A stretch of 64,000 bases of DNA, from positions 2,405 to 66,404 of the forward strand of contig CAZWMG010000001.1 in assembly GCA_964634945.1 (NCBI GenBank), read 5' to 3'. This stretch comes from an uncultured Planctomycetia bacterium. Lineage in GTDB: Bacteria > Omnitrophota > Gorgyraeia > JABMRG01. Positions 1-64,000 of this stretch are shown here, one piece after another. A model generated the notes under the pieces. The model saw nothing but the letters and a program-made list of their open reading frames with translations, had not been told where the DNA came from and did no database searches. A program made the position numbers and the translations under genes. Within the stretch, counting starts at the first letter, position 1, and each line of letters starts with the position of its first letter.

Positions 1-213
1 AGTGTAGCATGATTTAAGGTTTCTGCTCTCTGTTGATATGGTCGCCTCCAAAAACCCTATATCAGAGCTAATTTGCTGTTTTGCGAAACCCTTTACCTTA
101 AGAAAGCCTTTCTTCTTAAGATTTAGAACCGTATCTGATGTAATGCTCGCTATCGCGAGTAGAAATAATCCCGTGATAATAGTTACAATTACAGGTGTTA
201 ATGCTTTTTTCAC
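1..213 (-). CDS. hypothetical membrane protein, N-terminal part only; gene runs off the window start. Putative GTG start at 213.
   Basis: Own minus-strand translation gives VKKALTPVIVTIITGLFLLAIASITSDTVLNLKKKGF... The putative GTG at 211-213 is preceded by AGGGG at SD spacing. There is a hydrophobic N-terminal helix and no stop before the window edge. Confidence 0.3.
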   Translation of the reverse strand, partial: MKKALTPVIVTIITGLFLLAIASITSDTVLNLKKKGFLKVKGFAKQQISSDIGFLEATISTESRNLKSCYT

Positions 214-246
214 GTCTTACCCCTATCTAGTTATTCTTGTGAATCA

Positions 247-489
247 TTAATATTTATTAGACCTTTTAGTCTTGTGTTGCATTTCATCTGTTTGAGTATT
301 TGCTATTTGCCTTGAAAGAGATTTGGTGTTTACCAGCTTAATCTTTATGGGCACTGTTAACGGGTTAAAGGCTATAGCGCTGCTTATCAGGATAAACAGA
401 AGTACGCTTGCTACCGAGAAAAAGACCTGTCTCATCTTTTGCCCCCTTTCTTTTGGTCTAATGATTACAAAGAGGGACTTAAGGGGCAA
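247..489 (-). CDS. small hypothetical membrane protein
   Basis: 80-aa ORF with one hydrophobic helix (FFSVASVLLFILISSAIAF). No recognisable family. Confidence 0.3.
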   Translation of the reverse strand: MPLKSLFVIIRPKERGQKMRQVFFSVASVLLFILISSAIAFNPLTVPIKIKLVNTKSLSRQIANTQTDEMQHKTKRSNKY

Positions 490-622
490 ATCTTTAGAAA
501 AGGAGGGTAAAACTGAGACTGGCCCCTTAAGCCTTTTTGTGTTATATTTTAGAGTACGGGGCTATTATAGTACCTATACGCGACAGCATTGTGTCGTGGC
601 ATAAAATAATTTTAAATCTATG

Positions 623-672
623 TCATGACCGGTTCTCAAGCACGATCGATCGTGCTTGAGAACCGGTCATGA
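623..672. repeat. perfect 50-bp palindrome, copy 1: tcatgaccggttctcaagcacgatcgatcgtgcttgagaaccggtcatga
   Basis: Read directly. The left 25 nt are the exact reverse complement of the right 25 nt. The centre, acgatcgatcgt, contains two GATC/CGATCG sites. The 40-nt core is repeated at 1298..1349. Confidence 0.85.
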
Positions 673-683
673 GAGAAAGCAAA

Positions 684-718
684 CAAAAAAACCAGGCTGA
701 GTAAAGCCTGGTTTTTTT
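684..718 (-). terminator. rho-independent terminator downstream of the Spy/CpxP-like gene. Has A- and T-tracts on both sides.
   Basis: aaaaaaaccaggct-gagtaa-agcctggttttttt gives an 8-bp GC-containing stem with U-tracts on both strands. It lies 20 nt downstream of the stop at 738. Confidence 0.6.
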
Positions 719-737
719 CATATAATGAGAGAATACC

Positions 738-1202
738 TTACTTTTTCTTATACTGTTTCCAAATATCCTTCAGCTTATCTTTCTGTTCCGCGGTCAATAT
801 GTTTTTAAGCTGGGCATACTTTGTTACAAGGTATTGCGCCTTTGCCTTCTTGAGATCGTATTTTTTACCTATCAGCTTATTGATAGCATTCGTATTCATT
901 GTATCCGCGTACATCTCTGATTTTATATCTATACCAATTATATCTATATCAGCATTTTGTCGTATAAGTTCTTTTTTAACATCGAGCTTGAGCGCTTTAA
1001 TCTTTGCTATCTGATCATCGGAGAGGCCTAGGTCCTCACGATTCTCTAAAAACATATATGCTTTCCTAGAAATCTTACCATCGGCGCCTTTGCCGTAACA
1101 TGCCGAGCTATTACCTTTATCATATGCCAGGGCAGGGGCCGCGACTATACTTGAAAGCATAAATATCACTACTAAAAATGTTGCGAATAACCTTTTATTC
1201 AT
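738..1202 (-). CDS. periplasmic Spy/CpxP-family stress chaperone-like protein
   Basis: Signal peptide (MNKRLFATFLVVIFMLSSIVAAPALA). Two LTxxQ-type motifs (LSDDQIAKIKAL and LTAEQKDKLKDIW). Lys-rich, about 150 aa, as typical of Spy/CpxP. Confidence 0.55.
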   Translation of the reverse strand: MNKRLFATFLVVIFMLSSIVAAPALAYDKGNSSACYGKGADGKISRKAYMFLENREDLGLSDDQIAKIKALKLDVKKELIRQNADIDIIGIDIKSEMYADTMNTNAINKLIGKKYDLKKAKAQYLVTKYAQLKNILTAEQKDKLKDIWKQYKKK

Positions 1203-1297
1203 TATTGCCTCCTCTATTTTACGAAAAAATATTATAACATATTTATAGAGTTTTAGCTATATAAATTACATCAAGGATCAGCTTTTTTGCTCCTCAC

Positions 1298-1349
1298 TCT
1301 CAAGACCGGTTCTCAAGCACGATCGATCGTGCTTGAGAACCGGTCTTGA
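1298..1349. repeat. perfect palindrome, copy 2: caagaccggttctcaagcacgatcgatcgtgcttgagaaccggtcttg. Followed by the tandem direct repeat gtcttgagactag x2.
   Basis: Read directly. The core accggttctcaagcacgatcgatcgtgcttgagaaccggt is identical to copy 1. It sits in the promoter region between the OsmC stop (1400) and the Spy-like start (1202). Confidence 0.85.
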
Positions 1350-1399
1350 GACTAGGTCTTGAGACTAGCTTGAGAGAATTTGAAAGGGTAGCCACAACC

Positions 1400-1780
1400 T
1401 TAGGATATCTCGATATTGATTGCTGGTTTCGCGCTAAGAGTGGAGTGAATGGGGCAGTTCTTGACAAATTGAAGCAGGGATTTTTTTCTCTTCTCATCTA
1501 TATCCATGCCTTCTAAGTTTATCTTCACTTTTATCTCCCTAAATAACATAGGCCTTTCCTTAACAAGATCGGATTCTACCTCTACGCTGAATTTATCTGA
1601 CTTTATACTTACCCCATCTAAGTACCTGCGTATAAAAACACCTGTACAACTTCCTATGCTGGCTAGAAATAAACTTAAGGGTGATGGGGCGTTACCTTTT
1701 GTATCTACATCAAACTCAATACCATCTGAGCTGGCCTTGAATGAATATCCGCCTTTATTTACTATATTAACCTTATACAC
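1400..1780 (-). CDS. osmC: OsmC/Ohr family peroxiredoxin-like protein
   Basis: 126 aa. Conserved OsmC features: SIGSCTG and KNCPIHSTL with two catalytic Cys. Confidence 0.8.
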   Translation of the reverse strand: MYKVNIVNKGGYSFKASSDGIEFDVDTKGNAPSPLSLFLASIGSCTGVFIRRYLDGVSIKSDKFSVEVESDLVKERPMLFREIKVKINLEGMDIDEKRKKSLLQFVKNCPIHSTLSAKPAINIEIS

Positions 1781-1795
1781 GCTCTCTCCTTTTGT

Positions 1796-2734
1796 TTAAA
1801 GTGATTCATGATATTCCTTGATAATATCCTTTATATCTAGGGCCAGTTTTTTTGGCCTTATGACCCTGACATAAGGTATCCAAAGAAGTATTGTGGGCAG
1901 GGCCTCCATGTCCTGGGCTACCATTGCCTCAACAAGCATAGAGCCATCCTTGTTTTGCTTGGTTATTTTTTGTAGGGGCAAGTATTTTTTGGTTCTAAAG
2001 AATCGAGCCGCCTCTTTATCGACCTTAAGCAGGACCTTTTTGTTTCGCTGGTCAGAGAACCAGATATTTACACTCTCATCAAGCATAGCCTTTAAATTGC
2101 CCGGCACCTCGAATTTTTTAGTTTCAAGCCTTATCTCTCTTATGCATTCCAGTCTTAATCGTATAATCCTCTCATCGTCATCTGTTCTTACCAGAAGATA
2201 CCAAAATCCATCAAAGAATATAACCTTAAGCGGGTGGATTATAAATCTCTTATCCTTATCTTCAGTAACATAATGGACCTCACACTTCTTGTGCTGATTG
2301 ACCGCGGCCTTTAGGTCATTCATAAACGGATACTGCTTATCCATCTTAATGCCTTCGGGTATCTTGGTGTAAAACATTGGTTCCGCTTCGGGGGTAAGGA
2401 CCTTTTTAAGAAGTTGGCCAAAGCTCTCCTCAAAGTCCCTGCCAAGGCTTTTGGATACCTCCAGCATAAAAGAGAGTAAAGACGCCTCTTCCTTTGAAAG
2501 CATCAGCTTTTTAAGCGAGAAACCATCCGCGAATGAGTGCGCACCTTTTTCAGAAGGCGCAAGCGGAAAACCAGCCATATTAAGCAGTTCAAGGTCTCGC
2601 TGGACTGTGCGCAAAGAGACATTAAATTCGCGGGAGAGCTCACGCGTGCAGACCTTGCCCCCTCTATCGAGCTTGTTTAGACAATAGAGTAGCCGAAATA
2701 TCTTTTTGTCATAGCTTTTAGTTTTTTGTGACAT
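1796..2734 (-). CDS. WYL-domain transcriptional regulator with N-terminal DeoR-type HTH
   Basis: HTH segment TRELSREFNVSLRTVQRDLELL. WYL segment FDGFWYLLVRTDDDERIIRLRLECIREIR. 312 aa, typical of HTH-WYL-WCX regulators. Confidence 0.75.
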   Translation of the reverse strand: MSQKTKSYDKKIFRLLYCLNKLDRGGKVCTRELSREFNVSLRTVQRDLELLNMAGFPLAPSEKGAHSFADGFSLKKLMLSKEEASLLSFMLEVSKSLGRDFEESFGQLLKKVLTPEAEPMFYTKIPEGIKMDKQYPFMNDLKAAVNQHKKCEVHYVTEDKDKRFIIHPLKVIFFDGFWYLLVRTDDDERIIRLRLECIREIRLETKKFEVPGNLKAMLDESVNIWFSDQRNKKVLLKVDKEAARFFRTKKYLPLQKITKQNKDGSMLVEAMVAQDMEALPTILLWIPYVRVIRPKKLALDIKDIIKEYHESL

Positions 2735-2800
2735 AATATTTATTATATTATACTACAGTGACAACACCATGTCGCTATTTATTAATATGGCGACACTTGA

Positions 2801-4243
2801 TTATAGATCAGAGGACTCATGGAAATCATTGTGGACAAGGGCCGGTTTGACAGGTAATATTGGGCGGATTACTTTAATTTTTTTCCAGTGCCCTGATCGG
2901 TACCTGAGATACAGGATAAAGGAAAATAGGAAAAATATAGCTACCATCACGGACCAGCATACCTGTAAAGGCAGTCCGATAACCTTTAGCATAATAAATA
3001 GTACAGGGACAATTATCCAGTGAAGAGCGACTGAGATAAACATCGCCCAAAAGGTATCTCCTGCCCCGCGCAATGCCCCTATGAATGTAATTAACATAGC
3101 TTCAACAAGTACGTAAAGGGCCGCCATGCGGATCATAAATACAGCTATCGGCTTAGCTTGAATAAAGACATCCCCCATAGTTGCAGGACGGAATACTTCA
3201 GCAAGATTTGATGGAAAGATCACAAAAAAGAATAGAATAAAGGAGGAATATATAAGTCCAAGCTTTAATCCTGACATGGTTGATTTGTGCGCTGTGGCAG
3301 GATCTCCCGCTCCCATATATCTGCCAACAAGGCTTATTACCCCTATCTCCATTCCAATTAGGGGTACAAATGAGACCATATCCCAGTTAAAGACGATTGT
3401 TGACGCTGTTGCCGCGACCGGGCCCATAGAATGAAATATCATAATGATTATATCAAATGCCAAAAGATTAAGGAACATCTCCAGCCCCGCGGGGTAGCCA
3501 AAGTGCAGAAGTATGCCTGTAACCTTTCGGTCAAAACGAAAAGATTTTAAAACCCCATACTCTTGTATGTTTGCCTTTCTAAGATATGCCACCAGCAATA
3601 CAGAGAGTCCGCAGCCGGCGCCTATAATGGTACCGTAAGCCGCGCCTCTTATTCCCAGCGCGGGAAATCCAAATTTGCCGAATATGAGAAGGTAATTAAC
3701 GCCGATATTAACTGACATGGCTGTAAATGAGGCTATCATTACGATCTTTGTTTTTCCTATGCCTGAAAAGAATGAGCTGAATGAATTCCTAAGCAAGCTA
3801 AGAATGACCGCGTATAGCAAAATATCAAAATATAGTTTTTGTGGGGCAAGCTGCTTGGGTGTTATGCCCATAAAATCGAATAGGCTGTGAGCCAGAGGGC
3901 GGCATGCTAGAATAATCGGATACGCGAGAAATACTATGATTACAGATTGGGTAATCGCTATAGCAGAATGTTTTTTGTTGTTGGATCCTAAGTATTGCGC
4001 CACCAGGACTGTCGCGTATCCGGTAAGGCCCCAGAAGAAGGTCATCATCATAAACACTGTGAGCCCCCCACCCATTGCGGCGTTCATATATTCCGGGCCT
4101 AAACGGGACAAAAACATCCGATCAGTAAAGGTCATGAACGTATAACACGCTTGCGATATTATCATCGGTATCGCGATATACATCATTTCGCGCATTCCGC
4201 CCTTTTTTAACTTAAGCGGCACTCTTTTTTTTGTAATATCCAT
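2801..4243 (-). CDS. MATE family efflux transporter
   Basis: 480 aa, about 12 TM helices, with a MATE-like N-terminal duplication pattern (MMYIAIPMIISQ..., GLTVFMMMTFFWGL...). Confidence 0.7.
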   Translation of the reverse strand: MDITKKRVPLKLKKGGMREMMYIAIPMIISQACYTFMTFTDRMFLSRLGPEYMNAAMGGGLTVFMMMTFFWGLTGYATVLVAQYLGSNNKKHSAIAITQSVIIVFLAYPIILACRPLAHSLFDFMGITPKQLAPQKLYFDILLYAVILSLLRNSFSSFFSGIGKTKIVMIASFTAMSVNIGVNYLLIFGKFGFPALGIRGAAYGTIIGAGCGLSVLLVAYLRKANIQEYGVLKSFRFDRKVTGILLHFGYPAGLEMFLNLLAFDIIIMIFHSMGPVAATASTIVFNWDMVSFVPLIGMEIGVISLVGRYMGAGDPATAHKSTMSGLKLGLIYSSFILFFFVIFPSNLAEVFRPATMGDVFIQAKPIAVFMIRMAALYVLVEAMLITFIGALRGAGDTFWAMFISVALHWIIVPVLFIMLKVIGLPLQVCWSVMVAIFFLFSFILYLRYRSGHWKKIKVIRPILPVKPALVHNDFHESSDL

Positions 4244-4323
4244 AGTCGCAAAGAGATGGGTACGCCTCTATTTAATTGTGAGTTCCTGTTCATTAAAAAA
4301 TAGGAGCGTACCCTCTTATTGTT

Positions 4324-6057
4324 CTACCTTCTCGATTTTTTTGGCCTGCCTGATTTTTTCGACCTGCTTGATTTGCTTGACCTGTTTGGCCCGCCTGATT
4401 TTTTTGGCCTACTTGACCTGCCTGACCTACTTGATCTGTTTGATTCGCTTGACCGGCTTGATTTGGCCTTGGTAATATGTAGCTTTGTTCTGCCCTTATT
4501 ATTTTTGAAGAATGATAAGACTATCTCGGCCTCGTGAAAAGGCAGGGTGACGAAAGAAAATTTTTCAAGAACCTGCACATCTTTAATCTTCTCAGGGCTG
4601 ATGCGGCATTTGCTTTTTATGATATTGGCTAATTCTTTGGGTGTTAACCTGTCTATTTTTCCCTGGGTTACAAAGAGCCGCGTCTTTCCCCTTGCGTCTA
4701 CAACTACATCTTCTATTTCAGTATAATTTTTTTCATCCAGATCCCCACGAAACGAATGCTGTAAGAGCGCTGAGACTATTTTCTCAGGTTCGTTCTCACC
4801 TAAAAGCTCCCTGGCCATATCCGCATACACCGGGTTTGGATCCAGCTTTACAATCTCTTCAACGCTTGACTTGATCCTTAGTTTTTTGGTTTTTATAACG
4901 TCTTTTACTTTTGGTAGTTTTTCCTTACGGATATCTGCCTGCGCTATCTTGCTGATATACTGTAATTTTCTGTATTCTGTCGGCGTTATAAATGTTATGG
5001 CGGTACCTTCTTTTCCCGCGCGGCCCGTACGTCCTATCCTATGGACATATGATTCAGGGTCCTGCGGAAGGGCATAGTTTATAACATGCGTAAGATCCTG
5101 CACATCTATTCCCCTGGCCGCTACATCGGTTGCCACAAGTATAGTGACTTGTTTTTTCTTAAATTTCCACAGTATCTTCTCTCTTATATTCTGTGACATA
5201 TCCCCATGTAAGCTCGCCGCGTCATAACCACGCTCGGCAAGACGGTTACCAACAGTATCAACATCTACCTTTGTCCTGCAAAAAACAAGCGCGTAGAAAT
5301 CCTCCTCAATATCTATGATCCTGCACAGGGCATCAAATCTATCCCCTGTAGATACCTCAAAATATATCTGATCAGTCTGACTGACTGTAAGTTGGCCTTG
5401 CGTTACCTTGAATAGGTCATACTCACGCATATGTTTTTTTGCTATATTGATTATCTCGCGCGGCATAGTAGCTGAAAATAGCAAGGTGCGCTTGTCTGCC
5501 GAGGTCTTTTTCATGATCTCTGTGACGTCCTCTAAGAACCCCATATTAAGCATCTCATCAGCTTCATCAAGGACGAGAAAAGATATCTTGTCTAGTTTTA
5601 ATGTGCGCCGCCTGAGATGATCGAGTATTCTACCGGGTGTTCCCACAGCTATATCAACGCCCTTTTTTAGATGCCTTAGCTGTAGATCGATTGATTGACC
5701 GCCATATACAGGAAGAACGGTTATCTTTTTATATCCCTTTAGCGAATTTATCTCTTCAGCGACCTGTACTGCCAGCTCTCTTGTCGGGGCAAGTACAAGC
5801 GCCTGTATTGAGCCGGATCTTTCAGGTATCAGCTCAATAATTGGAAGGCCAAATGCCGCGGTCTTTCCTGTGCCTGTTTGAGCCTGGCCAACAACATCCT
5901 TTTTCCCTGAAAGAAGAGCCGGAATGGTCTGTTCCTGTATCGGGGTTGGTGCCTCAAACCCCTTTTGTTTTAATACTTTTAGGGTCTCTTTAGACAGCCC
6001 TAGTTCATCAAATAACTTCATATCCTGATGATTCCCTTCTAGATTAAATTGGTGCAA
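4324..6057 (-). CDS. deaD: ATP-dependent DEAD-box RNA helicase (DeaD/CsdA-like) with a C-terminal RS/K-rich tail
   Basis: Motifs AQTGTGKT, PTRELA, DEAD, SAT and HRIGRTGRAG, plus a DbpA-like C-terminal domain. The tail SRSSESNRSSRSGRSSRPKKS... is encoded by a DNA tandem repeat at 4324-4480. Confidence 0.9.
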   Translation of the reverse strand: MHQFNLEGNHQDMKLFDELGLSKETLKVLKQKGFEAPTPIQEQTIPALLSGKKDVVGQAQTGTGKTAAFGLPIIELIPERSGSIQALVLAPTRELAVQVAEEINSLKGYKKITVLPVYGGQSIDLQLRHLKKGVDIAVGTPGRILDHLRRRTLKLDKISFLVLDEADEMLNMGFLEDVTEIMKKTSADKRTLLFSATMPREIINIAKKHMREYDLFKVTQGQLTVSQTDQIYFEVSTGDRFDALCRIIDIEEDFYALVFCRTKVDVDTVGNRLAERGYDAASLHGDMSQNIREKILWKFKKKQVTILVATDVAARGIDVQDLTHVINYALPQDPESYVHRIGRTGRAGKEGTAITFITPTEYRKLQYISKIAQADIRKEKLPKVKDVIKTKKLRIKSSVEEIVKLDPNPVYADMARELLGENEPEKIVSALLQHSFRGDLDEKNYTEIEDVVVDARGKTRLFVTQGKIDRLTPKELANIIKSKCRISPEKIKDVQVLEKFSFVTLPFHEAEIVLSFFKNNKGRTKLHITKAKSSRSSESNRSSRSGRSSRPKKSGGPNRSSKSSRSKKSGRPKKSRR

Positions 6058-6095
6058 GACTCAATTGTTTTGCCCCTTACTTAGCTTGTAAAAAC

Positions 6096-6560
6096 TTACC
6101 AGTTCCTGTACGCGCCTTTAAATGTGCCTGTATATATGGCGTTGTTTTGCTCAGGTATCGTTATATTAAAACTTCCTTTAAATTTCTGCGGAATTCCCGC
6201 TTGATCCGGGGCGCTCAAGGTTATCTTGACAGGCCCTGTCGCGTGAAGCCCGGTGAATACGCAGGAAAAGTTACCCTCGATATTTATCCCGTTAGAAGAG
6301 CTTACAGCGCATCGTGCCACCCCTCCTACCATGTTGAGTGCAAGATCGCCCTCACGTTTTTTTGGATCCCATGTTAATCTTGCAGGCCCTGTTAAGAGAG
6401 GTGGATCCATTATACCCTTTACGCGTCCTTCGATACCGCCTGTGTATGTATATGTGGAGCCTGTAGACTTGGTATCCTCAGCAAAAGACGCGGAGCTTGT
6501 GGATACTATCGCGATAATTAACAAAGCAATAATACATAAAGACTTTTTCATGTGGATCAA
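6096..6560 (-). CDS. secreted hypothetical protein
   Basis: Signal peptide MKKSLCIIALLIIAIVSTSSASFA. Gly/Thr-rich with no recognised domain. Confidence 0.4.
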   Translation of the reverse strand: MIHMKKSLCIIALLIIAIVSTSSASFAEDTKSTGSTYTYTGGIEGRVKGIMDPPLLTGPARLTWDPKKREGDLALNMVGGVARCAVSSSNGINIEGNFSCVFTGLHATGPVKITLSAPDQAGIPQKFKGSFNITIPEQNNAIYTGTFKGAYRNW

Positions 6561-6695
6561 CCCCCATGTTTTTTCACGCTTTTGTTTTCTTAAGCGCTAT
6601 TTTTGTATATGATCACTTATAATTATACTAATAGTAGTATATGTATAGATAAGATACCAAGCAAAGCAGTATAGGTCAAGTGAAATGTTTCTATA

Positions 6696-9600
6696 TTACG
6701 CTGACTCCAGGACTAATTCCAATATCCTTTTGTATTCAACTATTGCATTCTGGATCTCTTCCGCGGTGACTATAACAGGCAGTATTTCGATTATGTAATC
6801 ACTTATGTAATCAGCCTGATTATCGTCAATCATATTGGCAAGGGCTTTTAGTGCCTGTGGCAATGATATAACCTTATCAGTAATAGAGCTTAGCTTTATC
6901 TTGGCAACTCTTATGCCGCGTTCTTTTAACATCGGCACATTATAGAGAGCATTGAATTCACCCTCTGTTTTATCTGTAATCGGATTTGCTACAATTCCTA
7001 TATTTGCTCTCTTAAGGCCAAGGCCCAATATGAGCCTAGTTTCGATGCCTGTAAGCGCTTTTATGCGCGCTGACCTGTCCTTTGCAGTTGCATCATAGAT
7101 ATCTTTGCCTAGTATTTCTTCCGATGATTTGATGGTATCGCATAGCTCAGATACGCCATATGCCTCCAGTAGTGACGCAAGTTCATCTTTGCTTATATCG
7201 AGTATCAGAGATGTCTTGGGCCTTCCATTTTCAGATAATATCTCAAAGGCTTCAAAGAGTTCACTTGGTATAACCTGCGCTGTGGCACCGAATATATTAC
7301 CTCTTTCTATTATATATGCTGATGGCCTTGAATGATCCATCTTACTTATCGTTGCGGCAAATTCGCTGACATGTTCAAAATCCAGCGGCGTATTAGTAGG
7401 GCTTATTACCTGTTTAGCGATAGCATTTATGTTGATTGCATCCTCTGATTGATCAGATACCTGAGAAAATGGTTTTATAATTCCTCCTGAACTGGATTTT
7501 TCAATAATGCCATTTTTAGGTGGTGCTTGCGCGATAAATGGTTCTGCGTCATCCGTATACTCCAGCACGTATAGGGCAGCTGCATTGGGAACGAAAAATG
7601 CACGCATAGGATTTCCCTTTATATCCCAAATGCCTCGAGGGCGAATGTTAGGAGACTCGAATTCTTCTTCAACTATGCTTTTAAACTTAAAGCCACGGAA
7701 GTATACCTCAGTAAAGGGTGTTTTTTTTCTTCTATTCAAATAATTTTTAAACATCTTTAGATCGTTTTTATCTAAGATTAATAATTTATCCCCTTCCTTG
7801 AAGTGCTTACTAAATAATTCATCAAAGAACTCATCGATCTCAGATATATCTTTATCGAGACTCAAAAAATGAAAAAAGCCCTTTAAGATCAAGATTCTTC
7901 GTTGATCGGGATACTTAGGATCGTTAAAAGCTTGAATGTAATTACTTACATCTAAGGCCTCCTGTGATATAGGTGGCGCTTTTTTATTATTCTCCCGGGC
8001 AGCATCAAGAATGAGGTTCTTGTCAGTTATCTTTGCGAATTCTGTAAACATACTATAACCGCGCTCAAGGTCATTAGGGTCATCGTTAATAGGCAATGTT
8101 TTCATACATATCTGTGGAATAACATCGATACCTCTCAGAGGATATAAAAGTATATACTTTTCTCCAAAGATTGATGACAGCTCTTTCCAAAAATTGTAAT
8201 AGTCTGTTATTGCCCGTTGTTTTAAGCCCTTGTCTTCAATCAAGTTTCCATCTTTAATCCCTGTTTTTCCATTACGTTTTTCATGTAAAGAATTTATTTT
8301 TTCACACTTAGTTTTGTATTTCTTTATCGCTTTTGTAGCTTTTTTAACATCCCTTACCTTTTTGTCAAATGGCAATATCTTTGAAAATGTCTTAAATAAT
8401 GCGATCTCTGTTCTTATTGATTCAGCTTGTTTTGTTGTGACTTTTTTCTCTGACTCTCCCGCAGTCATTGCAAGTAAATTAGGCATAGCCTCATATTCTG
8501 CTTGATATTGATTAATTGCTTTCCGAGTGTTCTCTTTATGCGGCCCACTACTAGTTTCTGTTATCAATGGCGTTGTGCCGCTCGAGCTGGATTTTTTAAT
8601 CTCAAGATATCGCAAAGGAATACTTAGCGTAACTTCCGATTCTTTATTCTTATCTGATGGTTTTTTACTATCAACAAGATCCAGTTCAAGAGCGCCCTTG
8701 TTTTTTATGGCCTTATATATAATATTGAGGGCTTCTCCATTGCCCCCGCTATAAAAAACATTATTTGTGTACATGAGTTCTTGCTTGCGCGTGGGGAGCC
8801 TCTTGTCCTCTCCTCGCCCATTATCAGTAACTCTTACCACAAAGCATGTTTCATTGTTGCTTGTCTCTATATCAAATGATATTGCTATTTTGCCGGAATA
8901 ATTATCAATAGGCCTCTCTTCTTTAGGCGTTATTGCCGGATCATAGAAAGAGCCAATGCTGTCATAAGCATTGCCCAATAGCATATTTATCATATCATAA
9001 AGATTTTGTCCCCATTTTTGACCGGGGATAGTTACCTGCAGCATTTCAAGTAAATGCGCTACTTCTTCATAGAATTTTTCAATCCTGCTGTAGCATCCAT
9101 TATAATCCTGAAGGTCAAGGTTGTTATCAAGGCTTATCCAATACTCACCATTATTATCCTGTATGCGCCCAACACTATCTATAAACCTTCGCAATGAGGC
9201 CCCTACTCTGCTTGGAATATGCGCTTTGCCTCCGGCGGCCTTAGATAGAGTACTATCAATCGGGGTTAAGGTTTTCTCAAAAACAGCCGCCGCGTTGGGA
9301 AATATAAAAACACGCCTAGGCCGGCCATTTGTATCATAAATGTTCTGCGGCTCGCTCTCAAAAGTTCTAAAGCTATTCTCAATTATTTTTGTGAATTCAA
9401 AGTTTTCTGATGATATAGATCTTTGCGGGCTTTGAGCGCGTTTATCTAAATAATTCTTAAACATAATTAAGTCATCTTGATTCAAGATTAGTACCTTATC
9501 ACCATCTTTAAAATATTTACTGAATAGGGTATCTAAGAAATCTTCTATTTTTTCGATGCTATTGCCATGATACATTAAAAAATAAAAAAAGCCTTTAAAA

Positions 9601-12600
9601 ATCAACACCATTTTCTGTTGATGACTCTCATTAAATGCACGTATATAGTTATAGGATTCTAACGCCTCGCGCGACATAAGCGGCGGCGCCTGAGAGTTTT
9701 TTCTACCAGCATCTATAAGCAGTTTTTTATTGTCAGTATCCGCTAATTCAGAAAAAAGGCTATAGCCGCGTTCAGTATCATTGGGGCCATTGTTAATAAC
9801 AAAGGTTTTCATAAACATCTGAGGGATGACATCAATTCCTCTGAGAGGGTATATAAGCATATGCCCATCGCCTAATGCAGATGAGAATTGTTCCCAAAAA
9901 TCATAATAGTCCGTAACAGCCCTTTTCTTCCGGCTCTTTTGTTTTATCGTGCCTTTTTTCGCGTTCTCTCCGGCGGTAATTCTAAGATAATTAGACATAG
10001 ATTCATATTTTTCCTGATATAGATCAATTGCTTTTTGAATATTCTCTTTTACTTGACCTGATGATGAAGATTTTGACAGCTCTGCTTCTCCAATCTTCCC
10101 TTGGTTTATATCAATCCCGTATTCCAGTAATTGCTTATTATGTATTGTGCCGATATAATTAAGGCGCTCTTTAAATTCCATTAAAGAGGTTGCGAGCCGG
10201 TTGTAGAGGTTTGCATCCTTAAGATCGCTTTCAATCTTATTTAGCATAAAATAGATCTGGGCAATTTTCCTTATGCTATTTTCCTCACCATTTACACTCT
10301 TTAGGTTATAAATAAATTCAGCAGCATGCCTCTGCATACTTTTTGTTGTAATATCAGTAACAATTATTTCAAAGAACGATTTAAGCGGGTTAAATTGGGA
10401 GTGAAAGTCGATACCTAACATATTGCAGACAATATGGCCTAAAAACTTGCGCTTTAGGTAATTGCCTGTTTCTATTCCCTCAATGTAATTAAGGAATTCA
10501 TGAATGGGCGCCATCCCCGCTTTTGTTTTTGGCCAGTCAATCGGTATAATCGCGATATGGCTGTTTGTGCTTGTTAAATCAGTAAGTATCTCAGGGATTT
10601 CTTGAGGTTCATAATCCCCGTTGCCAGCTGAAGATGCTTTTACCTGAATGGCTGCCTCTTGTATCCGCAAACCGCTAATTTGCAATGTACCAAGCGGAGG
10701 ATGCATCAATTTGGCCGGCCTTAAGAAGGGCTGTTGTATGGATTTATTTTTGCCAAGCGGAAAAAGCTGATTGTCTCTTACGGATACTGGTTTTCGGCTA
10801 GTTCTAAAGGGTATCTTCATGTCTTCCGGTACAGGTATTATCAGGCAGGGGTTTTCAACATCGAAGAGGTTTTCGTCCTCTTCTATTTGCATTAGATCGC
10901 CTACTGTAAGAGGCGCGTTTTTTCTCGCATATATCTCCTTGAGCCTTTTTGTTAACAATGTTCCGTACGCGGTTTGATCAAAATCTGCTTCAGAAAAAAC
11001 TATGGGTAATTTTTGAGAGGGCGCTTTAGCTTGTTTTTGTTTAAGGTACTCCAATAGATTGGTTATGTAATCATACGAGAAGCAACTCAAATTCAAAAAT
11101 ATGACATTGTCTAGATCGCCCCTGTTAATAAGCGCCCTGCCAAGGTTGTTGAAGCCTATATTTTCGCTGCCTAAGGTTATCACCTTTTTGTTACCATGCC
11201 CCCTAAATACAAGAGTCAGGGGCCCCTTTGAGTCTGATATTTCATCTAGAACAGCCCCCCTTATATGCCTTCCTTTATGGTATGATATTCTTATTGGATC
11301 TGCTCCTGAGCTAAGTTCTATATTTTTTAACTCTTTCATATCAGAGTCAAATCTATTTTCATTGTTAAATACATTAATTATCCGTCTTTCTTTTGAAAAG
11401 AGCTCAGTCTTTAATATGGGGTGCGACCTTAATTTTAAAATAAAGTCAGTTGCTTTTTTGATGTCATAAATATTACCCATGTCTCTGTTGTACTGGAGTA
11501 GTAATCTGTAGGCTATTTGAGCAATAGAGTATCTCGTTATCTCTGTCTCATGCTTTGTTCTATCTTGAAAATATTTATTAAAATATATATTTTTGCACCA
11601 AAAACCGTGTTCATCAACCTGCTTAGGAAGCCTGGATGCCATATCTGCTCTGGAGCCAGGAGTGATAAGCTCAGGCCTTTCCTGCTTTATGTTCTTTAAG
11701 GCACTTATTAATGGTTTATAAGTAGGCCTGTCAGCGCCACCCATGCCTAAAATAGCTTCCAGAGTATTTACGATTGAAGGTGTAATAGATTTTATATTTA
11801 CAATTGTAACTCTCTCTAGAATATGCATTAATAGACTATATGCCTCATCATCCATGTGCAGTTTTTGTAAAGCAGATTCTATGGCCAGTATTGTTGATCT
11901 CCGGAAAAGATCGGCATTTAGAGATGCTATATCTCGAAAAGCGAACAATATGGTTTTGGGCGATACGTCACTTAAAGCGAGATTGCTTAACGCCTCTTCT
12001 AAAACTAAAAGAGCATTACGTTTTAATGGTGATTTCGACAAGGATATGCCTTTAAGGGCATCCACTGCAGCGTCATATGAAAGTGGGTTTAATCCGTTTT
12101 TGTTCATAATGGATTTTAACGCAAGAAGAGCCTCATTACTTAAGGCGCCATTGAGCAATACTATATCAGCCAATGTATTTACCGCGGCTTGATAGGATTC
12201 TACATCCAGGCCGGGCCTTGCAAGCGTAGATTCCAGGGTTATGATTGTTGAAAACCGAGGTGGGTCAGACCGGCCAAAAATGACATCTGATACGGCATAT
12301 AGCAGTATACCGTTAGTTTCTGAATTCAAATTTGCATCATTTAGTAGTGATTCTAAAGCAGAATAGGCCCTGTTGCTGAGACTGGAATCTGATAATGCAA
12401 TATCTCTTAATCCACCTACAGCTTTTTTGTGGTTGGCATTAGTATCGCTTTTAAGCATGTCTTCTTTTAAAGCGGCAACGATAGAATAGTTGTCCAGATC
12501 TTTCATCTCGTCGAATTGAACTGCAGCCTCTTTCTCTTGATAATAGCGATCAATGGCTATCTGCCCAAACCAGTCAAAGGGTATCAGCGCGATAACACCA

Positions 12601-14975
12601 AAAAGCAGCATGCTTAATAAGAGCGGCTTTCTATTTTTTTTGTACCTTGTTAATTTATACGCATTATTAAACAGAGAAAACGTTTCTATGTAATCGTAGG
12701 TTTTTTTCGTCTGCGTTATACCTGATGAGGATGTTTTGGTATTAGTATATCGCGGGACAACCGGGGCTGATGCGTCTCTTTGCCAAGGCTCTGTAGTAAA
12801 ATCATAGCCTATTGTTTTATTTTTACCGCAATCTTCATTTGATTGCGCCTCTTCGGGTGTGAGCATGTAGATAACAGATCTTATCCCGGTAGAGATGAAC
12901 CAAAACTGGCCAAGTGATAATGCAGGCAGAGCACACAAGAAAGAAGCTCCAATTATGGCAGGCAGTATTTTCCTTTTAAGTAGGAGCTTATATCTTGAGA
13001 AGCCACCCTGATTTTTAGTTGGAATTATATCTTTTAGCGGCTTATCTGTATCTATTGGGTATTTTGTTACAGTAGTACTGTTGTTTTGTTCTGAGAGTCC
13101 GCTTGATGATGCCTTAGAAAGTTCGAGACCTTCTTGAAGCATGCGTTTCTCAAACCAATTATCTCCGTTTATGAGTCTCTGTGTTTCAATCCAGTCTCTT
13201 AAAAATTCTTCCTCTTCTGAAAACCTTTCTTCAACTGTATTCGCGTATTCAGTGTCTGCCAAATCACCGGTATTAAGCGCCCCTACAAGCATATTGCTTA
13301 TGAAGTTAAGGATTGCGCCGGATTCTGGCATCTGGTTCAGCATCTGTCTTTGATACACTACTTCCTTACAGTTACTAGAGCCTATCTTTGGGCATATTAC
13401 GATGTAGGATACATCCAGTTTTTTTAGAATATTTACGATTCCTCGGGTATGAAAGCCGCCTGTGACAAGTATGCTTGAATCTTTTCCTTGAATAGCCATT
13501 CTACGCAAAGTGTTACTTATTAAGGCCTCATCTCTTTTTAGCGCTATTTGGTAGTAATGCAAGGCACTTTTATAGGCTGTTTTCTCAATAGAAGGGGGTG
13601 ATATTTTAATCTCTATGTTGTAGTATTTATTCTGACTGTTAATAAAAGATATTACCTCTGCGATGCTTATCTTCCCATGAAGAGCCATTAGCTCGTTTAA
13701 ATTATTTTCTGTAAGCTCTAATTTATATAGGTCAATACTTAGCTGTATGTATCTTATGTACCCATCAAAGAGCCTTTCTGTTTCGTTATTATAATGCAGA
13801 GCTCTAAGCGCTTTTAGAAGAGCGCCTATTTCATCAAATAGGCCCAGGCTATCTACGCTACCGGAAAGCCTTATATACTCAATATAATCAAATAGGTCCC
13901 TATAGTCAGCCCTGCCTAACAAGTCTGCGTTCAGGCCTATAATATGTTCAATATATTCATAGTAAGCAGACGCGCTTATCTTTTCCAGCTTTAGGTCAAT
14001 GCTGTTTTTAAGAAGTCTGTTTAAATCTTCGTTTTTAAGAATTTTTGATAGCTCTTTGACAAGGCCGTCTCTCTGTCTCTCTGCTTTCTTAAAGTCTATG
14101 CCATTTTTAAGAGACGCGGCTTGAGAGAATGCCTCAAGGCTTGGGTGGGCAGATATGTCCATATCGTTTTTCGCGGCCTCTTTTATGATAAACGACACAT
14201 ATTCTTCTAGTTGCAGATGTTTATTTTTATACGCCTCTTCCTTCTGATCTATTACTTTCAGAGGCATAGAGAAGATATAAGGTTTTAAGGCATTTAGATT
14301 GCTTTTTAGAGCCTGTAGGCAGACTATTATCTCTTTTTCATCGGCATTGTGTTTCCTATATGCCTTTACATGCTTTTTATATAGCCCCTTATCTTCTACT
14401 CCATATGCTTTTATTCCTTTGCCGGGATTTAGTATCTTATAATATTCCGGACCCGTAAAGAGCCCTTCCTGTAAAAAGAATTTAGAGGTTAGTTCTTTTG
14501 CTTGCGTTTTTGGGAACTGGTCATAGTGAGAGGTGTTCAGTTTATTAGATGCGCCTTCAAGGCATAATAAGCCTATATCATAATTCTCTTCTATCGTGGA
14601 AATAATATCTGCTATATTGAGTTGAGCTGTTGTATTGGCGTGGCAGTCTTGTATATGTACTATCAGGCCCTTGGACTTGCCTTTATAACTATATAATACA
14701 TTGCCAAGTTGCGCAGGCACTGTGAGCTTTAAGGCTTGTTCATCCTTCAGTAAATCATCTTTAAGAAAGCGCTGGGCATGGGAATTCTTAGAGAATAGAG
14801 TCCTGCCCCCCATTGCGTATGCGCCGGATGAATTTATGCTATAACATACAAGTATAATTATACTTATAATACGCAAAAAAAGTCTATTATTGGATTTTTG
14901 TTCTATAGGCATAGTTGTGTAGTTATTTATATGTTTATCATATGTTTTATAAAGTATAGCATAACTATACATCAA
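6696..14975 (-). CDS. giant multidomain membrane protein (2759 aa). Has an N-terminal signal/anchor, internal TM helices, HEAT-like repeats, a tandemly duplicated ~210-aa module and a GHKL-type ATPase-like motif set.
   Basis: Uninterrupted 8.3-kb ORF. N-terminal hydrophobic segment LFLRIISIIILVCYS. TM helices ILPAIIGASFLCALPALSLGQFWFI and LLLSMLLFGVIALIPF. Duplicated module AVTDYYDFWEQF...FIFPNAAAVF at about 9280-9925, repeated as AITDYYNFWKEL...FFVPNAAALY at about 7580-8215. GHKL boxes: N-box LLGNAYDS, G1 VTDNGRG (confirmed in DNA at 8811-8825) and G2 SGGNGEALNII. SSSSG linkers recur. Confidence 0.65.
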   Translation of the reverse strand: MMYSYAILYKTYDKHINNYTTMPIEQKSNNRLFLRIISIIILVCYSINSSGAYAMGGRTLFSKNSHAQRFLKDDLLKDEQALKLTVPAQLGNVLYSYKGKSKGLIVHIQDCHANTTAQLNIADIISTIEENYDIGLLCLEGASNKLNTSHYDQFPKTQAKELTSKFFLQEGLFTGPEYYKILNPGKGIKAYGVEDKGLYKKHVKAYRKHNADEKEIIVCLQALKSNLNALKPYIFSMPLKVIDQKEEAYKNKHLQLEEYVSFIIKEAAKNDMDISAHPSLEAFSQAASLKNGIDFKKAERQRDGLVKELSKILKNEDLNRLLKNSIDLKLEKISASAYYEYIEHIIGLNADLLGRADYRDLFDYIEYIRLSGSVDSLGLFDEIGALLKALRALHYNNETERLFDGYIRYIQLSIDLYKLELTENNLNELMALHGKISIAEVISFINSQNKYYNIEIKISPPSIEKTAYKSALHYYQIALKRDEALISNTLRRMAIQGKDSSILVTGGFHTRGIVNILKKLDVSYIVICPKIGSSNCKEVVYQRQMLNQMPESGAILNFISNMLVGALNTGDLADTEYANTVEERFSEEEEFLRDWIETQRLINGDNWFEKRMLQEGLELSKASSSGLSEQNNSTTVTKYPIDTDKPLKDIIPTKNQGGFSRYKLLLKRKILPAIIGASFLCALPALSLGQFWFISTGIRSVIYMLTPEEAQSNEDCGKNKTIGYDFTTEPWQRDASAPVVPRYTNTKTSSSGITQTKKTYDYIETFSLFNNAYKLTRYKKNRKPLLLSMLLFGVIALIPFDWFGQIAIDRYYQEKEAAVQFDEMKDLDNYSIVAALKEDMLKSDTNANHKKAVGGLRDIALSDSSLSNRAYSALESLLNDANLNSETNGILLYAVSDVIFGRSDPPRFSTIITLESTLARPGLDVESYQAAVNTLADIVLLNGALSNEALLALKSIMNKNGLNPLSYDAAVDALKGISLSKSPLKRNALLVLEEALSNLALSDVSPKTILFAFRDIASLNADLFRRSTILAIESALQKLHMDDEAYSLLMHILERVTIVNIKSITPSIVNTLEAILGMGGADRPTYKPLISALKNIKQERPELITPGSRADMASRLPKQVDEHGFWCKNIYFNKYFQDRTKHETEITRYSIAQIAYRLLLQYNRDMGNIYDIKKATDFILKLRSHPILKTELFSKERRIINVFNNENRFDSDMKELKNIELSSGADPIRISYHKGRHIRGAVLDEISDSKGPLTLVFRGHGNKKVITLGSENIGFNNLGRALINRGDLDNVIFLNLSCFSYDYITNLLEYLKQKQAKAPSQKLPIVFSEADFDQTAYGTLLTKRLKEIYARKNAPLTVGDLMQIEEDENLFDVENPCLIIPVPEDMKIPFRTSRKPVSVRDNQLFPLGKNKSIQQPFLRPAKLMHPPLGTLQISGLRIQEAAIQVKASSAGNGDYEPQEIPEILTDLTSTNSHIAIIPIDWPKTKAGMAPIHEFLNYIEGIETGNYLKRKFLGHIVCNMLGIDFHSQFNPLKSFFEIIVTDITTKSMQRHAAEFIYNLKSVNGEENSIRKIAQIYFMLNKIESDLKDANLYNRLATSLMEFKERLNYIGTIHNKQLLEYGIDINQGKIGEAELSKSSSSGQVKENIQKAIDLYQEKYESMSNYLRITAGENAKKGTIKQKSRKKRAVTDYYDFWEQFSSALGDGHMLIYPLRGIDVIPQMFMKTFVINNGPNDTERGYSLFSELADTDNKKLLIDAGRKNSQAPPLMSREALESYNYIRAFNESHQQKMVLIFKGFFYFLMYHGNSIEKIEDFLDTLFSKYFKDGDKVLILNQDDLIMFKNYLDKRAQSPQRSISSENFEFTKIIENSFRTFESEPQNIYDTNGRPRRVFIFPNAAAVFEKTLTPIDSTLSKAAGGKAHIPSRVGASLRRFIDSVGRIQDNNGEYWISLDNNLDLQDYNGCYSRIEKFYEEVAHLLEMLQVTIPGQKWGQNLYDMINMLLGNAYDSIGSFYDPAITPKEERPIDNYSGKIAISFDIETSNNETCFVVRVTDNGRGEDKRLPTRKQELMYTNNVFYSGGNGEALNIIYKAIKNKGALELDLVDSKKPSDKNKESEVTLSIPLRYLEIKKSSSSGTTPLITETSSGPHKENTRKAINQYQAEYEAMPNLLAMTAGESEKKVTTKQAESIRTEIALFKTFSKILPFDKKVRDVKKATKAIKKYKTKCEKINSLHEKRNGKTGIKDGNLIEDKGLKQRAITDYYNFWKELSSIFGEKYILLYPLRGIDVIPQICMKTLPINDDPNDLERGYSMFTEFAKITDKNLILDAARENNKKAPPISQEALDVSNYIQAFNDPKYPDQRRILILKGFFHFLSLDKDISEIDEFFDELFSKHFKEGDKLLILDKNDLKMFKNYLNRRKKTPFTEVYFRGFKFKSIVEEEFESPNIRPRGIWDIKGNPMRAFFVPNAAALYVLEYTDDAEPFIAQAPPKNGIIEKSSSGGIIKPFSQVSDQSEDAININAIAKQVISPTNTPLDFEHVSEFAATISKMDHSRPSAYIIERGNIFGATAQVIPSELFEAFEILSENGRPKTSLILDISKDELASLLEAYGVSELCDTIKSSEEILGKDIYDATAKDRSARIKALTGIETRLILGLGLKRANIGIVANPITDKTEGEFNALYNVPMLKERGIRVAKIKLSSITDKVISLPQALKALANMIDDNQADYISDYIIEILPVIVTAEEIQNAIVEYKRILELVLESA

Positions 14976-15076
14976 ATATGCTCAAAAGTCAATTATTTTT
15001 GGGATTATCTGTAAAATTCCACAGGCATGGGATGATACTATGTAATAGTATACAAGGTATCTTCTGCTATTACCTG

Positions 15077-15463
15077 CTATGTTTTATTGCGCGGCTTCTT
15101 TCTACTATGTTTTTTGCTGACTATGTAATCTTCCAGTTCTTCAGGAGTCGATATCATAACATCGTAAAATTTGCCGAATTTCTCGCAATCCGGTGGGTTG
15201 TGCTTTCTGCAGATATCCGGGCGTCGTTCGTATATTGTGCACTTATTGTCCTTTGATAGATACCTGCATGCACTCTTGATCCATTGATACCAATGATGAT
15301 GCCTTATGTATATCTTAACATGAGTGAAATGAAGCTGCCACTTTAGATCATCTATCTCTTTGCGGTTAGCTGGCTTGCCTATTGCCAGAGCAAGATTCTT
15401 GCAACATATCGCGGGACAGCTTCTGCAATGCTTATCATGTGGAACGCCTGGTTTTCTTTTCAT
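15077..15463 (-). CDS. YkgJ-family (UPF0153) cysteine-cluster protein, putative Fe-S/Zn-binding
   Basis: Carries the CxxCxxCC signature as CRSCPAICC. Further conserved Cys occur in CRYLSKDNKCTIY and CRKHNPPDCEKF. Confidence 0.55.
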   Translation of the reverse strand: MKRKPGVPHDKHCRSCPAICCKNLALAIGKPANRKEIDDLKWQLHFTHVKIYIRHHHWYQWIKSACRYLSKDNKCTIYERRPDICRKHNPPDCEKFGKFYDVMISTPEELEDYIVSKKHSRKKPRNKT

Positions 15464-15703
15464 GTTTATCTCTTTCTCTTTTTAATAATGTTGCTCTAAG
15501 TGTTTTTAAAAAATTGAAAAAAAATATCAATACCACTTGCCTAAACTGAAAACATAGGGCATACTTACTATGAAAAGATTAAGGAGATGAGACGATAACG
15601 AGAGTTCCCAGGCTTATCACCTACAAAAAGACCTTCTACCAGGAAGGCCTTTTTTGTTTCTAGTAATATCTTTAAAAAGCCCTGTTACATATGAAAAAGT
15701 ATT

Positions 15704-16258
15704 CTAATACCAGAGATCCTTGTAAGCGCTGGTTTGATACTCTTTTTTGCCATCAGAATCATAAAACTCATCTGTCCTGCCGCTTAATTCAAGCGGCGGC
15801 GAGTACTCCTCCTCCGGATTAGGGTCATTGTCTCCTATGTATTGCCTGTCAATTAAATCACCTGATCTATTGTATATTCTGCGCTCTATCATTTTTTTAT
15901 CCGCACCATATGTAGTATCTGAGGCAAGCCTACCACCTATATACGTGCGCTTAATAGCTGCCCAGTCATCGACAGGGTCTCTGCATAATTTTCCATCAGT
16001 GCCATAGTAGCTCTCTTCAATCTGATTGCCATCTGTGTCAAACTTTTCAAATTTTTCCAGGCTGCCATCTTCACGATAGAAAGTCTTATTTACTATGTTT
16101 TCATGACCATCATAAGCTGTTTTCTCTCTAATCTTTTTATTGTCCCAATAGGCATCCTTCTCAGATTGGGCATATACGAAGTCAGGATAGGTATAAATTA
16201 TAGTCACTAAAACACAAGAAAGAATTAAAAAGGTTATATGCTTTGGTACTATGCTCAT
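15704..16258 (-). CDS. secreted protein with MORN-variant (YwqK-like) repeats
   Basis: Signal/anchor MSIVPKHITFLILSCVLVTIIYT. Repeated Y/F-x-x-DG-x-L-type units: FYREDGSLEKFEKFDTDGNQIEESYYGTDGKL and FYDSDGKKEY. Confidence 0.4.
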   Translation of the reverse strand: MSIVPKHITFLILSCVLVTIIYTYPDFVYAQSEKDAYWDNKKIREKTAYDGHENIVNKTFYREDGSLEKFEKFDTDGNQIEESYYGTDGKLCRDPVDDWAAIKRTYIGGRLASDTTYGADKKMIERRIYNRSGDLIDRQYIGDNDPNPEEEYSPPLELSGRTDEFYDSDGKKEYQTSAYKDLWY

Positions 16259-16378
16259 AGGTTATCACTCCATTTTCACCTGCTTTTGTTATATTAGCAA
16301 AGATAAAGGCGCCGTGCAAGACTAATTGTTACAGATAGGAGTTTAATATAATTCAAATAATGTTTTAAAGGATGCTAA

Positions 16379-19300
16379 TTAGGCAGCGGAGGCTATTCTT
16401 TTTAAAGACGCATTTGCGCGGATTAACTCACGTACCCTGGGGAGGCTTTTACTTGGGTTTTCTCTTTTGTCAGGCAGGATATCAACATTGAATTCGCTAT
16501 TTGATAAAGCCTTTTCTTGACTACGAGGCATTGATAGCCCGGATGATGAGGACTTTGCATATATATCCTCGTATTGCTCATATATTCCCGCCTCTTGAGA
16601 TAAGAGGTATGCTTCCTGTTGATATATTGCAGGTTCAGCTGCGCCGCTATCATATAGATAAGCGCTCATTAATGAAGCGTTTTCTATTGCATCCGGGATA
16701 ATATCTATAAACGATGTGTTACTATTTGATATGGTATTATCTAGGCTTAGAGGCCTTTTACCAAGGGCAAGTTCTATGGACTCGGTATCGTAACCTCTGT
16801 CGACAAAAGCCAAATCTATTTCTGCGGAGGAGGGGCTAGTGCCGTGCGCAAGCTTGTATTCCCTGATAAAGATACCTATCTCTTTTCTTGCGCGTTTGAG
16901 GCTCTCCGGAAACGCGCTATAGTAATGTAACACTGGCACAAAGCGTAGAGATGAAAAGAGGTAAGATCTGTAGTCAGATTCCCCTATTTCACCAAGTAGC
17001 ATCTTGTGATAAACGTTAAAGTCTGTACTTATGCGCAGAAGAAGCTCCGCAGCAATAGAGAATTTATCTGTATCATGATAACAGCTCAGAGTGTCAGCGT
17101 AATTCTCAATTAATTTATCACGGACTTTTCTTCTTACATTTGCGTCAAAAGAGAAGAGCAGAAGCCCAGCCGTTACGTGCTCTTGATCGGATAGCTTTTC
17201 TTTTTCCAAGAAAGGCATAAGAGTAGCCACATCTTCAGTAACTCGTTTTGCTATATAGCTATTCAACGTTCTAATCTTACCGCTATCTTTATACAGGGTG
17301 TCAATGATTAAAAAAAGAACCTTTTGATGGATATTCCGCAATAACAGCCTGAATTCGATGTACTTTTCATCGTCTTCGGTAAAAGGCTTTTTAAATGAGG
17401 GCAACTCTCCTCTTCGCTTATATATATATTCTAATCCGTTTATCAGGTAATCCGTATTAGCTACTAGTCTTGCAACCAAGGCATCTGAAAATCCATGGCC
17501 GTTATTATCTTTAGTAGAATCCAACAATATCTTTGCGAGTAATTCTATCTCTTTTTCTGTACGCGAGCTTTGAAGTATGAGGGTGATATGCACGCCCTTT
17601 TTCATGCCAAGAGCTTTAAGCGTTTTTATTATCCTCACTATTTCCTCTTCATCGCGGGAACTTAGAAGTATTCTGGCAATATGAGTAGGATTCTTTATCT
17701 TTAGCGAATAAAGCTTTTTTACTATATCTTTTATCTCCTTCTCCTTGCGTGATGTATAAAGTATAGTGGTGATATGAGAGTTCTCTTTTATATTAAGGGA
17801 TATGAGCAATTTGATAATCCTTTTTATCTCTTCTCTGTCACGGGAGCTGCGAAGTACCATACTAATGTGACCATGATCCTTTATGTCAAGGGATCTGAGT
17901 AATTTGATAACTCTCTCTATTTCTTCTTCATCGCGAGAGCTGCGAAGCGCCCTAGCGATATGAACAGAGTCTTTTATCCCCAGTAGATAGAGTTTATTTA
18001 TTATATCTTTTATCTCTTTCTCCTTGCGCGAACTCTGAAGTATCGTGGATAGATGAGTGTTTTCTTCTATACCGTGAGCTCTAAGCATCTCGATTATCCT
18101 CTCTATCTCTTTTTCTTTGCGTGCGCTCTGAAGTATCGCGGTGAGATGAGAGCTCTTTATTATGCCAAGGGATTTGAGTAATTTGATGACTCTCTCTATT
18201 TCTTCTTCATCGCGGGAGCTATGAAGCGCCCTAGCGATATGAACAGAGTCTTTTATCCCCAGTAGATAGAGTTTATTTATTATATCTTTTATCTCTTTCT
18301 CCTTGCGCGAACTCTGAAGTATCGTGGATAGATGAGTGTTTTCTTCTATACCGAGAATTCTAAGCGTCTCGACTATCCTCTCTATTTCTTCTTCATCGCG
18401 GGAACTTAGAAGTATTCTGGCAATATGAGTAGGATTCTTTATCTTTAGCGAATAAAGCTTTTTTACTATATCTTTTATCTCCTTCTCCTTGCGTGATGTA
18501 TAAAGTATAGTGGTGATATGAGTACTTTTTTCAATGCCGAGAGCTTTAAGCGTTTTGATAATACGCTCGATCTCTTTTTTGTCTCGGGAAGTAGATAGTA
18601 TGCTGGCGATATGAGAACCGGTAAATATGTTATCGGAGCTGACATTGCGAAGTAACAAATAGCGAAATATGCCAAGCCTTCGCTCAAGTTTAATGAGTTT
18701 AGCTATCTTTTTTGCTTGGCTTTCGTTAAATATCAATCTTTCACCTATCGACAACCTCAGTAATGTTTCTACTATAATCGGATTTATGTGTTTTCTAAGC
18801 ACTGTCTTGCCATCCACGCTTTGTAGGAGTTGATGTATTCTACTTAGCATTTGGTCAACTGTTACGACCTCTTTAGGCCTAGTAGTAGCAATTGATAAAG
18901 TCCCGGATGATGAGGGCTTTGCATATATATCCTCGTATTGCTCATATATTCCCGCCTCTTGAGATAAGAGATATGCTTCCTGTTGATATATTGTGGATTC
19001 AGCTGCGCCGCCATCATATAGATAAGCGCTTATTAATGAAGCGTTTTCTATTTGATCCGGGACAAGATCCATAAGAGGAGTGTTGCTATTGGATGCGGCT
19101 CTGTCCAGGCTTAGTGCGCTTTTACCCATGGCGCGCATTATTGATTCTTCTTCATAACCTCTCTTGGAGAATTCATACAGAATGCTCAACTCTGAAGGCT
19201 CAGTCTCATGTGTTAATGTAAATTCCATTATATATTTTCTTATATATCTTCTAAGAGGTAGGAGGCTTTTCGGTAGGTCACTATAAAAATTTCTTTTATA

Positions 19301-22300
19301 GGCAAAACGTAATGATGTATCAAGATAGGTCTTGTACTTTGATTCATCAGCCTCACCCGCTAACATTCTAGCATAAATGTTGTATCTATTGACTGTATGC
19401 GCTAGGATCTCACCTGCAACAGAAAGCAAGCCTACATTATTGTTGTATTTATACATAACATGCTCGTAGTTTTTGACGAATATAGCGGAAGCTCTTTTTC
19501 TTATATCCGCGTCAAAGCTAAATAGTAAGAGTCCGGTTATGGTATGGTCGTTTCCGAATAATCTGCGCCTTGACTCTAGAGTAACGAGCTTGTCCGTGTC
19601 TTTAGAAATTTGCATATTTATAATATTCCTTAAGCTTACTGTTTTTTCGTTTGGCCCATATATTGTATCAATAATTGAGAAGATAACTTTTTTATTCAGA
19701 TCTCGCAGGAATAACCTGAATTTAATGTAGAGCTTATCTTTTTTGGTAAAAGGTTCTTCAAAAGATGGTAGCCTTCCTTCACGATTTAAAAGATGGTCAA
19801 AACCTTTGTTAAGGAAAACAGGACTGGAAAGCACTTTAGCTATTTTGGCATTTGTGAGCTTATGACCATTATTTTTCTTGATATAGGTTATAAGTGTTTC
19901 AGCAAGGCCACCTATCTCTTTTTCCTTCCAGGAACTTTGAAGCAGTTTAGTTATCTGAATATTCTCTTTAATGCCTATTGATATAAGCTTATTAACCAGC
20001 CTGTCTATCTCATCTTCAGGCCGGGATGTTAAAAGTATGCTTGATATATAAACATCCTCTTCTATGCCTAGCGATCTGAGATTTTTTATTATCCGTTGTA
20101 TCTCCTCTACATCACGGTCAGACTGGAGTATCTTTGCAATGGTATGCCCGCCTTCTATTTTAAGCGCATTTAGCTTTTTGATTATTGTCTCTATTTCTCC
20201 ATCTTCGTGGGCACTCATCGTAACCATTTTAATGTAGGCGCCATTGTTTATGCCGTATGATGCTAAGATTTTTATAATAGATTCAATCTCTGATAGTGCG
20301 CGTGGACTCTGAAGCATCCTTGTAATATCTGTATTTGCAAATGTGAAGCTATCACCACTACGTAAAAGAAAAAGATAGCGGAATGTTTCTAGTCTATCCC
20401 CAAGTTTGCGTACCTTCGCTAATTTTTGCGCTTGTTTAACACTAAATAAGGGGGTTTCATCTCTTGAAATTTGGAGCAGTATTTTTTTCAATGCTGGTTT
20501 TATATCCTTTCTTAATACCCTCTTGCCATCTATGGTCAGAAATGCATCACGAATTTCCTTTAAAACCCGGTCTGCTTGGTCAGCGTTTCTCTGATCCTTA
20601 TTTCCTGAAATAAGCCCTGCCGACGATGACCTTGCGTATGAGTCTGCGTCCACGCGCTGGCCATATGCCCCTGCCTCCTGAGACAATAAATATGCTTCAG
20701 GCGCATATATCTCAGGGCCATATGCGTCGTCGTCACCATATAGATAATTGTTTAATGAAGGACTTTCTACCTTATCAGGTATAAAATGCGATAACGGAGT
20801 ATCCCCATTGTTGATTGACTGGTCCAGGCTCAAAGACTCTTTGCCGAGAGCATGTTTGATTGCCTCAATATTGTAACCCCTGTTGGTAAATTCTAAGTAA
20901 ATATCGTTGATAGTCGCCGGGTTTTGATACGTAAATTTAAATTCTTTTAAAAAAGCACTTATCTCTTGTTTGACTCTTTTTACACTTTCAGGTAAAGAAT
21001 TGTAGTGATTAGTCAGGCTTACAAATCGGAGTGAAGAATAGAGGTAGGTTTCAAAAGCTGACGGCCCGCTATCGCCTGTCATAGTGCCATGATAGATATT
21101 ATATTGAGCACTTACTCGCAGAAGGGTTTCCGCCGCGATAGAGATATTATCGTCGTCATGATACTGATCTAGTATGTAAGCAAAGTTTTCAACCAATTTA
21201 TCGCGAACCTGCTGTCTAATATTAGTGTCAAATGAAAAGAGCAAGAGTCCGGCGGTGACATGATCATCTTCAGATAGTTTTTGTTGTGATTGTAGAAGAT
21301 CACGTTTATCTTTGTCTTCGGTAATCCTCGCTTTTATATAAGCCTTTAGTGTTTTAGTCTTACCACTTTTTTCATATAGGGTATCTATAATGGAAAAGAT
21401 AGCTTTTTTATTAAGTTTTCGTAAGAACAGCCTGAATTCAATATACTTTTTATCAGTAAGAGGTCTTGCAAATGAAGGCAATTTACCTTTATGTTTATAG
21501 ATATATTCTAGCCCTTCTACCAGGTATGCTGGGTTGGCTACTAATTTAGCGATTAGAGAGTCTGGAAGTCCGTAACCATTGTTCTCTTTCGCGCAAAGCA
21601 TCAAGACCTTGGCGAGATCTATTATCTCCTTTTCAGTGCGCTTGCTACAAATCACCTTAGCGATATGGCCCTTATCTTCTATGCCCAGTCTTGTAAGTTT
21701 CTTTATAATTCTTTCAATCTCATCTTGGTTGCGTGAGCTATGAAGCATCAGGGCAAGATGAAAGTTGTTCATTATTCCCAGTGATCTAAGTTTTTCAATA
21801 AACGGCCCCAACTCCTCTCTTTTTCGCGCGCTTTGAATAATTATAGTGATATGATGAGGAGTTTTTATACCAAGCGATTTGAGTTTATTAGCAGTCTTTA
21901 CAATATCCTCCTTATTCCGAGAACACCCTAGTATGAGGCTGATATAAATATTCCTGTCTATGCCTAGTGTTCTAAGCCCATCGACGACATATCCTATATC
22001 TTCTATGCTGTGGGTTCCCCGCAGGATTAAGGTAATATCACGTGGATTTTTAATTTTGATATCTTCAAGGGCCTTGATAATCCGCTCTATGTCAATTTCT
22101 TTGCGTGAACTCTGAAGTATCTTAACTATCTGAAGGCTGTCCTTGATATTAAGAGACATAAGCTTATTTATGATCCTTGTCATCTCCTCTTCATCACGTG
22201 AACTTTTAAATGCCTCAGCTATATGAGCGCGATTTTGTATTTTTAGAGTAATAAGGGCTCTAATAAGAGACTCTATCTCTATCTCATCGCGCGAACATTT

Positions 22301-23323
22301 AAGAATAATGGCCTTATGAGCTTCTTCCTTCATGTTGAATGAGTTAAGTATTTTATCAATTGGCTTTAACTCTGTTCTGTCTCGGGAGCTTCCCAGGATA
22401 GAGACGATAAGTGTCTTATTTTCTATGCCTATAGCCCTAATCTCTTTTACGGTTTTTTCTATATTTTCGTCATCGCGTGAGGTCTGAAGTATCGTAACGG
22501 CATGAACGCTTTTATCCAGGCCTAAGGATACAAGTTTATCAAGAGTATTGACTATATCTTTTTTGGATCGTGAGCAACGCAGTATTTTGGATATATGGGA
22601 ATTGTTTTCTATCGAATGTGATCTTAGCTTCGTTATCAGTGGTTTTATGTCAGCTTCCTTACGAGAGCCCTGAACTATCACGGCAATATTTGTGCCTTTT
22701 TTAATATTTAGCGATTGAAGCTCTTTTACGATTCTTACTATTTCATCATTATCACGTGAACTCAGCAATATTTTGGCTATATGAGCACCATTTCTAATAT
22801 TAAATGCATGAAGCCTTCTAATGAGTGCTTCTATCTTTGTTTTATCGCGTGCACACTGAAGTGTCATAGCTATGTGTGAACCAGTAAACGTGAAATCTTT
22901 ATTATCACCATGCAGTATTAGATAGTTAAGGGTATTGAGCTTATCCTCGAGCTTACGTATACGTGATATCTGTTTTGCCTGCACTTTGGTAAAGAATGGC
23001 TTTTTGCCTCTGTTGAAATTTAGCAATATCTTTACAATATCAGCATCTATTTGGGCTCTTTTTATGATTTTACCATCAACGCTCTGTAGGAGAGCACGTA
23101 TTTTAGCTATTGTCTGGTCAACCCTTACTACATATTCTTGCTTTTTTTTGCCTGTTAAGAGTTCCAGATCTGCGTTTGTATTAAAAACACTTGCCATCGG
23201 CCTTAATGTGTCGGATTTGGACAGAAAATAGCAATCCCCTGCTATATAAAGATCTAGACTATTGCATAGCATAGCTAAAACAAGAAATATTATATACATT
23301 TTAAAATACTTTATTTTGTTCAT
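16379..23323 (-). CDS. giant secreted repeat protein (2314 aa). Three homologous super-modules, each with a leader, an array of 31-residue helical repeats and a ~330-aa conserved C-terminal domain.
   Basis: Signal peptide MNKIKYFKMYIIFLVLAMLC. About 31 repeats with consensus H-I-a-x-I-L-x-S-S-R-x-x-x-E-I-x-R-I-I-K-x-L-x-x-L-G-I. Module ends are YLYDGGAAE..IYQQEAYLLSQEAGIYEQYEDIYAK-SSSSG, found three times (DNA about 20640-20780, 18900-19050 and 16500-16650). Confidence 0.7.
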   Translation of the reverse strand: MNKIKYFKMYIIFLVLAMLCNSLDLYIAGDCYFLSKSDTLRPMASVFNTNADLELLTGKKKQEYVVRVDQTIAKIRALLQSVDGKIIKRAQIDADIVKILLNFNRGKKPFFTKVQAKQISRIRKLEDKLNTLNYLILHGDNKDFTFTGSHIAMTLQCARDKTKIEALIRRLHAFNIRNGAHIAKILLSSRDNDEIVRIVKELQSLNIKKGTNIAVIVQGSRKEADIKPLITKLRSHSIENNSHISKILRCSRSKKDIVNTLDKLVSLGLDKSVHAVTILQTSRDDENIEKTVKEIRAIGIENKTLIVSILGSSRDRTELKPIDKILNSFNMKEEAHKAIILKCSRDEIEIESLIRALITLKIQNRAHIAEAFKSSRDEEEMTRIINKLMSLNIKDSLQIVKILQSSRKEIDIERIIKALEDIKIKNPRDITLILRGTHSIEDIGYVVDGLRTLGIDRNIYISLILGCSRNKEDIVKTANKLKSLGIKTPHHITIIIQSARKREELGPFIEKLRSLGIMNNFHLALMLHSSRNQDEIERIIKKLTRLGIEDKGHIAKVICSKRTEKEIIDLAKVLMLCAKENNGYGLPDSLIAKLVANPAYLVEGLEYIYKHKGKLPSFARPLTDKKYIEFRLFLRKLNKKAIFSIIDTLYEKSGKTKTLKAYIKARITEDKDKRDLLQSQQKLSEDDHVTAGLLLFSFDTNIRQQVRDKLVENFAYILDQYHDDDNISIAAETLLRVSAQYNIYHGTMTGDSGPSAFETYLYSSLRFVSLTNHYNSLPESVKRVKQEISAFLKEFKFTYQNPATINDIYLEFTNRGYNIEAIKHALGKESLSLDQSINNGDTPLSHFIPDKVESPSLNNYLYGDDDAYGPEIYAPEAYLLSQEAGAYGQRVDADSYARSSSAGLISGNKDQRNADQADRVLKEIRDAFLTIDGKRVLRKDIKPALKKILLQISRDETPLFSVKQAQKLAKVRKLGDRLETFRYLFLLRSGDSFTFANTDITRMLQSPRALSEIESIIKILASYGINNGAYIKMVTMSAHEDGEIETIIKKLNALKIEGGHTIAKILQSDRDVEEIQRIIKNLRSLGIEEDVYISSILLTSRPEDEIDRLVNKLISIGIKENIQITKLLQSSWKEKEIGGLAETLITYIKKNNGHKLTNAKIAKVLSSPVFLNKGFDHLLNREGRLPSFEEPFTKKDKLYIKFRLFLRDLNKKVIFSIIDTIYGPNEKTVSLRNIINMQISKDTDKLVTLESRRRLFGNDHTITGLLLFSFDADIRKRASAIFVKNYEHVMYKYNNNVGLLSVAGEILAHTVNRYNIYARMLAGEADESKYKTYLDTSLRFAYKRNFYSDLPKSLLPLRRYIRKYIMEFTLTHETEPSELSILYEFSKRGYEEESIMRAMGKSALSLDRAASNSNTPLMDLVPDQIENASLISAYLYDGGAAESTIYQQEAYLLSQEAGIYEQYEDIYAKPSSSGTLSIATTRPKEVVTVDQMLSRIHQLLQSVDGKTVLRKHINPIIVETLLRLSIGERLIFNESQAKKIAKLIKLERRLGIFRYLLLRNVSSDNIFTGSHIASILSTSRDKKEIERIIKTLKALGIEKSTHITTILYTSRKEKEIKDIVKKLYSLKIKNPTHIARILLSSRDEEEIERIVETLRILGIEENTHLSTILQSSRKEKEIKDIINKLYLLGIKDSVHIARALHSSRDEEEIERVIKLLKSLGIIKSSHLTAILQSARKEKEIERIIEMLRAHGIEENTHLSTILQSSRKEKEIKDIINKLYLLGIKDSVHIARALRSSRDEEEIERVIKLLRSLDIKDHGHISMVLRSSRDREEIKRIIKLLISLNIKENSHITTILYTSRKEKEIKDIVKKLYSLKIKNPTHIARILLSSRDEEEIVRIIKTLKALGMKKGVHITLILQSSRTEKEIELLAKILLDSTKDNNGHGFSDALVARLVANTDYLINGLEYIYKRRGELPSFKKPFTEDDEKYIEFRLLLRNIHQKVLFLIIDTLYKDSGKIRTLNSYIAKRVTEDVATLMPFLEKEKLSDQEHVTAGLLLFSFDANVRRKVRDKLIENYADTLSCYHDTDKFSIAAELLLRISTDFNVYHKMLLGEIGESDYRSYLFSSLRFVPVLHYYSAFPESLKRARKEIGIFIREYKLAHGTSPSSAEIDLAFVDRGYDTESIELALGKRPLSLDNTISNSNTSFIDIIPDAIENASLMSAYLYDSGAAEPAIYQQEAYLLSQEAGIYEQYEDIYAKSSSSGLSMPRSQEKALSNSEFNVDILPDKRENPSKSLPRVRELIRANASLKRIASAA
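17895..18360. repeat. near-identical ~180-bp direct repeats inside giant ORF 2 (17895-18075 and 18180-18360). Further copies at about 17590-17780 and 18330-18520.
   Basis: Read directly. The block atttgat(a/g)actctctctatttcttcttcatcgcg(a/g)gagct(g/a)(c/t)gaagcgccctagcgatatgaacagagtcttttatccccagtagatagagtttatttattatatcttttatctctttctccttgcgcgaactctgaagtatcgtggatagatgagtgttttcttctataccg appears twice, 285 bp apart (3 repeat units). Residues differ only at bracketed positions. Confidence 0.75.
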
Positions 23324-23687
23324 AAAATAAAAACCCCTTGTTCTTCTATAGTAGCCTTTATGGCTTTTCTATATCGTATATTTTGGGGTTCTCTTGACTA
23401 ATTATTAGTAGTATACCGCATAAAACAACGAAAATCAAGCTTTTTTAGGAGTCTTTACTTTTTTTAGTTCTTTAGGCCTGATCACAGATACATAATCGCG
23501 AATATCGCAAACCATACTAATAACAGCACTACAACCGCGACTTTTTTTGTGCTCTTTTTTATCATCTTATTTACCTTTTACCTTGTTGTAATAATGTTAA
23601 ATTTTTGTGACAATCTAACTATATAACAAATATTAACACTATTATAAGCATTTAGCAAGGCAAAATTAGTTTTTTTGTACTATTTTT

Positions 23688-23735
23688 GAAAGGGGGTGCC
23701 CTGCAAGAGCACCCCCTTATTTCTCTTTATTTATC
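23688..23735 (-). terminator. putative terminator hairpin at the stop of the SYLF-like gene
   Basis: gggggtgc-cctgcaaga-gcaccccc, an 8-bp GC stem. T-rich flank on the plus strand but only a weak U-tract on the minus strand. Confidence 0.4.
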
Positions 23736-24276
23736 GGGTAAGCTTCGTAACTTTAGCGCCTTCAAGAGTGAGGTTATACATTAATCCCTTTGGATCAAAG
23801 ACAAAGGCTACTATCGGCTGATTTAGTTTTGATGTATCGATTGAGCCATCCGCTCCGATTGCTATTACCGCTACGGACGCGTCCGCTCCAATCTTCCAAT
23901 TTGTGCTATTGCGAAAATTTTCTAATGCTTTCTTATCCATAAAAGCTAAGATTATGGTTTTTTTCTGCGCGCCAAGTTGAAAACCAAATGACGCGGCCGC
24001 GGTACTGTAATAGTCAATTGATTTACCATCAATGACCAGCGCGCCTTCTCCGTATTCTCCACCGACAACAAAACCTGCCTTAAAGACCGATGGAAAGACA
24101 AGCAAACCATCTGCTCTATCTATTACTGATTGCCCGCCATTTACAGCCTTGAGCCTGTCTAGTGATTTTTCAACACCAACATTTATTGTTTCTGCTGTTA
24201 CAGCCTGTGCCATATCCGCTATTGAAAGTCCGGTAAATATTACGATTAGTGCGACGATTATTGTTTTGCATCTCAT
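23731..24276 (-). CDS. secreted SYLF (Ysc84/DUF500)-like lipid-binding domain protein. Start placed at the internal Met.
   Basis: The start MRCKTIIVALIVIFTGLSIADMAQA at 24276 has the SD GGGGGA upstream. The longer ORF to 24378 would overlap the next gene. The Gly-rich beta motifs (GFVVGGEYGEGALV and FGFQLGAQ) are typical of the SYLF fold. Confidence 0.5.
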   Translation of the reverse strand: MRCKTIIVALIVIFTGLSIADMAQAVTAETINVGVEKSLDRLKAVNGGQSVIDRADGLLVFPSVFKAGFVVGGEYGEGALVIDGKSIDYYSTAAASFGFQLGAQKKTIILAFMDKKALENFRNSTNWKIGADASVAVIAIGADGSIDTSKLNQPIVAFVFDPKGLMYNLTLEGAKVTKLTR

Positions 24277-24328
24277 GCTATGTTGTCCCCCTGTTTTTTT
24301 GCTGCGTTTTAGATAATACCTAATACAA

Positions 24329-24667
24329 TTATTCCAGGCTATCTTCACCCAAGTCCCCAACGCCATAATCCTGAACATTCAATTCTCTTTGAGCTGTACC
24401 ATAGCCATAGTCATCGGCAAATTCCGCAGAAGTGCCATATACCTCGTTACTATCAGCGATACTGCCTTCTATGTCGATAGCTGATTCTGAATCAACATCT
24501 CCCACCTCTTTACCCTGCTCTGTTATGGTGGGGCCAGAACTTATGTCAGTATCTGCGGTTGGATCATCCATCGCGTAGGTATACACGCAAATGAGCATTA
24601 CTGTTAATACTGCAAAAATATACCTCACTTTAATCCCCCTTTCTTGTGCCCTTCTTATATAAGTCAC
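24329..24667 (-). CDS. small secreted acidic protein, hypothetical
   Basis: Hydrophobic N-terminus IFAVLTVMLICVYTYA followed by a D/E/G-rich low-complexity region. Confidence 0.4.
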   Translation of the reverse strand: MTYIRRAQERGIKVRYIFAVLTVMLICVYTYAMDDPTADTDISSGPTITEQGKEVGDVDSESAIDIEGSIADSNEVYGTSAEFADDYGYGTAQRELNVQDYGVGDLGEDSLE

Positions 24668-24720
24668 TATTAATCAGCCATAGCTGTATAGTCATTAACG
24701 CATGCGACCAGCGAAGGCTG

Positions 24721-24796
24721 ATGGTGGAGCTGAGGGGGATCGAACCCCTGGCCTCGTGATTGCGAACCACGCGCTCTCCCAGCTGAGCTACAGCCC
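24721..24796 (-). tRNA. tRNA-Ala (anticodon CGC)
   Basis: Reverse complement: GGGGCTGTAGCTCAGCTGGGAGAGCGCGTGGTTCGCAATCACGAGGCCAGGGGTTCGATCCCCTCAGCTCCACCA. Cloverleaf folds. G3:U70 alanine identity pair. Anticodon loop TTCGCAA. TPsiC GGTTCGATCC. Encoded CCA. Confidence 0.85.
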
Positions 24797-24819
24797 CACA
24801 GGCCCAAGCCTCTGACTGA

Positions 24820-25788
24820 TTAAACAGCCTCTATGGTTGATGGGGGCTTGGTAGCTATGTTGTAGGTTACGCTTACCACGCCTGGAACACCTTTTAAAAT
24901 ACCATTAGCTAACTTACGAAGTTGATTATAAGGCAGATCTGTTGGCGTTGCTTCGCGTGCGTCTATACTATCCCAGCACCTAACCTCGATCTGAAGTCCA
25001 AAATCTCTCTTACCATTACGCATACCCGTAACCCTGTCCTGGTGAAGGATAGCCATGTATTGAAATGCCCCTGTATTTTTAAGCTCCTCCTCGACAATAG
25101 AGGTAGCCTTACGAATTACATCTACTCTTTCTCTTGTGACTTCACCGATTATTCTAGTAGCCAATGCCGGCCCTGGAAAAGGCGGACGGCTGTGAATGCT
25201 TTCAGGTAGGCCTAATGCTTCTGCCAGCACCCTTACGCTATCTTTACGCAGCTCTACCAGTGGCTCTATTATCTTGTAGCCGAATGCCTGCTGCGGGTCT
25301 ATGCCAAGCTGCTCAAAGACATTATGCTGTCTCTTTATTCCTGCTACTGTCTCGTCTATGTCCGTTAATATAGTGCCTTGCAAAAGATGCATTGCGCCAC
25401 TTTCCCGCACTAATCTTGCGAATATATCTTTATAAAATGTCTGTGTTACAGCCTCTCTCTTCTCTTCAGGGTCTGTTATGCCTTTAAAGGCATTGAAAAA
25501 CTCTTCCCGGGCATCAAGAATTTCAATATTTACGCCCTGCTGTTTGAAGATTTCCGCTATTTTCTGGGGCTCGCCTTCTCTCATTATGCCATTATCTACA
25601 AAATATGTCTTTAATCTATCGCCTAACGCCCTGTGCCCTAATATGGTGACTGCGGAAGAGTCAACCCCGCCTGAAAGCGCGTTTATGGCAATCCCATCAC
25701 CTGCTATGCTGGATATCTCTTTGACTTTCTCATCTATAAATACTTGGACATTTGATGAATTAAGCCTTACCTCTTGTACTGCCTCCAT
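24820..25788 (-). CDS. guaA: GMP synthase subunit B (PP-loop ATP pyrophosphatase domain only)
   Basis: PP-loop SGGVDSS plus the GMP-synthase C-terminal dimerisation region. 322 aa with no GATase domain in this ORF. Confidence 0.8.
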   Translation of the reverse strand: MEAVQEVRLNSSNVQVFIDEKVKEISSIAGDGIAINALSGGVDSSAVTILGHRALGDRLKTYFVDNGIMREGEPQKIAEIFKQQGVNIEILDAREEFFNAFKGITDPEEKREAVTQTFYKDIFARLVRESGAMHLLQGTILTDIDETVAGIKRQHNVFEQLGIDPQQAFGYKIIEPLVELRKDSVRVLAEALGLPESIHSRPPFPGPALATRIIGEVTRERVDVIRKATSIVEEELKNTGAFQYMAILHQDRVTGMRNGKRDFGLQIEVRCWDSIDAREATPTDLPYNQLRKLANGILKGVPGVVSVTYNIATKPPSTIEAV

Positions 25789-25820
25789 GTTTTACCCCCT
25801 TGTTTATTATAAAGGTATTA

Positions 25821-26624
25821 TTATGTTAATGGTATTTTTTTAATTTTGTGATGTGTGAGAGCCTTTCTTAGCTCTATTGCCTTCTTGTGACAAGCTACGT
25901 AAGTAGGCTCACTACCATCTACCCATGTCCCGCAGTTGGCATATATGCCATTAGGCATCTTGGCTAATTCACATCTATGGGTATGACCAAAGATGACTAT
26001 TTTAGCCCCATTTTCTATATGATTTAATACAGCTTTCTCAAACTCCCCAAAATGACCACCCCTATTTAAATATTCTTTTGACGCTGGGGTAACCTTGTTT
26101 TTTAACGAGGCTGCCTGCGCCAGAAACTCGTCAATATTTTCAAGAGCGTTTTTCATCCAGATATCAGTATCCGGGTGCAGGAATCTCTCCATGCCTGCCG
26201 CGAACAGGGCTATATGCCTGCCCTTTGGCCACTTGATGGACCTTAATTGATTTTTATAACGATTGAATATATCGTATTTATGGCCATGTTCACCGATAAT
26301 ACCGCATTCCTTATCATTATATTCTGTGGATATACCGAGTCCTAAATCAGTGAATTTTATAAAGGGTATATAATCGTGATTACCTATTACATATGTGACT
26401 TTTATCTTATTTCGCAGTTGTAATAGTTTTTTAATGACCTCATCATGGACAAATAATACTCTATCCAGATCAGACTGCCACAATTCCAGAAAATCTCCGA
26501 GTATGATCAACTCCGTGGCCTCATCTTCTGCATATTCAAGAAACCTTATCAGTTCCTTGTCGCGATGAAAATCATCGGTTCTTGAGCCATCCCCTAAATG
26601 GAGATCACTTATGAAAAGCTTCAT
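25821..26624 (-). CDS. calcineurin-like metallophosphoesterase, LpxH-like
   Basis: N-terminus MKLFISDLHLGDG...LIILGDFLELW resembles the LpxH motif FIADLHL...ILGDLFEAW. GNHD and GHTH metal ligands present. Confidence 0.55.
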   Translation of the reverse strand: MKLFISDLHLGDGSRTDDFHRDKELIRFLEYAEDEATELIILGDFLELWQSDLDRVLFVHDEVIKKLLQLRNKIKVTYVIGNHDYIPFIKFTDLGLGISTEYNDKECGIIGEHGHKYDIFNRYKNQLRSIKWPKGRHIALFAAGMERFLHPDTDIWMKNALENIDEFLAQAASLKNKVTPASKEYLNRGGHFGEFEKAVLNHIENGAKIVIFGHTHRCELAKMPNGIYANCGTWVDGSEPTYVACHKKAIELRKALTHHKIKKIPLT

Positions 26625-27139
26625 TTAGATGAAGCGAGCATCAGCATTGTCCATCCGCTGAGCATTAGGTTGATACCTACTAAGAGTCCAAGGACCCAGG
26701 ATACGCTGCTTGGCCAGCCTGCCCATATAATACCTGACAAGATAAGACTTGAGATGCCGCTTATAAGCACCCAGTTCCAGTTTTGCATTGGCTTAAGCCG
26801 TATCGCGACAGCTATCTTTATTATCCCCTGAAATGTGAATAGAATAGCCAATAAGAGTGTCAATGTGGCTACGCCTTGAATCGGGTACGCCAGAAACATG
26901 ATACCTATGGCAAGGTAGAATATACCGCTTAGTAATCTCAGGAAGCATTTGCCTGAATTAAGCGCGTTTAATGAGTGAGCTATAGTGACTATGCCGCTTA
27001 TAACAAATATCCATCCGAATATAGCCTCTATGGTAAGTGAGGCAGCCAGTGGAAGAGCTATCGCACCGGCACCTAAAAGTATCAATATGATACCCCCGCC
27101 TATAAAGCTTTTTTTCGTTTTTTCCGCAATATCTGACAT
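26621..27139 (-). CDS. HdeD-family (DUF308) membrane protein
   Basis: 172 aa with 6 short TM helices and the Gly-rich GxxxG pattern typical of HdeD. Confidence 0.55.
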   Translation of the reverse strand: MSDIAEKTKKSFIGGGIILILLGAGAIALPLAASLTIEAIFGWIFVISGIVTIAHSLNALNSGKCFLRLLSGIFYLAIGIMFLAYPIQGVATLTLLLAILFTFQGIIKIAVAIRLKPMQNWNWVLISGISSLILSGIIWAGWPSSVSWVLGLLVGINLMLSGWTMLMLASSK

Positions 27140-27222
27140 TTTTATACCCTCCTTTATGGTTGAGAAATAAATTAAATTATACTATATGTTACAATAGAGA
27201 GCTACGCTAAGTCAATTAAAAG

Positions 27223-27588
27223 TTACGAGGAATAGATAATCAGCGCGCCTAAGGCAATGGTAGCGCCCCCTAATAAGCGTAGGATAATGAGTGATTTCTC
27301 CTGCCACCAGTCAATATAGGCAAAGAGTGTTTCTTTGTTTATGGCGAGCAATAATACGCCCTTTATAATAGACCAGATACCTAAAAAGGTAACTAACCAT
27401 GTGATTCGGCACTCTGAAGCCGCCATTAAAAAGATAATTCCAACCGGTATCGCTATTAAGCCGCCTATCTTAAGGTAATTATTTTTTTTGCAAAGGGAGA
27501 AATAAATCCTAATAACCCTAGGCCTTACCAGGATAGCAATGCCAAAGGCCAAGGCAAGTATTCCAAAAATCAGGACAAATATTGTCAT
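27223..27588 (-). CDS. small integral membrane protein, hypothetical
   Basis: 121 aa with 4 predicted TM helices. No family recognised. Confidence 0.4.
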   Translation of the reverse strand: MTIFVLIFGILALAFGIAILVRPRVIRIYFSLCKKNNYLKIGGLIAIPVGIIFLMAASECRITWLVTFLGIWSIIKGVLLLAINKETLFAYIDWWQEKSLIILRLLGGATIALGALIIYSS

Positions 27589-27659
27589 TTTTTACCCCCT
27601 TTCTTTTTTAATCACGCTTTAAGCTTACATAAAAGATAAAATTTTAATTTAGCGCATAG

Positions 27660-29576
27660 TTAAAAGTAATTTTGCAAGAATCGTGATATGCGAGTAACGG
27701 GGGAGCCGTCGTTTACAGCATAGCTCCTACCGGAGTATTCCATCATAGGCCTTAACATAAATAGATTCTCTTTAGCGCGTGTCATAGCGACATATAAAAG
27801 CCTTCTCTCCTCTTCTATCGAGCTTTCATCGCCAAATGATTGATATGAGGGTATGTGCCCTTCAGCGACATAAATAATAAAGACGGTATGCCATTCAAGG
27901 CCTTTAGCGGAGTGGACTGTTGATAATACAACATGATCTTTACTCTTGTCGTATTTATTGGCGTGTACAATATCCTTTTCAGGGGGTTCCAGCGCGATAT
28001 CAGTTAGAAATGTCTCAAGGTTGTCATAGTCAGCGGCTATCTTTTCAAGGCTTTCAAGATCATTTACGCGCTTATGATAATCATCGTAACGCTCCTTAAA
28101 GACAGGCTCGTAATATTCACAGAATGTTTTATATATATCAAGCGGCTGTTGATCCCCCTTGTCTATCTTTTCAAGGATATCCATTAACTTAGTTATCCGG
28201 GTATATTTTTCTATGAGTTTCTTATCCGCGGGAGAACTCTTCTCATTCATTACAAGCGCGTTAAACAATCGCTCGCAGGTCTTTGGGCCTACGCCACGGG
28301 TAAGTGAGAGCACCCTCTGCCAGCTTATCTCATCGCGCCTATTATGCGCTACGCGCATATAAGAGATCATGTCTTTTATGTGCGCGCTCTCTACAAACTT
28401 TTGGCCGCCGTATTTTACAAAAGGTATCCTGTGTTTGGAGAGCTCTATCTCAAGCGCGTTTGAATGCCACCCAGCTCGAAATAGTATAGCTATATCAGAG
28501 AGTTCTATGCCTTCGTATTTAAGTTCTGTAATCTTTTCAACTATATAATTTACCTGTTCCGCTTCGTTTTCGGGGCTTAAGTATAGCGGATGATTACCTT
28601 TTTTCTTGTTTGAGAATAGATTTTTGTTAAAACCCTCTGTCGCCTCGCCGATTACTACATTTGTAAGATCGAGTATCGGCTGGACAGACCTGTAGTTTTC
28701 CTCGAGAGTAATGACCTTAGCGTCCTTGAATAGTTTAGGAAAATCCATTATGTTTCTGAAATTAGCGCCCCTGAAAGAGTATATGCTTTGAGAGTCATCG
28801 CCTACAGCCATTATGTTATTATGAGATGAAAGCAGGAGATATAGTATATCGGCCTGGAGCTTGTTGGTATCCTGATATTCATCAACCATTACATATCTGT
28901 ATCTTTGTGAGAGTTTTTCGCGTATATCGTTATTGGAGCGGAGAAGTTCCTTAAGATAGACCAAGAGATCGTCGTAATCAAGAAGGTTCATCTTAAGTTT
29001 ATATTCAACATACCTCTGTTTTATTGTCTTTACATCTGAGGCGTATTCCATGAAATGCGGATATTCCATATCAATTATCGATTCTATGCTCTCTGATGTA
29101 TTTACGCTCTTTGAAATTATATTAAGAAGGGCTTTTTTCTTAGGAAAGCGCTTATCAAAACTATCCAGACCCATTTTTTTGCGTATTGAATTTATACTGT
29201 TTTGCGCGTCTGTCTGGTCCATGATGGTAAAGCTTGGGGGTAGTCCTATGCAGGGGCCGTATCTTCTCAATACCATATTAGCAAAGCTATGAAATGTTCC
29301 ACCTGATACCGCGTGACAGCGGCTATCGAGTATAGAGCCTGCTCGTGAGAGCATCTCCTGGGCTGCTTTACGGGTAAATGTAAGAAGGAGTATCTCCTTA
29401 GGCTCGACACCGCTCTCAACAAGATGCGCTACGCGGTATACGAGGATACGGGTCTTGCCGCTGCCCGCACCCGCTATAACAAGGCATGGCCCTTCTTTTA
29501 AGCGGACCGCCTCAAGCTGTGCCGGGTTTAACGCGTCTTTGTAATCGATTTTTGCGGTCTCTGTTTCTATTTTCAT
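27660..29576 (-). CDS. UvrD/PcrA/Rep-family ATP-dependent DNA helicase
   Basis: Walker A AGAGSGKTRIL, motif II VMVDEYQDTN, and C-terminal LLYVAMTRAKENL. Confidence 0.85.
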   Translation of the reverse strand: MKIETETAKIDYKDALNPAQLEAVRLKEGPCLVIAGAGSGKTRILVYRVAHLVESGVEPKEILLLTFTRKAAQEMLSRAGSILDSRCHAVSGGTFHSFANMVLRRYGPCIGLPPSFTIMDQTDAQNSINSIRKKMGLDSFDKRFPKKKALLNIISKSVNTSESIESIIDMEYPHFMEYASDVKTIKQRYVEYKLKMNLLDYDDLLVYLKELLRSNNDIREKLSQRYRYVMVDEYQDTNKLQADILYLLLSSHNNIMAVGDDSQSIYSFRGANFRNIMDFPKLFKDAKVITLEENYRSVQPILDLTNVVIGEATEGFNKNLFSNKKKGNHPLYLSPENEAEQVNYIVEKITELKYEGIELSDIAILFRAGWHSNALEIELSKHRIPFVKYGGQKFVESAHIKDMISYMRVAHNRRDEISWQRVLSLTRGVGPKTCERLFNALVMNEKSSPADKKLIEKYTRITKLMDILEKIDKGDQQPLDIYKTFCEYYEPVFKERYDDYHKRVNDLESLEKIAADYDNLETFLTDIALEPPEKDIVHANKYDKSKDHVVLSTVHSAKGLEWHTVFIIYVAEGHIPSYQSFGDESSIEEERRLLYVAMTRAKENLFMLRPMMEYSGRSYAVNDGSPVTRISRFLQNYF

Positions 29577-29667
29577 TTTCTAATGCTTAAAGTTAATGTT
29601 CTGGGTTTTAAAAATTAGAATTTCGAATTTGTTTAGAATTTAGATATTAGTGTTTAGGATTTAACCA

Positions 29668-30450
29668 TTATAGATTATCGGGTACTTTTGGAAAGTCGCC
29701 CTTAAGTGCGTTTTCGATCATCGTTTTAATCTCGCTGCTAAAATCTGAACTGAGTATCCATTCAAGGTAATTACGGTCACTTTTGGCAATAGCCTTTATA
29801 TGCTTTTTCTTTCTATATTTACCAAACATAGGGTATAGGTTTTTGTTCCACCAGCAGAATTTTCGCTCGCTGTCGAAATAAGCGCTCGACTGTTCATAAT
29901 CAAAGTCTCTCAATGATATTATCCCCTCATCCTGCTTACCGTATTTTGTTACCTGAGCATCGAGTATTTCAAGAGTCGCCTCCGCGTCACCTAATGCGGA
30001 ATGAGCATTAGTGAGTTCTTTATCACAGTATAGCTGATAAGCTGCCATGAGGTCCCTCTTTTCATGGATATGATATATCTTTTGCGCGTCATAGATATCA
30101 CGTTCTTTCCAGTGAAAACTAATCCCAGCCTCAAAAAATTCACGCTCAAGTACCGGGATGTCAAACCTCTGTATATTAAAACCGCCAAGGTCTGAATCTC
30201 CGATAAAATCCAGGACCTCTTTAGCTATATCCTTAAAAGGCGGCGCGTCTTTTAAGTCATCGTCAGTAATACCTATAATGCGTATAACATTGATTGGTAT
30301 GGGTATGCCCGGATTGACGCGCTTGACATAATCGTGCCTAGTGCCATCAGGCATGATTTTTATCATGCCTATTTCGACTATCTTATCTCTCTCGACCCAG
30401 ATGCCGGTTGTCTCGAGATCAAATACAACTAAAGGTTTTTTTGTGTTCAT
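29668..30450 (-). CDS. DEDDh 3'-5' exonuclease (DnaQ/epsilon-like) with a C-terminal extension
   Basis: Exo I VVFDLETTG, Exo II, and Exo III HSALGDAEAT. Confidence 0.75.
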   Translation of the reverse strand: MNTKKPLVVFDLETTGIWVERDKIVEIGMIKIMPDGTRHDYVKRVNPGIPIPINVIRIIGITDDDLKDAPPFKDIAKEVLDFIGDSDLGGFNIQRFDIPVLEREFFEAGISFHWKERDIYDAQKIYHIHEKRDLMAAYQLYCDKELTNAHSALGDAEATLEILDAQVTKYGKQDEGIISLRDFDYEQSSAYFDSERKFCWWNKNLYPMFGKYRKKKHIKAIAKSDRNYLEWILSSDFSSEIKTMIENALKGDFPKVPDNL

Positions 30451-30464
30451 AATTTATAATGGGC

Positions 30465-31232
30465 TTATATCAGTTCAATATCCGTCTTTTTTACCCAACC
30501 CTGTTTACCATCTGAACGCTTTATCTTGAAGTATTCGCCGTTTGTAGCGATTACCTGGACTTCCTCTCCTTCGTAGAGCGTGAAAAAGGTCGTGGCGTTA
30601 TCAAGCGGCTCGAACTTGGAATCTGTCTCTCTTTTAATTACTATCGCGTCTTTCCTGGTAACTTCGGCTCTAAATTTTACGGCAAATATCGTAAGAGAGC
30701 CCGCGAGCATAATTGTTATAAGGATATAAAGAAATATGAATGTTTTTTTGAATAGTTTCAGATATAGTCCGGTTATTATTACGACGCATAAGAGGATATA
30801 TAGAAAAATTGATATTGATGTAATCTTGTTAAGGCTAAAGAGGCTTGTAAGCTTCAGAAAGCTACGTATAAGCCAGGGCTTTTTTATGCTTATAAGCCCA
30901 CCCTGAATAAGTGATCGTGCGTATGCTAAGTTGGACCTTATGTCCGGGTCCCCGGGATTAATCTTGCTTGCCCGCAGATAGCATATTATGGCTTTTCCAA
31001 GATTGCCGTTCTTAAAATACGTGTTGCCGAGATTATAGTATAACGGACTGCTCTCAAAGCCGCAGTTTAGGGCTTTATTATAGGAGTCTATGGCATCTTG
31101 AAGATTATTATCACTATAATAAATATTGCCCTGATAGAATAATTCCCTTAAGCCGTCTTTATCGTCCGCGTAGGAAAATCCAACAAAGAGAAACAGAAAT
31201 ACGGATAGCGTTACCAGAAAGCGTCTCATCAT
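30465..31232 (-). CDS. BatE-like TPR + SH3b-domain membrane protein
   Basis: N-terminal TPRs (YYNLGNTYFKNGNLGKAIICYLRASKINP), TM helices, and a C-terminal SH3_3-like segment (GEEVQVIATNGEYFKIKRSDGKQGWV). Last gene of the Bat operon. Confidence 0.6.
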   Translation of the reverse strand: MMRRFLVTLSVFLFLFVGFSYADDKDGLRELFYQGNIYYSDNNLQDAIDSYNKALNCGFESSPLYYNLGNTYFKNGNLGKAIICYLRASKINPGDPDIRSNLAYARSLIQGGLISIKKPWLIRSFLKLTSLFSLNKITSISIFLYILLCVVIITGLYLKLFKKTFIFLYILITIMLAGSLTIFAVKFRAEVTRKDAIVIKRETDSKFEPLDNATTFFTLYEGEEVQVIATNGEYFKIKRSDGKQGWVKKTDIELI

Positions 31233-33085
31233 GTTTTTATCTTTCCCATCTTAGAAATAATATTCTCAAGCATCTTAAAGGTGCTCTTTACCTCTTCTTC
31301 CTGGATAGCCGATGGCGCGTAACGCGATCTGTCACACATATTAAAGCAAGCTTTTAATTCATCCAATATATCGGGATTTACGTCCCGCGCTTTAAGCTTC
31401 TCTATTACATCCGATGATATGCCCGCTGTTGAAAGGTGGAACTTGTCGCCGATATACTCCTGCAAGGTCTTAAAAACAGCGTCATAAAACTTGGATTTGT
31501 CTTTAGCGTTGAGTAGGCTGGCAACTTTTATCAGGTTCTGTTTTGCTTTGCGAGGTGCCGCTATGCTGCGCGCGTAACGCACATCCAGGGCAAGATAATG
31601 TTTTCTGGCCTGCGTGATAATAGTTAAGATAACAGCCAGTGCCGGCAGAAATAGCAAGACCAGTAAAAGCTCATTTTTGCAAAGCAGGGCGCCTTTTCTG
31701 TATACAATGCCCGGGTTTTCTTTAAGATATACTATATCCTTGCCAAAGGTCTCTACTCTTTTCATCTTCTCGGTAGAGTCTTTGGACATTTCGAATACCT
31801 TTAGCTCCCGGCCTTTTTCTAATGGCGTGACATTAATGGGTACAGCGGCGGTTGTAATAGTCTTATATGTTTTTGTATTTGTGTTAAAGAAGCTGAAACT
31901 TATTGGTGGTATCTGTGTTATCTTATCATTTCTGGGCACTACGACCTGCTTAAATACCTTTGATCTCGCCTCCTGCGTGATCTCAGGCTCATATGTCTTA
32001 AACGGCTCTGTTGTCTTAATAGTTGGTGGATTTACTGTATTGAAATTCCCTGTTCCGGTGACTGTCATGGTCAAGGTTATGGGATCGCCAACCTGAACAT
32101 CTTTAGGGCTGATTCCCAACTTAAAATTAAAGTTTCCCAGCGCGCCATTGAAAGACTCAGGCTTACCATCTTCAGGCAGCGCCATAATAGTAATAGGCAC
32201 GCTTATTGATTTGACGATTACGGGATACTTTTCATATTGCCCAAAGAAGTTACCAAAAATATTAGAACCAAAGAAGCTGTCGTCAAGAGGAGATGAGCCC
32301 CTCCTCTTGTTTTGCCTTGAACGCGTAACAACATTACAGCTTACCTCAGTAGGTTTTAGCTTGAATTCACCGGGGTAGAGGCCATATATATCTGTGCTAA
32401 AATCTATGACATTATAAGCTATGCCGTTTAAGGCCTCTTTGTATTGTTTGGGTTGAGCGAACTTATCTACAAGAAAGGCGCTATTATCAATAAGCGGGAA
32501 CTCGATATCTCGCACAGAAAGGTTGCTTATGTATAGCTTTATAGTCGCGTGTATCTTCTCATTCACATAGGCATTATCTTTTGACAGGTTAATTGTCATA
32601 AACAACTTATCATCAAGTACTTTTTCGCTCCTTTGTTGGGCCCGGTTATCTCCTATTTGGGGTTGGCTTTGACCTGATGAAGAAGAAACGGCCCTTATTT
32701 GTATTGCCTCCGATGAGTAGGTTTTGCTGTTATATTCTATAGATAGTGATGGGATAGTCAGGTTGCCTGTCTTTTCGGGCACAATAAAATAAGTATGCGT
32801 TACGGACCTCTCAACTCGTCCATTGACCATTGACATGAAGGTAGACGGCCCTATGTAGCGCCATTTAAAATTTGGGATATCGGGTATGGTCGGGACATTG
32901 ATATCCTGCATACCGGTAAAAACGAGGCTAAGCTCTGTACCTGAACCTACTTGAACAACATTGTTATCTACCGTCGCCTCAAAGCTTGTCTCTTTAGCGA
33001 ATGATATGCCTGTGCATAAAAAAATACCGCACGATATTACTAAAAACGATTTCACAGCGTAGTTATTTTTGAATGCTCTCATCAT
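31229..33085 (-). CDS. BatD-like large secreted/membrane-anchored protein
   Basis: 618 aa with a signal peptide and a C-terminal TM. Sits between BatC-like and BatE-like genes, as in canonical Bat operons. Confidence 0.55.
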   Translation of the reverse strand: MMRAFKNNYAVKSFLVISCGIFLCTGISFAKETSFEATVDNNVVQVGSGTELSLVFTGMQDINVPTIPDIPNFKWRYIGPSTFMSMVNGRVERSVTHTYFIVPEKTGNLTIPSLSIEYNSKTYSSEAIQIRAVSSSSGQSQPQIGDNRAQQRSEKVLDDKLFMTINLSKDNAYVNEKIHATIKLYISNLSVRDIEFPLIDNSAFLVDKFAQPKQYKEALNGIAYNVIDFSTDIYGLYPGEFKLKPTEVSCNVVTRSRQNKRRGSSPLDDSFFGSNIFGNFFGQYEKYPVIVKSISVPITIMALPEDGKPESFNGALGNFNFKLGISPKDVQVGDPITLTMTVTGTGNFNTVNPPTIKTTEPFKTYEPEITQEARSKVFKQVVVPRNDKITQIPPISFSFFNTNTKTYKTITTAAVPINVTPLEKGRELKVFEMSKDSTEKMKRVETFGKDIVYLKENPGIVYRKGALLCKNELLLVLLFLPALAVILTIITQARKHYLALDVRYARSIAAPRKAKQNLIKVASLLNAKDKSKFYDAVFKTLQEYIGDKFHLSTAGISSDVIEKLKARDVNPDILDELKACFNMCDRSRYAPSAIQEEEVKSTFKMLENIISKMGKIKT

Positions 33086-33140
33086 ATGTTAAAACCTTTG
33101 TAACATTTGCAACCTATGCAACCTATGCAACATCAGAAAA

Positions 33141-34118
33141 CTACCAGTCCTTGTCAACATCCGGCATATTGCCGGTCTCAATCTTCTGCTTATATAGCCC
33201 TTTTGGTTCTTCATCATGGCGATAATTATCTAGGAGCATGGATGCCTGTCTGGCTGACATCTCTTCCTGTTTTTTATCTTGCCCCTTGCCCCTTGCCCCT
33301 TGTGCTTTTTGTTCCTGTTGCTCTTGCCCCTCTTTATCTTGTTCCTTGCCCCCTGTGTCCCGTGCCTCTTCTTGTTGCTTCTCTTTCTCTTGCTCCTTGT
33401 CCTTTTCGCCTTGTTGCTGGTCTTGTTTTTTGTCTTCTTGTTTGTCCTGCTTGTTTTGTTTTTTCTTATCTTGTTGCTCTTGGTCGTTCTCCTGCTCTTG
33501 CTTCTCTTCCTGGTCCTTGTCCCTTGCGTCTTGTGTCTTTTGTTGCTGTCGATCCTGTTGTTTATCTCCTTGGTCTTTCTGGTCTTTTTTCTCGTCCCCC
33601 TGCGGTTGAGTCTTCTCCTGCTGTTTTTGCTTTTCCTGGAGGCGCTTGAGTTCTTTTTTTACATATTCATAATTAAATATAGCATCTTTATCTTCCTTGT
33701 CAAGCTCTAAAGCCTTCTCGTAATGCCTTATAGATTCAATAAGAAGATCAATAGCCTCTTGCAGATTAGACTCCTCTTTAGACGCCCCATACATGTATTC
33801 GGAATTGGCCAGGTTGTATGATGTCTGTTGACTTAAATCTTCATCTTCACCGGTCTCATCCGTCAATGCGCGATTGAAGAAATTAACTGCTTTTTCATAA
33901 TCATTTAATTTATACGCGGCTGCGCCTATATTATAATTGACTATACCTGAATTAGGATCAGCGGATGACGCTTTCTCATAGTGAGCAAGTGATTCCTTGA
34001 ATTCGCCCTTATCGTAAAGAAGATTACCCTTCTTTACCTCTTTTTTGGCGCTTCCCTTAGCATAGCAGGGCATAGCTACGATCAGCATCAATATAGTTAT
34101 TAGTGCGATATTTTTCAT
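33141..34118 (-). CDS. BatC-like TPR protein with a long K/E/Q/D-rich low-complexity tail
   Basis: Signal peptide and TPRs (YNIGAAAYKLNDYEKAVNFFNRAL). About 170 aa of QEKQKQQEK.../KDQ repeats. Confidence 0.6.
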   Translation of the reverse strand: MKNIALITILMLIVAMPCYAKGSAKKEVKKGNLLYDKGEFKESLAHYEKASSADPNSGIVNYNIGAAAYKLNDYEKAVNFFNRALTDETGEDEDLSQQTSYNLANSEYMYGASKEESNLQEAIDLLIESIRHYEKALELDKEDKDAIFNYEYVKKELKRLQEKQKQQEKTQPQGDEKKDQKDQGDKQQDRQQQKTQDARDKDQEEKQEQENDQEQQDKKKQNKQDKQEDKKQDQQQGEKDKEQEKEKQQEEARDTGGKEQDKEGQEQQEQKAQGARGKGQDKKQEEMSARQASMLLDNYRHDEEPKGLYKQKIETGNMPDVDKDW

Positions 34119-35122
34119 CTTGAGTTTTTGTTTGTTATTATCATTTCCATCAATAAAAGTATCAGCGCGATCGCCAGAGGTATCTGAAAACGCTCAAAAT
34201 ATATCTTATCCATTTTTGCTTTTACATCCCTACGCTCCATGGCAGAGAGTTTCTTATCATATATAATATCTAACCCAAAATCAGCGCCGCTTGAACGTAC
34301 ATACATGCCATTAGTAGCTACGGCAAGCTGTTTGAGCACGGTCTCGTTGAGCCTTGTCTTTATTATGTCGCCTTTTAAGTCTTTTAGGAATCTCCTCTTT
34401 CCGTTTCTGTCAGCTATCTGAATAAGATCACCTTCGGTTGTGCCAATGCCTATACAAAATATCCGTATATTTTTCTTTGCCGCCTCATCCGCTGTTTTTA
34501 CGGGGTCTCCTTCATGGTCCTCGCCATCCGTGATGAGGATTAGGATCTTATATTTGTTTTTAGCGTTCTCGCCTTCATAGCTGTTCATGGCAACCCTGAT
34601 AGCGCTTGATATGGATGTGCCGCCCCTTGGGATAGAAGTAGTGGTTAGATCATCAAGTGCCATCACAAAACCATTATAATCTGATGTTAAGGGGCATTGT
34701 AAAAAAGCTGTGCCTGAAAAAGCGATGAGTCCGACTCTATCGCCTTTTAGTTTTTTAAGCAGGTCTTTGACAGCGAGTTTCGATCTTTCTAATCTGTTAG
34801 GCTTCACATCTACCGCTAGCATACTCTTTGATGTGTCTATCGCTATGAGGATATCAAGGCTCTTCCTGTTTACCTTCTGCCATTTGAACCCCCATTGAGG
34901 CCGCATAAGCGCCAACAGGCAAAAGACAAATACCATTACGAGCAAAACATTTTTTATTATCTGTTTTTTTCTATTTAAGGAGCCCGCTATCTCTGAAAGG
35001 AGTTGTTTCTCAGCGAATCTGCGCATTAGCGCCTGTCTTAGCTTGAATGACCATACAAAAAAAAGCGCTAGAGCCAGGATAACCCAGAAATAGACACTAA
35101 TATAAAGGTTCGCGAATCTCAT
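34115..35122 (-). CDS. BatB-like von Willebrand factor A (vWA) domain membrane protein
   Basis: Two N-terminal TM helices and a vWA MIDAS motif (DTSKSM...). Confidence 0.7.
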   Translation of the reverse strand: MRFANLYISVYFWVILALALFFVWSFKLRQALMRRFAEKQLLSEIAGSLNRKKQIIKNVLLVMVFVFCLLALMRPQWGFKWQKVNRKSLDILIAIDTSKSMLAVDVKPNRLERSKLAVKDLLKKLKGDRVGLIAFSGTAFLQCPLTSDYNGFVMALDDLTTTSIPRGGTSISSAIRVAMNSYEGENAKNKYKILILITDGEDHEGDPVKTADEAAKKNIRIFCIGIGTTEGDLIQIADRNGKRRFLKDLKGDIIKTRLNETVLKQLAVATNGMYVRSSGADFGLDIIYDKKLSAMERRDVKAKMDKIYFERFQIPLAIALILLLMEMIITNKNSR

Positions 35123-35129
35123 ATTACCC

Positions 35130-36125
35130 TTATGGTAACCTCCTTAAGAACGTGTTGGATAGTATGATCTCTAACAATAAAAGCATAAGCGCTATTATCA
35201 GAAAGAGAGGGAAAAGTTCGGCATAACGTGTAAAGCCCACATCTTCGACAGGGGTCTTTTCAAGGGCATCTATCTCTTTGTATATCTGCGTCAATGATTT
35301 TGTATCAGTTGCCCTGTAGTATTTACCATTAGTCTCTTTAGCTATCTCTTTTAATGTATCTTCATCTATCTCAATCTCGACATTTCTATAAACTATCTCG
35401 CCCCAGGCGGCCCTTACCGGATATGGGGCCACTCCTTTAGCGCCTGCGCCAACTGTATATATCTTTACGCCTAATGATTTGGCGGCCTCTGCCGCGACAA
35501 AAGGCGATACCCTGCCGGCGTTATTTACCCCATCTGTTAAGAGTATGATTATCTTGCTCTTTGCCCGGCTCTCTCTTAGCCTGTTAAGGGATGACATTAT
35601 CGCGGATCCTATGGCTGTACCATCTTCTATGTCACCGATACGTATCCTATCAAGGTTCTTTACAAGCCATGGGTAATCAAGAGTTAAAGGACATACCGTA
35701 TAAGCTCGGGCAGCAAAAGCTACAATGCCTATCTTGTCATTGGTTCTCATACCGATAAAATCCTGCGCGACTTTTTTGACAACGACCAGCCTGTTCTGGC
35801 GCTTGTTATTTAATTTGAAATCTTCAGCAAGCATACTGCTTGAACAGTCTATTGCCAGGACTATATCTATGCCTTCGGCTTGAATCTTAGCGTTCTCAAT
35901 AGGTGATGATGGCCTTGCCAATGCTATCAGGAATAGGCAGATCGCTCCAAGCCGCAGCCACAAGAGGGCCTTTATGCCGATTAGCTTAAGGGTTATTTTT
36001 GGATTGTTTATGATCTCAAGCGAGGAGAACCTAATGTTAGCGGTTTTGGATTTTTTTGATAAGTAAAGGGCCCCCGCTAATATGAAAGGGATAAGAAAGA
36101 GTACCCAAAAATCACGAAATATCAT
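35130..36125 (-). CDS. BatA-like vWA-domain membrane protein
   Basis: N-terminal TM helices and a vWA MIDAS motif (DCSSSM). C-terminal TM. Confidence 0.7.
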   Translation of the reverse strand: MIFRDFWVLFLIPFILAGALYLSKKSKTANIRFSSLEIINNPKITLKLIGIKALLWLRLGAICLFLIALARPSSPIENAKIQAEGIDIVLAIDCSSSMLAEDFKLNNKRQNRLVVVKKVAQDFIGMRTNDKIGIVAFAARAYTVCPLTLDYPWLVKNLDRIRIGDIEDGTAIGSAIMSSLNRLRESRAKSKIIILLTDGVNNAGRVSPFVAAEAAKSLGVKIYTVGAGAKGVAPYPVRAAWGEIVYRNVEIEIDEDTLKEIAKETNGKYYRATDTKSLTQIYKEIDALEKTPVEDVGFTRYAELFPLFLIIALMLLLLEIILSNTFLRRLP

Positions 36126-36658
36126 TCTTTGACAACCTTCTGCTCATCTTCAAGCTTTGTTTCATCAACGAGCTTTTTTGCTATGTTAAAACTTGTCTCT
36201 ATCTCTTCTTTATTTGGCCCATATTTGGCGAATTTCACAAGATCGCACTGATTTAAGAATTCTTTAATGATATTTTTCTGTACGTCCGTTAGGATATCAG
36301 AGTCTTTAAGGGAATATAAAAACTCCTCCGTAGTCATCTCGGGCGCTTTTAAGAAAAACCTATTCTCAATATAGGTACGCGCTATCTTTGATAGTTCAAA
36401 GTAATATTCTTTAGCCCTGCCCTTGTCAGGAAGGTTGCGCGATCTTAGGTTATCCAAGGCCTCATAGGCTATTTCATGTGGCTTCTTTATAGGCGCTAGA
36501 TGCTTGGACCTTATTAAGTCCGTTCGTTTTTTTAATATGCGCATTACGACATATACAAGTATGGCCACAATAATTACCGCTAGGATAATTATAAGTAGGA
36601 TATAACTTGTCTGAAAACTAAGAGGTGGCTTTATATCTTTTAAAACCGCGTTGTCCAT
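36122..36658 (-). CDS. hypothetical single-TM protein of the Bat operon (DUF4381-like position)
   Basis: 178 aa with one TM (YILLIIILAVIIVAILVYVV). The stop/start codons are coupled with both neighbours. Confidence 0.4.
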   Translation of the reverse strand: MDNAVLKDIKPPLSFQTSYILLIIILAVIIVAILVYVVMRILKKRTDLIRSKHLAPIKKPHEIAYEALDNLRSRNLPDKGRAKEYYFELSKIARTYIENRFFLKAPEMTTEEFLYSLKDSDILTDVQKNIIKEFLNQCDLVKFAKYGPNKEEIETSFNIAKKLVDETKLEDEQKVVKE

Positions 36659-36659
36659 C

Positions 36660-37538
36660 TTATGATAGCCTCTTTCTACGCATCTTAAAGAACCTTATAA
36701 GTTCTTTTGTGTAAGAGGAATTAGTGTATATGTCAATATTATCTATACCCGCGCCGCGAAGCAGTTCCTTGCGTTTTTGAAGCCTTTCCAAGGCACTATG
36801 CGTGTAGCTAGCGCGAAAACTCTTATCGCTGGTATCGATTGTGCGGTCCCGGACTGATTCCGCGTCATTTAACTTTATCAGGCCAACATCAGGCATATCG
36901 ACTTCACGGGGGTCTGTAATAGTAACAGCTATAACATCGTGACGCTTATTTGTTACGGATAGCCGCTTTTTGAAATCATCATCAAAAAAATCTGATATCA
37001 AAAATGTTATGGCCCTGCGTTTAATAACCCTGCTTAGATATTCGAGGGCAAGAGAGATATTAGTGCCCTTGCCTTCAGGCTTAAAGTATAGCGCCTCTCT
37101 TATTACTCTTAGGACATGCTTAAGGCCTTTATGGGGCGGTACAAATTTCTCTATCCTGTCAGTAAAGACAATAAGTCCAACCTTGTCATTATTTTGTGTC
37201 GCGGAAAACGCCAACACTGAAGAGAGCTCAGCGGCTATCTGGCTTTTAAGCTGTTGGGTAGACCCGAATTTGCAGGACATTGACGCGTCTAGCAGTATCA
37301 TCACTGTCAATTCTCTCTCTTCGACAAACTTCTTTATATGGGGAAGTCCTGTACGAGCGGTAACGTTCCAATCGATGCTTTGGATATCATCACCGGGCAT
37401 ATACTCTCTTACCTCGTCAAATTCCATGCCCTTGCCCTTGAATACGCTATGGTATTGCCCGGCAAAGAGATCCGTTACCATGCGGGACGTGGTAATCTGG
37501 ATCTTTCGTATCTTCTTAAGGACTTCCTTGGGTATCAT
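36660..37538 (-). CDS. DUF58-domain protein (MoxR partner, vWA-like)
   Basis: REYMPGDDIQSIDWNVTARTGLPHIKKFVEERE, the DUF58 signature. Confidence 0.7.
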   Translation of the reverse strand: MIPKEVLKKIRKIQITTSRMVTDLFAGQYHSVFKGKGMEFDEVREYMPGDDIQSIDWNVTARTGLPHIKKFVEERELTVMILLDASMSCKFGSTQQLKSQIAAELSSVLAFSATQNNDKVGLIVFTDRIEKFVPPHKGLKHVLRVIREALYFKPEGKGTNISLALEYLSRVIKRRAITFLISDFFDDDFKKRLSVTNKRHDVIAVTITDPREVDMPDVGLIKLNDAESVRDRTIDTSDKSFRASYTHSALERLQKRKELLRGAGIDNIDIYTNSSYTKELIRFFKMRRKRLS

Positions 37539-38531
37539 TTACGGGACCTCTATCTCATCAAATATTTTCCTGATTATATCCTCGCCTGTCTTTTCTTCAG
37601 ATTCCGCCTCGTAGCTTATGGTAACACGGTGCCTTAAGACATCCATGCCTATGCTCTTAATATCCTGAGGTGTAACATAACCCCTGCCCTGAATAAAGGC
37701 GTATGCCTTGGCAGCGAGCCTTAAGTATATTGTCGCGCGAGGTGAAGCGCCATATTGTATAAGCCCTGAGAGTTCATCAAGTTTATATTTTTCAGGTTCT
37801 CTTGTAGCGAAAACTATATCAAGGATGTATTTTTCAAGCTTTTCATCTATGTATATCTCATCTACTACTGAACGGGCGTTCATGATGTCTTTTGGCTCAA
37901 TTACACTCTGTAATTCAAATTTATTCTGCGTGAAACTCATCCTTTTGAGTATCTCGTGTTCCTCTTCTATCGTAGGGTACGTTATCATAATCTTTAGCAT
38001 AAAACGATCGACCTGGGCCTCAGGCAGCGGGTATGTACCTTCCTGCTCAATGGGGTTTTGCGTCGCCATTACCAGAAAAGGCTGGTCAAGTTTGAATGTC
38101 TCCAATCCTATCGTGACCTCCCTCTCCTGCATAGCCTCTAAAAGCGCGCTTTGTACCTTAGCCGGGGCCCTGTTTATCTCATCGGCCAGGATAACATTGG
38201 AGAATATGGGGCCTTTCTTTGTAGTAAAGGTGCCCTCTTTTGGATTATAGACCAGGGTTCCGATAATATCCGCGGGAAGAAGATCAGGGGTGAATTGTAT
38301 TCTCTGGAATTTGGTATTTATCGCCTGCGCAAGCGTTCTAATCGATAAGGTCTTGGCCAAACCGGGCACGCCCTCAACCAGGATGTGGCCGTTAGCGAGA
38401 ATGCCTACTAATAGCCTGTCGATAAGATATTGCTGGCCTACTATCACCTTCTGTATTTCGGTCTTTAGATTGCCAACGAACGCGCTCTCTTTCGCTACCT
38501 TTTCGTTAATCGCGCTTATGCCTTCCGTCAT
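37539..38531 (-). CDS. moxR: MoxR-family AAA+ ATPase
   Basis: Walker A GVPGLAKT, Walker B ILADEINR, and MoxR-specific VMATQNP. Confidence 0.85.
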   Translation of the reverse strand: MTEGISAINEKVAKESAFVGNLKTEIQKVIVGQQYLIDRLLVGILANGHILVEGVPGLAKTLSIRTLAQAINTKFQRIQFTPDLLPADIIGTLVYNPKEGTFTTKKGPIFSNVILADEINRAPAKVQSALLEAMQEREVTIGLETFKLDQPFLVMATQNPIEQEGTYPLPEAQVDRFMLKIMITYPTIEEEHEILKRMSFTQNKFELQSVIEPKDIMNARSVVDEIYIDEKLEKYILDIVFATREPEKYKLDELSGLIQYGASPRATIYLRLAAKAYAFIQGRGYVTPQDIKSIGMDVLRHRVTISYEAESEEKTGEDIIRKIFDEIEVP

Positions 38532-38623
38532 GTTAAACCTCCTTTTTTAATTTTATGGTCATAATACAATTTTATGCATATAAGAAAAAAAATCAATAAA
38601 AAAATTTACATCGCGCTAAAATA

Positions 38624-39277
38624 TTATCGGGAGAAGGTTATGTCTGTAATTAGATGAAAAGGCTCTTTAAAGTCTTTGCTCTTACAATCATAATCAGCCA
38701 TTTTTGAGAGCGCCTTGCTGGTAGAATTAAACGCTATCCCATAGCCCGCGCGCTTTAGAAGAGATATGTCGCCTTCATTATCTCCTATGCATATTGTCTC
38801 ACCGGGCCTAACCTTAAAAAGTGACTGTATATCCTTTACAGCCTTGCCCTTTTTTCCATGAATGATATTTACATCAACCTTGCCTGTTAGAACGCCTTTT
38901 TTCGCTAGGAGCCTGTTGGTTAAGAGATAATCAAGAGACAGCTCATCTCTTATGCCTTCGCCAATATACTGAAGGCCGGTAGAGACCGCGGCAAGTGTAA
39001 ATCCGAGTTTTTTCAATTTTTTTATGGAGTTCTTAGCGTTTTTTGTGTAGGAAATAGGTTTAAAGAGGTTTGCGATCTTTGCTTCAGGCAGGCCTTTCCA
39101 GCAGGCGGCATCTAATTCACAGAAGCGTTTATAGCTTATTTTTCCGGCGAGAAACCTCTCTTGATATCTTATCGCCATATCGTCCCAAATATCGAGTCTC
39201 TCATGGATTAGCTGCCATGAACTTACATGCCTTGTGATGGTTCCATCTATATCAAATATAATAAGCTTATATTTCAT
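38624..39277 (-). CDS. HAD-superfamily hydrolase (HAD-IB/phosphoserine-phosphatase-like)
   Basis: Motif I IIFDIDGTIT, motif II S/T, and motif IV GDNEGD. Confidence 0.65.
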   Translation of the reverse strand: MKYKLIIFDIDGTITRHVSSWQLIHERLDIWDDMAIRYQERFLAGKISYKRFCELDAACWKGLPEAKIANLFKPISYTKNAKNSIKKLKKLGFTLAAVSTGLQYIGEGIRDELSLDYLLTNRLLAKKGVLTGKVDVNIIHGKKGKAVKDIQSLFKVRPGETICIGDNEGDISLLKRAGYGIAFNSTSKALSKMADYDCKSKDFKEPFHLITDITFSR

Positions 39278-39328
39278 CTAGCACACATGTTTAGTCATGG
39301 CTATAACGTATGGGAATTTTTCAAATTC

Positions 39329-40354
39329 CTATACTACCTTCCCGGCAAGCTGGCCGCACGCTGCCTGGATGTCATCGCCTTTTGACGCTCTTACCGTGAC
39401 ATCGGCTCCGGATTCAGTGAGCCTGTTAACAAACTTTTCAATGCCTTTAGGCACGGGTGGCGTAAAACTTAAACCCGATATAGGGCTATATGGAATGATA
39501 TTTATCTTTGCCCAGAGCTTGCGTGCTATGCCTACTAAGGCGTTCGCGTCCGCTAAGGTATCATTGACCCCCTTTAATAGCACATATTCAACAGTGGTCT
39601 TTCTATTGGATGCCTTGGCATAATCATTGACCGCGATTATAAGTTCATTCAGGCAGTGCACCTTATTAATAGGCATGAGCTTACTGCGCAATCTGTCATT
39701 GGTAGCATGGATCGATATAGAGAGGTTGATCTGCATATCAAGGTCCTTAAGTTTCCTGATAGCCGGCGCTATACCGCTTGTTGATACGGTAATCCTCCTG
39801 GCGCCTATCGCGAGCGCGTCTTCATGGTTCATTATTCTGATAGCCTTTACTAGGTTATCATAATTATCCAGTGGTTCACCCATCCCCATGAATACATAAT
39901 TTGTCAGATTTTGGTTTAAAAAAAATGTGGCATAAGTAATCTGGTCAAGCATCTCGGCTGGCGTAAGATCTCTCTGAAAGCCGTCCAACCCACTTGCGCA
40001 AAAAGCGCACGCGTAACGACATCCGACCTGTGTTGATAAGCATATAGTAGAACGCTTGCCGGATTTGATTATAACGGATTCGATATATTTTTTGTCATTT
40101 AGCTGGAATAGAAGTTTAATGGTGCCGTCAGAACTTTGATACTCTTCAACGCTTAAAAAGCTCTTGATTAAAAAATTCTGCGTAAGTTTCTCTGTCAGGG
40201 CCTTGGGCAGATTTGTCATGGAGGAAAAGTTTTCAGGCGCCTTTTCATAAAGCCACTTAAATATCTGCTTTGCCCTGTATTTTGGTTCGCCCATATTAAA
40301 AAGGGCATCCTTTAGTTCATCAAGCGTAAGATTCTTTATATTCTCTTTTTTCAT
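39329..40354 (-). CDS. rlmN: 23S rRNA (adenine2503-C2)/tRNA methyltransferase RlmN (radical SAM)
   Basis: Radical SAM cluster CRYACAFC, the C-terminal RlmN/Cfr catalytic Cys region, and typical length. Confidence 0.85.
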   Translation of the reverse strand: MKKENIKNLTLDELKDALFNMGEPKYRAKQIFKWLYEKAPENFSSMTNLPKALTEKLTQNFLIKSFLSVEEYQSSDGTIKLLFQLNDKKYIESVIIKSGKRSTICLSTQVGCRYACAFCASGLDGFQRDLTPAEMLDQITYATFFLNQNLTNYVFMGMGEPLDNYDNLVKAIRIMNHEDALAIGARRITVSTSGIAPAIRKLKDLDMQINLSISIHATNDRLRSKLMPINKVHCLNELIIAVNDYAKASNRKTTVEYVLLKGVNDTLADANALVGIARKLWAKINIIPYSPISGLSFTPPVPKGIEKFVNRLTESGADVTVRASKGDDIQAACGQLAGKVV

Positions 40355-40397
40355 AGCGTTTTCTTTAATTTGGAAAACGAAATTGTCTCGCTCTTTA

Positions 40398-41780
40398 TTA
40401 CTTTGTTTTTATGTTGAGGATGAACAGATCGTCTCTTAGGTCATTATGCGCGAAGTCCTTGACCTGACTTAGCAGGTTATTGTTGAAAACATCTACGTCT
40501 AATCCACGATTTTTACTTATATACGCTTCTACTCTATCAGAGCCATATTCTTCGCCATTCTCATCCCTGGCCTCCAGAACACCATCGGTAAAGAGTAGAA
40601 TGCTGTCATTTTTTCCGAAAGGCACTTCGTTGTTATATGTTTCTTTATCATCCAAAGGCAGGCCTAAGAAACTTGTCTGTGCCGCTAGTTTTTCAAGCCT
40701 TGGATTCGCGCTGTGATATATATACTGTGGTGGATGCCCATAGCTTGAATAAGTAAATTTTCTGGATAGGTGATGAAAATCAAGCAGCCCGCAAAATGCC
40801 GTCATATACATGTTTAATTCCGAGAAGTTATTGAGCATGAACATATTGACTGATTTTAATATCTCGCCCGGGAACATATTGCTTGGAAGTTTCATCTCTT
40901 TTGATAGTCTTTCGAATTCAGTGTTTAAGGCATTGACTGTAAGCGCCGCGGATACACCGTGTCCCGTTACATCGCATATAATAAATAAGAGCTTATGCTT
41001 ATCGATAAAATGGAACTTAGCGTAATCCCCACCGATATAATGCATGGGAAGATAAGTTACAGCTATATCCGCTAGGTTGGTACTTGTTGAGTGGGGTATG
41101 AGTTTTGAATGGACCTTGGTCGCAAGTTTGAGCTCTTTTTCCATCTGGTCGTTCTTCTCTTCTACATCCTTAAATAAGATATAATTTTCTAGGTCGCGCT
41201 CTCTCTCACGCTTTATAACAGCAAAGCATACAATTGCCGATAAAAAAAGCGCTATGAACCCATTTACATAATCAACAACACCTGTGCTAATCATACTGCC
41301 TTTATATATGTAAGAAGGCACATTTATTAGTAGGATATCAAACGCTATAAAATGAAGCAGTGATACAAGCAGGCTCTTTAATGTTGACCAGGGAAAGATA
41401 AATGAGAACGCAAAAAGCATAAAGACAAATCCAAGCGCCGCGTCAAAAGGGGGTGTATGATAAGCGATACTGTCTCTTGTCATTGTCGCGAGAGACAGTA
41501 CTATAAAGAGTAAGGCGCTTGCCTGAGCTGTTCTGAAAGTGCGGATTTTTCCCGCAAGAAAGTATGTTGCCAAACATAACAGAAGCGACCATGTCCAGGT
41601 AAGCTGCATCTGGTATGTGGCTTTTTCCTGTAAGGCAAGCATGCCTATTATATCGCCAACAAGATTACATATAACTAGCAATAGCGCCGCTAACCTCAAA
41701 CGGCTCTTGATAAGTTCTGTCTGCTCTTTACGAAAATCCCCTAAGAGATTTTTAGGTAACTTCTTAATCTTATTATTCAT
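40398..41780 (-). CDS. membrane-anchored PP2C-type Ser/Thr phosphatase (SpoIIE/RsbU-like)
   Basis: About 8 N-terminal TM helices. C-terminal PP2C motifs DVTGHGVSAA and LFTDGVLEA. Confidence 0.75.
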   Translation of the reverse strand: MNNKIKKLPKNLLGDFRKEQTELIKSRLRLAALLLVICNLVGDIIGMLALQEKATYQMQLTWTWSLLLCLATYFLAGKIRTFRTAQASALLFIVLSLATMTRDSIAYHTPPFDAALGFVFMLFAFSFIFPWSTLKSLLVSLLHFIAFDILLINVPSYIYKGSMISTGVVDYVNGFIALFLSAIVCFAVIKRERERDLENYILFKDVEEKNDQMEKELKLATKVHSKLIPHSTSTNLADIAVTYLPMHYIGGDYAKFHFIDKHKLLFIICDVTGHGVSAALTVNALNTEFERLSKEMKLPSNMFPGEILKSVNMFMLNNFSELNMYMTAFCGLLDFHHLSRKFTYSSYGHPPQYIYHSANPRLEKLAAQTSFLGLPLDDKETYNNEVPFGKNDSILLFTDGVLEARDENGEEYGSDRVEAYISKNRGLDVDVFNNNLLSQVKDFAHNDLRDDLFILNIKTK

Positions 41781-42837
41781 ATGCGGGCAATCCGCTCTTA
41801 TTTAGAATACTTGGGATGAGGCTTTTGGAAGTTTCTGTAAATTTGATTATCTGATCCATCATTTTTACTGTTTCAACAGGATGCATGCCGGCTGCTGTTT
41901 CACCTGATAGCATAACATAGTCAGAGCCGTCATATATAGCATTGGCAACATCACTGACCTCTGCCCTGGTGGGGCGCAAGTGCTCTGTCATGGACTCAAG
42001 CATCTGGGTCGCGGTTATAACAAACTTCTTTCTCTGTTTGCATTTTTTGATGATCATCTTCTGCATTACAGGGACCTGATATATTGGTAAAGATATCCCC
42101 ATGTCACCTCGCGCTATCATAATACCATCGGCAACATCGAGTATCTCATCGATATTTTTTATGCCGTCGCGGTTTTCAATCTTTGCTATGAGCTTAGCGG
42201 CGCTATTGCTATTAATATGTTTTCGGATATTGAGCATATCCTGTTTATTACGCACAAAACTCTGCGCGATAAAGTTGACCTTATGCTTTATTCCAAAGGC
42301 GAGGTCTAACTTGTCTTTTTCCGTGATACTTTTAAATTTCAGCTTTATATCGGGTACATTAACACCCTTATTGGTCTTTACCCTGCCTGGTACTATAACC
42401 TCGGTCTTTAGGTAATTTTTTGTCCTTCCCTTTACCAGCAGGGCGATATTGCCATCATCGATATATATAAAATTGCCTGTCTTAATATCATCCAAAGAGC
42501 CGTCGTAATCAAGGGGGATGACCCCATTGGCAATAGTTGGCCTCTTATTCGATAATAGCACCCTGCCTTTCTTCTCGAGGTCTATCCCGTTACCGGGAAT
42601 AGTGCCGATGCGTATCCTGTAGCCCTCAAGGTCCTGTAGTATTTTTACATTGCGCCTGTACTTCTTATTTATAGCCCTTACAATTTTTATGCAATTAAGG
42701 TGCTGTAAGTGATTTCCATGGGAAAAATTAAGCCTCGCGACATCCATGCCCGCGAGCATCATCTTTCTAAGCATAGTGCTATTGTTACTCGCAGGGCCCA
42801 ATGTAGAGATTATCTTTGTCTTTGCTAATCTTTCCAT
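41773..42837 (-). CDS. pyk: pyruvate kinase, short form without the C-terminal regulatory domain
   Basis: IISTLGPAS, NFSHG and MLSGETAAG motifs. Only 354 aa, where typical enzymes are about 470 aa. Confidence 0.7.
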   Translation of the reverse strand: MERLAKTKIISTLGPASNNSTMLRKMMLAGMDVARLNFSHGNHLQHLNCIKIVRAINKKYRRNVKILQDLEGYRIRIGTIPGNGIDLEKKGRVLLSNKRPTIANGVIPLDYDGSLDDIKTGNFIYIDDGNIALLVKGRTKNYLKTEVIVPGRVKTNKGVNVPDIKLKFKSITEKDKLDLAFGIKHKVNFIAQSFVRNKQDMLNIRKHINSNSAAKLIAKIENRDGIKNIDEILDVADGIMIARGDMGISLPIYQVPVMQKMIIKKCKQRKKFVITATQMLESMTEHLRPTRAEVSDVANAIYDGSDYVMLSGETAAGMHPVETVKMMDQIIKFTETSKSLIPSILNKSGLPAYE

Positions 42838-42850
42838 AAAATCTTTCTAA

Positions 42851-43132
42851 TCATTCGGTGCGTTGCGTGATCTCTATTAAGTGGTAGCCAAAATCGGTTT
42901 TTATAGGGCCGTGTATCTTTCCGCATTCAGCGTTGAATACTACATCATCAAACTCTTTAACCATCTGACCGGGTTCAAACTCACCTAACGCGCCACCCTG
43001 TTTACCTGAAGGGCATTCCGAATGCTCCTCGGCTATCTTAGCGAAATCAGCACCTGCCTTGATCTTTGATTTAAGGTCATTACAAGCATCTTCAGTGGCT
43101 ACTAAAATATGACGTGCGCTTGCTTTTGCCAT
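42851..43132 (-). CDS. ppiC: parvulin-type peptidyl-prolyl cis-trans isomerase
   Basis: 93 aa with ARHIL and GGALGEF...GQM motifs. Confidence 0.75.
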   Translation of the reverse strand: MAKASARHILVATEDACNDLKSKIKAGADFAKIAEEHSECPSGKQGGALGEFEPGQMVKEFDDVVFNAECGKIHGPIKTDFGYHLIEITQRTE

Positions 43133-43159
43133 CTCTTCCTCCTGTTTGTTTTTCTTAGT

Positions 43160-43858
43160 TTAAGAAATCTCGGTTTCAAGTTTTGATACCAATTTATCGG
43201 TATCTTTTAGTGTCGCGACGGATATCATATTGGACCTTTTTGCCTCAACCATCAGAGACTTCAATGTGGCAAGAAAGCGCCTTACCAGTGCGGCCTTTCT
43301 CTTTTGCCACGCTTCCTTAGGTTCTAGCTCCTGGCGCTGCTTCATAAATGACGTTAGATCCTTTTTTACGGCGCGCTCATCCTTGCCCATCTCCAGGACA
43401 CCTTTTTTTATGGAGGAGTAATCTTCGCTGCTTAAGTCCTTTTTATCGCGCGCCAGGCGCAGCACATCGACAGACTGATAAGTAGGCACCTTCGCGGTCT
43501 CCGCGACATCATTGTAATCCTTCTTTAAGTAACGAGGCTCCTCTTTTTCAAGGAAACTATAGCTTCTTAAAAGCTTGATCGCTGTCTCCTTGCGTATGCC
43601 TATCTCTTTAGCGGTGTAGGCCTCGAATGTATCATAGCCCCACTCCTTGTACATCTTGTCTTTCCATACCGCGTAAAGCGCCTGGCCTAGGCTTATCCAC
43701 GATGTCTTAAACCCTTTGGCATTGGCGAGTATCTGGCCGCGTATGCTTTCGCTGTCAATATCGACCATCTTTTCCTCAAGTGCCCTAATAGATTTTGTCT
43801 TTAGCTCTTTCAAGGCAATCTTCCTATGATGACTGGCTGTTCTTTTTAAGCTCGCCAA
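43160..43858 (-). CDS. hypothetical cytoplasmic protein
   Basis: 232-aa ORF with no recognisable domain. The N-terminus overlaps the small ORF at 43824..43994, so the true start may be internal. Confidence 0.35.
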   Translation of the reverse strand: MASLKRTASHHRKIALKELKTKSIRALEEKMVDIDSESIRGQILANAKGFKTSWISLGQALYAVWKDKMYKEWGYDTFEAYTAKEIGIRKETAIKLLRSYSFLEKEEPRYLKKDYNDVAETAKVPTYQSVDVLRLARDKKDLSSEDYSSIKKGVLEMGKDERAVKKDLTSFMKQRQELEPKEAWQKRKAALVRRFLATLKSLMVEAKRSNMISVATLKDTDKLVSKLETEIS

Positions 43859-43994
43859 GTATCTCGTTTAATGTAGATTCAATCTTGATAAGGAGAGCAA
43901 TCTGTTCCTGATGTTTCATATCCTGCTGCTGCTGCATCTTTTTTGCCTCTCCGGCAAGGTTTACCATATTGCCTAAGTCGCTCATATTAAACAT
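43824..43994 (-). CDS. unlisted small ORF (56 aa) with a strong Shine-Dalgarno
   Basis: Own translation: MFNMSDLGNMVNLAGEAKKMQQQQDMKHQEQIALLIKIESTLNEILGELKKNSQSS. It is preceded by AAAGGAGGG 5 nt upstream of the ATG. It is absent from the ORF track because it is under 60 aa. Confidence 0.4.
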   Translation of the reverse strand: MFNMSDLGNMVNLAGEAKKMQQQQDMKHQEQIALLIKIESTLNEILGELKKNSQSS

Positions 43995-44121
43995 GCTATC
44001 CCTCCTTTGATTGTATGAATGTTTATATTACCATAAGAATATACATATTGTAAAGTATTGTAAAGGAATTTTTGTTTTTATTATACTGTAAAGGAATTGG
44101 TCAATAGAATAGAGGCGCTTT

Positions 44122-45042
44122 TTATCCGTTTACAGGATAGCCTTGTTTTTCCCATGCGAGGAAACCACCCTCGACATTATAAGCCTTATGCCCCCAGCTT
44201 CTGAGCCTGGTGACTATGCGATCAGCGTCTACTACATTTGATGAGAATACAGCGATAACAGCGCCCCTGTTGGTGCCGCTTAAAACATTTTTAAGATGGC
44301 CTTCATCGCTGCTTATCTTGTCCTTTGGAAAACGTATAGAGTTAGGTATGTACTTCTTGCTCAGTTCGTCTTTTTCCCTGACATCCAATAAGACAGTATC
44401 GCGCCCTTTAGTTATGCGAAGATACAGGTCTTTTACATTAATAGACGGTGTTTCAGGGAGAAGCTCTTTAGGGGGTTCGATTATAGCAAGGGGGGCTTCA
44501 TTAGCCTTTTCCACAGAGGTTTGTAGCGCCTGAGTACGATATACTACGCCAAGGTTATTAAGGCTCTTAGCGACATCGGGATGGTCTGTGCCAAGAATTT
44601 GTTCTCGTATCTCAAGCGCGCGCCTGTAAAGCGGTTCGGCATCTTCATATCTGCCTTGAGCATAGTAGAGTGTCGCAAGGTTATTCATGCCTTGCGCTAC
44701 ATCGAGATGATTGGGCCCAAAGGCGCGCTGCTTTATAGTAAGCGCGCGTTTATAGAGAGGCTCTGCCTCATCATACATAGCTTGCGCGTAGTAGACTGTA
44801 GCAAGATTGTTCAATACCGTGGCAACTGAAGGATGATCCGGACCGAGGGTCTCCTCGACAGAGGTTACAGCTGTTTTCGCGATAATTACAGCATAATCAA
44901 AATTGCCCTCATTATATAGCGCTATAACCTGCTGATCAAGGGCCTCCCATGATGCCATTGGTTCCTCAGCAACTACCGGCATACTTATGCAGGCTATCGC
45001 TAAATATGTTATTAATGATAATCTTATTATGTATCGTGTCAT
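44122..45042 (-). CDS. secreted TPR-repeat protein with a C-terminal rhodanese-like domain. The catalytic Cys position is occupied by Ser.
   Basis: Signal peptide. TPR_10/12-type repeats (MNNLATLYYAQGRYEDAEPLYRRALEI). Rhodanese fold LLDVREKDE...IAVFSSNVVDADR...GGFLAW. Confidence 0.65.
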   Translation of the reverse strand: MTRYIIRLSLITYLAIACISMPVVAEEPMASWEALDQQVIALYNEGNFDYAVIIAKTAVTSVEETLGPDHPSVATVLNNLATVYYAQAMYDEAEPLYKRALTIKQRAFGPNHLDVAQGMNNLATLYYAQGRYEDAEPLYRRALEIREQILGTDHPDVAKSLNNLGVVYRTQALQTSVEKANEAPLAIIEPPKELLPETPSINVKDLYLRITKGRDTVLLDVREKDELSKKYIPNSIRFPKDKISSDEGHLKNVLSGTNRGAVIAVFSSNVVDADRIVTRLRSWGHKAYNVEGGFLAWEKQGYPVNG

Positions 45043-45114
45043 GCTTAGCTATAAATGTTTGTGATATGTGAAATAAGAATGGAAACGAACAAGCAAGCTA
45101 TATAATAGTTGCAT

Positions 45115-45447
45115 TTAATGGATAAAAGTATTCTTTATTGATTCAATAGAAATTGATGAATATGGCTCTATATTAGCACCTGTTCTTATCGCATCGCCTG
45201 CGTATAGTGCCATGCTTTCCTTTGCCGCTATCCAAAAAGGTGTACCCGATCTTAAAATGGCGACATCTTTTTCACCGGTTATACGCGATATAATAAAATT
45301 TGCTGTTAAAGCTTTTTTTGCAGTATATGCGACATTAATAATCGGCATAACAGTCAAGGCAGTTGCCATAACAATCAATGTAAATATCTTAGCTATTAAA
45401 GCAATGGCTTCTTCTGTTTTAAGCATACATAATCTTATTCTGCGCAT
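45115..45447 (-). CDS. doubtful small hypothetical ORF
   Basis: 110-aa ORF. An equally long plus-strand ORF (45212..45469) overlaps it. No SD or family support. Confidence 0.2.
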   Translation of the reverse strand: MRRIRLCMLKTEEAIALIAKIFTLIVMATALTVMPIINVAYTAKKALTANFIISRITGEKDVAILRSGTPFWIAAKESMALYAGDAIRTGANIEPYSSISIESIKNTFIH

Positions 45448-46364
45448 TGTCTGTTTTTATACCACTTAATAGTTTTTTTAATCCCCTCATCTATGTAAAT
45501 AGATGATTTCCAGCTAAGTTCTTTTATAGCCTTTGCAGGGTCGATGGCACTTCTTCTCTGTTCGCCTTGCTTTGCCTTTCCGTGTTTTAAGCCTATATTT
45601 GATCCTGTCTCTCTTTTTAATTTTTTAGCCAAATCATTTACATCTGTCTCGATGCCGGTTCCTATATTATATATCTGGTTTTTACCTAATGTCAAAGCAA
45701 GGGTATTTGCCTTAACAACATCATCAACATACACGTAGTCCCTTGTTTGTTTTCCGTCGCCATTTATGGTACAGCTTTTATTTTTAAGCATAGCGCTTGT
45801 GAATATAGCTACAACGCCTGCTTCTCCAAGAGGATCCTGGCGAGGGCCATATACATTAGCATAGCGTAAAATAGTATAATCAATGCCATGAGTCTTCATG
45901 TAGAAATATAAATACATTTCAACGCTGACCTTCGCGATACCATATGGTGACAGGGGTTCCAGGGCGTGTTTTTCGCTAGCAGGAAATTTAGCCTGCTCAC
46001 CATATCCAGCGCCGCCTGATGAGGCAAATATTATTTTCTTAACATTGTGTTTAACGCAGAGCTGAAAGAGATTAATACTTCCCAGGATATTGACCTTGGC
46101 ATCGAAGATAGGCTCATCTACTGATTTACGAAGATCTATCTGAGCAGCATGATGATTGACGATATCGGGTTTTTCTGTTTCAAAGATATTATTTAAGGCA
46201 TCTTCTTCAATGCCTGTTTTATAAAATTTGGCACTGGGGTTTATGTTCTGCTCTTTTCCTGTTGATAGGTTATCTACTATGGCTACTTTATGGCCATCTT
46301 CAATATGCCTATCAGTAATATTAGAGCCTATAAAACCCGCTCCGCCAGTAACTAATATCTTCAT
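45435..46364 (-). CDS. NAD-dependent epimerase/dehydratase (SDR, UDP-sugar 4-epimerase-like)
   Basis: MKILVTGGAGFIGSN Rossmann motif. A YxxxK catalytic dyad region is present. Confidence 0.85.
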   Translation of the reverse strand: MKILVTGGAGFIGSNITDRHIEDGHKVAIVDNLSTGKEQNINPSAKFYKTGIEEDALNNIFETEKPDIVNHHAAQIDLRKSVDEPIFDAKVNILGSINLFQLCVKHNVKKIIFASSGGAGYGEQAKFPASEKHALEPLSPYGIAKVSVEMYLYFYMKTHGIDYTILRYANVYGPRQDPLGEAGVVAIFTSAMLKNKSCTINGDGKQTRDYVYVDDVVKANTLALTLGKNQIYNIGTGIETDVNDLAKKLKRETGSNIGLKHGKAKQGEQRRSAIDPAKAIKELSWKSSIYIDEGIKKTIKWYKNRQCAE

Positions 46365-46408
46365 TTTGATAAACTCCTCTTAAATATAGTTAATCTTAAA
46401 CAACTTAT

Positions 46409-46777
46409 TTATCTTTTATAATCATCCTCTAAACGCTCTATGTCATCTTCGCCGAAGTAGTCACCGGTCTGTATCTCAATAAAGACAAGGTTGTCCTTTC
46501 CTGTATTCTTTATTCTGTGGGCACTATTACGGGGAATATCAATATGTTCGCCAACTGATAAAGAGTGTTCCTGGTCATTGATGGTCACCTGCGCGCTTCC
46601 ACTATGGATAAACCAGTGTTCTTCTCTTTTTTTATGCCTCTGAAGGCTTAGACGATGGCCGGGATAGACAGTAATCTCTTTTACCTTATGATCCGCGCTA
46701 TTTAAGAGGACGAGGTATTTTCCCCAAGGGCGCTCACCTATTGAGACTGAGTATTCTTTTTGGTATTCGTTTTTCAT
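46409..46777 (-). CDS. cupin-domain protein (mannose-6-phosphate isomerase type II C-terminal-like)
   Basis: 122 aa with cupin motifs GERPWGKY, H..HWF.H.G and GEHIDIPRNSAHR. Confidence 0.65.
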   Translation of the reverse strand: MKNEYQKEYSVSIGERPWGKYLVLLNSADHKVKEITVYPGHRLSLQRHKKREEHWFIHSGSAQVTINDQEHSLSVGEHIDIPRNSAHRIKNTGKDNLVFIEIQTGDYFGEDDIERLEDDYKR

Positions 46778-46779
46778 CT

Positions 46780-47250
46780 CTACCTTGATATCTTTGTTAT
46801 CTTGTAACTTAATGTGCCGGCAGGGACCTCTATCTTGACCTCATCGCCTACCTTGTGCCCAAGCAGAGCTGTTCCTACGGGTGATGTTACAGATATCTTA
46901 TTATTGGCGTAGTCAGCCTCCGGTTCTGAGACAAGGGTGTAGGCCTCTTCTTCTTTAGTATCGATATCTACAATATTGACTGTCGCGCCTATGAGCGCCT
47001 CATCGGAGGACATCTTGGACTCATCTATTATCTGCGCCTGCGCCAGTTTCTCCTCAAGCTCAGCTATATGCTTTTCATTCATGCCCTGCGCATCTTTGGC
47101 AGCGTCGTATTCAGCATTTTCACTGATGTCACCGTGCGCGCGCGCTGTTCCGATATGCGCGGATAATTCACGGCGTTTCTTTGTTTTTAGATAATCCAAC
47201 TCATTCTTGAGTTTCTCATAACCTTCCTGTGATAAATATATCTTTGCCAT
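46780..47250 (-). CDS. greA: transcription elongation factor GreA
   Basis: 156 aa. N-terminal coiled-coil with acidic tip (RAHGDISENAEYDAAK) and an FKBP-like C-terminal domain. Confidence 0.9.
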   Translation of the reverse strand: MAKIYLSQEGYEKLKNELDYLKTKKRRELSAHIGTARAHGDISENAEYDAAKDAQGMNEKHIAELEEKLAQAQIIDESKMSSDEALIGATVNIVDIDTKEEEAYTLVSEPEADYANNKISVTSPVGTALLGHKVGDEVKIEVPAGTLSYKITKISR

Positions 47251-47351
47251 TGCTGCTCCTTGAGTTTGATGTTACATATGTTACAAAGGTTAATTAAGGT
47301 TACATAGGTTACGATTTCTACTAATGCCTCAAAAGCTGCAAACTAGAGAAG

Positions 47352-48515
47352 CTAATCCTTATTCAGTTTTGCCGATGCCCCTATCGGTGTAGGATACCGC
47401 ATTACTACTATATAGCTTGACGCTATAAATGTTATTAATGTTGTTAGCTGTATGAGCTGAGATGCCCTACAGCTTATATTGCCCAACTGATACGCCAGTA
47501 TAGCAATGAGCAAAGAAAACTCACTCAATTGCCCTAATCTGAAACCTATCTCTTTAGAAAATGGTTTCTTCTCCTTGGCAAGAATAAAGAGCTTCTTAAA
47601 TAACCATGGCTTTACAATTAAAAATATCACTGCCAAAAGCATTGATATGAGCATGACCTGTCTTAACGCCGGGATATCGAGTTTTGCCCCAAGTGCGAAG
47701 AAGAATAAGACCAAAAAGAAGTCCCTTAAAGGTTTTAGCTTCTCTGTTATAAAGAATGATATAGGATGCCTGGCGAGTACGACCCCCGCGAAAAAAGCAC
47801 CTGTTTCATGGAACATCCCTATCTTAGCGGATATCGCCGCTATGCCAAAGCACCACGCAAGCCCTAGTATAAAAAGCGCCTCGTGAAAGCGCTCTACCTG
47901 AAGCATTATTTTTCTAAGGACAAATTGCTCTAGAAGTACGAGCACGCCTATAAAGATAAGCAGTTTTAACATGAGAAGGCCAAAACTAGCAAAGGTGTTT
48001 CCAGGCAGGCTCATACATCTTATATAGGCTAAAACAACAATGGCTAAGAGATCCTCCATTATAAGAACCGCTATACAGATACCGCCCATCCTCTCCTGAT
48101 GCAGGCGCGTAGTAGGCAGAAGCTTTATAACCAGGATGGTGCTTGAGAACATAAGAGCAAGGCCTATCACCATGCTGTCTATAATCGTAAATTTAAATAT
48201 AATAGCAAATAGAAACGCGATACCAAATGAGACTATACAGTTTGTGGCTGTGGCAAGGCCTGTTTTTTTAAATAAGCCGAATAGCTTTTGTGGATGCAGG
48301 CAGAGCCCGGCTAAAAAGAGCAATAAGGTGATGCCAAGGCTTGATACAGCGCCTATAAACTCGAGATCGTGTATCCAACCAAGTCCCCAGGGGCCTACCA
48401 ACACACCGCAGGCGATATACGCCAGGATGATAGGCTGCTTAAGAATGACCGCTACATATGAGAGTATCGCGGCAACCACTATAATTACACTTAGGTCGAA
48501 GATGAACTGTTCCAT
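47352..48515 (-). CDS. cation:proton antiporter (CPA2/Kef-type membrane domain)
   Basis: 387 aa, about 11 TM helices, Na_H_Exchanger-like pattern. No KTN domain. Confidence 0.7.
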   Translation of the reverse strand: MEQFIFDLSVIIVVAAILSYVAVILKQPIILAYIACGVLVGPWGLGWIHDLEFIGAVSSLGITLLLFLAGLCLHPQKLFGLFKKTGLATATNCIVSFGIAFLFAIIFKFTIIDSMVIGLALMFSSTILVIKLLPTTRLHQERMGGICIAVLIMEDLLAIVVLAYIRCMSLPGNTFASFGLLMLKLLIFIGVLVLLEQFVLRKIMLQVERFHEALFILGLAWCFGIAAISAKIGMFHETGAFFAGVVLARHPISFFITEKLKPLRDFFLVLFFFALGAKLDIPALRQVMLISMLLAVIFLIVKPWLFKKLFILAKEKKPFSKEIGFRLGQLSEFSLLIAILAYQLGNISCRASQLIQLTTLITFIASSYIVVMRYPTPIGASAKLNKD

Positions 48516-49261
48516 TATTGCCTAACCTCTACTTCCGCGCTTTCGTCAAATGGGTTGGTGCGTATCGCGAGTGAGAAAAGATACGGATAATCCTGTTTTA
48601 AGTGTTTCATATAAGCGAGCCACTCTATCACAAGTAATCTGTATGCCCTCTTTATATCATTGCCGATATGTTCCTTGTCATTCTCCTGTAGAGTAGTGAG
48701 GTCTTTCCTGAAGGCAAGTTCCTCAGTGAGATGAAATACTGCCCAGAGAAGGTTTGTAAAACTCTCGTGTTCTAAAAGGTTTGGATTTTCAAGAAGATTG
48801 AGTAGAAAATACCTTTTCTCAAGCAGAAAATCCCGCAAGGCAGAGATATCGCCTTTATCTAAATTGATACTGCAGGTATGCTGTTTAAGAAAAGCCTTTG
48901 CCTTAAGAAAATCCCGCTTTTGCCACTCTGTTGATATAATAAGGCAGACCTTCATATTGGAGCATTCCGGATCAAATGTCGCGAGTATATCCATGAGTTC
49001 CCTGCCTGTTTCGCTGAAGAACGCGCCTATTACCATGTTTAGTTTTTTAAGCATGGTAGTCTTTTCTCTGTAGTGTAAGACCCGCTCAAGGATAAGAACT
49101 ACCATGAGAACCTCGATAAATACAAAACCAATGTCTCCGATTAAGTATATAAATATATGATGCACGTCACGAAATAAGAAGAAATGCGTAAAATATACAA
49201 CCGCTGAGAGCACAACAAGGCATATTCCGAATATAACCTGCCAATCGAATAATTTTTTCAT
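48515..49261 (-). CDS. hypothetical membrane-anchored protein, translationally coupled to the antiporter
   Basis: Two N-terminal TM helices then a soluble helical domain. Its stop overlaps the antiporter start at 48515. Confidence 0.4.
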   Translation of the reverse strand: MKKLFDWQVIFGICLVVLSAVVYFTHFFLFRDVHHIFIYLIGDIGFVFIEVLMVVLILERVLHYREKTTMLKKLNMVIGAFFSETGRELMDILATFDPECSNMKVCLIISTEWQKRDFLKAKAFLKQHTCSINLDKGDISALRDFLLEKRYFLLNLLENPNLLEHESFTNLLWAVFHLTEELAFRKDLTTLQENDKEHIGNDIKRAYRLLVIEWLAYMKHLKQDYPYLFSLAIRTNPFDESAEVEVRQ

Positions 49262-49279
49262 GTAATACCCCTTCTGCGT

Positions 49280-50002
49280 TTACCTGCGCATCTTAGCCAA
49301 TAGGCGCAGTATCTCCAAATAGAGCCATACAAGAGTGACTATTAACGCAAATGCTCCGTACCACTCCATATACTTTGGAGCTTGGCGATTGGCGCCTTGC
49401 TCAATAAGATCAAAATCCAGCACAAGATTTAATGAAGCTATGATTACGACAAAAACACTAAAACCTATTCCAAGAAGTCCGTTACTATGGATAAAGCCTA
49501 TATTAGCGCCAAAAAAGCTCATTACCATGCTAACAAGATATACAACCATTATCCCGCCGGTCGCCGCAACAACGCCTAATTTAAAGCGCTCTGTTACCTT
49601 TATCATGCCTGACCTGTAAGCGCCTAACATGCAAAGAAGTACCGCAAATGTAAGCGCTACAGCCTGAATTACTATGCCGGGATATTGCGCGTTGAAATAT
49701 GATGATATTGTACCCAGTACAACGCCTTCAACAGCCGCGTAGAGTGGCGCTGTTATGGGTGAATACTCTTTTTTAAATATAGTTACCATGGCGATAATAA
49801 GGCCTATTATTATCGATGGAAAAAGCAAGACTGCCGATGCCTGTTGATTGCTCCAGACAAGGCTTGCTGTGATAAAGGCTATGATAAGCAGTAAGATTGT
49901 CTTATTCGCCGTACCGGAGATCGTCATCACGCCGGATGAGCTATTTGCGCCTGATACATCGAATACATCACCTCTTAATGCAGGGTTACCCGATCTAAAC
50001 AT
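49280..50002 (-). CDS. Bax inhibitor-1/YccA family membrane protein
   Basis: 240 aa with 7 TM helices. The N-terminal cytoplasmic stretch NPALRGDVFD and the topology are typical of BI-1. Confidence 0.6.
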   Translation of the reverse strand: MFRSGNPALRGDVFDVSGANSSSGVMTISGTANKTILLLIIAFITASLVWSNQQASAVLLFPSIIIGLIIAMVTIFKKEYSPITAPLYAAVEGVVLGTISSYFNAQYPGIVIQAVALTFAVLLCMLGAYRSGMIKVTERFKLGVVAATGGIMVVYLVSMVMSFFGANIGFIHSNGLLGIGFSVFVVIIASLNLVLDFDLIEQGANRQAPKYMEWYGAFALIVTLVWLYLEILRLLAKMRR

Positions 50003-50115
50003 CTCTTGCCTCCTTTTTCTTCTTTATGCCTAATTTTTTCATGAACCAGTTTCTGATACTGAATTGCGCCCTGTACCTTTGCCTGCATAGTTTATTCGGG
50101 AGTAGTTTCATATGC

Positions 50116-50481
50116 TTAGCATATCTTAATCATTGTCCCGGGGCCTACCTTGCGAAGCGCGGCCTTATCAATAATATCCGCATGAGCGATAAGAACAACC
50201 TCGCTCGCGGGAACCGGCTGCTCAGTAACACTCAACGGGGTCCTACCAAAAAAAAGACAGATACATCGGCCTTCGGGCCAGTAAGCTACATCGCCTACAT
50301 TTAAATCCGCTGTCAAAGGGTGAGCCGGGGCATCAATATCAGTATCACAATATATCTCATCCCCCCAGACCTTTACAGTAGATGTTATAGGTAGCACCTT
50401 ATCGATTGCTCGTAATGTTGGGCAATCTATGGCTTGTACATCGAGATCTACATCCGCCTGATTAATTATTATTTTTTTCAT
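50116..50481 (-). CDS. small cyclophilin-like-fold (DUF3830-like) protein, hypothetical
   Basis: 121 aa. Weak resemblance only. Shares a strand with the asdA/AAE operon. Confidence 0.3.
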   Translation of the reverse strand: MKKIIINQADVDLDVQAIDCPTLRAIDKVLPITSTVKVWGDEIYCDTDIDAPAHPLTADLNVGDVAYWPEGRCICLFFGRTPLSVTEQPVPASEVVLIAHADIIDKAALRKVGPGTMIKIC

Positions 50482-50485
50482 ATAG

Positions 50486-52168
50486 CTACATTACATTTAT
50501 AAGTATTGTTCCCCATACAGTGAGCAGTACATTGCCAAAGGCATACGGTGCTGTATAGCCAAGTACCGGGGTAGAGCTGTTGGCATCTTCCTGCAAAGAA
50601 TTAAGTGCCGGGGTTACAGTGCCCGCGCCTGCAAGCGCGCCTAAAAGAAGAACGAAGTTCATCTTGATAACCAACATACCGAAAATAAGGCCCACTATCA
50701 TAGGAAGAAGTGAAAGTATTACACCTGCTATGAATACACTGGCGCCTGTTGTCTTGAGCGCCTGCACCGCCTGTGTGCCTGCGGTTAGGCCAACACAAGC
50801 TATAAATAGGTTTAGTCCAAAATCCGTAAATATCCACTGGGCAGGACCCGGTATCTGGCCGAATGTTGGGCGTACGGAACGAAGCCAGCCAAAGAATAGC
50901 CCTGATACAAGTACGCCGCCGCCTACGCCCAATGTTATAGGGATACCCATAATTGGTATGGCTAAGAGTCCTATGAGCGTGCCAAGTACACAGCCTATGC
51001 CTACTGTTATCAGGTCCGTTACCATGGTGGGGCGTTCAGGATAGCCAAATTGCTTTACTGCTCGCTCGACATCATCTCTATCACCAGCTACCTGAAAGAT
51101 ATCGCATTTTTGTATAACAGTACTTTGAGTAATCGGTATCTCGTGGCCTTGTCTGGTAATCCGTCTTAAAAATACACCATGGGCGAGCTTGCTATCACCT
51201 ATCTGCTTGAGCGTCTTTCCTACCGCGTTATTGTTCAGTATGCATATCTCAAGTATTTCGCCAACGATATTAGTTGCCTTAGATTCTTCAACCTCGGGCC
51301 CTATCAGATTAGTTGCCTGAACAAAGCCACCCCTGCGGCCAAGTATGGCGAGTATATCATTATTCCTGATGATAGTATTTTGCTGCAGATCGATAAGCTT
51401 GCCATCACGCTCTATTTTGTCGATAGCAACCCTGGCTGAAAAAAGAGCCTCGATCTCAGATACAGTCTTTCCCTGTAGATCATTTTTTGCTTTATATACT
51501 CTGAGGCCAAGCTGATTTGACCAGGAGAAGAGCCCCTTTCTTATATCGAGGTCTGAGGAATCACCCATCATCTGTTTCTCTAGGTTTTTAGCCTCTACCT
51601 TCATATCTTTACCGAGTATCTTTGGCACTATCCTGAAGAATAAAACCAGTCCGCCTGTACCAAAAAGGTAGGTTATCGCGTAAGCTACAGCCACATTTGT
51701 ATTAAGTGTTGCTTTTTGCGCGGCTGACACACCAAGGTGGGCGATAGCGCCGTCAGCGGTACCTATCGCGGATGATTGTGTCATAGCGCCTGCCAAAAGC
51801 CCTGCTGTAGTGCCCTTGTCAAAGTGAAATAGCTTACCAAGGACTATGGCTGTTATTAGCCCCGCAAAGGCGACCACTAGTGATATCCATAGATATTTTA
51901 GCCCATCTTTTTTTAGAGAACCAAAAAACTGCGGTCCTACCTTATATCCGATACAAAAAGTAAAGAGCGCAAAACCGATGTCCTTTACAAGTGCCGGTAC
52001 AACAACTCCTATCTGTCCGAGCGCGATCGCGGCTAAAAGAACACCGACGGTTGAACTGAGACTAAAACCCTTGATCTTTATCTTGCCTATAGCGTAACCG
52101 AGCGCCAGTGCCAGAAAGATTACTATCTGCGGATAGCTACGGCAGATATTCATCGCCTGTTGTATCAT
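50486..52168 (-). CDS. aspT: AAE-family (YidE/YbjL/AspT-type) aspartate:alanine exchanger-like transporter
   Basis: 560 aa. Two homologous membrane halves separated by cytoplasmic TrkA_C-like domains (VEESKATNIVGEILEICIL..., RPTMVTDLITVGIG). Start overlaps the asdA stop (ATGA at 52168). Confidence 0.75.
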   Translation of the reverse strand: MIQQAMNICRSYPQIVIFLALALGYAIGKIKIKGFSLSSTVGVLLAAIALGQIGVVVPALVKDIGFALFTFCIGYKVGPQFFGSLKKDGLKYLWISLVVAFAGLITAIVLGKLFHFDKGTTAGLLAGAMTQSSAIGTADGAIAHLGVSAAQKATLNTNVAVAYAITYLFGTGGLVLFFRIVPKILGKDMKVEAKNLEKQMMGDSSDLDIRKGLFSWSNQLGLRVYKAKNDLQGKTVSEIEALFSARVAIDKIERDGKLIDLQQNTIIRNNDILAILGRRGGFVQATNLIGPEVEESKATNIVGEILEICILNNNAVGKTLKQIGDSKLAHGVFLRRITRQGHEIPITQSTVIQKCDIFQVAGDRDDVERAVKQFGYPERPTMVTDLITVGIGCVLGTLIGLLAIPIMGIPITLGVGGGVLVSGLFFGWLRSVRPTFGQIPGPAQWIFTDFGLNLFIACVGLTAGTQAVQALKTTGASVFIAGVILSLLPMIVGLIFGMLVIKMNFVLLLGALAGAGTVTPALNSLQEDANSSTPVLGYTAPYAFGNVLLTVWGTILINVM

Positions 52169-53772
52169 TAGCGGCTCCTTTTCTTAGGTACTTGCCAATC
52201 CTGATAATATTCATCGAGTAACTCACTTATGCCCCTGCCGATAGCCTCGTATCTATTATTGGGGAGATTAGCAAGTGAGACGCGGATCGACATATTCGGC
52301 GCGTCAAAGCCTCCTCCATCCATTAATACAACGGATTTTTTATCAGCAAGTTCCCATACAAAATCTATCGGCTCGTGTTTTTTAACGAGATATTTAGCAA
52401 ATTTCTCGCCGTAACGCCGCTTGGCTATCTTAGGAATGTCTATAGTTGTATAATAATGCGCGCTTGATGGGGTATCTTCAAACTCTATATCCATTGCGGA
52501 ATAAAGGGTCTTGTGTCTGTGGTTTACAATGTACTGAGCAACCTTTTTATATATATTTTTCTTATCAATCAGGCAGTATAGAGAAAATAGCACCATAATA
52601 ACCTGCTGAGGAGTTGATAGCCCGGCTGTATGGTGAAGCGCTACTGAGCGGCTATCCGCGACCATCCTCTCGATAAGTTTCATCTTGTCCGGATTTAATA
52701 TCACCGTGCTATAGCGTTTCCTTAGGGCATTTCTGTCCTTAGCCGGCAGAGCGGCTATCATCTTATCAAATACATTATTCTCGTGTATTCCTATGACACC
52801 TAATCGCCAACCGGTAGCGCCGAAATATTTTGAATATGAATATACAAGTATCGTATTTTTAGGGCATACGCTCGCGAGTGATTGAAAGCCATTGACAAAG
52901 GTACCATATACATCATCGGTAAGAATTATCAGGTCCTTGCGCTTCGTCTTTACGAGCTTGGCGATCTTTGCCAGTGTCTCCGGCTGCATAGCGACTGATG
53001 TGGGGTTCGATGGGTTGACCAGAAAGAACGCCTTAACTTTTGGGTCTTCGAGTTTCTTTATCTCTGAATCCGGATACTGCCAAAGTGATTTTTCATCCTG
53101 CTTAATCTCCAACTCTGTAAACTCATAATCATTTAAATGAGGTATCTCAAGATATGGCGTGAATATCGGTGTGCCAAGGGCTATCTTATCCCCTTTATGC
53201 AGTAGCTTATTCTCCATCAGGCTGGTAAATATGTAATCCATTGCCGCTGTTCCGCCTTCTGTAGCAAAGAGGTCAAATCGGCCTGCGGGCGGGCTATTAT
53301 TGCACATCTCCTGCACTAAGTATTGATGCACAACCTTATCAACGCTATTTAGTATCCTGTCAGGTTCCGGATAGTGGTCTCCCAGAATAGCATCGATCAT
53401 CTCCTGGACAAATTCATCGGGCTTAAGTTTAAGTGTTTTGTACGCATATTGAAAGGCATCTGCCAAAAACTTGATACCCGGAAGAGACTTGTTTTTCTTA
53501 AGAAAATAATCCAGCCGTTTTGATATGTTCTTCTTCTCAGACATCATGCCGATACCCGGGAGGTCTACATTGCGCAGAGACTCTTCGGCGGCAAAGAGCC
53601 CTAGCTGGAAAAATCCCTGCCGCGGAATAGCTGCTAACCAGTTTGGATTGCCCCTGCCGGCATTTAGCATCACCCTTTCGTGGTGAGTCTTTGCCATTTT
53701 AATTAATTTGTTTTTAAGCTCAAACGGGCTTAGGCCCTCGTACTTTTTTTGCATCTTTACGATACGTTTCAT
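52168..53772 (-). CDS. asdA: aspartate 4-decarboxylase (PLP-dependent, AsdA/AspD)
   Basis: 534 aa. Matches the remembered AsdA sequence at SPFELK, MLNAGRGNPN, LGLFAA, GGTAAM.YIF, PIFTPYLEIP, WQYPDSE, NPSNPTS, ILTDDVYGTF, LVYSYSKYFGATGWRLGV and RMVADSRSVALHHTAGLSTPQQV. Confidence 0.85.
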   Translation of the reverse strand: MKRIVKMQKKYEGLSPFELKNKLIKMAKTHHERVMLNAGRGNPNWLAAIPRQGFFQLGLFAAEESLRNVDLPGIGMMSEKKNISKRLDYFLKKNKSLPGIKFLADAFQYAYKTLKLKPDEFVQEMIDAILGDHYPEPDRILNSVDKVVHQYLVQEMCNNSPPAGRFDLFATEGGTAAMDYIFTSLMENKLLHKGDKIALGTPIFTPYLEIPHLNDYEFTELEIKQDEKSLWQYPDSEIKKLEDPKVKAFFLVNPSNPTSVAMQPETLAKIAKLVKTKRKDLIILTDDVYGTFVNGFQSLASVCPKNTILVYSYSKYFGATGWRLGVIGIHENNVFDKMIAALPAKDRNALRKRYSTVILNPDKMKLIERMVADSRSVALHHTAGLSTPQQVIMVLFSLYCLIDKKNIYKKVAQYIVNHRHKTLYSAMDIEFEDTPSSAHYYTTIDIPKIAKRRYGEKFAKYLVKKHEPIDFVWELADKKSVVLMDGGGFDAPNMSIRVSLANLPNNRYEAIGRGISELLDEYYQDWQVPKKRSR

Positions 53773-53858
53773 TAAAAACCCCCTTATATTTATTAATAAT
53801 ATATAGTTATTGTACGCTTTGGAGGCGGGCTTTTCAAGATAAGAATTACAAATTATTA

Positions 53859-53930
53859 GAAAAAAAAAGGGACGGCTCTATTTTCACGGCATTGCTTTGC
53901 TATGAAAAATAGAGACATGCCCTTTTTTGT
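53859..53930 (-). terminator. strong rho-independent terminator between the small membrane protein gene and the asdA promoter region
   Basis: Imperfect 16-bp stem gggacggctctatttt / aaaatagagacatgccc, flanked by A9 and T6. Gives a 9-U tail on the minus strand. Confidence 0.55.
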
Positions 53931-53951
53931 ATTTTTTATATTCTTATGTAA

Positions 53952-54197
53952 TTATTTAGAGAACTTATTATATAACCAGGCGATCGCTAAACCACCTATA
54001 CCCGCGTCAGCAAAGCCCCAAAGGCCTCCGATAATACTGCCTAATAATGTTGGGGCATAACCTATGTACAAAGTTGCCATAGCGCCCTCGATGCCCGCCC
54101 CCCAATCGCTAAAGGTGTTCATGAGCCCTAAGAATAGCATAGCGGCTCCCCAAATAATACCACAGGCAAGTCCAAATGCTTTTACATTAAGCTTCAT
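53952..54197 (-). CDS. small glycine-rich membrane protein
   Basis: 81 aa, 2-3 TM segments, multiple GxxxG motifs. Confidence 0.4.
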   Translation of the reverse strand: MKLNVKAFGLACGIIWGAAMLFLGLMNTFSDWGAGIEGAMATLYIGYAPTLLGSIIGGLWGFADAGIGGLAIAWLYNKFSK

Positions 54198-54232
54198 TTA
54201 AACGCCTCCCCTTTTTTAGTGTTCGGCTAAAA

Positions 54233-55066
54233 TTAGTTAGCGGGGCAGAAATTAGTTACTGCCGCTTTTTTTGAACCTTCATCGGAAGATACGGACTGCG
54301 TCGCTATCTTCTTTCTTTGCTCTTTGGCGTCCTTTACCTTCTGTTCGTCTCTTGCAGCGCTTTGTTTCATGCGCCAAAGTTTTAGGTTATTCCTATATTC
54401 TTTTTTTGCAGTATTCATCTTCGCGCCTATCGCTTCCTTGTCCTCGGTATATTGTTTGCGCACAACCAGTTCTTTGTCCCTTGACTTGGAAAGAATCTGA
54501 TTCTTAGTAGATGACTTTTGAGTCATATCAGTTATAGCGGCGATTTCGCTATCAGCGTCTTTTCTGATCTTCAGAATAGCGTTATCACGCTTTTTCTGCA
54601 ATGCTTTAATCTTTGCCTTTAGCTCGGCCATCTTTGCTTTATATGCTTCGTTATCCGGGTCTTTTGCCAGACGGTCGATCTGCTTTGTCAGCCTCTTAAT
54701 GGCTTTTTTACATTTATGGTATTCTGTTTTTAGCCTATTATTCTCTGTAGCGAGCGGTTTCTTATTCTTATAATATTCTTTTCGTAATTTTTCCTGCTCT
54801 ATCTTGGCTGTACGGATATATTCCTTATCACTGACAGATGCCTTGTTTTTTAAAAGGCGCTGTCTCATAGCCATATCCGCGACTTCGTACTCATTTGTTA
54901 ATTTTTTTAACTTGGACTTCTGTACTGTTAATTGCTTTGTAAGCTTAACTAGTTTTGCCTGTTCCTTTTTCAATTCCGCGGCATGGTCCACTGCCGCGAA
55001 TGATGTTACCGGCACGCATAGAGTGAATGCCAAAACAGCCATTAATATCCTTCTTGCCATATTCAA
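54233..55066 (-). CDS. secreted lysine-rich coiled-coil protein
   Basis: Signal peptide MNMARRILMAVLAFTLCVPVTSFA then about 240 aa of K/E/Q heptad-like sequence. Confidence 0.45.
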   Translation of the reverse strand: MNMARRILMAVLAFTLCVPVTSFAAVDHAAELKKEQAKLVKLTKQLTVQKSKLKKLTNEYEVADMAMRQRLLKNKASVSDKEYIRTAKIEQEKLRKEYYKNKKPLATENNRLKTEYHKCKKAIKRLTKQIDRLAKDPDNEAYKAKMAELKAKIKALQKKRDNAILKIRKDADSEIAAITDMTQKSSTKNQILSKSRDKELVVRKQYTEDKEAIGAKMNTAKKEYRNNLKLWRMKQSAARDEQKVKDAKEQRKKIATQSVSSDEGSKKAAVTNFCPAN

Positions 55067-55138
55067 CCTCCTCTTTTTTATATCTTCACAATTTTTATTA
55101 TTCTACCCCTTTTTTATATTGATTACAAGAAGAAAAGG

Positions 55139-56038
55139 TTAACCTGACATATAATAATCATAACTTAAATGCGCGATATCCGCTATAAGTTTTTTTGCCG
55201 AACGCGCACTCTTATTCTTATGGCTTATAAGGACACAGATAATAAAATCTCCATTATCAGTAAAGACTATGCCTACGTCATGACAAACCCCCTTTTCAAG
55301 GCCGGTCTTATGCGCGACTATTGTATCCTTAGGCAGCCTCCGCGGTATCCTGGTTCTGGATCTCTGCTCCTTTAGTACATCGAGGCATTCTTTGGATATT
55401 TCCTTATTAATGAGCTTGCCCTTGTATATTTTTTCAAGAAGCCTAACCATGTCTTTGGCAGTGGTATAATTTTCTATGCCTTTACTCCGTGAACGCATAT
55501 CCATCATAACCCGTGATAAATTCGTATCGGTCAGCCCAAACTTTTTAAAACACGCGTTAAGGTAATCAAAGCCCAAAAGCTTAATCAGCATATTGCTCGC
55601 CGTATTGTCGCTGATTGTGATCATAAGGTCTATGAGCTGGGTAACAGTCAGGGTTGTGCCTGAGCGCTTATTCTTTAAAATGCCTGAGCCGCCGGTCTTA
55701 TCGGCCTGTTTTAGTGTTATCTTTTCACCAAGTTTTATCTTGTCTTCTTTTGCCGCGTAAAAACACGCCGCCATTATAGGTATCTTTACTATGCTTGCCG
55801 AGGGTATCCTTGCTTCCGGGTCAATAACGATAAGCCATGATCTTTTTAAATTCTTGATAACAACTGATGGGTTGCCGCTAAAATCCTCTGTCAGGGCAGT
55901 AACATTTTCAGACAAGGTGTTCCAGCGCGCTTTCTCTTCTTTGTAGGAGGCGTAATAAGTTAAACCTATCCGGGCCAGAAATAAAACGCAGACTAGTAAA
56001 AAGACTGTTAATATAGGGTGTTTTTTTATTATTCGCAT
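55139..56038 (-). CDS. membrane-anchored class-A beta-lactamase-fold serine hydrolase
   Basis: N-terminal TM. SxxK (SIVK), SDN (ISDNTASN) and KTG (HKTGL) motifs in the correct order and spacing. Confidence 0.6.
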   Translation of the reverse strand: MRIIKKHPILTVFLLVCVLFLARIGLTYYASYKEEKARWNTLSENVTALTEDFSGNPSVVIKNLKRSWLIVIDPEARIPSASIVKIPIMAACFYAAKEDKIKLGEKITLKQADKTGGSGILKNKRSGTTLTVTQLIDLMITISDNTASNMLIKLLGFDYLNACFKKFGLTDTNLSRVMMDMRSRSKGIENYTTAKDMVRLLEKIYKGKLINKEISKECLDVLKEQRSRTRIPRRLPKDTIVAHKTGLEKGVCHDVGIVFTDNGDFIICVLISHKNKSARSAKKLIADIAHLSYDYYMSG

Positions 56039-56065
56039 ATGGTATTTTGGGAAAGGGGTTTGTTT

Positions 56066-56800
56066 TTAAGAAGGTTGTTTCTGCTTGTTAATCTCGTAAC
56101 AGAATATAGCGGCAGCCATCGCGACATTAAGCGAAAGCTTGGCGCCCTTCATGTCTAAGGTAACGCATAAATCGAGGTGCTTCTGTATAGCGGGTTTTAT
56201 GCCCGCTCCTTCAGATCCGAGTACAAGTGCTAATGGAAAAGGCAGACTCGTCTTTTGTATGTTGTCTCCATCCTTAACTACAGCGCCCGCTATCCAATAG
56301 CCATTTTGTTTAGCATTTGAAAGAGCGTTCAATGTGTTGCTTACCATCACAACAGGGGTATAGTTTTCACCGCCGGAGGCAACATGCATGACAGTATCGT
56401 TTATTTCGCAGCTTGAATGTCTAGGTATAACAACAGCGAACCCACCTGCGCAGGCGGTAATCCTTAATATCGATCCAAGGTTATGAGGATCCTTTATATC
56501 ATCAAGAAATATCAGGGTGGGCCTGTTAGTGTTTTTTGGTGAGACAAGGGTATCAAACTCAGTATATCTAAATCTTACTACCTCAGCGATAATGCCCTGC
56601 AGTCTATCAGCGCGCTTTATCTTATAGAGTTCTTTTTCGCGCATCTTTCTGGTAGAGACACCCTTACTTCGTATGAGGTGCAATATATGCGGCGCGTTAA
56701 AATTATCCTGTATATATATTGTCTTTATGCTTTCAGGATTAGTGATTAGACGCTCACATACTGAATTCTTGCCATAGAGATACATGCTGTTTTTTGCCAT
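56066..56800 (-). CDS. rlmB: 23S rRNA (guanosine-2'-O)-methyltransferase RlmB (SpoU/TrmH family)
   Basis: N-terminal substrate-binding domain plus SPOUT motifs LVLGSEGAGI and LNVAMAAAIF. Confidence 0.8.
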   Translation of the reverse strand: MAKNSMYLYGKNSVCERLITNPESIKTIYIQDNFNAPHILHLIRSKGVSTRKMREKELYKIKRADRLQGIIAEVVRFRYTEFDTLVSPKNTNRPTLIFLDDIKDPHNLGSILRITACAGGFAVVIPRHSSCEINDTVMHVASGGENYTPVVMVSNTLNALSNAKQNGYWIAGAVVKDGDNIQKTSLPFPLALVLGSEGAGIKPAIQKHLDLCVTLDMKGAKLSLNVAMAAAIFCYEINKQKQPS

Positions 56801-56839
56801 TGAAATGAGTACCCGCTGATCTGTATATCGCTAGTTGAC

Positions 56840-57076
56840 CTAGTTCATATTTGAGAGCGCTTCAGTCAGGATAGGCATCAATGATTCCATCTCATCTTTT
56901 GATACGCGGCCTAACTTAGCGAACTTCAGGTTATCCTGCTTATCTTTTGTCTCACGTGAGATCTGTATCTTTTTCTGCCCACCATTGTATGAATATATAC
57001 TTACTGTAAGGCGTCCATTATCGGTATCTTGTGACTTCGCGAACAACTGTTCGTCCAAACTATTATCGTATGGCAT
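56840..57076 (-). CDS. small hypothetical protein (possibly PC4-like ssDNA-binding fold)
   Basis: 78 aa. LTVSIYSYNGGQKKIQISRE resembles PC4/YdbC beta-strand segments. Weak. Confidence 0.3.
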   Translation of the reverse strand: MPYDNSLDEQLFAKSQDTDNGRLTVSIYSYNGGQKKIQISRETKDKQDNLKFAKLGRVSKDEMESLMPILTEALSNMN

Positions 57077-57322
57077 TTACTCCCCCTTTTTTTTAATGAA
57101 CACATAGCTTATGTAGCGATAGCGACATAAGCTATTGTGAAAATTAACCCCATGCTTTGTTTCGCAAGGCGAAACAGTGGGGATGTGTTGATTGAAGAGA
57201 TAGAATACAATAGAAACATTGCTATGTCAAGCATAACAAGCAAGTACGGTTTTTTTGCTTAGCCTCACAAATAGTGCCTGCATTTGTAAAGAAAAAGATT
57301 GTGCCAGGATTATTTTAGCCAC

Positions 57323-58612
57323 CTATGCTCCATCGTGATTATGTGAGAAAAATTGCGAGATAAGGATCGTCGCTATGGATGTTAAGATAGCGAGAATTAA
57401 TACGGACGCGGCAATAAAAATATTTTCCAAAAGAACCGGCTTGATTATCAGGATTAAGCCTAAGAATAACATCATCAAACCGGAAACAAGCTTTAATACC
57501 TGGCCTTGCCACTCTGTTAATTTTTTTTGGTTTAGGGTCAAGCCTAGTATAAGGACGATTACAAGCAACGGTAAGACGTAGATAATGTTATAGAGTATCA
57601 GATATAAATAATACTGTATTAACGGAAGGTTTGCCAGTGTAAGAACCCGTGTATATATAAGAGGAAAACCTGCTGTACAAAATAATTCATAAGTATTGGC
57701 CATTACCCCTAATGCAATGGTTGCGAAGATTAGTGATGGCAAAGACCCCTTGCTGATCAAGTTCCTCATGCGCTCAAAGAGCTTAGGCTTTGCCTGTTCT
57801 GATATCAATAAGGATGGGCCTTTTTTAAAAAAGAAAAAATCCTTTATGTTAATCGCGGCAATAATTACAGCGATCGCTCCCGCGGCGGATGTGATCAAAT
57901 GAAGACGCCCCATAAAAATAAAAAGATTTAGCCACGCCGCCATAAAAAGAAAGTATATAAAACCGGAAAAGAATACGAATATTGCGCCTACGAAAAATAT
58001 TCGTTTTCGCGAACCGGAACGCACCAAAAGACTTAAAAGGATAAGCAATACAAAAAAAACACATGGGTTAAACGCGTCAAAACTCGCAAGAAGCAGGGTA
58101 ACAACAGGCAATGAGATATTTGATGGCTCGATCTCGCCGAAAAATGGAAGCGTTATGCGCTTTGTCTCTTTTGTGTGCTGAGTATTACCCTGAAAAATAA
58201 CGGATGGTGACTCTACTAATGGATCTACGCATTTATTTTTGAGGCAGTACTCTATTCTGTTTTCTATCTCCCGGGCAAAAGAAGCGTTATACCCGATCCA
58301 ACTCTTATTATCAATAAAAGTAGCGGGAACAACAGGTGAACTTATGTTAAAGCGCCTGGCAATTCCGGAAAAGATAATCGCGTTGTCACTATTGTTTAGC
58401 GATTCGTAAGATCTAATCTCAATCTGAGGGTATTTTTTCTTTAGATCCTGCAGGAAAACTTTCTGATGTTCACATTCTCCACAGCCTATTCCCCAAAAAA
58501 AATATATGGGTATCTTTTTTGCGTTTGCCGCATGAGCAAAACCGGGTATCAATGCTAATAATACGCAAAAGAATACAAATTTAAAAACTCGTAGCTTCAT
58601 ATATCGGTCCAA
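57323..58612 (-). CDS. thioredoxin-like CxxC domain fused to a DsbD/CcdA-family membrane domain (thiol:disulfide interchange)
   Basis: Signal peptide. N-terminal WGIGCGEC. Membrane domain with DAFNPC in TM1 and a second conserved Cys (FCTAGFPL). Confidence 0.6.
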   Translation of the reverse strand: MDRYMKLRVFKFVFFCVLLALIPGFAHAANAKKIPIYFFWGIGCGECEHQKVFLQDLKKKYPQIEIRSYESLNNSDNAIIFSGIARRFNISSPVVPATFIDNKSWIGYNASFAREIENRIEYCLKNKCVDPLVESPSVIFQGNTQHTKETKRITLPFFGEIEPSNISLPVVTLLLASFDAFNPCVFFVLLILLSLLVRSGSRKRIFFVGAIFVFFSGFIYFLFMAAWLNLFIFMGRLHLITSAAGAIAVIIAAINIKDFFFFKKGPSLLISEQAKPKLFERMRNLISKGSLPSLIFATIALGVMANTYELFCTAGFPLIYTRVLTLANLPLIQYYLYLILYNIIYVLPLLVIVLILGLTLNQKKLTEWQGQVLKLVSGLMMLFLGLILIIKPVLLENIFIAASVLILAILTSIATILISQFFSHNHDGA

Positions 58613-59236
58613 CTATTCTACCTCTGATTCCAGATTTGTTATTCTTAATTGAAGCTCTTTTATCTGCAATTGCTGTTCCTTGACAGCTTCAAGAAGCACT
58701 GCTGTAAAATTATCATATCTGACATATTTAATGCCCTCTTTATCTTCCATTACTAATTCAGGGAACTCACTTTCTAATTCCTGGGCTATAAGGCCAAGCT
58801 GTAAACCATCCTCTTTGTCCCGATCGCTGTCCTTCCAATTAAATTGTACGCCGCGTAATCGCATAAGCCTATCTAAAACTGTCTCTAAATTGTATATATT
58901 GGTCTTCAACCTCTCGTCCGATGTAATTAAGTTTCCGGCAGTATAACTGTTTGCTGAACAATACAAGATACCATTTACATTTAATTTATATGCTCCTGGA
59001 ACCGCTGTCCCGATACCGACACTACCCTCTACTAACAAATCAACAGGATCAGCAGGCATAGCGTATGTAGAACTTATGACCATTTTATTAGCAGTCAGTT
59101 CATCATAATCACCGTATGGCGCGGGATAAAAGGTGCTCAATGTAATTTGCTCTTCCGCGAAAGACGGCACTACATAGGCAGCAAGAGAAAAAACCAATAG
59201 CAATGCAACAAAAATTTTCATATTCCTACCCCCCAT
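58613..59236 (-). CDS. secreted protein with a peptidase-S74 intramolecular-chaperone (tail-fibre/endosialidase chaperone) domain
   Basis: Signal peptide MKIFVALLLVFSLAAYVVPSFA. S74 signature TSDERLKTNI...LRGVQFNWKD...GLIAQELE...VRYDNF. C-terminal coiled coil. Confidence 0.6.
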   Translation of the reverse strand: MGGRNMKIFVALLLVFSLAAYVVPSFAEEQITLSTFYPAPYGDYDELTANKMVISSTYAMPADPVDLLVEGSVGIGTAVPGAYKLNVNGILYCSANSYTAGNLITSDERLKTNIYNLETVLDRLMRLRGVQFNWKDSDRDKEDGLQLGLIAQELESEFPELVMEDKEGIKYVRYDNFTAVLLEAVKEQQLQIKELQLRITNLESEVE

Positions 59237-59305
59237 TTTTCACATTGTTTTATATGTAGAATTATACCATATAAAAAAAACTAATAACAAGTTAAAAGCA
59301 TAAAA

Positions 59306-59385
59306 AGCTAGATTCTTCCCGCCGTAGGCGACTGCCTGCCGGTAGGCAGTCGCTGGCGTGGCTTCGGTCAGCTTCTAGATTCTTC
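59306..59385. repeat. GC-rich hairpin element flanked by 13-15-bp direct repeats in the AT-rich intergenic spacer
   Basis: agctagattcttc...[gcgactgcctgcc|ggtaggcagtcgc]...agcttctagattcttc. An 11/13-bp inverted repeat is bracketed by direct repeats. Confidence 0.4.
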
Positions 59386-59451
59386 GCACTTCGCGCTCAA
59401 AATAACAAGGGGCTTAACTTTACATTTTCAGTATTGCACTTTTTTGTAAAG

Positions 59452-60708
59452 TTAAGAGATAATAAATACCTTGTCCAGCGGGTAGGCCCTGCGAGGAAAT
59501 TTTATGCCTACCCGCATACCTTTTAAAGCGGTTTTTATAGGGCTATGTTCGAATTGCATCTCTTCTACCACGCAACGGGTCGCTGGTATGCTCTTACCGG
59601 TTACTAAGATGGTGTCACCTATATTTAAGGGGCCTTTTCGGATAAGTATCTCCGCGACGCTTATCTTATTGTAAAATTTTCTCACCTCTCCAAGATAGGC
59701 CTTCTCTGTATTCTTTTCAACAGTGCCGCCGAGTGTATCAGGCTCACCCAGATAAAATCCGTTTTCAAAGCCCCTGTTGTATGATTTTTTTAGCCTTCTG
59801 ATAAGCGTATTCTTAAGCCTTGTATCTAATCGCTTGTCGCAATAAGCGTCTATAGCCTTTCGATAACATATCGAGGCCTCGCTGACATATTCAGGAGGCC
59901 GGTTTCTACCCTCTATTTTGAATGCCTTTACACCGGCCTCTATCATTTTATCCAGAAAACCTATTGTGCACAGGTCCTTCGGGCTTAGAATATAATCGCT
60001 TCCTAGAGAATAACTTGCCTCTTTTTCAATATCCTCAATAAAAAACATCCTCCTGCATGGTTGTAAGCATTCTCCTCTGTTTGCTGACTTGCCAAAAGAT
60101 TTATGTGAAAGAAAACACCTGCCTGATATACTTACACACATAGCGCCGTGGACAAAGCACTCTATACCGCATTTAAGTTTCTCGCCCTGGGCTTTCTGCG
60201 CAATTTTTTTGATATCCTTAAGACTGCACTCCCTTGCCATGACTATTCTTTTTGCCCCAGCCTTGGCATAGTACTTAAATGACTCAAAATTGGATACGCT
60301 TGCCTGTGTCGAGATATGGATGTTAAGCCCTAGTTGTTTGGCTATAGTAAAAACCGCCATATCCCATAAAATAACGCCATCAACCTTTGCCTTGGCAGCT
60401 GCTTTTAGTATAGAGGTCACCTTTTTTATTTCGTTATCATACACAATAACATTTAACGCGAGATAGCCTTTCTTTTTGTTTTTGTGAAGAAGGTTCATGA
60501 TCTTTTTAATCTCGAGTAGGTCAAAGTTCGCGGCACTCTGGCGCATATTTAGGCCCTTTATGCCGAAATAGACACTATCAGCGCCGGAGTCGATCGCGCT
60601 TCGAAGCGCGCACCAACTTCCCGCAGGCGCTGTTAACTCTACTCTGGGGACACCCTTAAGCGCGGATTTGCTCTGTTTTTTTGTGCTTTTATCGGTTTTA
60701 GTAGTCAT
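59452..60708 (-). CDS. peptidase U32 family protein
   Basis: 418 aa with the U32 core (ELTAPAGSWCALRSAIDSGADSVYFG...) and a C-terminal beta-barrel domain. Confidence 0.8.
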   Translation of the reverse strand: MTTKTDKSTKKQSKSALKGVPRVELTAPAGSWCALRSAIDSGADSVYFGIKGLNMRQSAANFDLLEIKKIMNLLHKNKKKGYLALNVIVYDNEIKKVTSILKAAAKAKVDGVILWDMAVFTIAKQLGLNIHISTQASVSNFESFKYYAKAGAKRIVMARECSLKDIKKIAQKAQGEKLKCGIECFVHGAMCVSISGRCFLSHKSFGKSANRGECLQPCRRMFFIEDIEKEASYSLGSDYILSPKDLCTIGFLDKMIEAGVKAFKIEGRNRPPEYVSEASICYRKAIDAYCDKRLDTRLKNTLIRRLKKSYNRGFENGFYLGEPDTLGGTVEKNTEKAYLGEVRKFYNKISVAEILIRKGPLNIGDTILVTGKSIPATRCVVEEMQFEHSPIKTALKGMRVGIKFPRRAYPLDKVFIIS

Positions 60709-60759
60709 ATATTAAAACTCGTAAATTTTTGTGTTTTTTTGTGCTTAAGGGTGTCCCCA
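60645..60759 (-). promoter_or_regulatory. 19-nt inverted repeat pair (17-nt perfect core) bracketing the U32 start codon. Candidate translation-control stem.
   Basis: tggggacacccttaagcgc (60645-60663, inside the CDS) versus gtgcttaagggtgtcccca (60741-60759, 5'UTR). The inner direct repeat gtttttttgtgctt occurs twice. Confidence 0.35.
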
Positions 60760-60761
60760 TG

Positions 60762-60805
60762 CAAAAACCGCAAGCTTTTAAATGCTACTTAAGCTTGCGG
60801 TTTAA
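60762..60805 (-). terminator. rho-independent terminator of the hflKC operon
   Basis: ccgcaagctt-ttaaatgctactt-aagcttgcgg is a 10-bp stem. On the minus strand it is followed by TTTTTG. It lies 27 nt downstream of the hflC stop. Confidence 0.5.
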
Positions 60806-60831
60806 TTGATTTTGCATTTTATTTAAAGGGC

Positions 60832-61794
60832 TTATTTTTTTTCTGTGCTTTTTAAGTATTCAAAGTATTCACTATCAGCGCTTAAGATCATTACGGTATC
60901 TTTATCAACGGTATCTTTATATGTATCCAATGTCTTTATGAAACCGTAAAATTCCGGATCCTGATTATACGCGTCTGCGTAAATATCTATCGCCTCCGCG
61001 TCAGCATCACCTTTTTTCTCCTCAGCTACCTTGTAAGCCTCTGATGTTATCTGCTTAAGTTCTTTTATCATCTGGCCTTCGATTTCCGCCTTCTTTCCCT
61101 GTCCTTCTGAACGGTATTTCTCTGCGGCACGTTTTCTTTCGGAAATCATCCGCTCAAAGACCTTCTGCTGTACCTCTGCTACATAGTTTATCCTCTTTAT
61201 GCGGACATCTATAAGTTCTATGCCGTATTGCGGCACGATCCTGGATGCCTCCGCTAAAATGCCCCGCGTCAATGCCTCACGGCCTATCTGTATCGTATCA
61301 AGCTCTTCATCTACCGATACCGCGTCAGGGTCATTAACCTTATCGGCATTTTCCTCAACTAAGCGATTAGTGTCTCTTACTACTTCAACGAGTTTGTGGC
61401 CCGTAATATAATCTCGTGTAGCGGAATCTACAACATCGTCTAATCTGGCGTGAGCGCCAGCCTCGTTTGTAACGGATTGCAAAAACTTTAAAGGATCTTT
61501 TATCCTCCAGCGCGCGGTTGTATCTACCCAGATATATCTCTTATCTTTTGTAGGAACCTGGTTTGGATCACCATCCCATTGCAATATCCTCTTATCAAAA
61601 TAATTTGCGTGCCTTATAAAAGGTATCTTAAAATGTAGGCCGGCTGCTGTAATAGGTTTTCCGATCGGTTCACCGAACTGCGTTATTACCACCTGCTGTG
61701 TCTGGTCTATTGTATATAACGCGCCACTGCCAAAAAGTAGTATCGCCAGTACAGCAATTGCCGCGGCTATATAGATTAATTTATTCATTAGCAT
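60832..61794 (-). CDS. hflC: FtsH protease modulator HflC (SPFH/band-7)
   Basis: N-terminal TM followed by an SPFH domain. Second gene of an overlapping pair. Confidence 0.75.
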   Translation of the reverse strand: MLMNKLIYIAAAIAVLAILLFGSGALYTIDQTQQVVITQFGEPIGKPITAAGLHFKIPFIRHANYFDKRILQWDGDPNQVPTKDKRYIWVDTTARWRIKDPLKFLQSVTNEAGAHARLDDVVDSATRDYITGHKLVEVVRDTNRLVEENADKVNDPDAVSVDEELDTIQIGREALTRGILAEASRIVPQYGIELIDVRIKRINYVAEVQQKVFERMISERKRAAEKYRSEGQGKKAEIEGQMIKELKQITSEAYKVAEEKKGDADAEAIDIYADAYNQDPEFYGFIKTLDTYKDTVDKDTVMILSADSEYFEYLKSTEKK

Positions 61795-62797
61795 CCTTGC
61801 CTTCTCCCAACCTTAACAAAGGTAATATACCCTGTTGGTTCGGGTCAATTATATATTTCTTGCCTGCCTTAGGTATTACCTCATGCATTGTTTCAAGGTA
61901 AAGGCGCTTTCTTGTAACATCTTGCGCGTTTTTATAAGCGTTCCAAACAGCTGAAAATTTCGCGGCGTCACCCTTTGCTTCGTTAATCCTGTTTAAGGCA
62001 TAACCTTCAGACTCTTTAATGGTCTTTTCGGCGTTACCGCGTGCCGCCGGAATAGCCTTATTGTATGCCTCCCAGGCCTGATTTATGACCTTCTCTTTTT
62101 CCTGCTTTGCCTCGTTTACCTCGTTAAAGGACGGCTTAACAGGGTCCGGTGGGTTTACGTCCTGAAGTTTTACCGTGACTATCTGGATACCGCTGTCATA
62201 GCTGTCAAGTATCTCCTGCAGCTGTTTCTGAACCTCTATATTTAATTCAACCCTGCGGGTAGTAAGAACCTCGCTTACAGAGTTATCGCCGACAACCTGC
62301 CTCATAACGGCCTCGGATATATTGCGTATTGTATCTCTTGGGTTTCTTATATTGAATAGTAGCTTAACAGGGTCCTTTACCTTAAACTGTATAATCCACT
62401 CAACTATGATAGCGTTTAGGTCTCCTGTAAGCATGAGAGATTCGTCAAAATATTGTTTCTGGGAATAACGTGTGACGACGCCTGATTTAAGCGTCCTGAA
62501 ACCAAACTCTTCTTTAAAGATGTACTTTACCTTTACCTTGTCAACCTTTTCTACTCCGAAAGGTATCTTGATGTGCAGGCCGGGATTTGTAGTGCGGGTG
62601 TATTTACCAAATCGCCTTACTACACCAACCTCATCAGGGCCCACTGAATAGAGGCCTGATATCAGAAAGACTATAATCAACAGCGCGGCGATTATAAACG
62701 GCGCATATTTGATAACCTCCGGCAGTTTTTTCTTACCGGCATTTATAATTTCTTCCGGGTTTATCGGGCCTTTAAAAGGTGTATTCTCAAAATCCAT
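61781..62797 (-). CDS. hflK: FtsH protease modulator HflK (SPFH/band-7)
   Basis: N-terminal TM followed by an SPFH domain (GPDEVGVVRRFGKY...). 14-nt overlap with hflC. Confidence 0.75.
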   Translation of the reverse strand: MDFENTPFKGPINPEEIINAGKKKLPEVIKYAPFIIAALLIIVFLISGLYSVGPDEVGVVRRFGKYTRTTNPGLHIKIPFGVEKVDKVKVKYIFKEEFGFRTLKSGVVTRYSQKQYFDESLMLTGDLNAIIVEWIIQFKVKDPVKLLFNIRNPRDTIRNISEAVMRQVVGDNSVSEVLTTRRVELNIEVQKQLQEILDSYDSGIQIVTVKLQDVNPPDPVKPSFNEVNEAKQEKEKVINQAWEAYNKAIPAARGNAEKTIKESEGYALNRINEAKGDAAKFSAVWNAYKNAQDVTRKRLYLETMHEVIPKAGKKYIIDPNQQGILPLLRLGEGKDANE

Positions 62798-62847
62798 TAT
62801 AGTTCCTTATTGTTTGTTAATGAGTATGTGATACTACTCTAAATAGG

Positions 62848-63474
62848 CTAACGTGTCAAGCTATTTAAATAAATAATATCTTTAAGCGGACGCTTTGGGA
62901 CGTGAAGAGTTCCTTTTTTATCAAGGTAGTATTTTACTGAACCTGCAAACCTCGCTATCTTTGATTTCATTTTTGGGTAGCCAAGGGCGATTACCGAATC
63001 TATCTCAAGGCGCCTTGGTATAGAAAACGCTTTTTTAATGCCAACCTTGTTTACCGCGCCAAGCCAACAGCTTGCTATACCTTTTGATTGCGCGAATAGC
63101 ATGATATTCTCCGCTGCCGCGCCTACGTCGCGCAGGTCAGGGCTGAAGGAATACCTTATCGCGTCCTCATCTCGCTTTAAAACAGAGTGGGATACCTTGG
63201 ACTTACTAATCAATATAATAATATAAGCTACAGGCTCACAGCCGGGATTAGGATTACCATCCGGATAGACATAACCGGCCCATTTTAAATGCTTAAATGT
63301 TTTATCGCAAAGGTCTTTCTGATTAATAACCAGGTATTCTAAGGGCTGCATATTTGCCGCTGATGGCGCTACTCTGGCACAGTTCACCATTTGCTGTAAG
63401 AGTTTTATATTGATCTTACGCGCCTGGAAATTCCTGATAGATCTCCTGGATAGAATCGTTTTATATATATCCAT
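62848..63474 (-). CDS. nitroreductase-family protein
   Basis: ILSRRSIRNFQ and APSAANMQP FMN-binding motifs. Confidence 0.8.
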   Translation of the reverse strand: MDIYKTILSRRSIRNFQARKINIKLLQQMVNCARVAPSAANMQPLEYLVINQKDLCDKTFKHLKWAGYVYPDGNPNPGCEPVAYIIILISKSKVSHSVLKRDEDAIRYSFSPDLRDVGAAAENIMLFAQSKGIASCWLGAVNKVGIKKAFSIPRRLEIDSVIALGYPKMKSKIARFAGSVKYYLDKKGTLHVPKRPLKDIIYLNSLTR

Positions 63475-63476
63475 AA

Positions 63477-64000
63477 TTACCGTTTCGGCCTACTGTAACG
63501 CTTACTAAAGCAGTCACGAATAAAAGTCTTTACTGTCTTCTTGTTAATTAAAGGTATGCTCTCGTCTTCTGTCATGCCTTTTTTAGTATAATCTATCTTA
63601 AGCTTCTCGCTCCATAATATCTTGGCCTTTTTTGTATCAATAACAGTAAAGACCACTTCCTGGAACGCGTAGCTTTCGGTGGTTAACATGTCGTAAGCTA
63701 TCGCGTATGTACCCAATAAAAGATCCACGGGATCCTTATCTGACCAGAAAAAGGTTACAAGATTACAGCTTATGGCTATATCGGAATCCTCTTTCCTATC
63801 AACTATCTCAAATACTATGCTCTTTCTATTGCTAAGGGCGTCTTTGAGCTCCTTGGCAAGGGCATCGGCATCGGCCTTGTTGTTATCCGAAAGATTCTCA
63901 ATAGGCGGGATATAGACCTTTGTAACGGCCTTTTTTCTGAATAGGTTGTATAGGTTTGTCTTGTCCTTACAAAAGCCATGGCTTGAGATGACCAGAACTA
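63477..64000 (-). CDS. hypothetical protein, C-terminal part. The ORF continues beyond the window end. The track's 83-aa ORF is only its tail.
   Basis: Own translation extends in frame upstream of the listed start: ...VLVISSHGFCKDKTNLYNLFRKKAVTKVYIPPIENLSDNNKADADALAKELKDALSNRKSIVFEIVD...FFWSDKDPVDLLLGTYA... No stop occurs up to base 64000. The VYIPPIENLSDN...ALAKEL pattern resembles TolB-N/LpoB/CsgG-like alpha/beta domains. Confidence 0.45.
   Translation of the reverse strand, partial: VLVISSHGFCKDKTNLYNLFRKKAVTKVYIPPIENLSDNNKADADALAKELKDALSNRKSIVFEIVDRKEDSDIAISCNLVTFFWSDKDPVDLLLGTYAIAYDMLTTESYAFQEVVFTVIDTKKAKILWSEKLKIDYTKKGMTEDESIPLINKKTVKTFIRDCFSKRYSRPKR

Follow-up and report, generated by a model that had tools for sequence, protein, structure and literature searches.

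A giant modular open reading frame of an Omnitrophota-type bacterium with a predicted TIKI/TraB-fold head and a recurrent punctuation motif: a candidate polyprotein-like precursor

Introduction

MARTX toxins carry glycine-rich repeats and are exported by type I secretion, and they are processed after Leu by a cysteine protease domain (CPD) that InsP6 activates. Their effector or enzyme modules, unrelated to one another, stand in one very long chain and are exchanged between strains, and the linkers between modules are cut by the protease domain of the same chain. ORF1, the protein analysed here, shares the modular layout, and cutting between its modules is our proposal. ORF1 differs from MARTX toxins in that it lacks glycine-rich repeats and any match to the CPD, its candidate protease is a TIKI-fold head domain, and its junctions carry a strict hexapeptide, which changes from one lineage to another. 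The head has a structural relative in RRSP, which is itself a MARTX module and whose residues E3900-x-H3902, E3930, R4001 and H4030 are needed for the cleavage of Ras (PMC6254334).

The polyproteins of picornaviruses, potyviruses and flaviviruses offer a second likeness, since several proteins are encoded by one ORF and separated by short lineage-specific sites with unrelated flanks. The viral protease lies in the same ORF, and its counterpart in ORF1 would be the candidate head. However, the fold of that protease differs, ORF1 holds no capsid or replicase content, and it is a chromosomal gene. With regard to the TIKI/TraB superfamily, known members have G-T-x-H or E-x-H as their first motif whereas the ORF1 head has Q-D-x-H, and the alpha/beta core of the head is interrupted by an all-helical insertion of ∼300 aa. 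The head is N-terminal on very long proteins with variable cargo, an architecture not reported for the known subfamilies in the literature examined. Finally, ORF1 contains an ATPase segment that differs from the related proteins RsbW, SpoIIAB and SiaB in sitting within a long chain, after an uncharacterised module, with no STAS/anti-anti-sigma partner or sigma factor evident near ORF1.

Giant proteins of Omnitrophota resemble ORF1 in that unrelated domains, frequently including HATPase_c, are tiled in a membrane-anchored chain, but they are far longer (at least 10–30 kaa, compared to 2.7 kaa). Their cleavage into products has been hypothesised, with C39 or S8 peptidase domains suggested as processors (bioRxiv 10.1101/2023.11.21.568195; bioRxiv 10.64898/2026.06.07.730766). 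Whether these genes encode single proteins or pieces that are cut apart was left open, and one of the two studies states that no cleavage points are known (West-Roberts et al. 2023; Nielsen & Lui 2026). A head of the TraB/ChaN/TIKI type or a motif at junctions is mentioned in neither study, and searches of the literature on polyproteins of Omnitrophota, or of bacteria, yielded nothing relevant.

Results and Discussion

ORF1 occupies positions 6696–14975 on the reverse strand of the window, by which we mean the whole 64-kb stretch of DNA that was analysed; all coordinates below refer to the window, and all features lie on the same strand. It has 2759 codons from a TTG, with its stop at 6696–6698. 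An identical protein of 2758 aa (P0001) was called on eight contigs from independent sequencing runs. The ORF is therefore no assembly artefact, and the giant gene of the original prediction is genuine. A promoter-like element, TTGACT-17-TATAGT (14964–14992), recognised by its match to the consensus only, overlaps the annotated start, and the homologues of ORF1 begin at the equivalent of M22; for these reasons the true start is probably the ATG at 14912 (aa 22, MPIEQK). The gene is chromosomal and bacterial, it lies amid housekeeping genes, and its homologues bear the name Candidatus Omnitrophota. A search of whole ORF1 against Pfam and NCBIfam gave a sub-threshold HATPase_c match as its sole result, and a phmmer search against the PDB gave none. 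The N-terminal domain, the GHKL segment, a duplicated ‘dark’ module, segment D and the C-terminal domain each have homologues in proteins other than ORF1, indicating that these parts did not arise by chance.

The hexapeptide K-[AST]-S-S-[SA]-G recurs along ORF1. It is found as KASSSG directly after the head (13098–13115, aa 621–626; pLDDT below 50 in the model), KTSSSG (12720–12737, aa 747–752), KASSAG (10623–10640, aa 1446–1451), KSSSSG (10056–10073, aa 1635–1640), a further KSSSSG directly after the GHKL domain (8577–8594, aa 2128–2133), and as the variant KSSSGG (7482–7499, aa 2493–2498); ELSKASSSGLSE is an example of a junction peptide. At the junction equivalent to the sixth site, relatives have KSSSSG, RTSSSG, RTSSGG, KTSSGG, KTSSSD or KTSSDS. 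The neighbouring giant ORF2 (16379–23323, 2314 aa), which has no head and is not homologous to ORF1, contains three units, paralogous to each other, whose ends are marked by RSSSAG (20615–20632), KPSSSG (18902–18919) and KSSSSG (16538–16555). Shuffled sequences gave a chance expectation of ∼0.003–0.009 motifs per protein, compared to the six in ORF1 and three in ORF2, an enrichment of more than 500-fold. No other ORF of the window has the motif, and across ∼250 kb flanking related loci it was confined to head-bearing ORFs and one adjacent head-less ORF of 1022 aa (in L015). The serine codons vary from one site to another, so that selection acts at the level of the peptide, and a DNA-level recombination site was rejected. 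The motif is not a by-product of internal duplication either, as its flanks are unrelated except in the dark module copies and the ORF2 units.

Similar punctuation was seen in the relatives of ORF1. At least two motif sites were present in 23 of 167 relatives, giving 93 sites with unconserved flanks, and in 17 of these 23 the first site lay right behind the head (aa 552–628). Other lineages have other recurrent motifs, again with unrelated flanks, the patterns for several lineages having been picked after viewing the data: RSELR (two to five per protein), RSE[MV]R/RAEMR (nine), RDPLHAGE (six), DASGAAPQ and [GAS][AS]SLG (11). GARLA is a further such motif. The motif type is common to the paralogues of one genome. 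Module D, the GHKL domain, the dark module and module G recur in relatives in changed order and with changed partners, and retain the motif at their boundary whatever the neighbour. Known domains also fall within the delimited segments: in P0034, Metallophos (602–795) and HD (882–999) lie between sites at 565, 854 and 1162, and HATPase_c in P0085 and FHA in P0060 are each contained in a single segment. Junctions can decay, as in KTSSDS and KTSSSD, and P0003 has no motif after its GHKL domain; a simple 4-mer scan found no obvious exact recurring motif in many relatives. Both statistically and comparatively, the motif is a real punctuation between modules. The change of motif from lineage to lineage resembles the behaviour of co-evolving protease sites.

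The segment preceding the first motif is the head domain (13161–14723, aa ∼85–605). The original prediction had tentatively placed the N-terminal region with TraB/TIKI-like domains. Profile searches of ORF1 with the superfamily models PF01963, PF04187 and PF05139 gave no match at E ≤ 1, and a profile search of PDB sequences with the head gave none; PF04187 was matched weakly by 5 of 27 head relatives (best E 4.3e-4). It was the comparison of folds that bore the assignment out. The AF2 model of the head (pLDDT 80.9) contains the parallel beta-sheet alpha/beta core of the TIKI/TraB-PrgY/ChaN/erythromycin-esterase (EreA/B/C, Bcr135/136)/RRSP superfamily. Across 27 sequences of 18–57% identity, the residues D110-x-H112, E140, R481 and GGFH509 do not vary, the first motif being LIVHIQDCHANT (aa 104–115) and the second ILVTGGFHTRGIVNILKKL (aa 502–520). 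The catalytic constellation of the superfamily, namely acid-x-His after strand 1, Glu after strand 2, Arg and the second His of GxxH (2His/2Glu + Arg in RRSP), is thus complete, with spacings of 28 and 28 compared to 28 and 29 in RRSP, and with Asp in place of the first Glu. Since sequence profiles give ORF1 no match, membership rests on fold and active site, which in the model show the head to be a putative hydrolase of this superfamily. Such a fold does not by itself imply a protease, because the superfamily includes the esterases EreA/B/C and the haem-binding ChaN.

The head defines a very large family of 10,492 clusters at 50% identity. Its proteins range from 0.5 to 7.8 kaa with shuffled cargo, and the head was N-terminal in every one of the best 150 of the 10,492 clusters. 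Pfam gave no above-threshold match in the 27 members scanned, and this newly defined family has been neglected. The original prediction had overlooked both this universal head and the motif separating the modules of ORF1 and ORF2.

These features led us to a proposal on which our own confidence is evenly balanced: ORF1 may be a modular, polyprotein-like precursor that is cut at the lineage-specific motif, with the head as the most parsimonious choice of protease. The chain would comprise an N-terminal membrane or signal helix, the head and then six cargo segments, in the order of a short segment in the membrane, a helical-repeat protein that is anchored in the membrane and includes a globular domain, module D, a first dark copy with an RsbW-like GHKL ATPase or serine kinase fused to it, a second dark copy and the tail module. 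K-[AST]-S-S-[SA]-G would be recognised and the precursor divided there into separate proteins. The head would cut ORF1 in cis, and head-less neighbours, ORF2 among them, in trans. We infer the cleavage at the motif, the identity of the head as the cleaving enzyme and the membrane topology.

Cleavage could instead be the work of another protease, whose gene lies at a different place in the genome or which forms part of a different module, in which case the head would serve in anchoring, export or as an esterase. ORF2 and the 1022-aa L015 ORF carry the motif without a head, which calls for an enzyme acting in trans under either view, and the K or R that begins several motif classes (K-x-SS-x-G, RSELR, R-DPLHAGE) would fit a protease with a basic P1 residue. 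One possible source is the uncharacterised domain at aa 1131–1445 (10641–11585), which is 44–46% identical to P0002 and in which FRGHG (aa 1257–1261) is followed after 37 aa by LNLSC (aa 1294–1298), His and Cys being conserved between ORF1 and P0002. The two residues might form a His/Cys dyad. Their spacing is close to that of caspase-fold proteases, and the candidate would be a clan-CD cysteine protease with Lys/Arg specificity at P1. However, neither the domain nor its GHG...SC segment (aa 1257–1298) has a Pfam or PDB profile match at E ≤ 10, which leaves the clan-CD assignment unsupported and no more than a lead. Moreover, among the 167 relatives the segment is limited to ORF1 and P0002, and hence cannot be the general enzyme. 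No conserved neighbouring gene, such as a dedicated protease, was found beside the head genes at two related loci. No component other than the head is shared by all of the family. We regard a separate protease as unlikely, and retain the head as the preferred candidate.

The original prediction had described a duplicated module of ∼55% identity; two copies are indeed present, at 9267–9923 (aa 1685–1903, TDYYDFW...FPNAAA) and 7557–8216 (aa 2254–2473), with a lower identity of 46% over 256 aa (E 4e-81), or 50% over a core of 219 aa. Profile searches with this dark module found no significant relative in Pfam or the PDB. It was modelled poorly (pLDDT 35–60) from a shallow alignment of seven rows, as the search with segment E (aa 1641–2128) returned P0029 as its only homologue. 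Module D (10074–10622, aa 1452–1634) is preceded by KSSSAG in P0058 and P0086 as well. The conserved C-terminal module G (6699–7481, aa 2499–2759) is also the last module of P0002–P0006 and P0030, with 42–49% identity, and its homologue search gave only two fragments, both on very short contigs. No significant Pfam or PDB match was obtained for module G; a weak match to CapG (UDP-GlcNAc 2-epimerase; E 0.12) was discarded.

The putative GHKL/Bergerat ATPase, together with two preceding helices, spans 8595–9221 (aa ∼1919–2127). All three motifs of GHKL ATPases are present and in order, as had been predicted: the N box LLGNAYDS (aa 1999–2006), the G1 box VTDNGRG (aa 2049–2055) and the G2 box YSGGNGEALNII (aa 2075–2086), which contains GGNGEALNII. 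They do not follow the first dark copy immediately, as had been stated, but after about 95 aa. P0004 and P0005 have conserved boxes, whereas those of P0003 are degenerate. The Pfam HATPase_c match covers aa 1992–2122 and almost the whole profile (positions 6–110 of 111), but scores 17 bits with whole ORF1 and 22.7 bits with the segment, below the gathering cutoff of 26.4; three of four orthologous segments match the profile (best E 2.9e-6). Structure prediction yielded the alpha/beta sandwich of the Bergerat fold, with the Ser-protein kinases RsbW, SpoIIAB and SiaB as closest structural relatives. The segment is thus, as modelled, a Bergerat-fold ATPase with RsbW/SpoIIAB-type serine kinases nearest. 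The original prediction had named a lack of HATPase_c or TraB-like profile matches, and a predicted structure other than a Bergerat sandwich, as outcomes that would speak against it, and neither overturned it. As had been noted, ORF1 has no receiver domain and no HisKA match, nor do four orthologous segments share an invariant His over the ∼90 aa that precede the GHKL domain, indicating that this is not a canonical histidine kinase. A GHKL domain without these partners in a long membrane protein had been called unusual. HATPase_c is, however, among the commonest Pfam domains of long Omnitrophota proteins, and is found in 136 of the 779 that are Pfam-positive (bioRxiv 10.64898/2026.06.07.730766).

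These observations bear on the idea that ORF1 works as one large sensor or signalling protein of the membrane, with an unorthodox GHKL kinase as the output for a TraB-like extracellular domain and a HEAT-like scaffold. The parts that this idea invokes are all real, namely the TIKI-like domain, the GHKL domain and the hydrophobic helices, but we consider it very improbable: no DHp domain or phospho-acceptor His is conserved upstream of the GHKL domain and no receiver is present, and the GHKL domain is one shuffled cassette, missing in most family members and with degenerate N/G boxes in P0003. In addition, the parts of ORF1 are divided by punctuation motifs and recombine independently.

The two hydrophobic helices of the original prediction were found at aa 670–691 (12903–12968) and aa 785–808 (12552–12623), preceded by the basic clusters RYKLLLKRK and RYKKNRK, respectively. 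It had missed a third, at the N-terminus (14814–14882; aa 32–54 by hydropathy, 29–53 in the structure model), which may be a signal peptide or a signal anchor. This helix ends in an AxA-type site, AYA|MGG, followed by a conserved TLFxxxSHAQRFL stretch, and the same type of leader is found in the homologues and in the head-less P0029. In each of segments A, B and C a basic stretch comes first and a hydrophobic helix follows 30–45 aa in, so that by sequence they look like three independent signal-anchored proteins. If ORF1 were an uncleaved three-pass chain, the +5 cluster before helix 2 would be set outside. Family-wide, a hydrophobic helix within 80 aa after the motif was seen at 6 of 93 sites compared to 3.2 expected. 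A signal anchor behind each motif was therefore rejected as a general rule, and the argument from independent signal anchors rests mainly on ORF1. Topology also bears on the proposed role of the head. Were the AxA site a cleaved Sec signal, the head would be periplasmic and could not reach most sites, because most of the cargo looks cytoplasmic, such as the GHKL ATPase in ORF1 and the kinases and sugar-nucleotide enzymes in relatives.

Alternatively, ORF1 may function uncleaved as a membrane-anchored scaffold, with the motif as a linker, a docking site or a site of Ser phosphorylation or glycosylation, possibly a substrate of the embedded RsbW-like serine kinase, and the head as an esterase or hydrolase with an external target, for instance an envelope component of prey or host. 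This is possible, although we hold it to be less probable than processing. The motif is rich in Ser and is located in a region of low model confidence that is probably flexible, the GHKL domain has Ser-protein kinases as its nearest structural relatives, and long Omnitrophota proteins have been treated in print as membrane-anchored multi-enzyme assemblies (bioRxiv 10.64898/2026.06.07.730766). However, a plain flexible linker would not hold K and G invariant over 100 sites with variable flanks, and RDPLHAGE, GARLA and RSELR, which lack Ser/Thr or differ in chemistry, have no shared modification that could explain them. The GHKL domain is missing from most motif-bearing relatives. An uncleaved three-helix topology would also break the positive-inside rule at helix 2 and place the ATPase outside the cell.

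The motif offers concrete candidate cleavage sites, and the head a concrete candidate enzyme, for the question of whether giant genes yield one protein or several. The motif also provides a rule for cutting long proteins in silico into units fit for structure prediction. Confirmed processing would reveal in bacteria a gene-expression strategy otherwise typical of RNA viruses, and would widen the roles of the TIKI/TraB fold. More tentatively still, we suggest that Omnitrophota and their relatives may use a large-scale polyprotein strategy, in which thousands of chromosomal genes encode precursors, with a TIKI-fold head protease before shuffled cargo proteins, that the head or a co-evolving partner cuts at lineage-specific hexapeptides, head-less giant ORFs like ORF2 being cut in trans. 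On this view, what count as giant proteins in these ultrasmall bacteria would be operon-like precursors and not single machines.

The helical repeats that had been described as HEAT-like form an array at 11676–12488 (aa ∼830–1100), with about seven units and a period of ∼39 aa. Pfam HEAT/ARM profiles did not match ORF1, so that the likeness to HEAT/ARM is one of periodicity and the earlier description is borne out in part. Autocorrelation gave three peaks: those at 79 and 118 aa exceeded those of all 200 shuffles, and the 39/40 peak was slightly under the highest shuffle value. P0002 has a homologous array, and its alignments with that of ORF1 are register-shifted.

The ORF1 locus

ORF1 spans 6696..14975 on the minus strand (2759 codons), in a window with a GC content of ~0.40 whose genes lie essentially all on the minus strand. 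The surrounding genes are of ordinary bacterial kinds (DEAD-box helicase, MatE transporter, WYL regulator, a GMP-synthase-like protein, a metallophosphatase and tRNA-Ala). An identical protein of 2758 aa (P0001) is recorded on 8 contigs from independent sequencing runs, indicating that ORF1 is real and intact. The best sigma-70-like promoter match in the region (TTGACT-17-TATAGT, 10/12; 14992..14964, minus strand) sits over the annotated TTG/ATG start, and homologues begin at the equivalent of Met22. This suggests that the start codon has been mis-called by 21 codons, the true start probably being ATG 14912. The count of sigma-70-like sites across the region was not higher than in shuffled sequences.

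Two small minus-strand ORFs lie between ORF1 and ORF2, the neighbouring giant ORF, at 15077-15463 and 15704-16258; one encodes a 128-aa CxxCxxCC (PF03692) protein and the other a 184-aa protein with no Pfam match. The same pair precedes ORF1 on two independent contigs (L001 and L002). Where source names of homologues were given, all were Candidatus Omnitrophota except one Elusimicrobia, and the MAGs with close relatives carry either an Omnitrophota name or the label 'uncultured Planctomycetia/Planctomycetales'.

A TIKI-like head domain

The 28 homologues found by a word-indexed search match ORF1 solely over aa ~30-600 (22-60% identity), and their C-terminal parts are entirely different, with Pfam domains that include M48, ABC1, TPR, HD, ARMT1, PGM, UDPGP, PEP-utilisers, HATPase_c, Lactamase_B/Beta-Casp, Pkinase and Response_reg. 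A profile of this N-terminal domain (the head, aa ~85-605) searched against 1.84 billion cluster representatives matched 10,492 proteins at E≤1e-3, of which 7,432 reach E≤1e-30. Among the best 150 of the 10,492, proteins of 519-7832 aa, the domain always starts within the first 51 residues. Three sampled genomes carry two copies each.

The ORF1 head has no Pfam match, and 5 of 27 relatives weakly match PF04187 (ChaN, 'Tiki superfamily'; best E 4.3e-4). An AlphaFold2 model built from the alignment of 27 N-domains was confident (pLDDT 80.9, pTM 0.72), with a core of strands 90-109, 135-138, 188-191, 499-505 and 521-528, split by an all-helical insertion of ~300 aa (195-495), and disorder beyond residue 614. 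Comparison with known structures gave scores of 10.3 for Bcr136 (2qgm), 10.2 for both Bcr135 (2rad) and HopBA1 (5t09), 9.7 for ChaN (2g5g), 9.5 for a TraB-family protein (8bqs_DQ), 9.4 for EreC (6xcq) and 8.6 for RRSP (5w6l). Residues D109, H111, E139, G191, Y474, R480, G505, G506, H508, P528 and Y540 (P0001 numbering, i.e., window numbering minus 1) are invariant in the alignment. Cleavage of Ras by RRSP requires E3900, H3902, E3930, R4001 and H4030, an active site common to the TIKI family (PMC6254334), and the head has the same layout and spacing in its invariant D-x-H, E (+28), R and H (+28). The tentative assignment of this region to TraB/TIKI-type domains in the original prediction was therefore right for both fold and active site, and the head looks catalytically competent, as a putative peptidase or esterase.

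Ten of the 27 heads weakly match PAH_ZNF598, a Pfam paired amphipathic helix (best E 4.2e-5), at aa ~300-350 (window ~13925-14075) within the helical insertion, which may mark a helical, peptide-binding sub-domain. A 595-aa relative, P0029, carries the N-terminal leader of the giant proteins (hydrophobic helix, SSGAYA, K.AHAQRSL) without the head, so that leader and head are separable; behind the leader come an uncharacterised domain, KSSPGG and a single 'dark' module, the one duplicated in ORF1 (60% identity to copy 2).

Remaining modules of ORF1

The N-domain and N/G1/G2 sequence motifs were located where they had been predicted. Hydropathy placed the two expected hydrophobic helices at aa 670-691 and 785-808, and an additional one at aa 32-54. 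The proposed HEAT-like array (aa ~830-1100) is periodic at 39/40, 79 and 118 aa, the peaks at 79 and 118 exceeding all 200 shuffles and that at 39/40 being borderline, but no HEAT profile matched. The dark module (aa 1685-1903 and 2254-2473) is indeed duplicated, although at 46% identity over 256 aa (E 4e-81), or 50% over a 219-aa core, rather than ~55%.

HATPase_c matched aa 1992-2122 of the GHKL segment (aa ~1919-2127) with the whole profile, but scored 17 bits when the entire protein was searched and 22.7 bits (E 1.4e-4) with the segment alone, short of the gathering threshold. Among four orthologous segments, three also matched (best E 2.9e-6), and a profile built from all four picked up the CA domain of YycG (E 0.004) and CheA among PDB sequences. 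A second AlphaFold2 model (aa 1641-2128; 7 alignment rows) was poor overall (pLDDT 57); its GHKL segment reached 68-86, and Foldseek ranked LvrB CA domains first (probability up to 1.0). The segment is an ATPase with a Bergerat fold, of the anti-sigma/serine-kinase type. A canonical histidine kinase was rejected, as no conserved His lies upstream. The relative P0003 has degenerate N and G boxes. The embedded ATPase had been considered unusual; however, HATPase_c ranks among the most common domains of long Omnitrophota proteins, so that finding it here is not unusual. Overall, the original observation was confirmed and its interpretation partly supported.

A further segment (aa 1257-1302; window 11070-11207, minus strand) reads FRGHG, 37 aa, LNLSCFS, and is kept in P0002 as SGHG...LNLSCFS. 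Neither profiles nor the PDB supported a caspase-fold protease here; the spacing resembles that of the His/Cys dyad of such (clan CD) proteases.

A recurrent junction motif

A hexapeptide recurs in ORF1 as KASSSG (aa 621), KTSSSG (747), KASSAG (1446), KSSSSG (1635 and 2128) and KSSSGG (2493), dividing it into the head, two membrane-anchored pieces (short or long), module D, dark module plus GHKL, the second dark module, and the tail module G. ORF2 (16379..23323, minus strand; 2314 aa) has no head, shows no homology to ORF1 and is built from three paralogous units, 40-45% identical, each with a 31-aa repeat array (HIAKILxSSRDxEEIxRIxKxLxSLxIxxxx) plus a C-terminal part of ~330 aa. The units end in YLLSQEAGxY...YA[KR]xSS[SA]G, with RSSSAG, KPSSSG and KSSSSG as motifs. 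Pfam gave only scattered matches to ORF2 at or just over the gathering score (Exog_C, 37.4 bits; Radical_SAM, 29.5 bits), which we think are spurious. The motif is absent from all other ORFs of the window. Shuffled proteins yield 0.003-0.009 motifs per protein, and the motif serines are encoded variously by TCA, TCT, TCC, TCG and AGC. The motif is not due to chance, and selection acts on the peptide.

At least two such K-type sites occur in 23 of 167 family proteins. The 93 sites have K (94%) or R, S, S and G fixed and unconserved flanks, and in 17 of the 23 proteins the first lies at aa 552-628, directly behind the head. Negative controls for the motif hold in related loci. Other head-family lineages (P0011, P0013-15, P0017, P0023-25, P0027, P0028, P0092 and P0105) have a recurrent junction-like motif of their own with unrelated flanks, in 2-11 copies per protein: RSELR in P0011, P0017, P0024, P0025, P0028 and P0092 (2-5 per protein), RSE[MV]R/RAEMR in P0027 (9 sites), RDPLHAGE in P0015 (6 sites), [GAS][AS]SLG in P0023 (11 sites), DASGAAPQ in P0013 and GARLA in P0014. 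RRSPAG is a further junction-like motif recurring among these lineages. Paralogues in the same genome have a common motif type.

Shuffled modules occur in other family members with different partners, the motif being retained at the edge of each. Module D (aa 1452-1634) is preceded by KSSSAG in P0058 and P0086; directly behind the GHKL segment, P0085 has KASSAG, and P0004 and P0005 have KKTSSS-type remnants; the dark module is preceded by KASSSG in P0002 and KSSPGG in P0029; and module G (aa 2499-2759) by KSSSSG, RTSSSG, RTSSGG, KTSSGG or decayed KTSSSD/KTSSDS. Each Pfam domain of the relatives sits within a single motif-delimited segment, as with Metallophos (602-795) and HD (882-999) in P0034, whose sites lie at 565, 854 and 1162, and likewise with HATPase_c in P0085 and FHA in P0060.

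Possible processing at the junctions

Strict short motifs with free flanks, at the borders of shuffled modules, lineage-specific and common to the non-homologous giant ORFs of a genome, resemble the protease recognition sites of polyproteins. The hydrolase head is the sole component common to the whole family, and among its relatives are sequence-specific endopeptidases, namely RRSP and, following the description in PMC6254334, TIKI. Together these features suggest that a precursor may be processed at the junction motif, with the head as first candidate for the cutting enzyme. A proteolytic meaning is plausible, and we infer cleavage from sequence with about even confidence.

Segments A, B and C of ORF1 each open with a basic stretch followed by a hydrophobic helix 30-45 aa in, resembling three separate signal-anchored proteins. 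An uncleaved three-pass ORF1 would violate the positive-inside rule at helix 2 and place the ATPase outside the cell. This argument favours processing in ORF1 but is weak family-wide, where 6 of 93 sites show the pattern against 3.2 expected. Topology is also the main difficulty of the proposal: if the N-terminal helix is a Sec signal cleaved between AYA and MGG, the head would be periplasmic, with cytoplasmic junctions out of its reach.

ORF1 joins the long modular proteins already known from Omnitrophota. Giant proteins of this phylum have been hypothesised to be cut by C39 or S8 domains, missing information on cleavage points having barred cutting in silico (West-Roberts et al., bioRxiv 10.1101/2023.11.21.568195). 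Cleavage, linkers, TraB and ChaN all go unmentioned in a catalogue of 'multi-enzyme' long proteins (Nielsen & Lui, bioRxiv 10.64898/2026.06.07.730766), and cleavage is not discussed by Seymour et al. (PMC10066038). Literature searches found no polyprotein reports, and within this scope the head family and the junction motifs appear previously undescribed. The head-plus-punctuation organisation has good support at the level of sequence, and would be a new variety of polyprotein/autoprocessing system.

Clustering of giant ORFs

In ~250 kb of flanking sequence the motif was confined to head-bearing ORFs and one adjoining head-less ORF of 1022 aa, an arrangement that mirrors ORF2 beside ORF1. As with ORF1 and ORF2, the giant ORFs of this system tend to lie close together. 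The head-less ORF (L015, nt ~5208-8273) has two K-type motifs and lies just upstream of a head-bearing ORF. On another contig of 10 kb (L012, nt 464 onward), two head-bearing ORFs lie on one strand.
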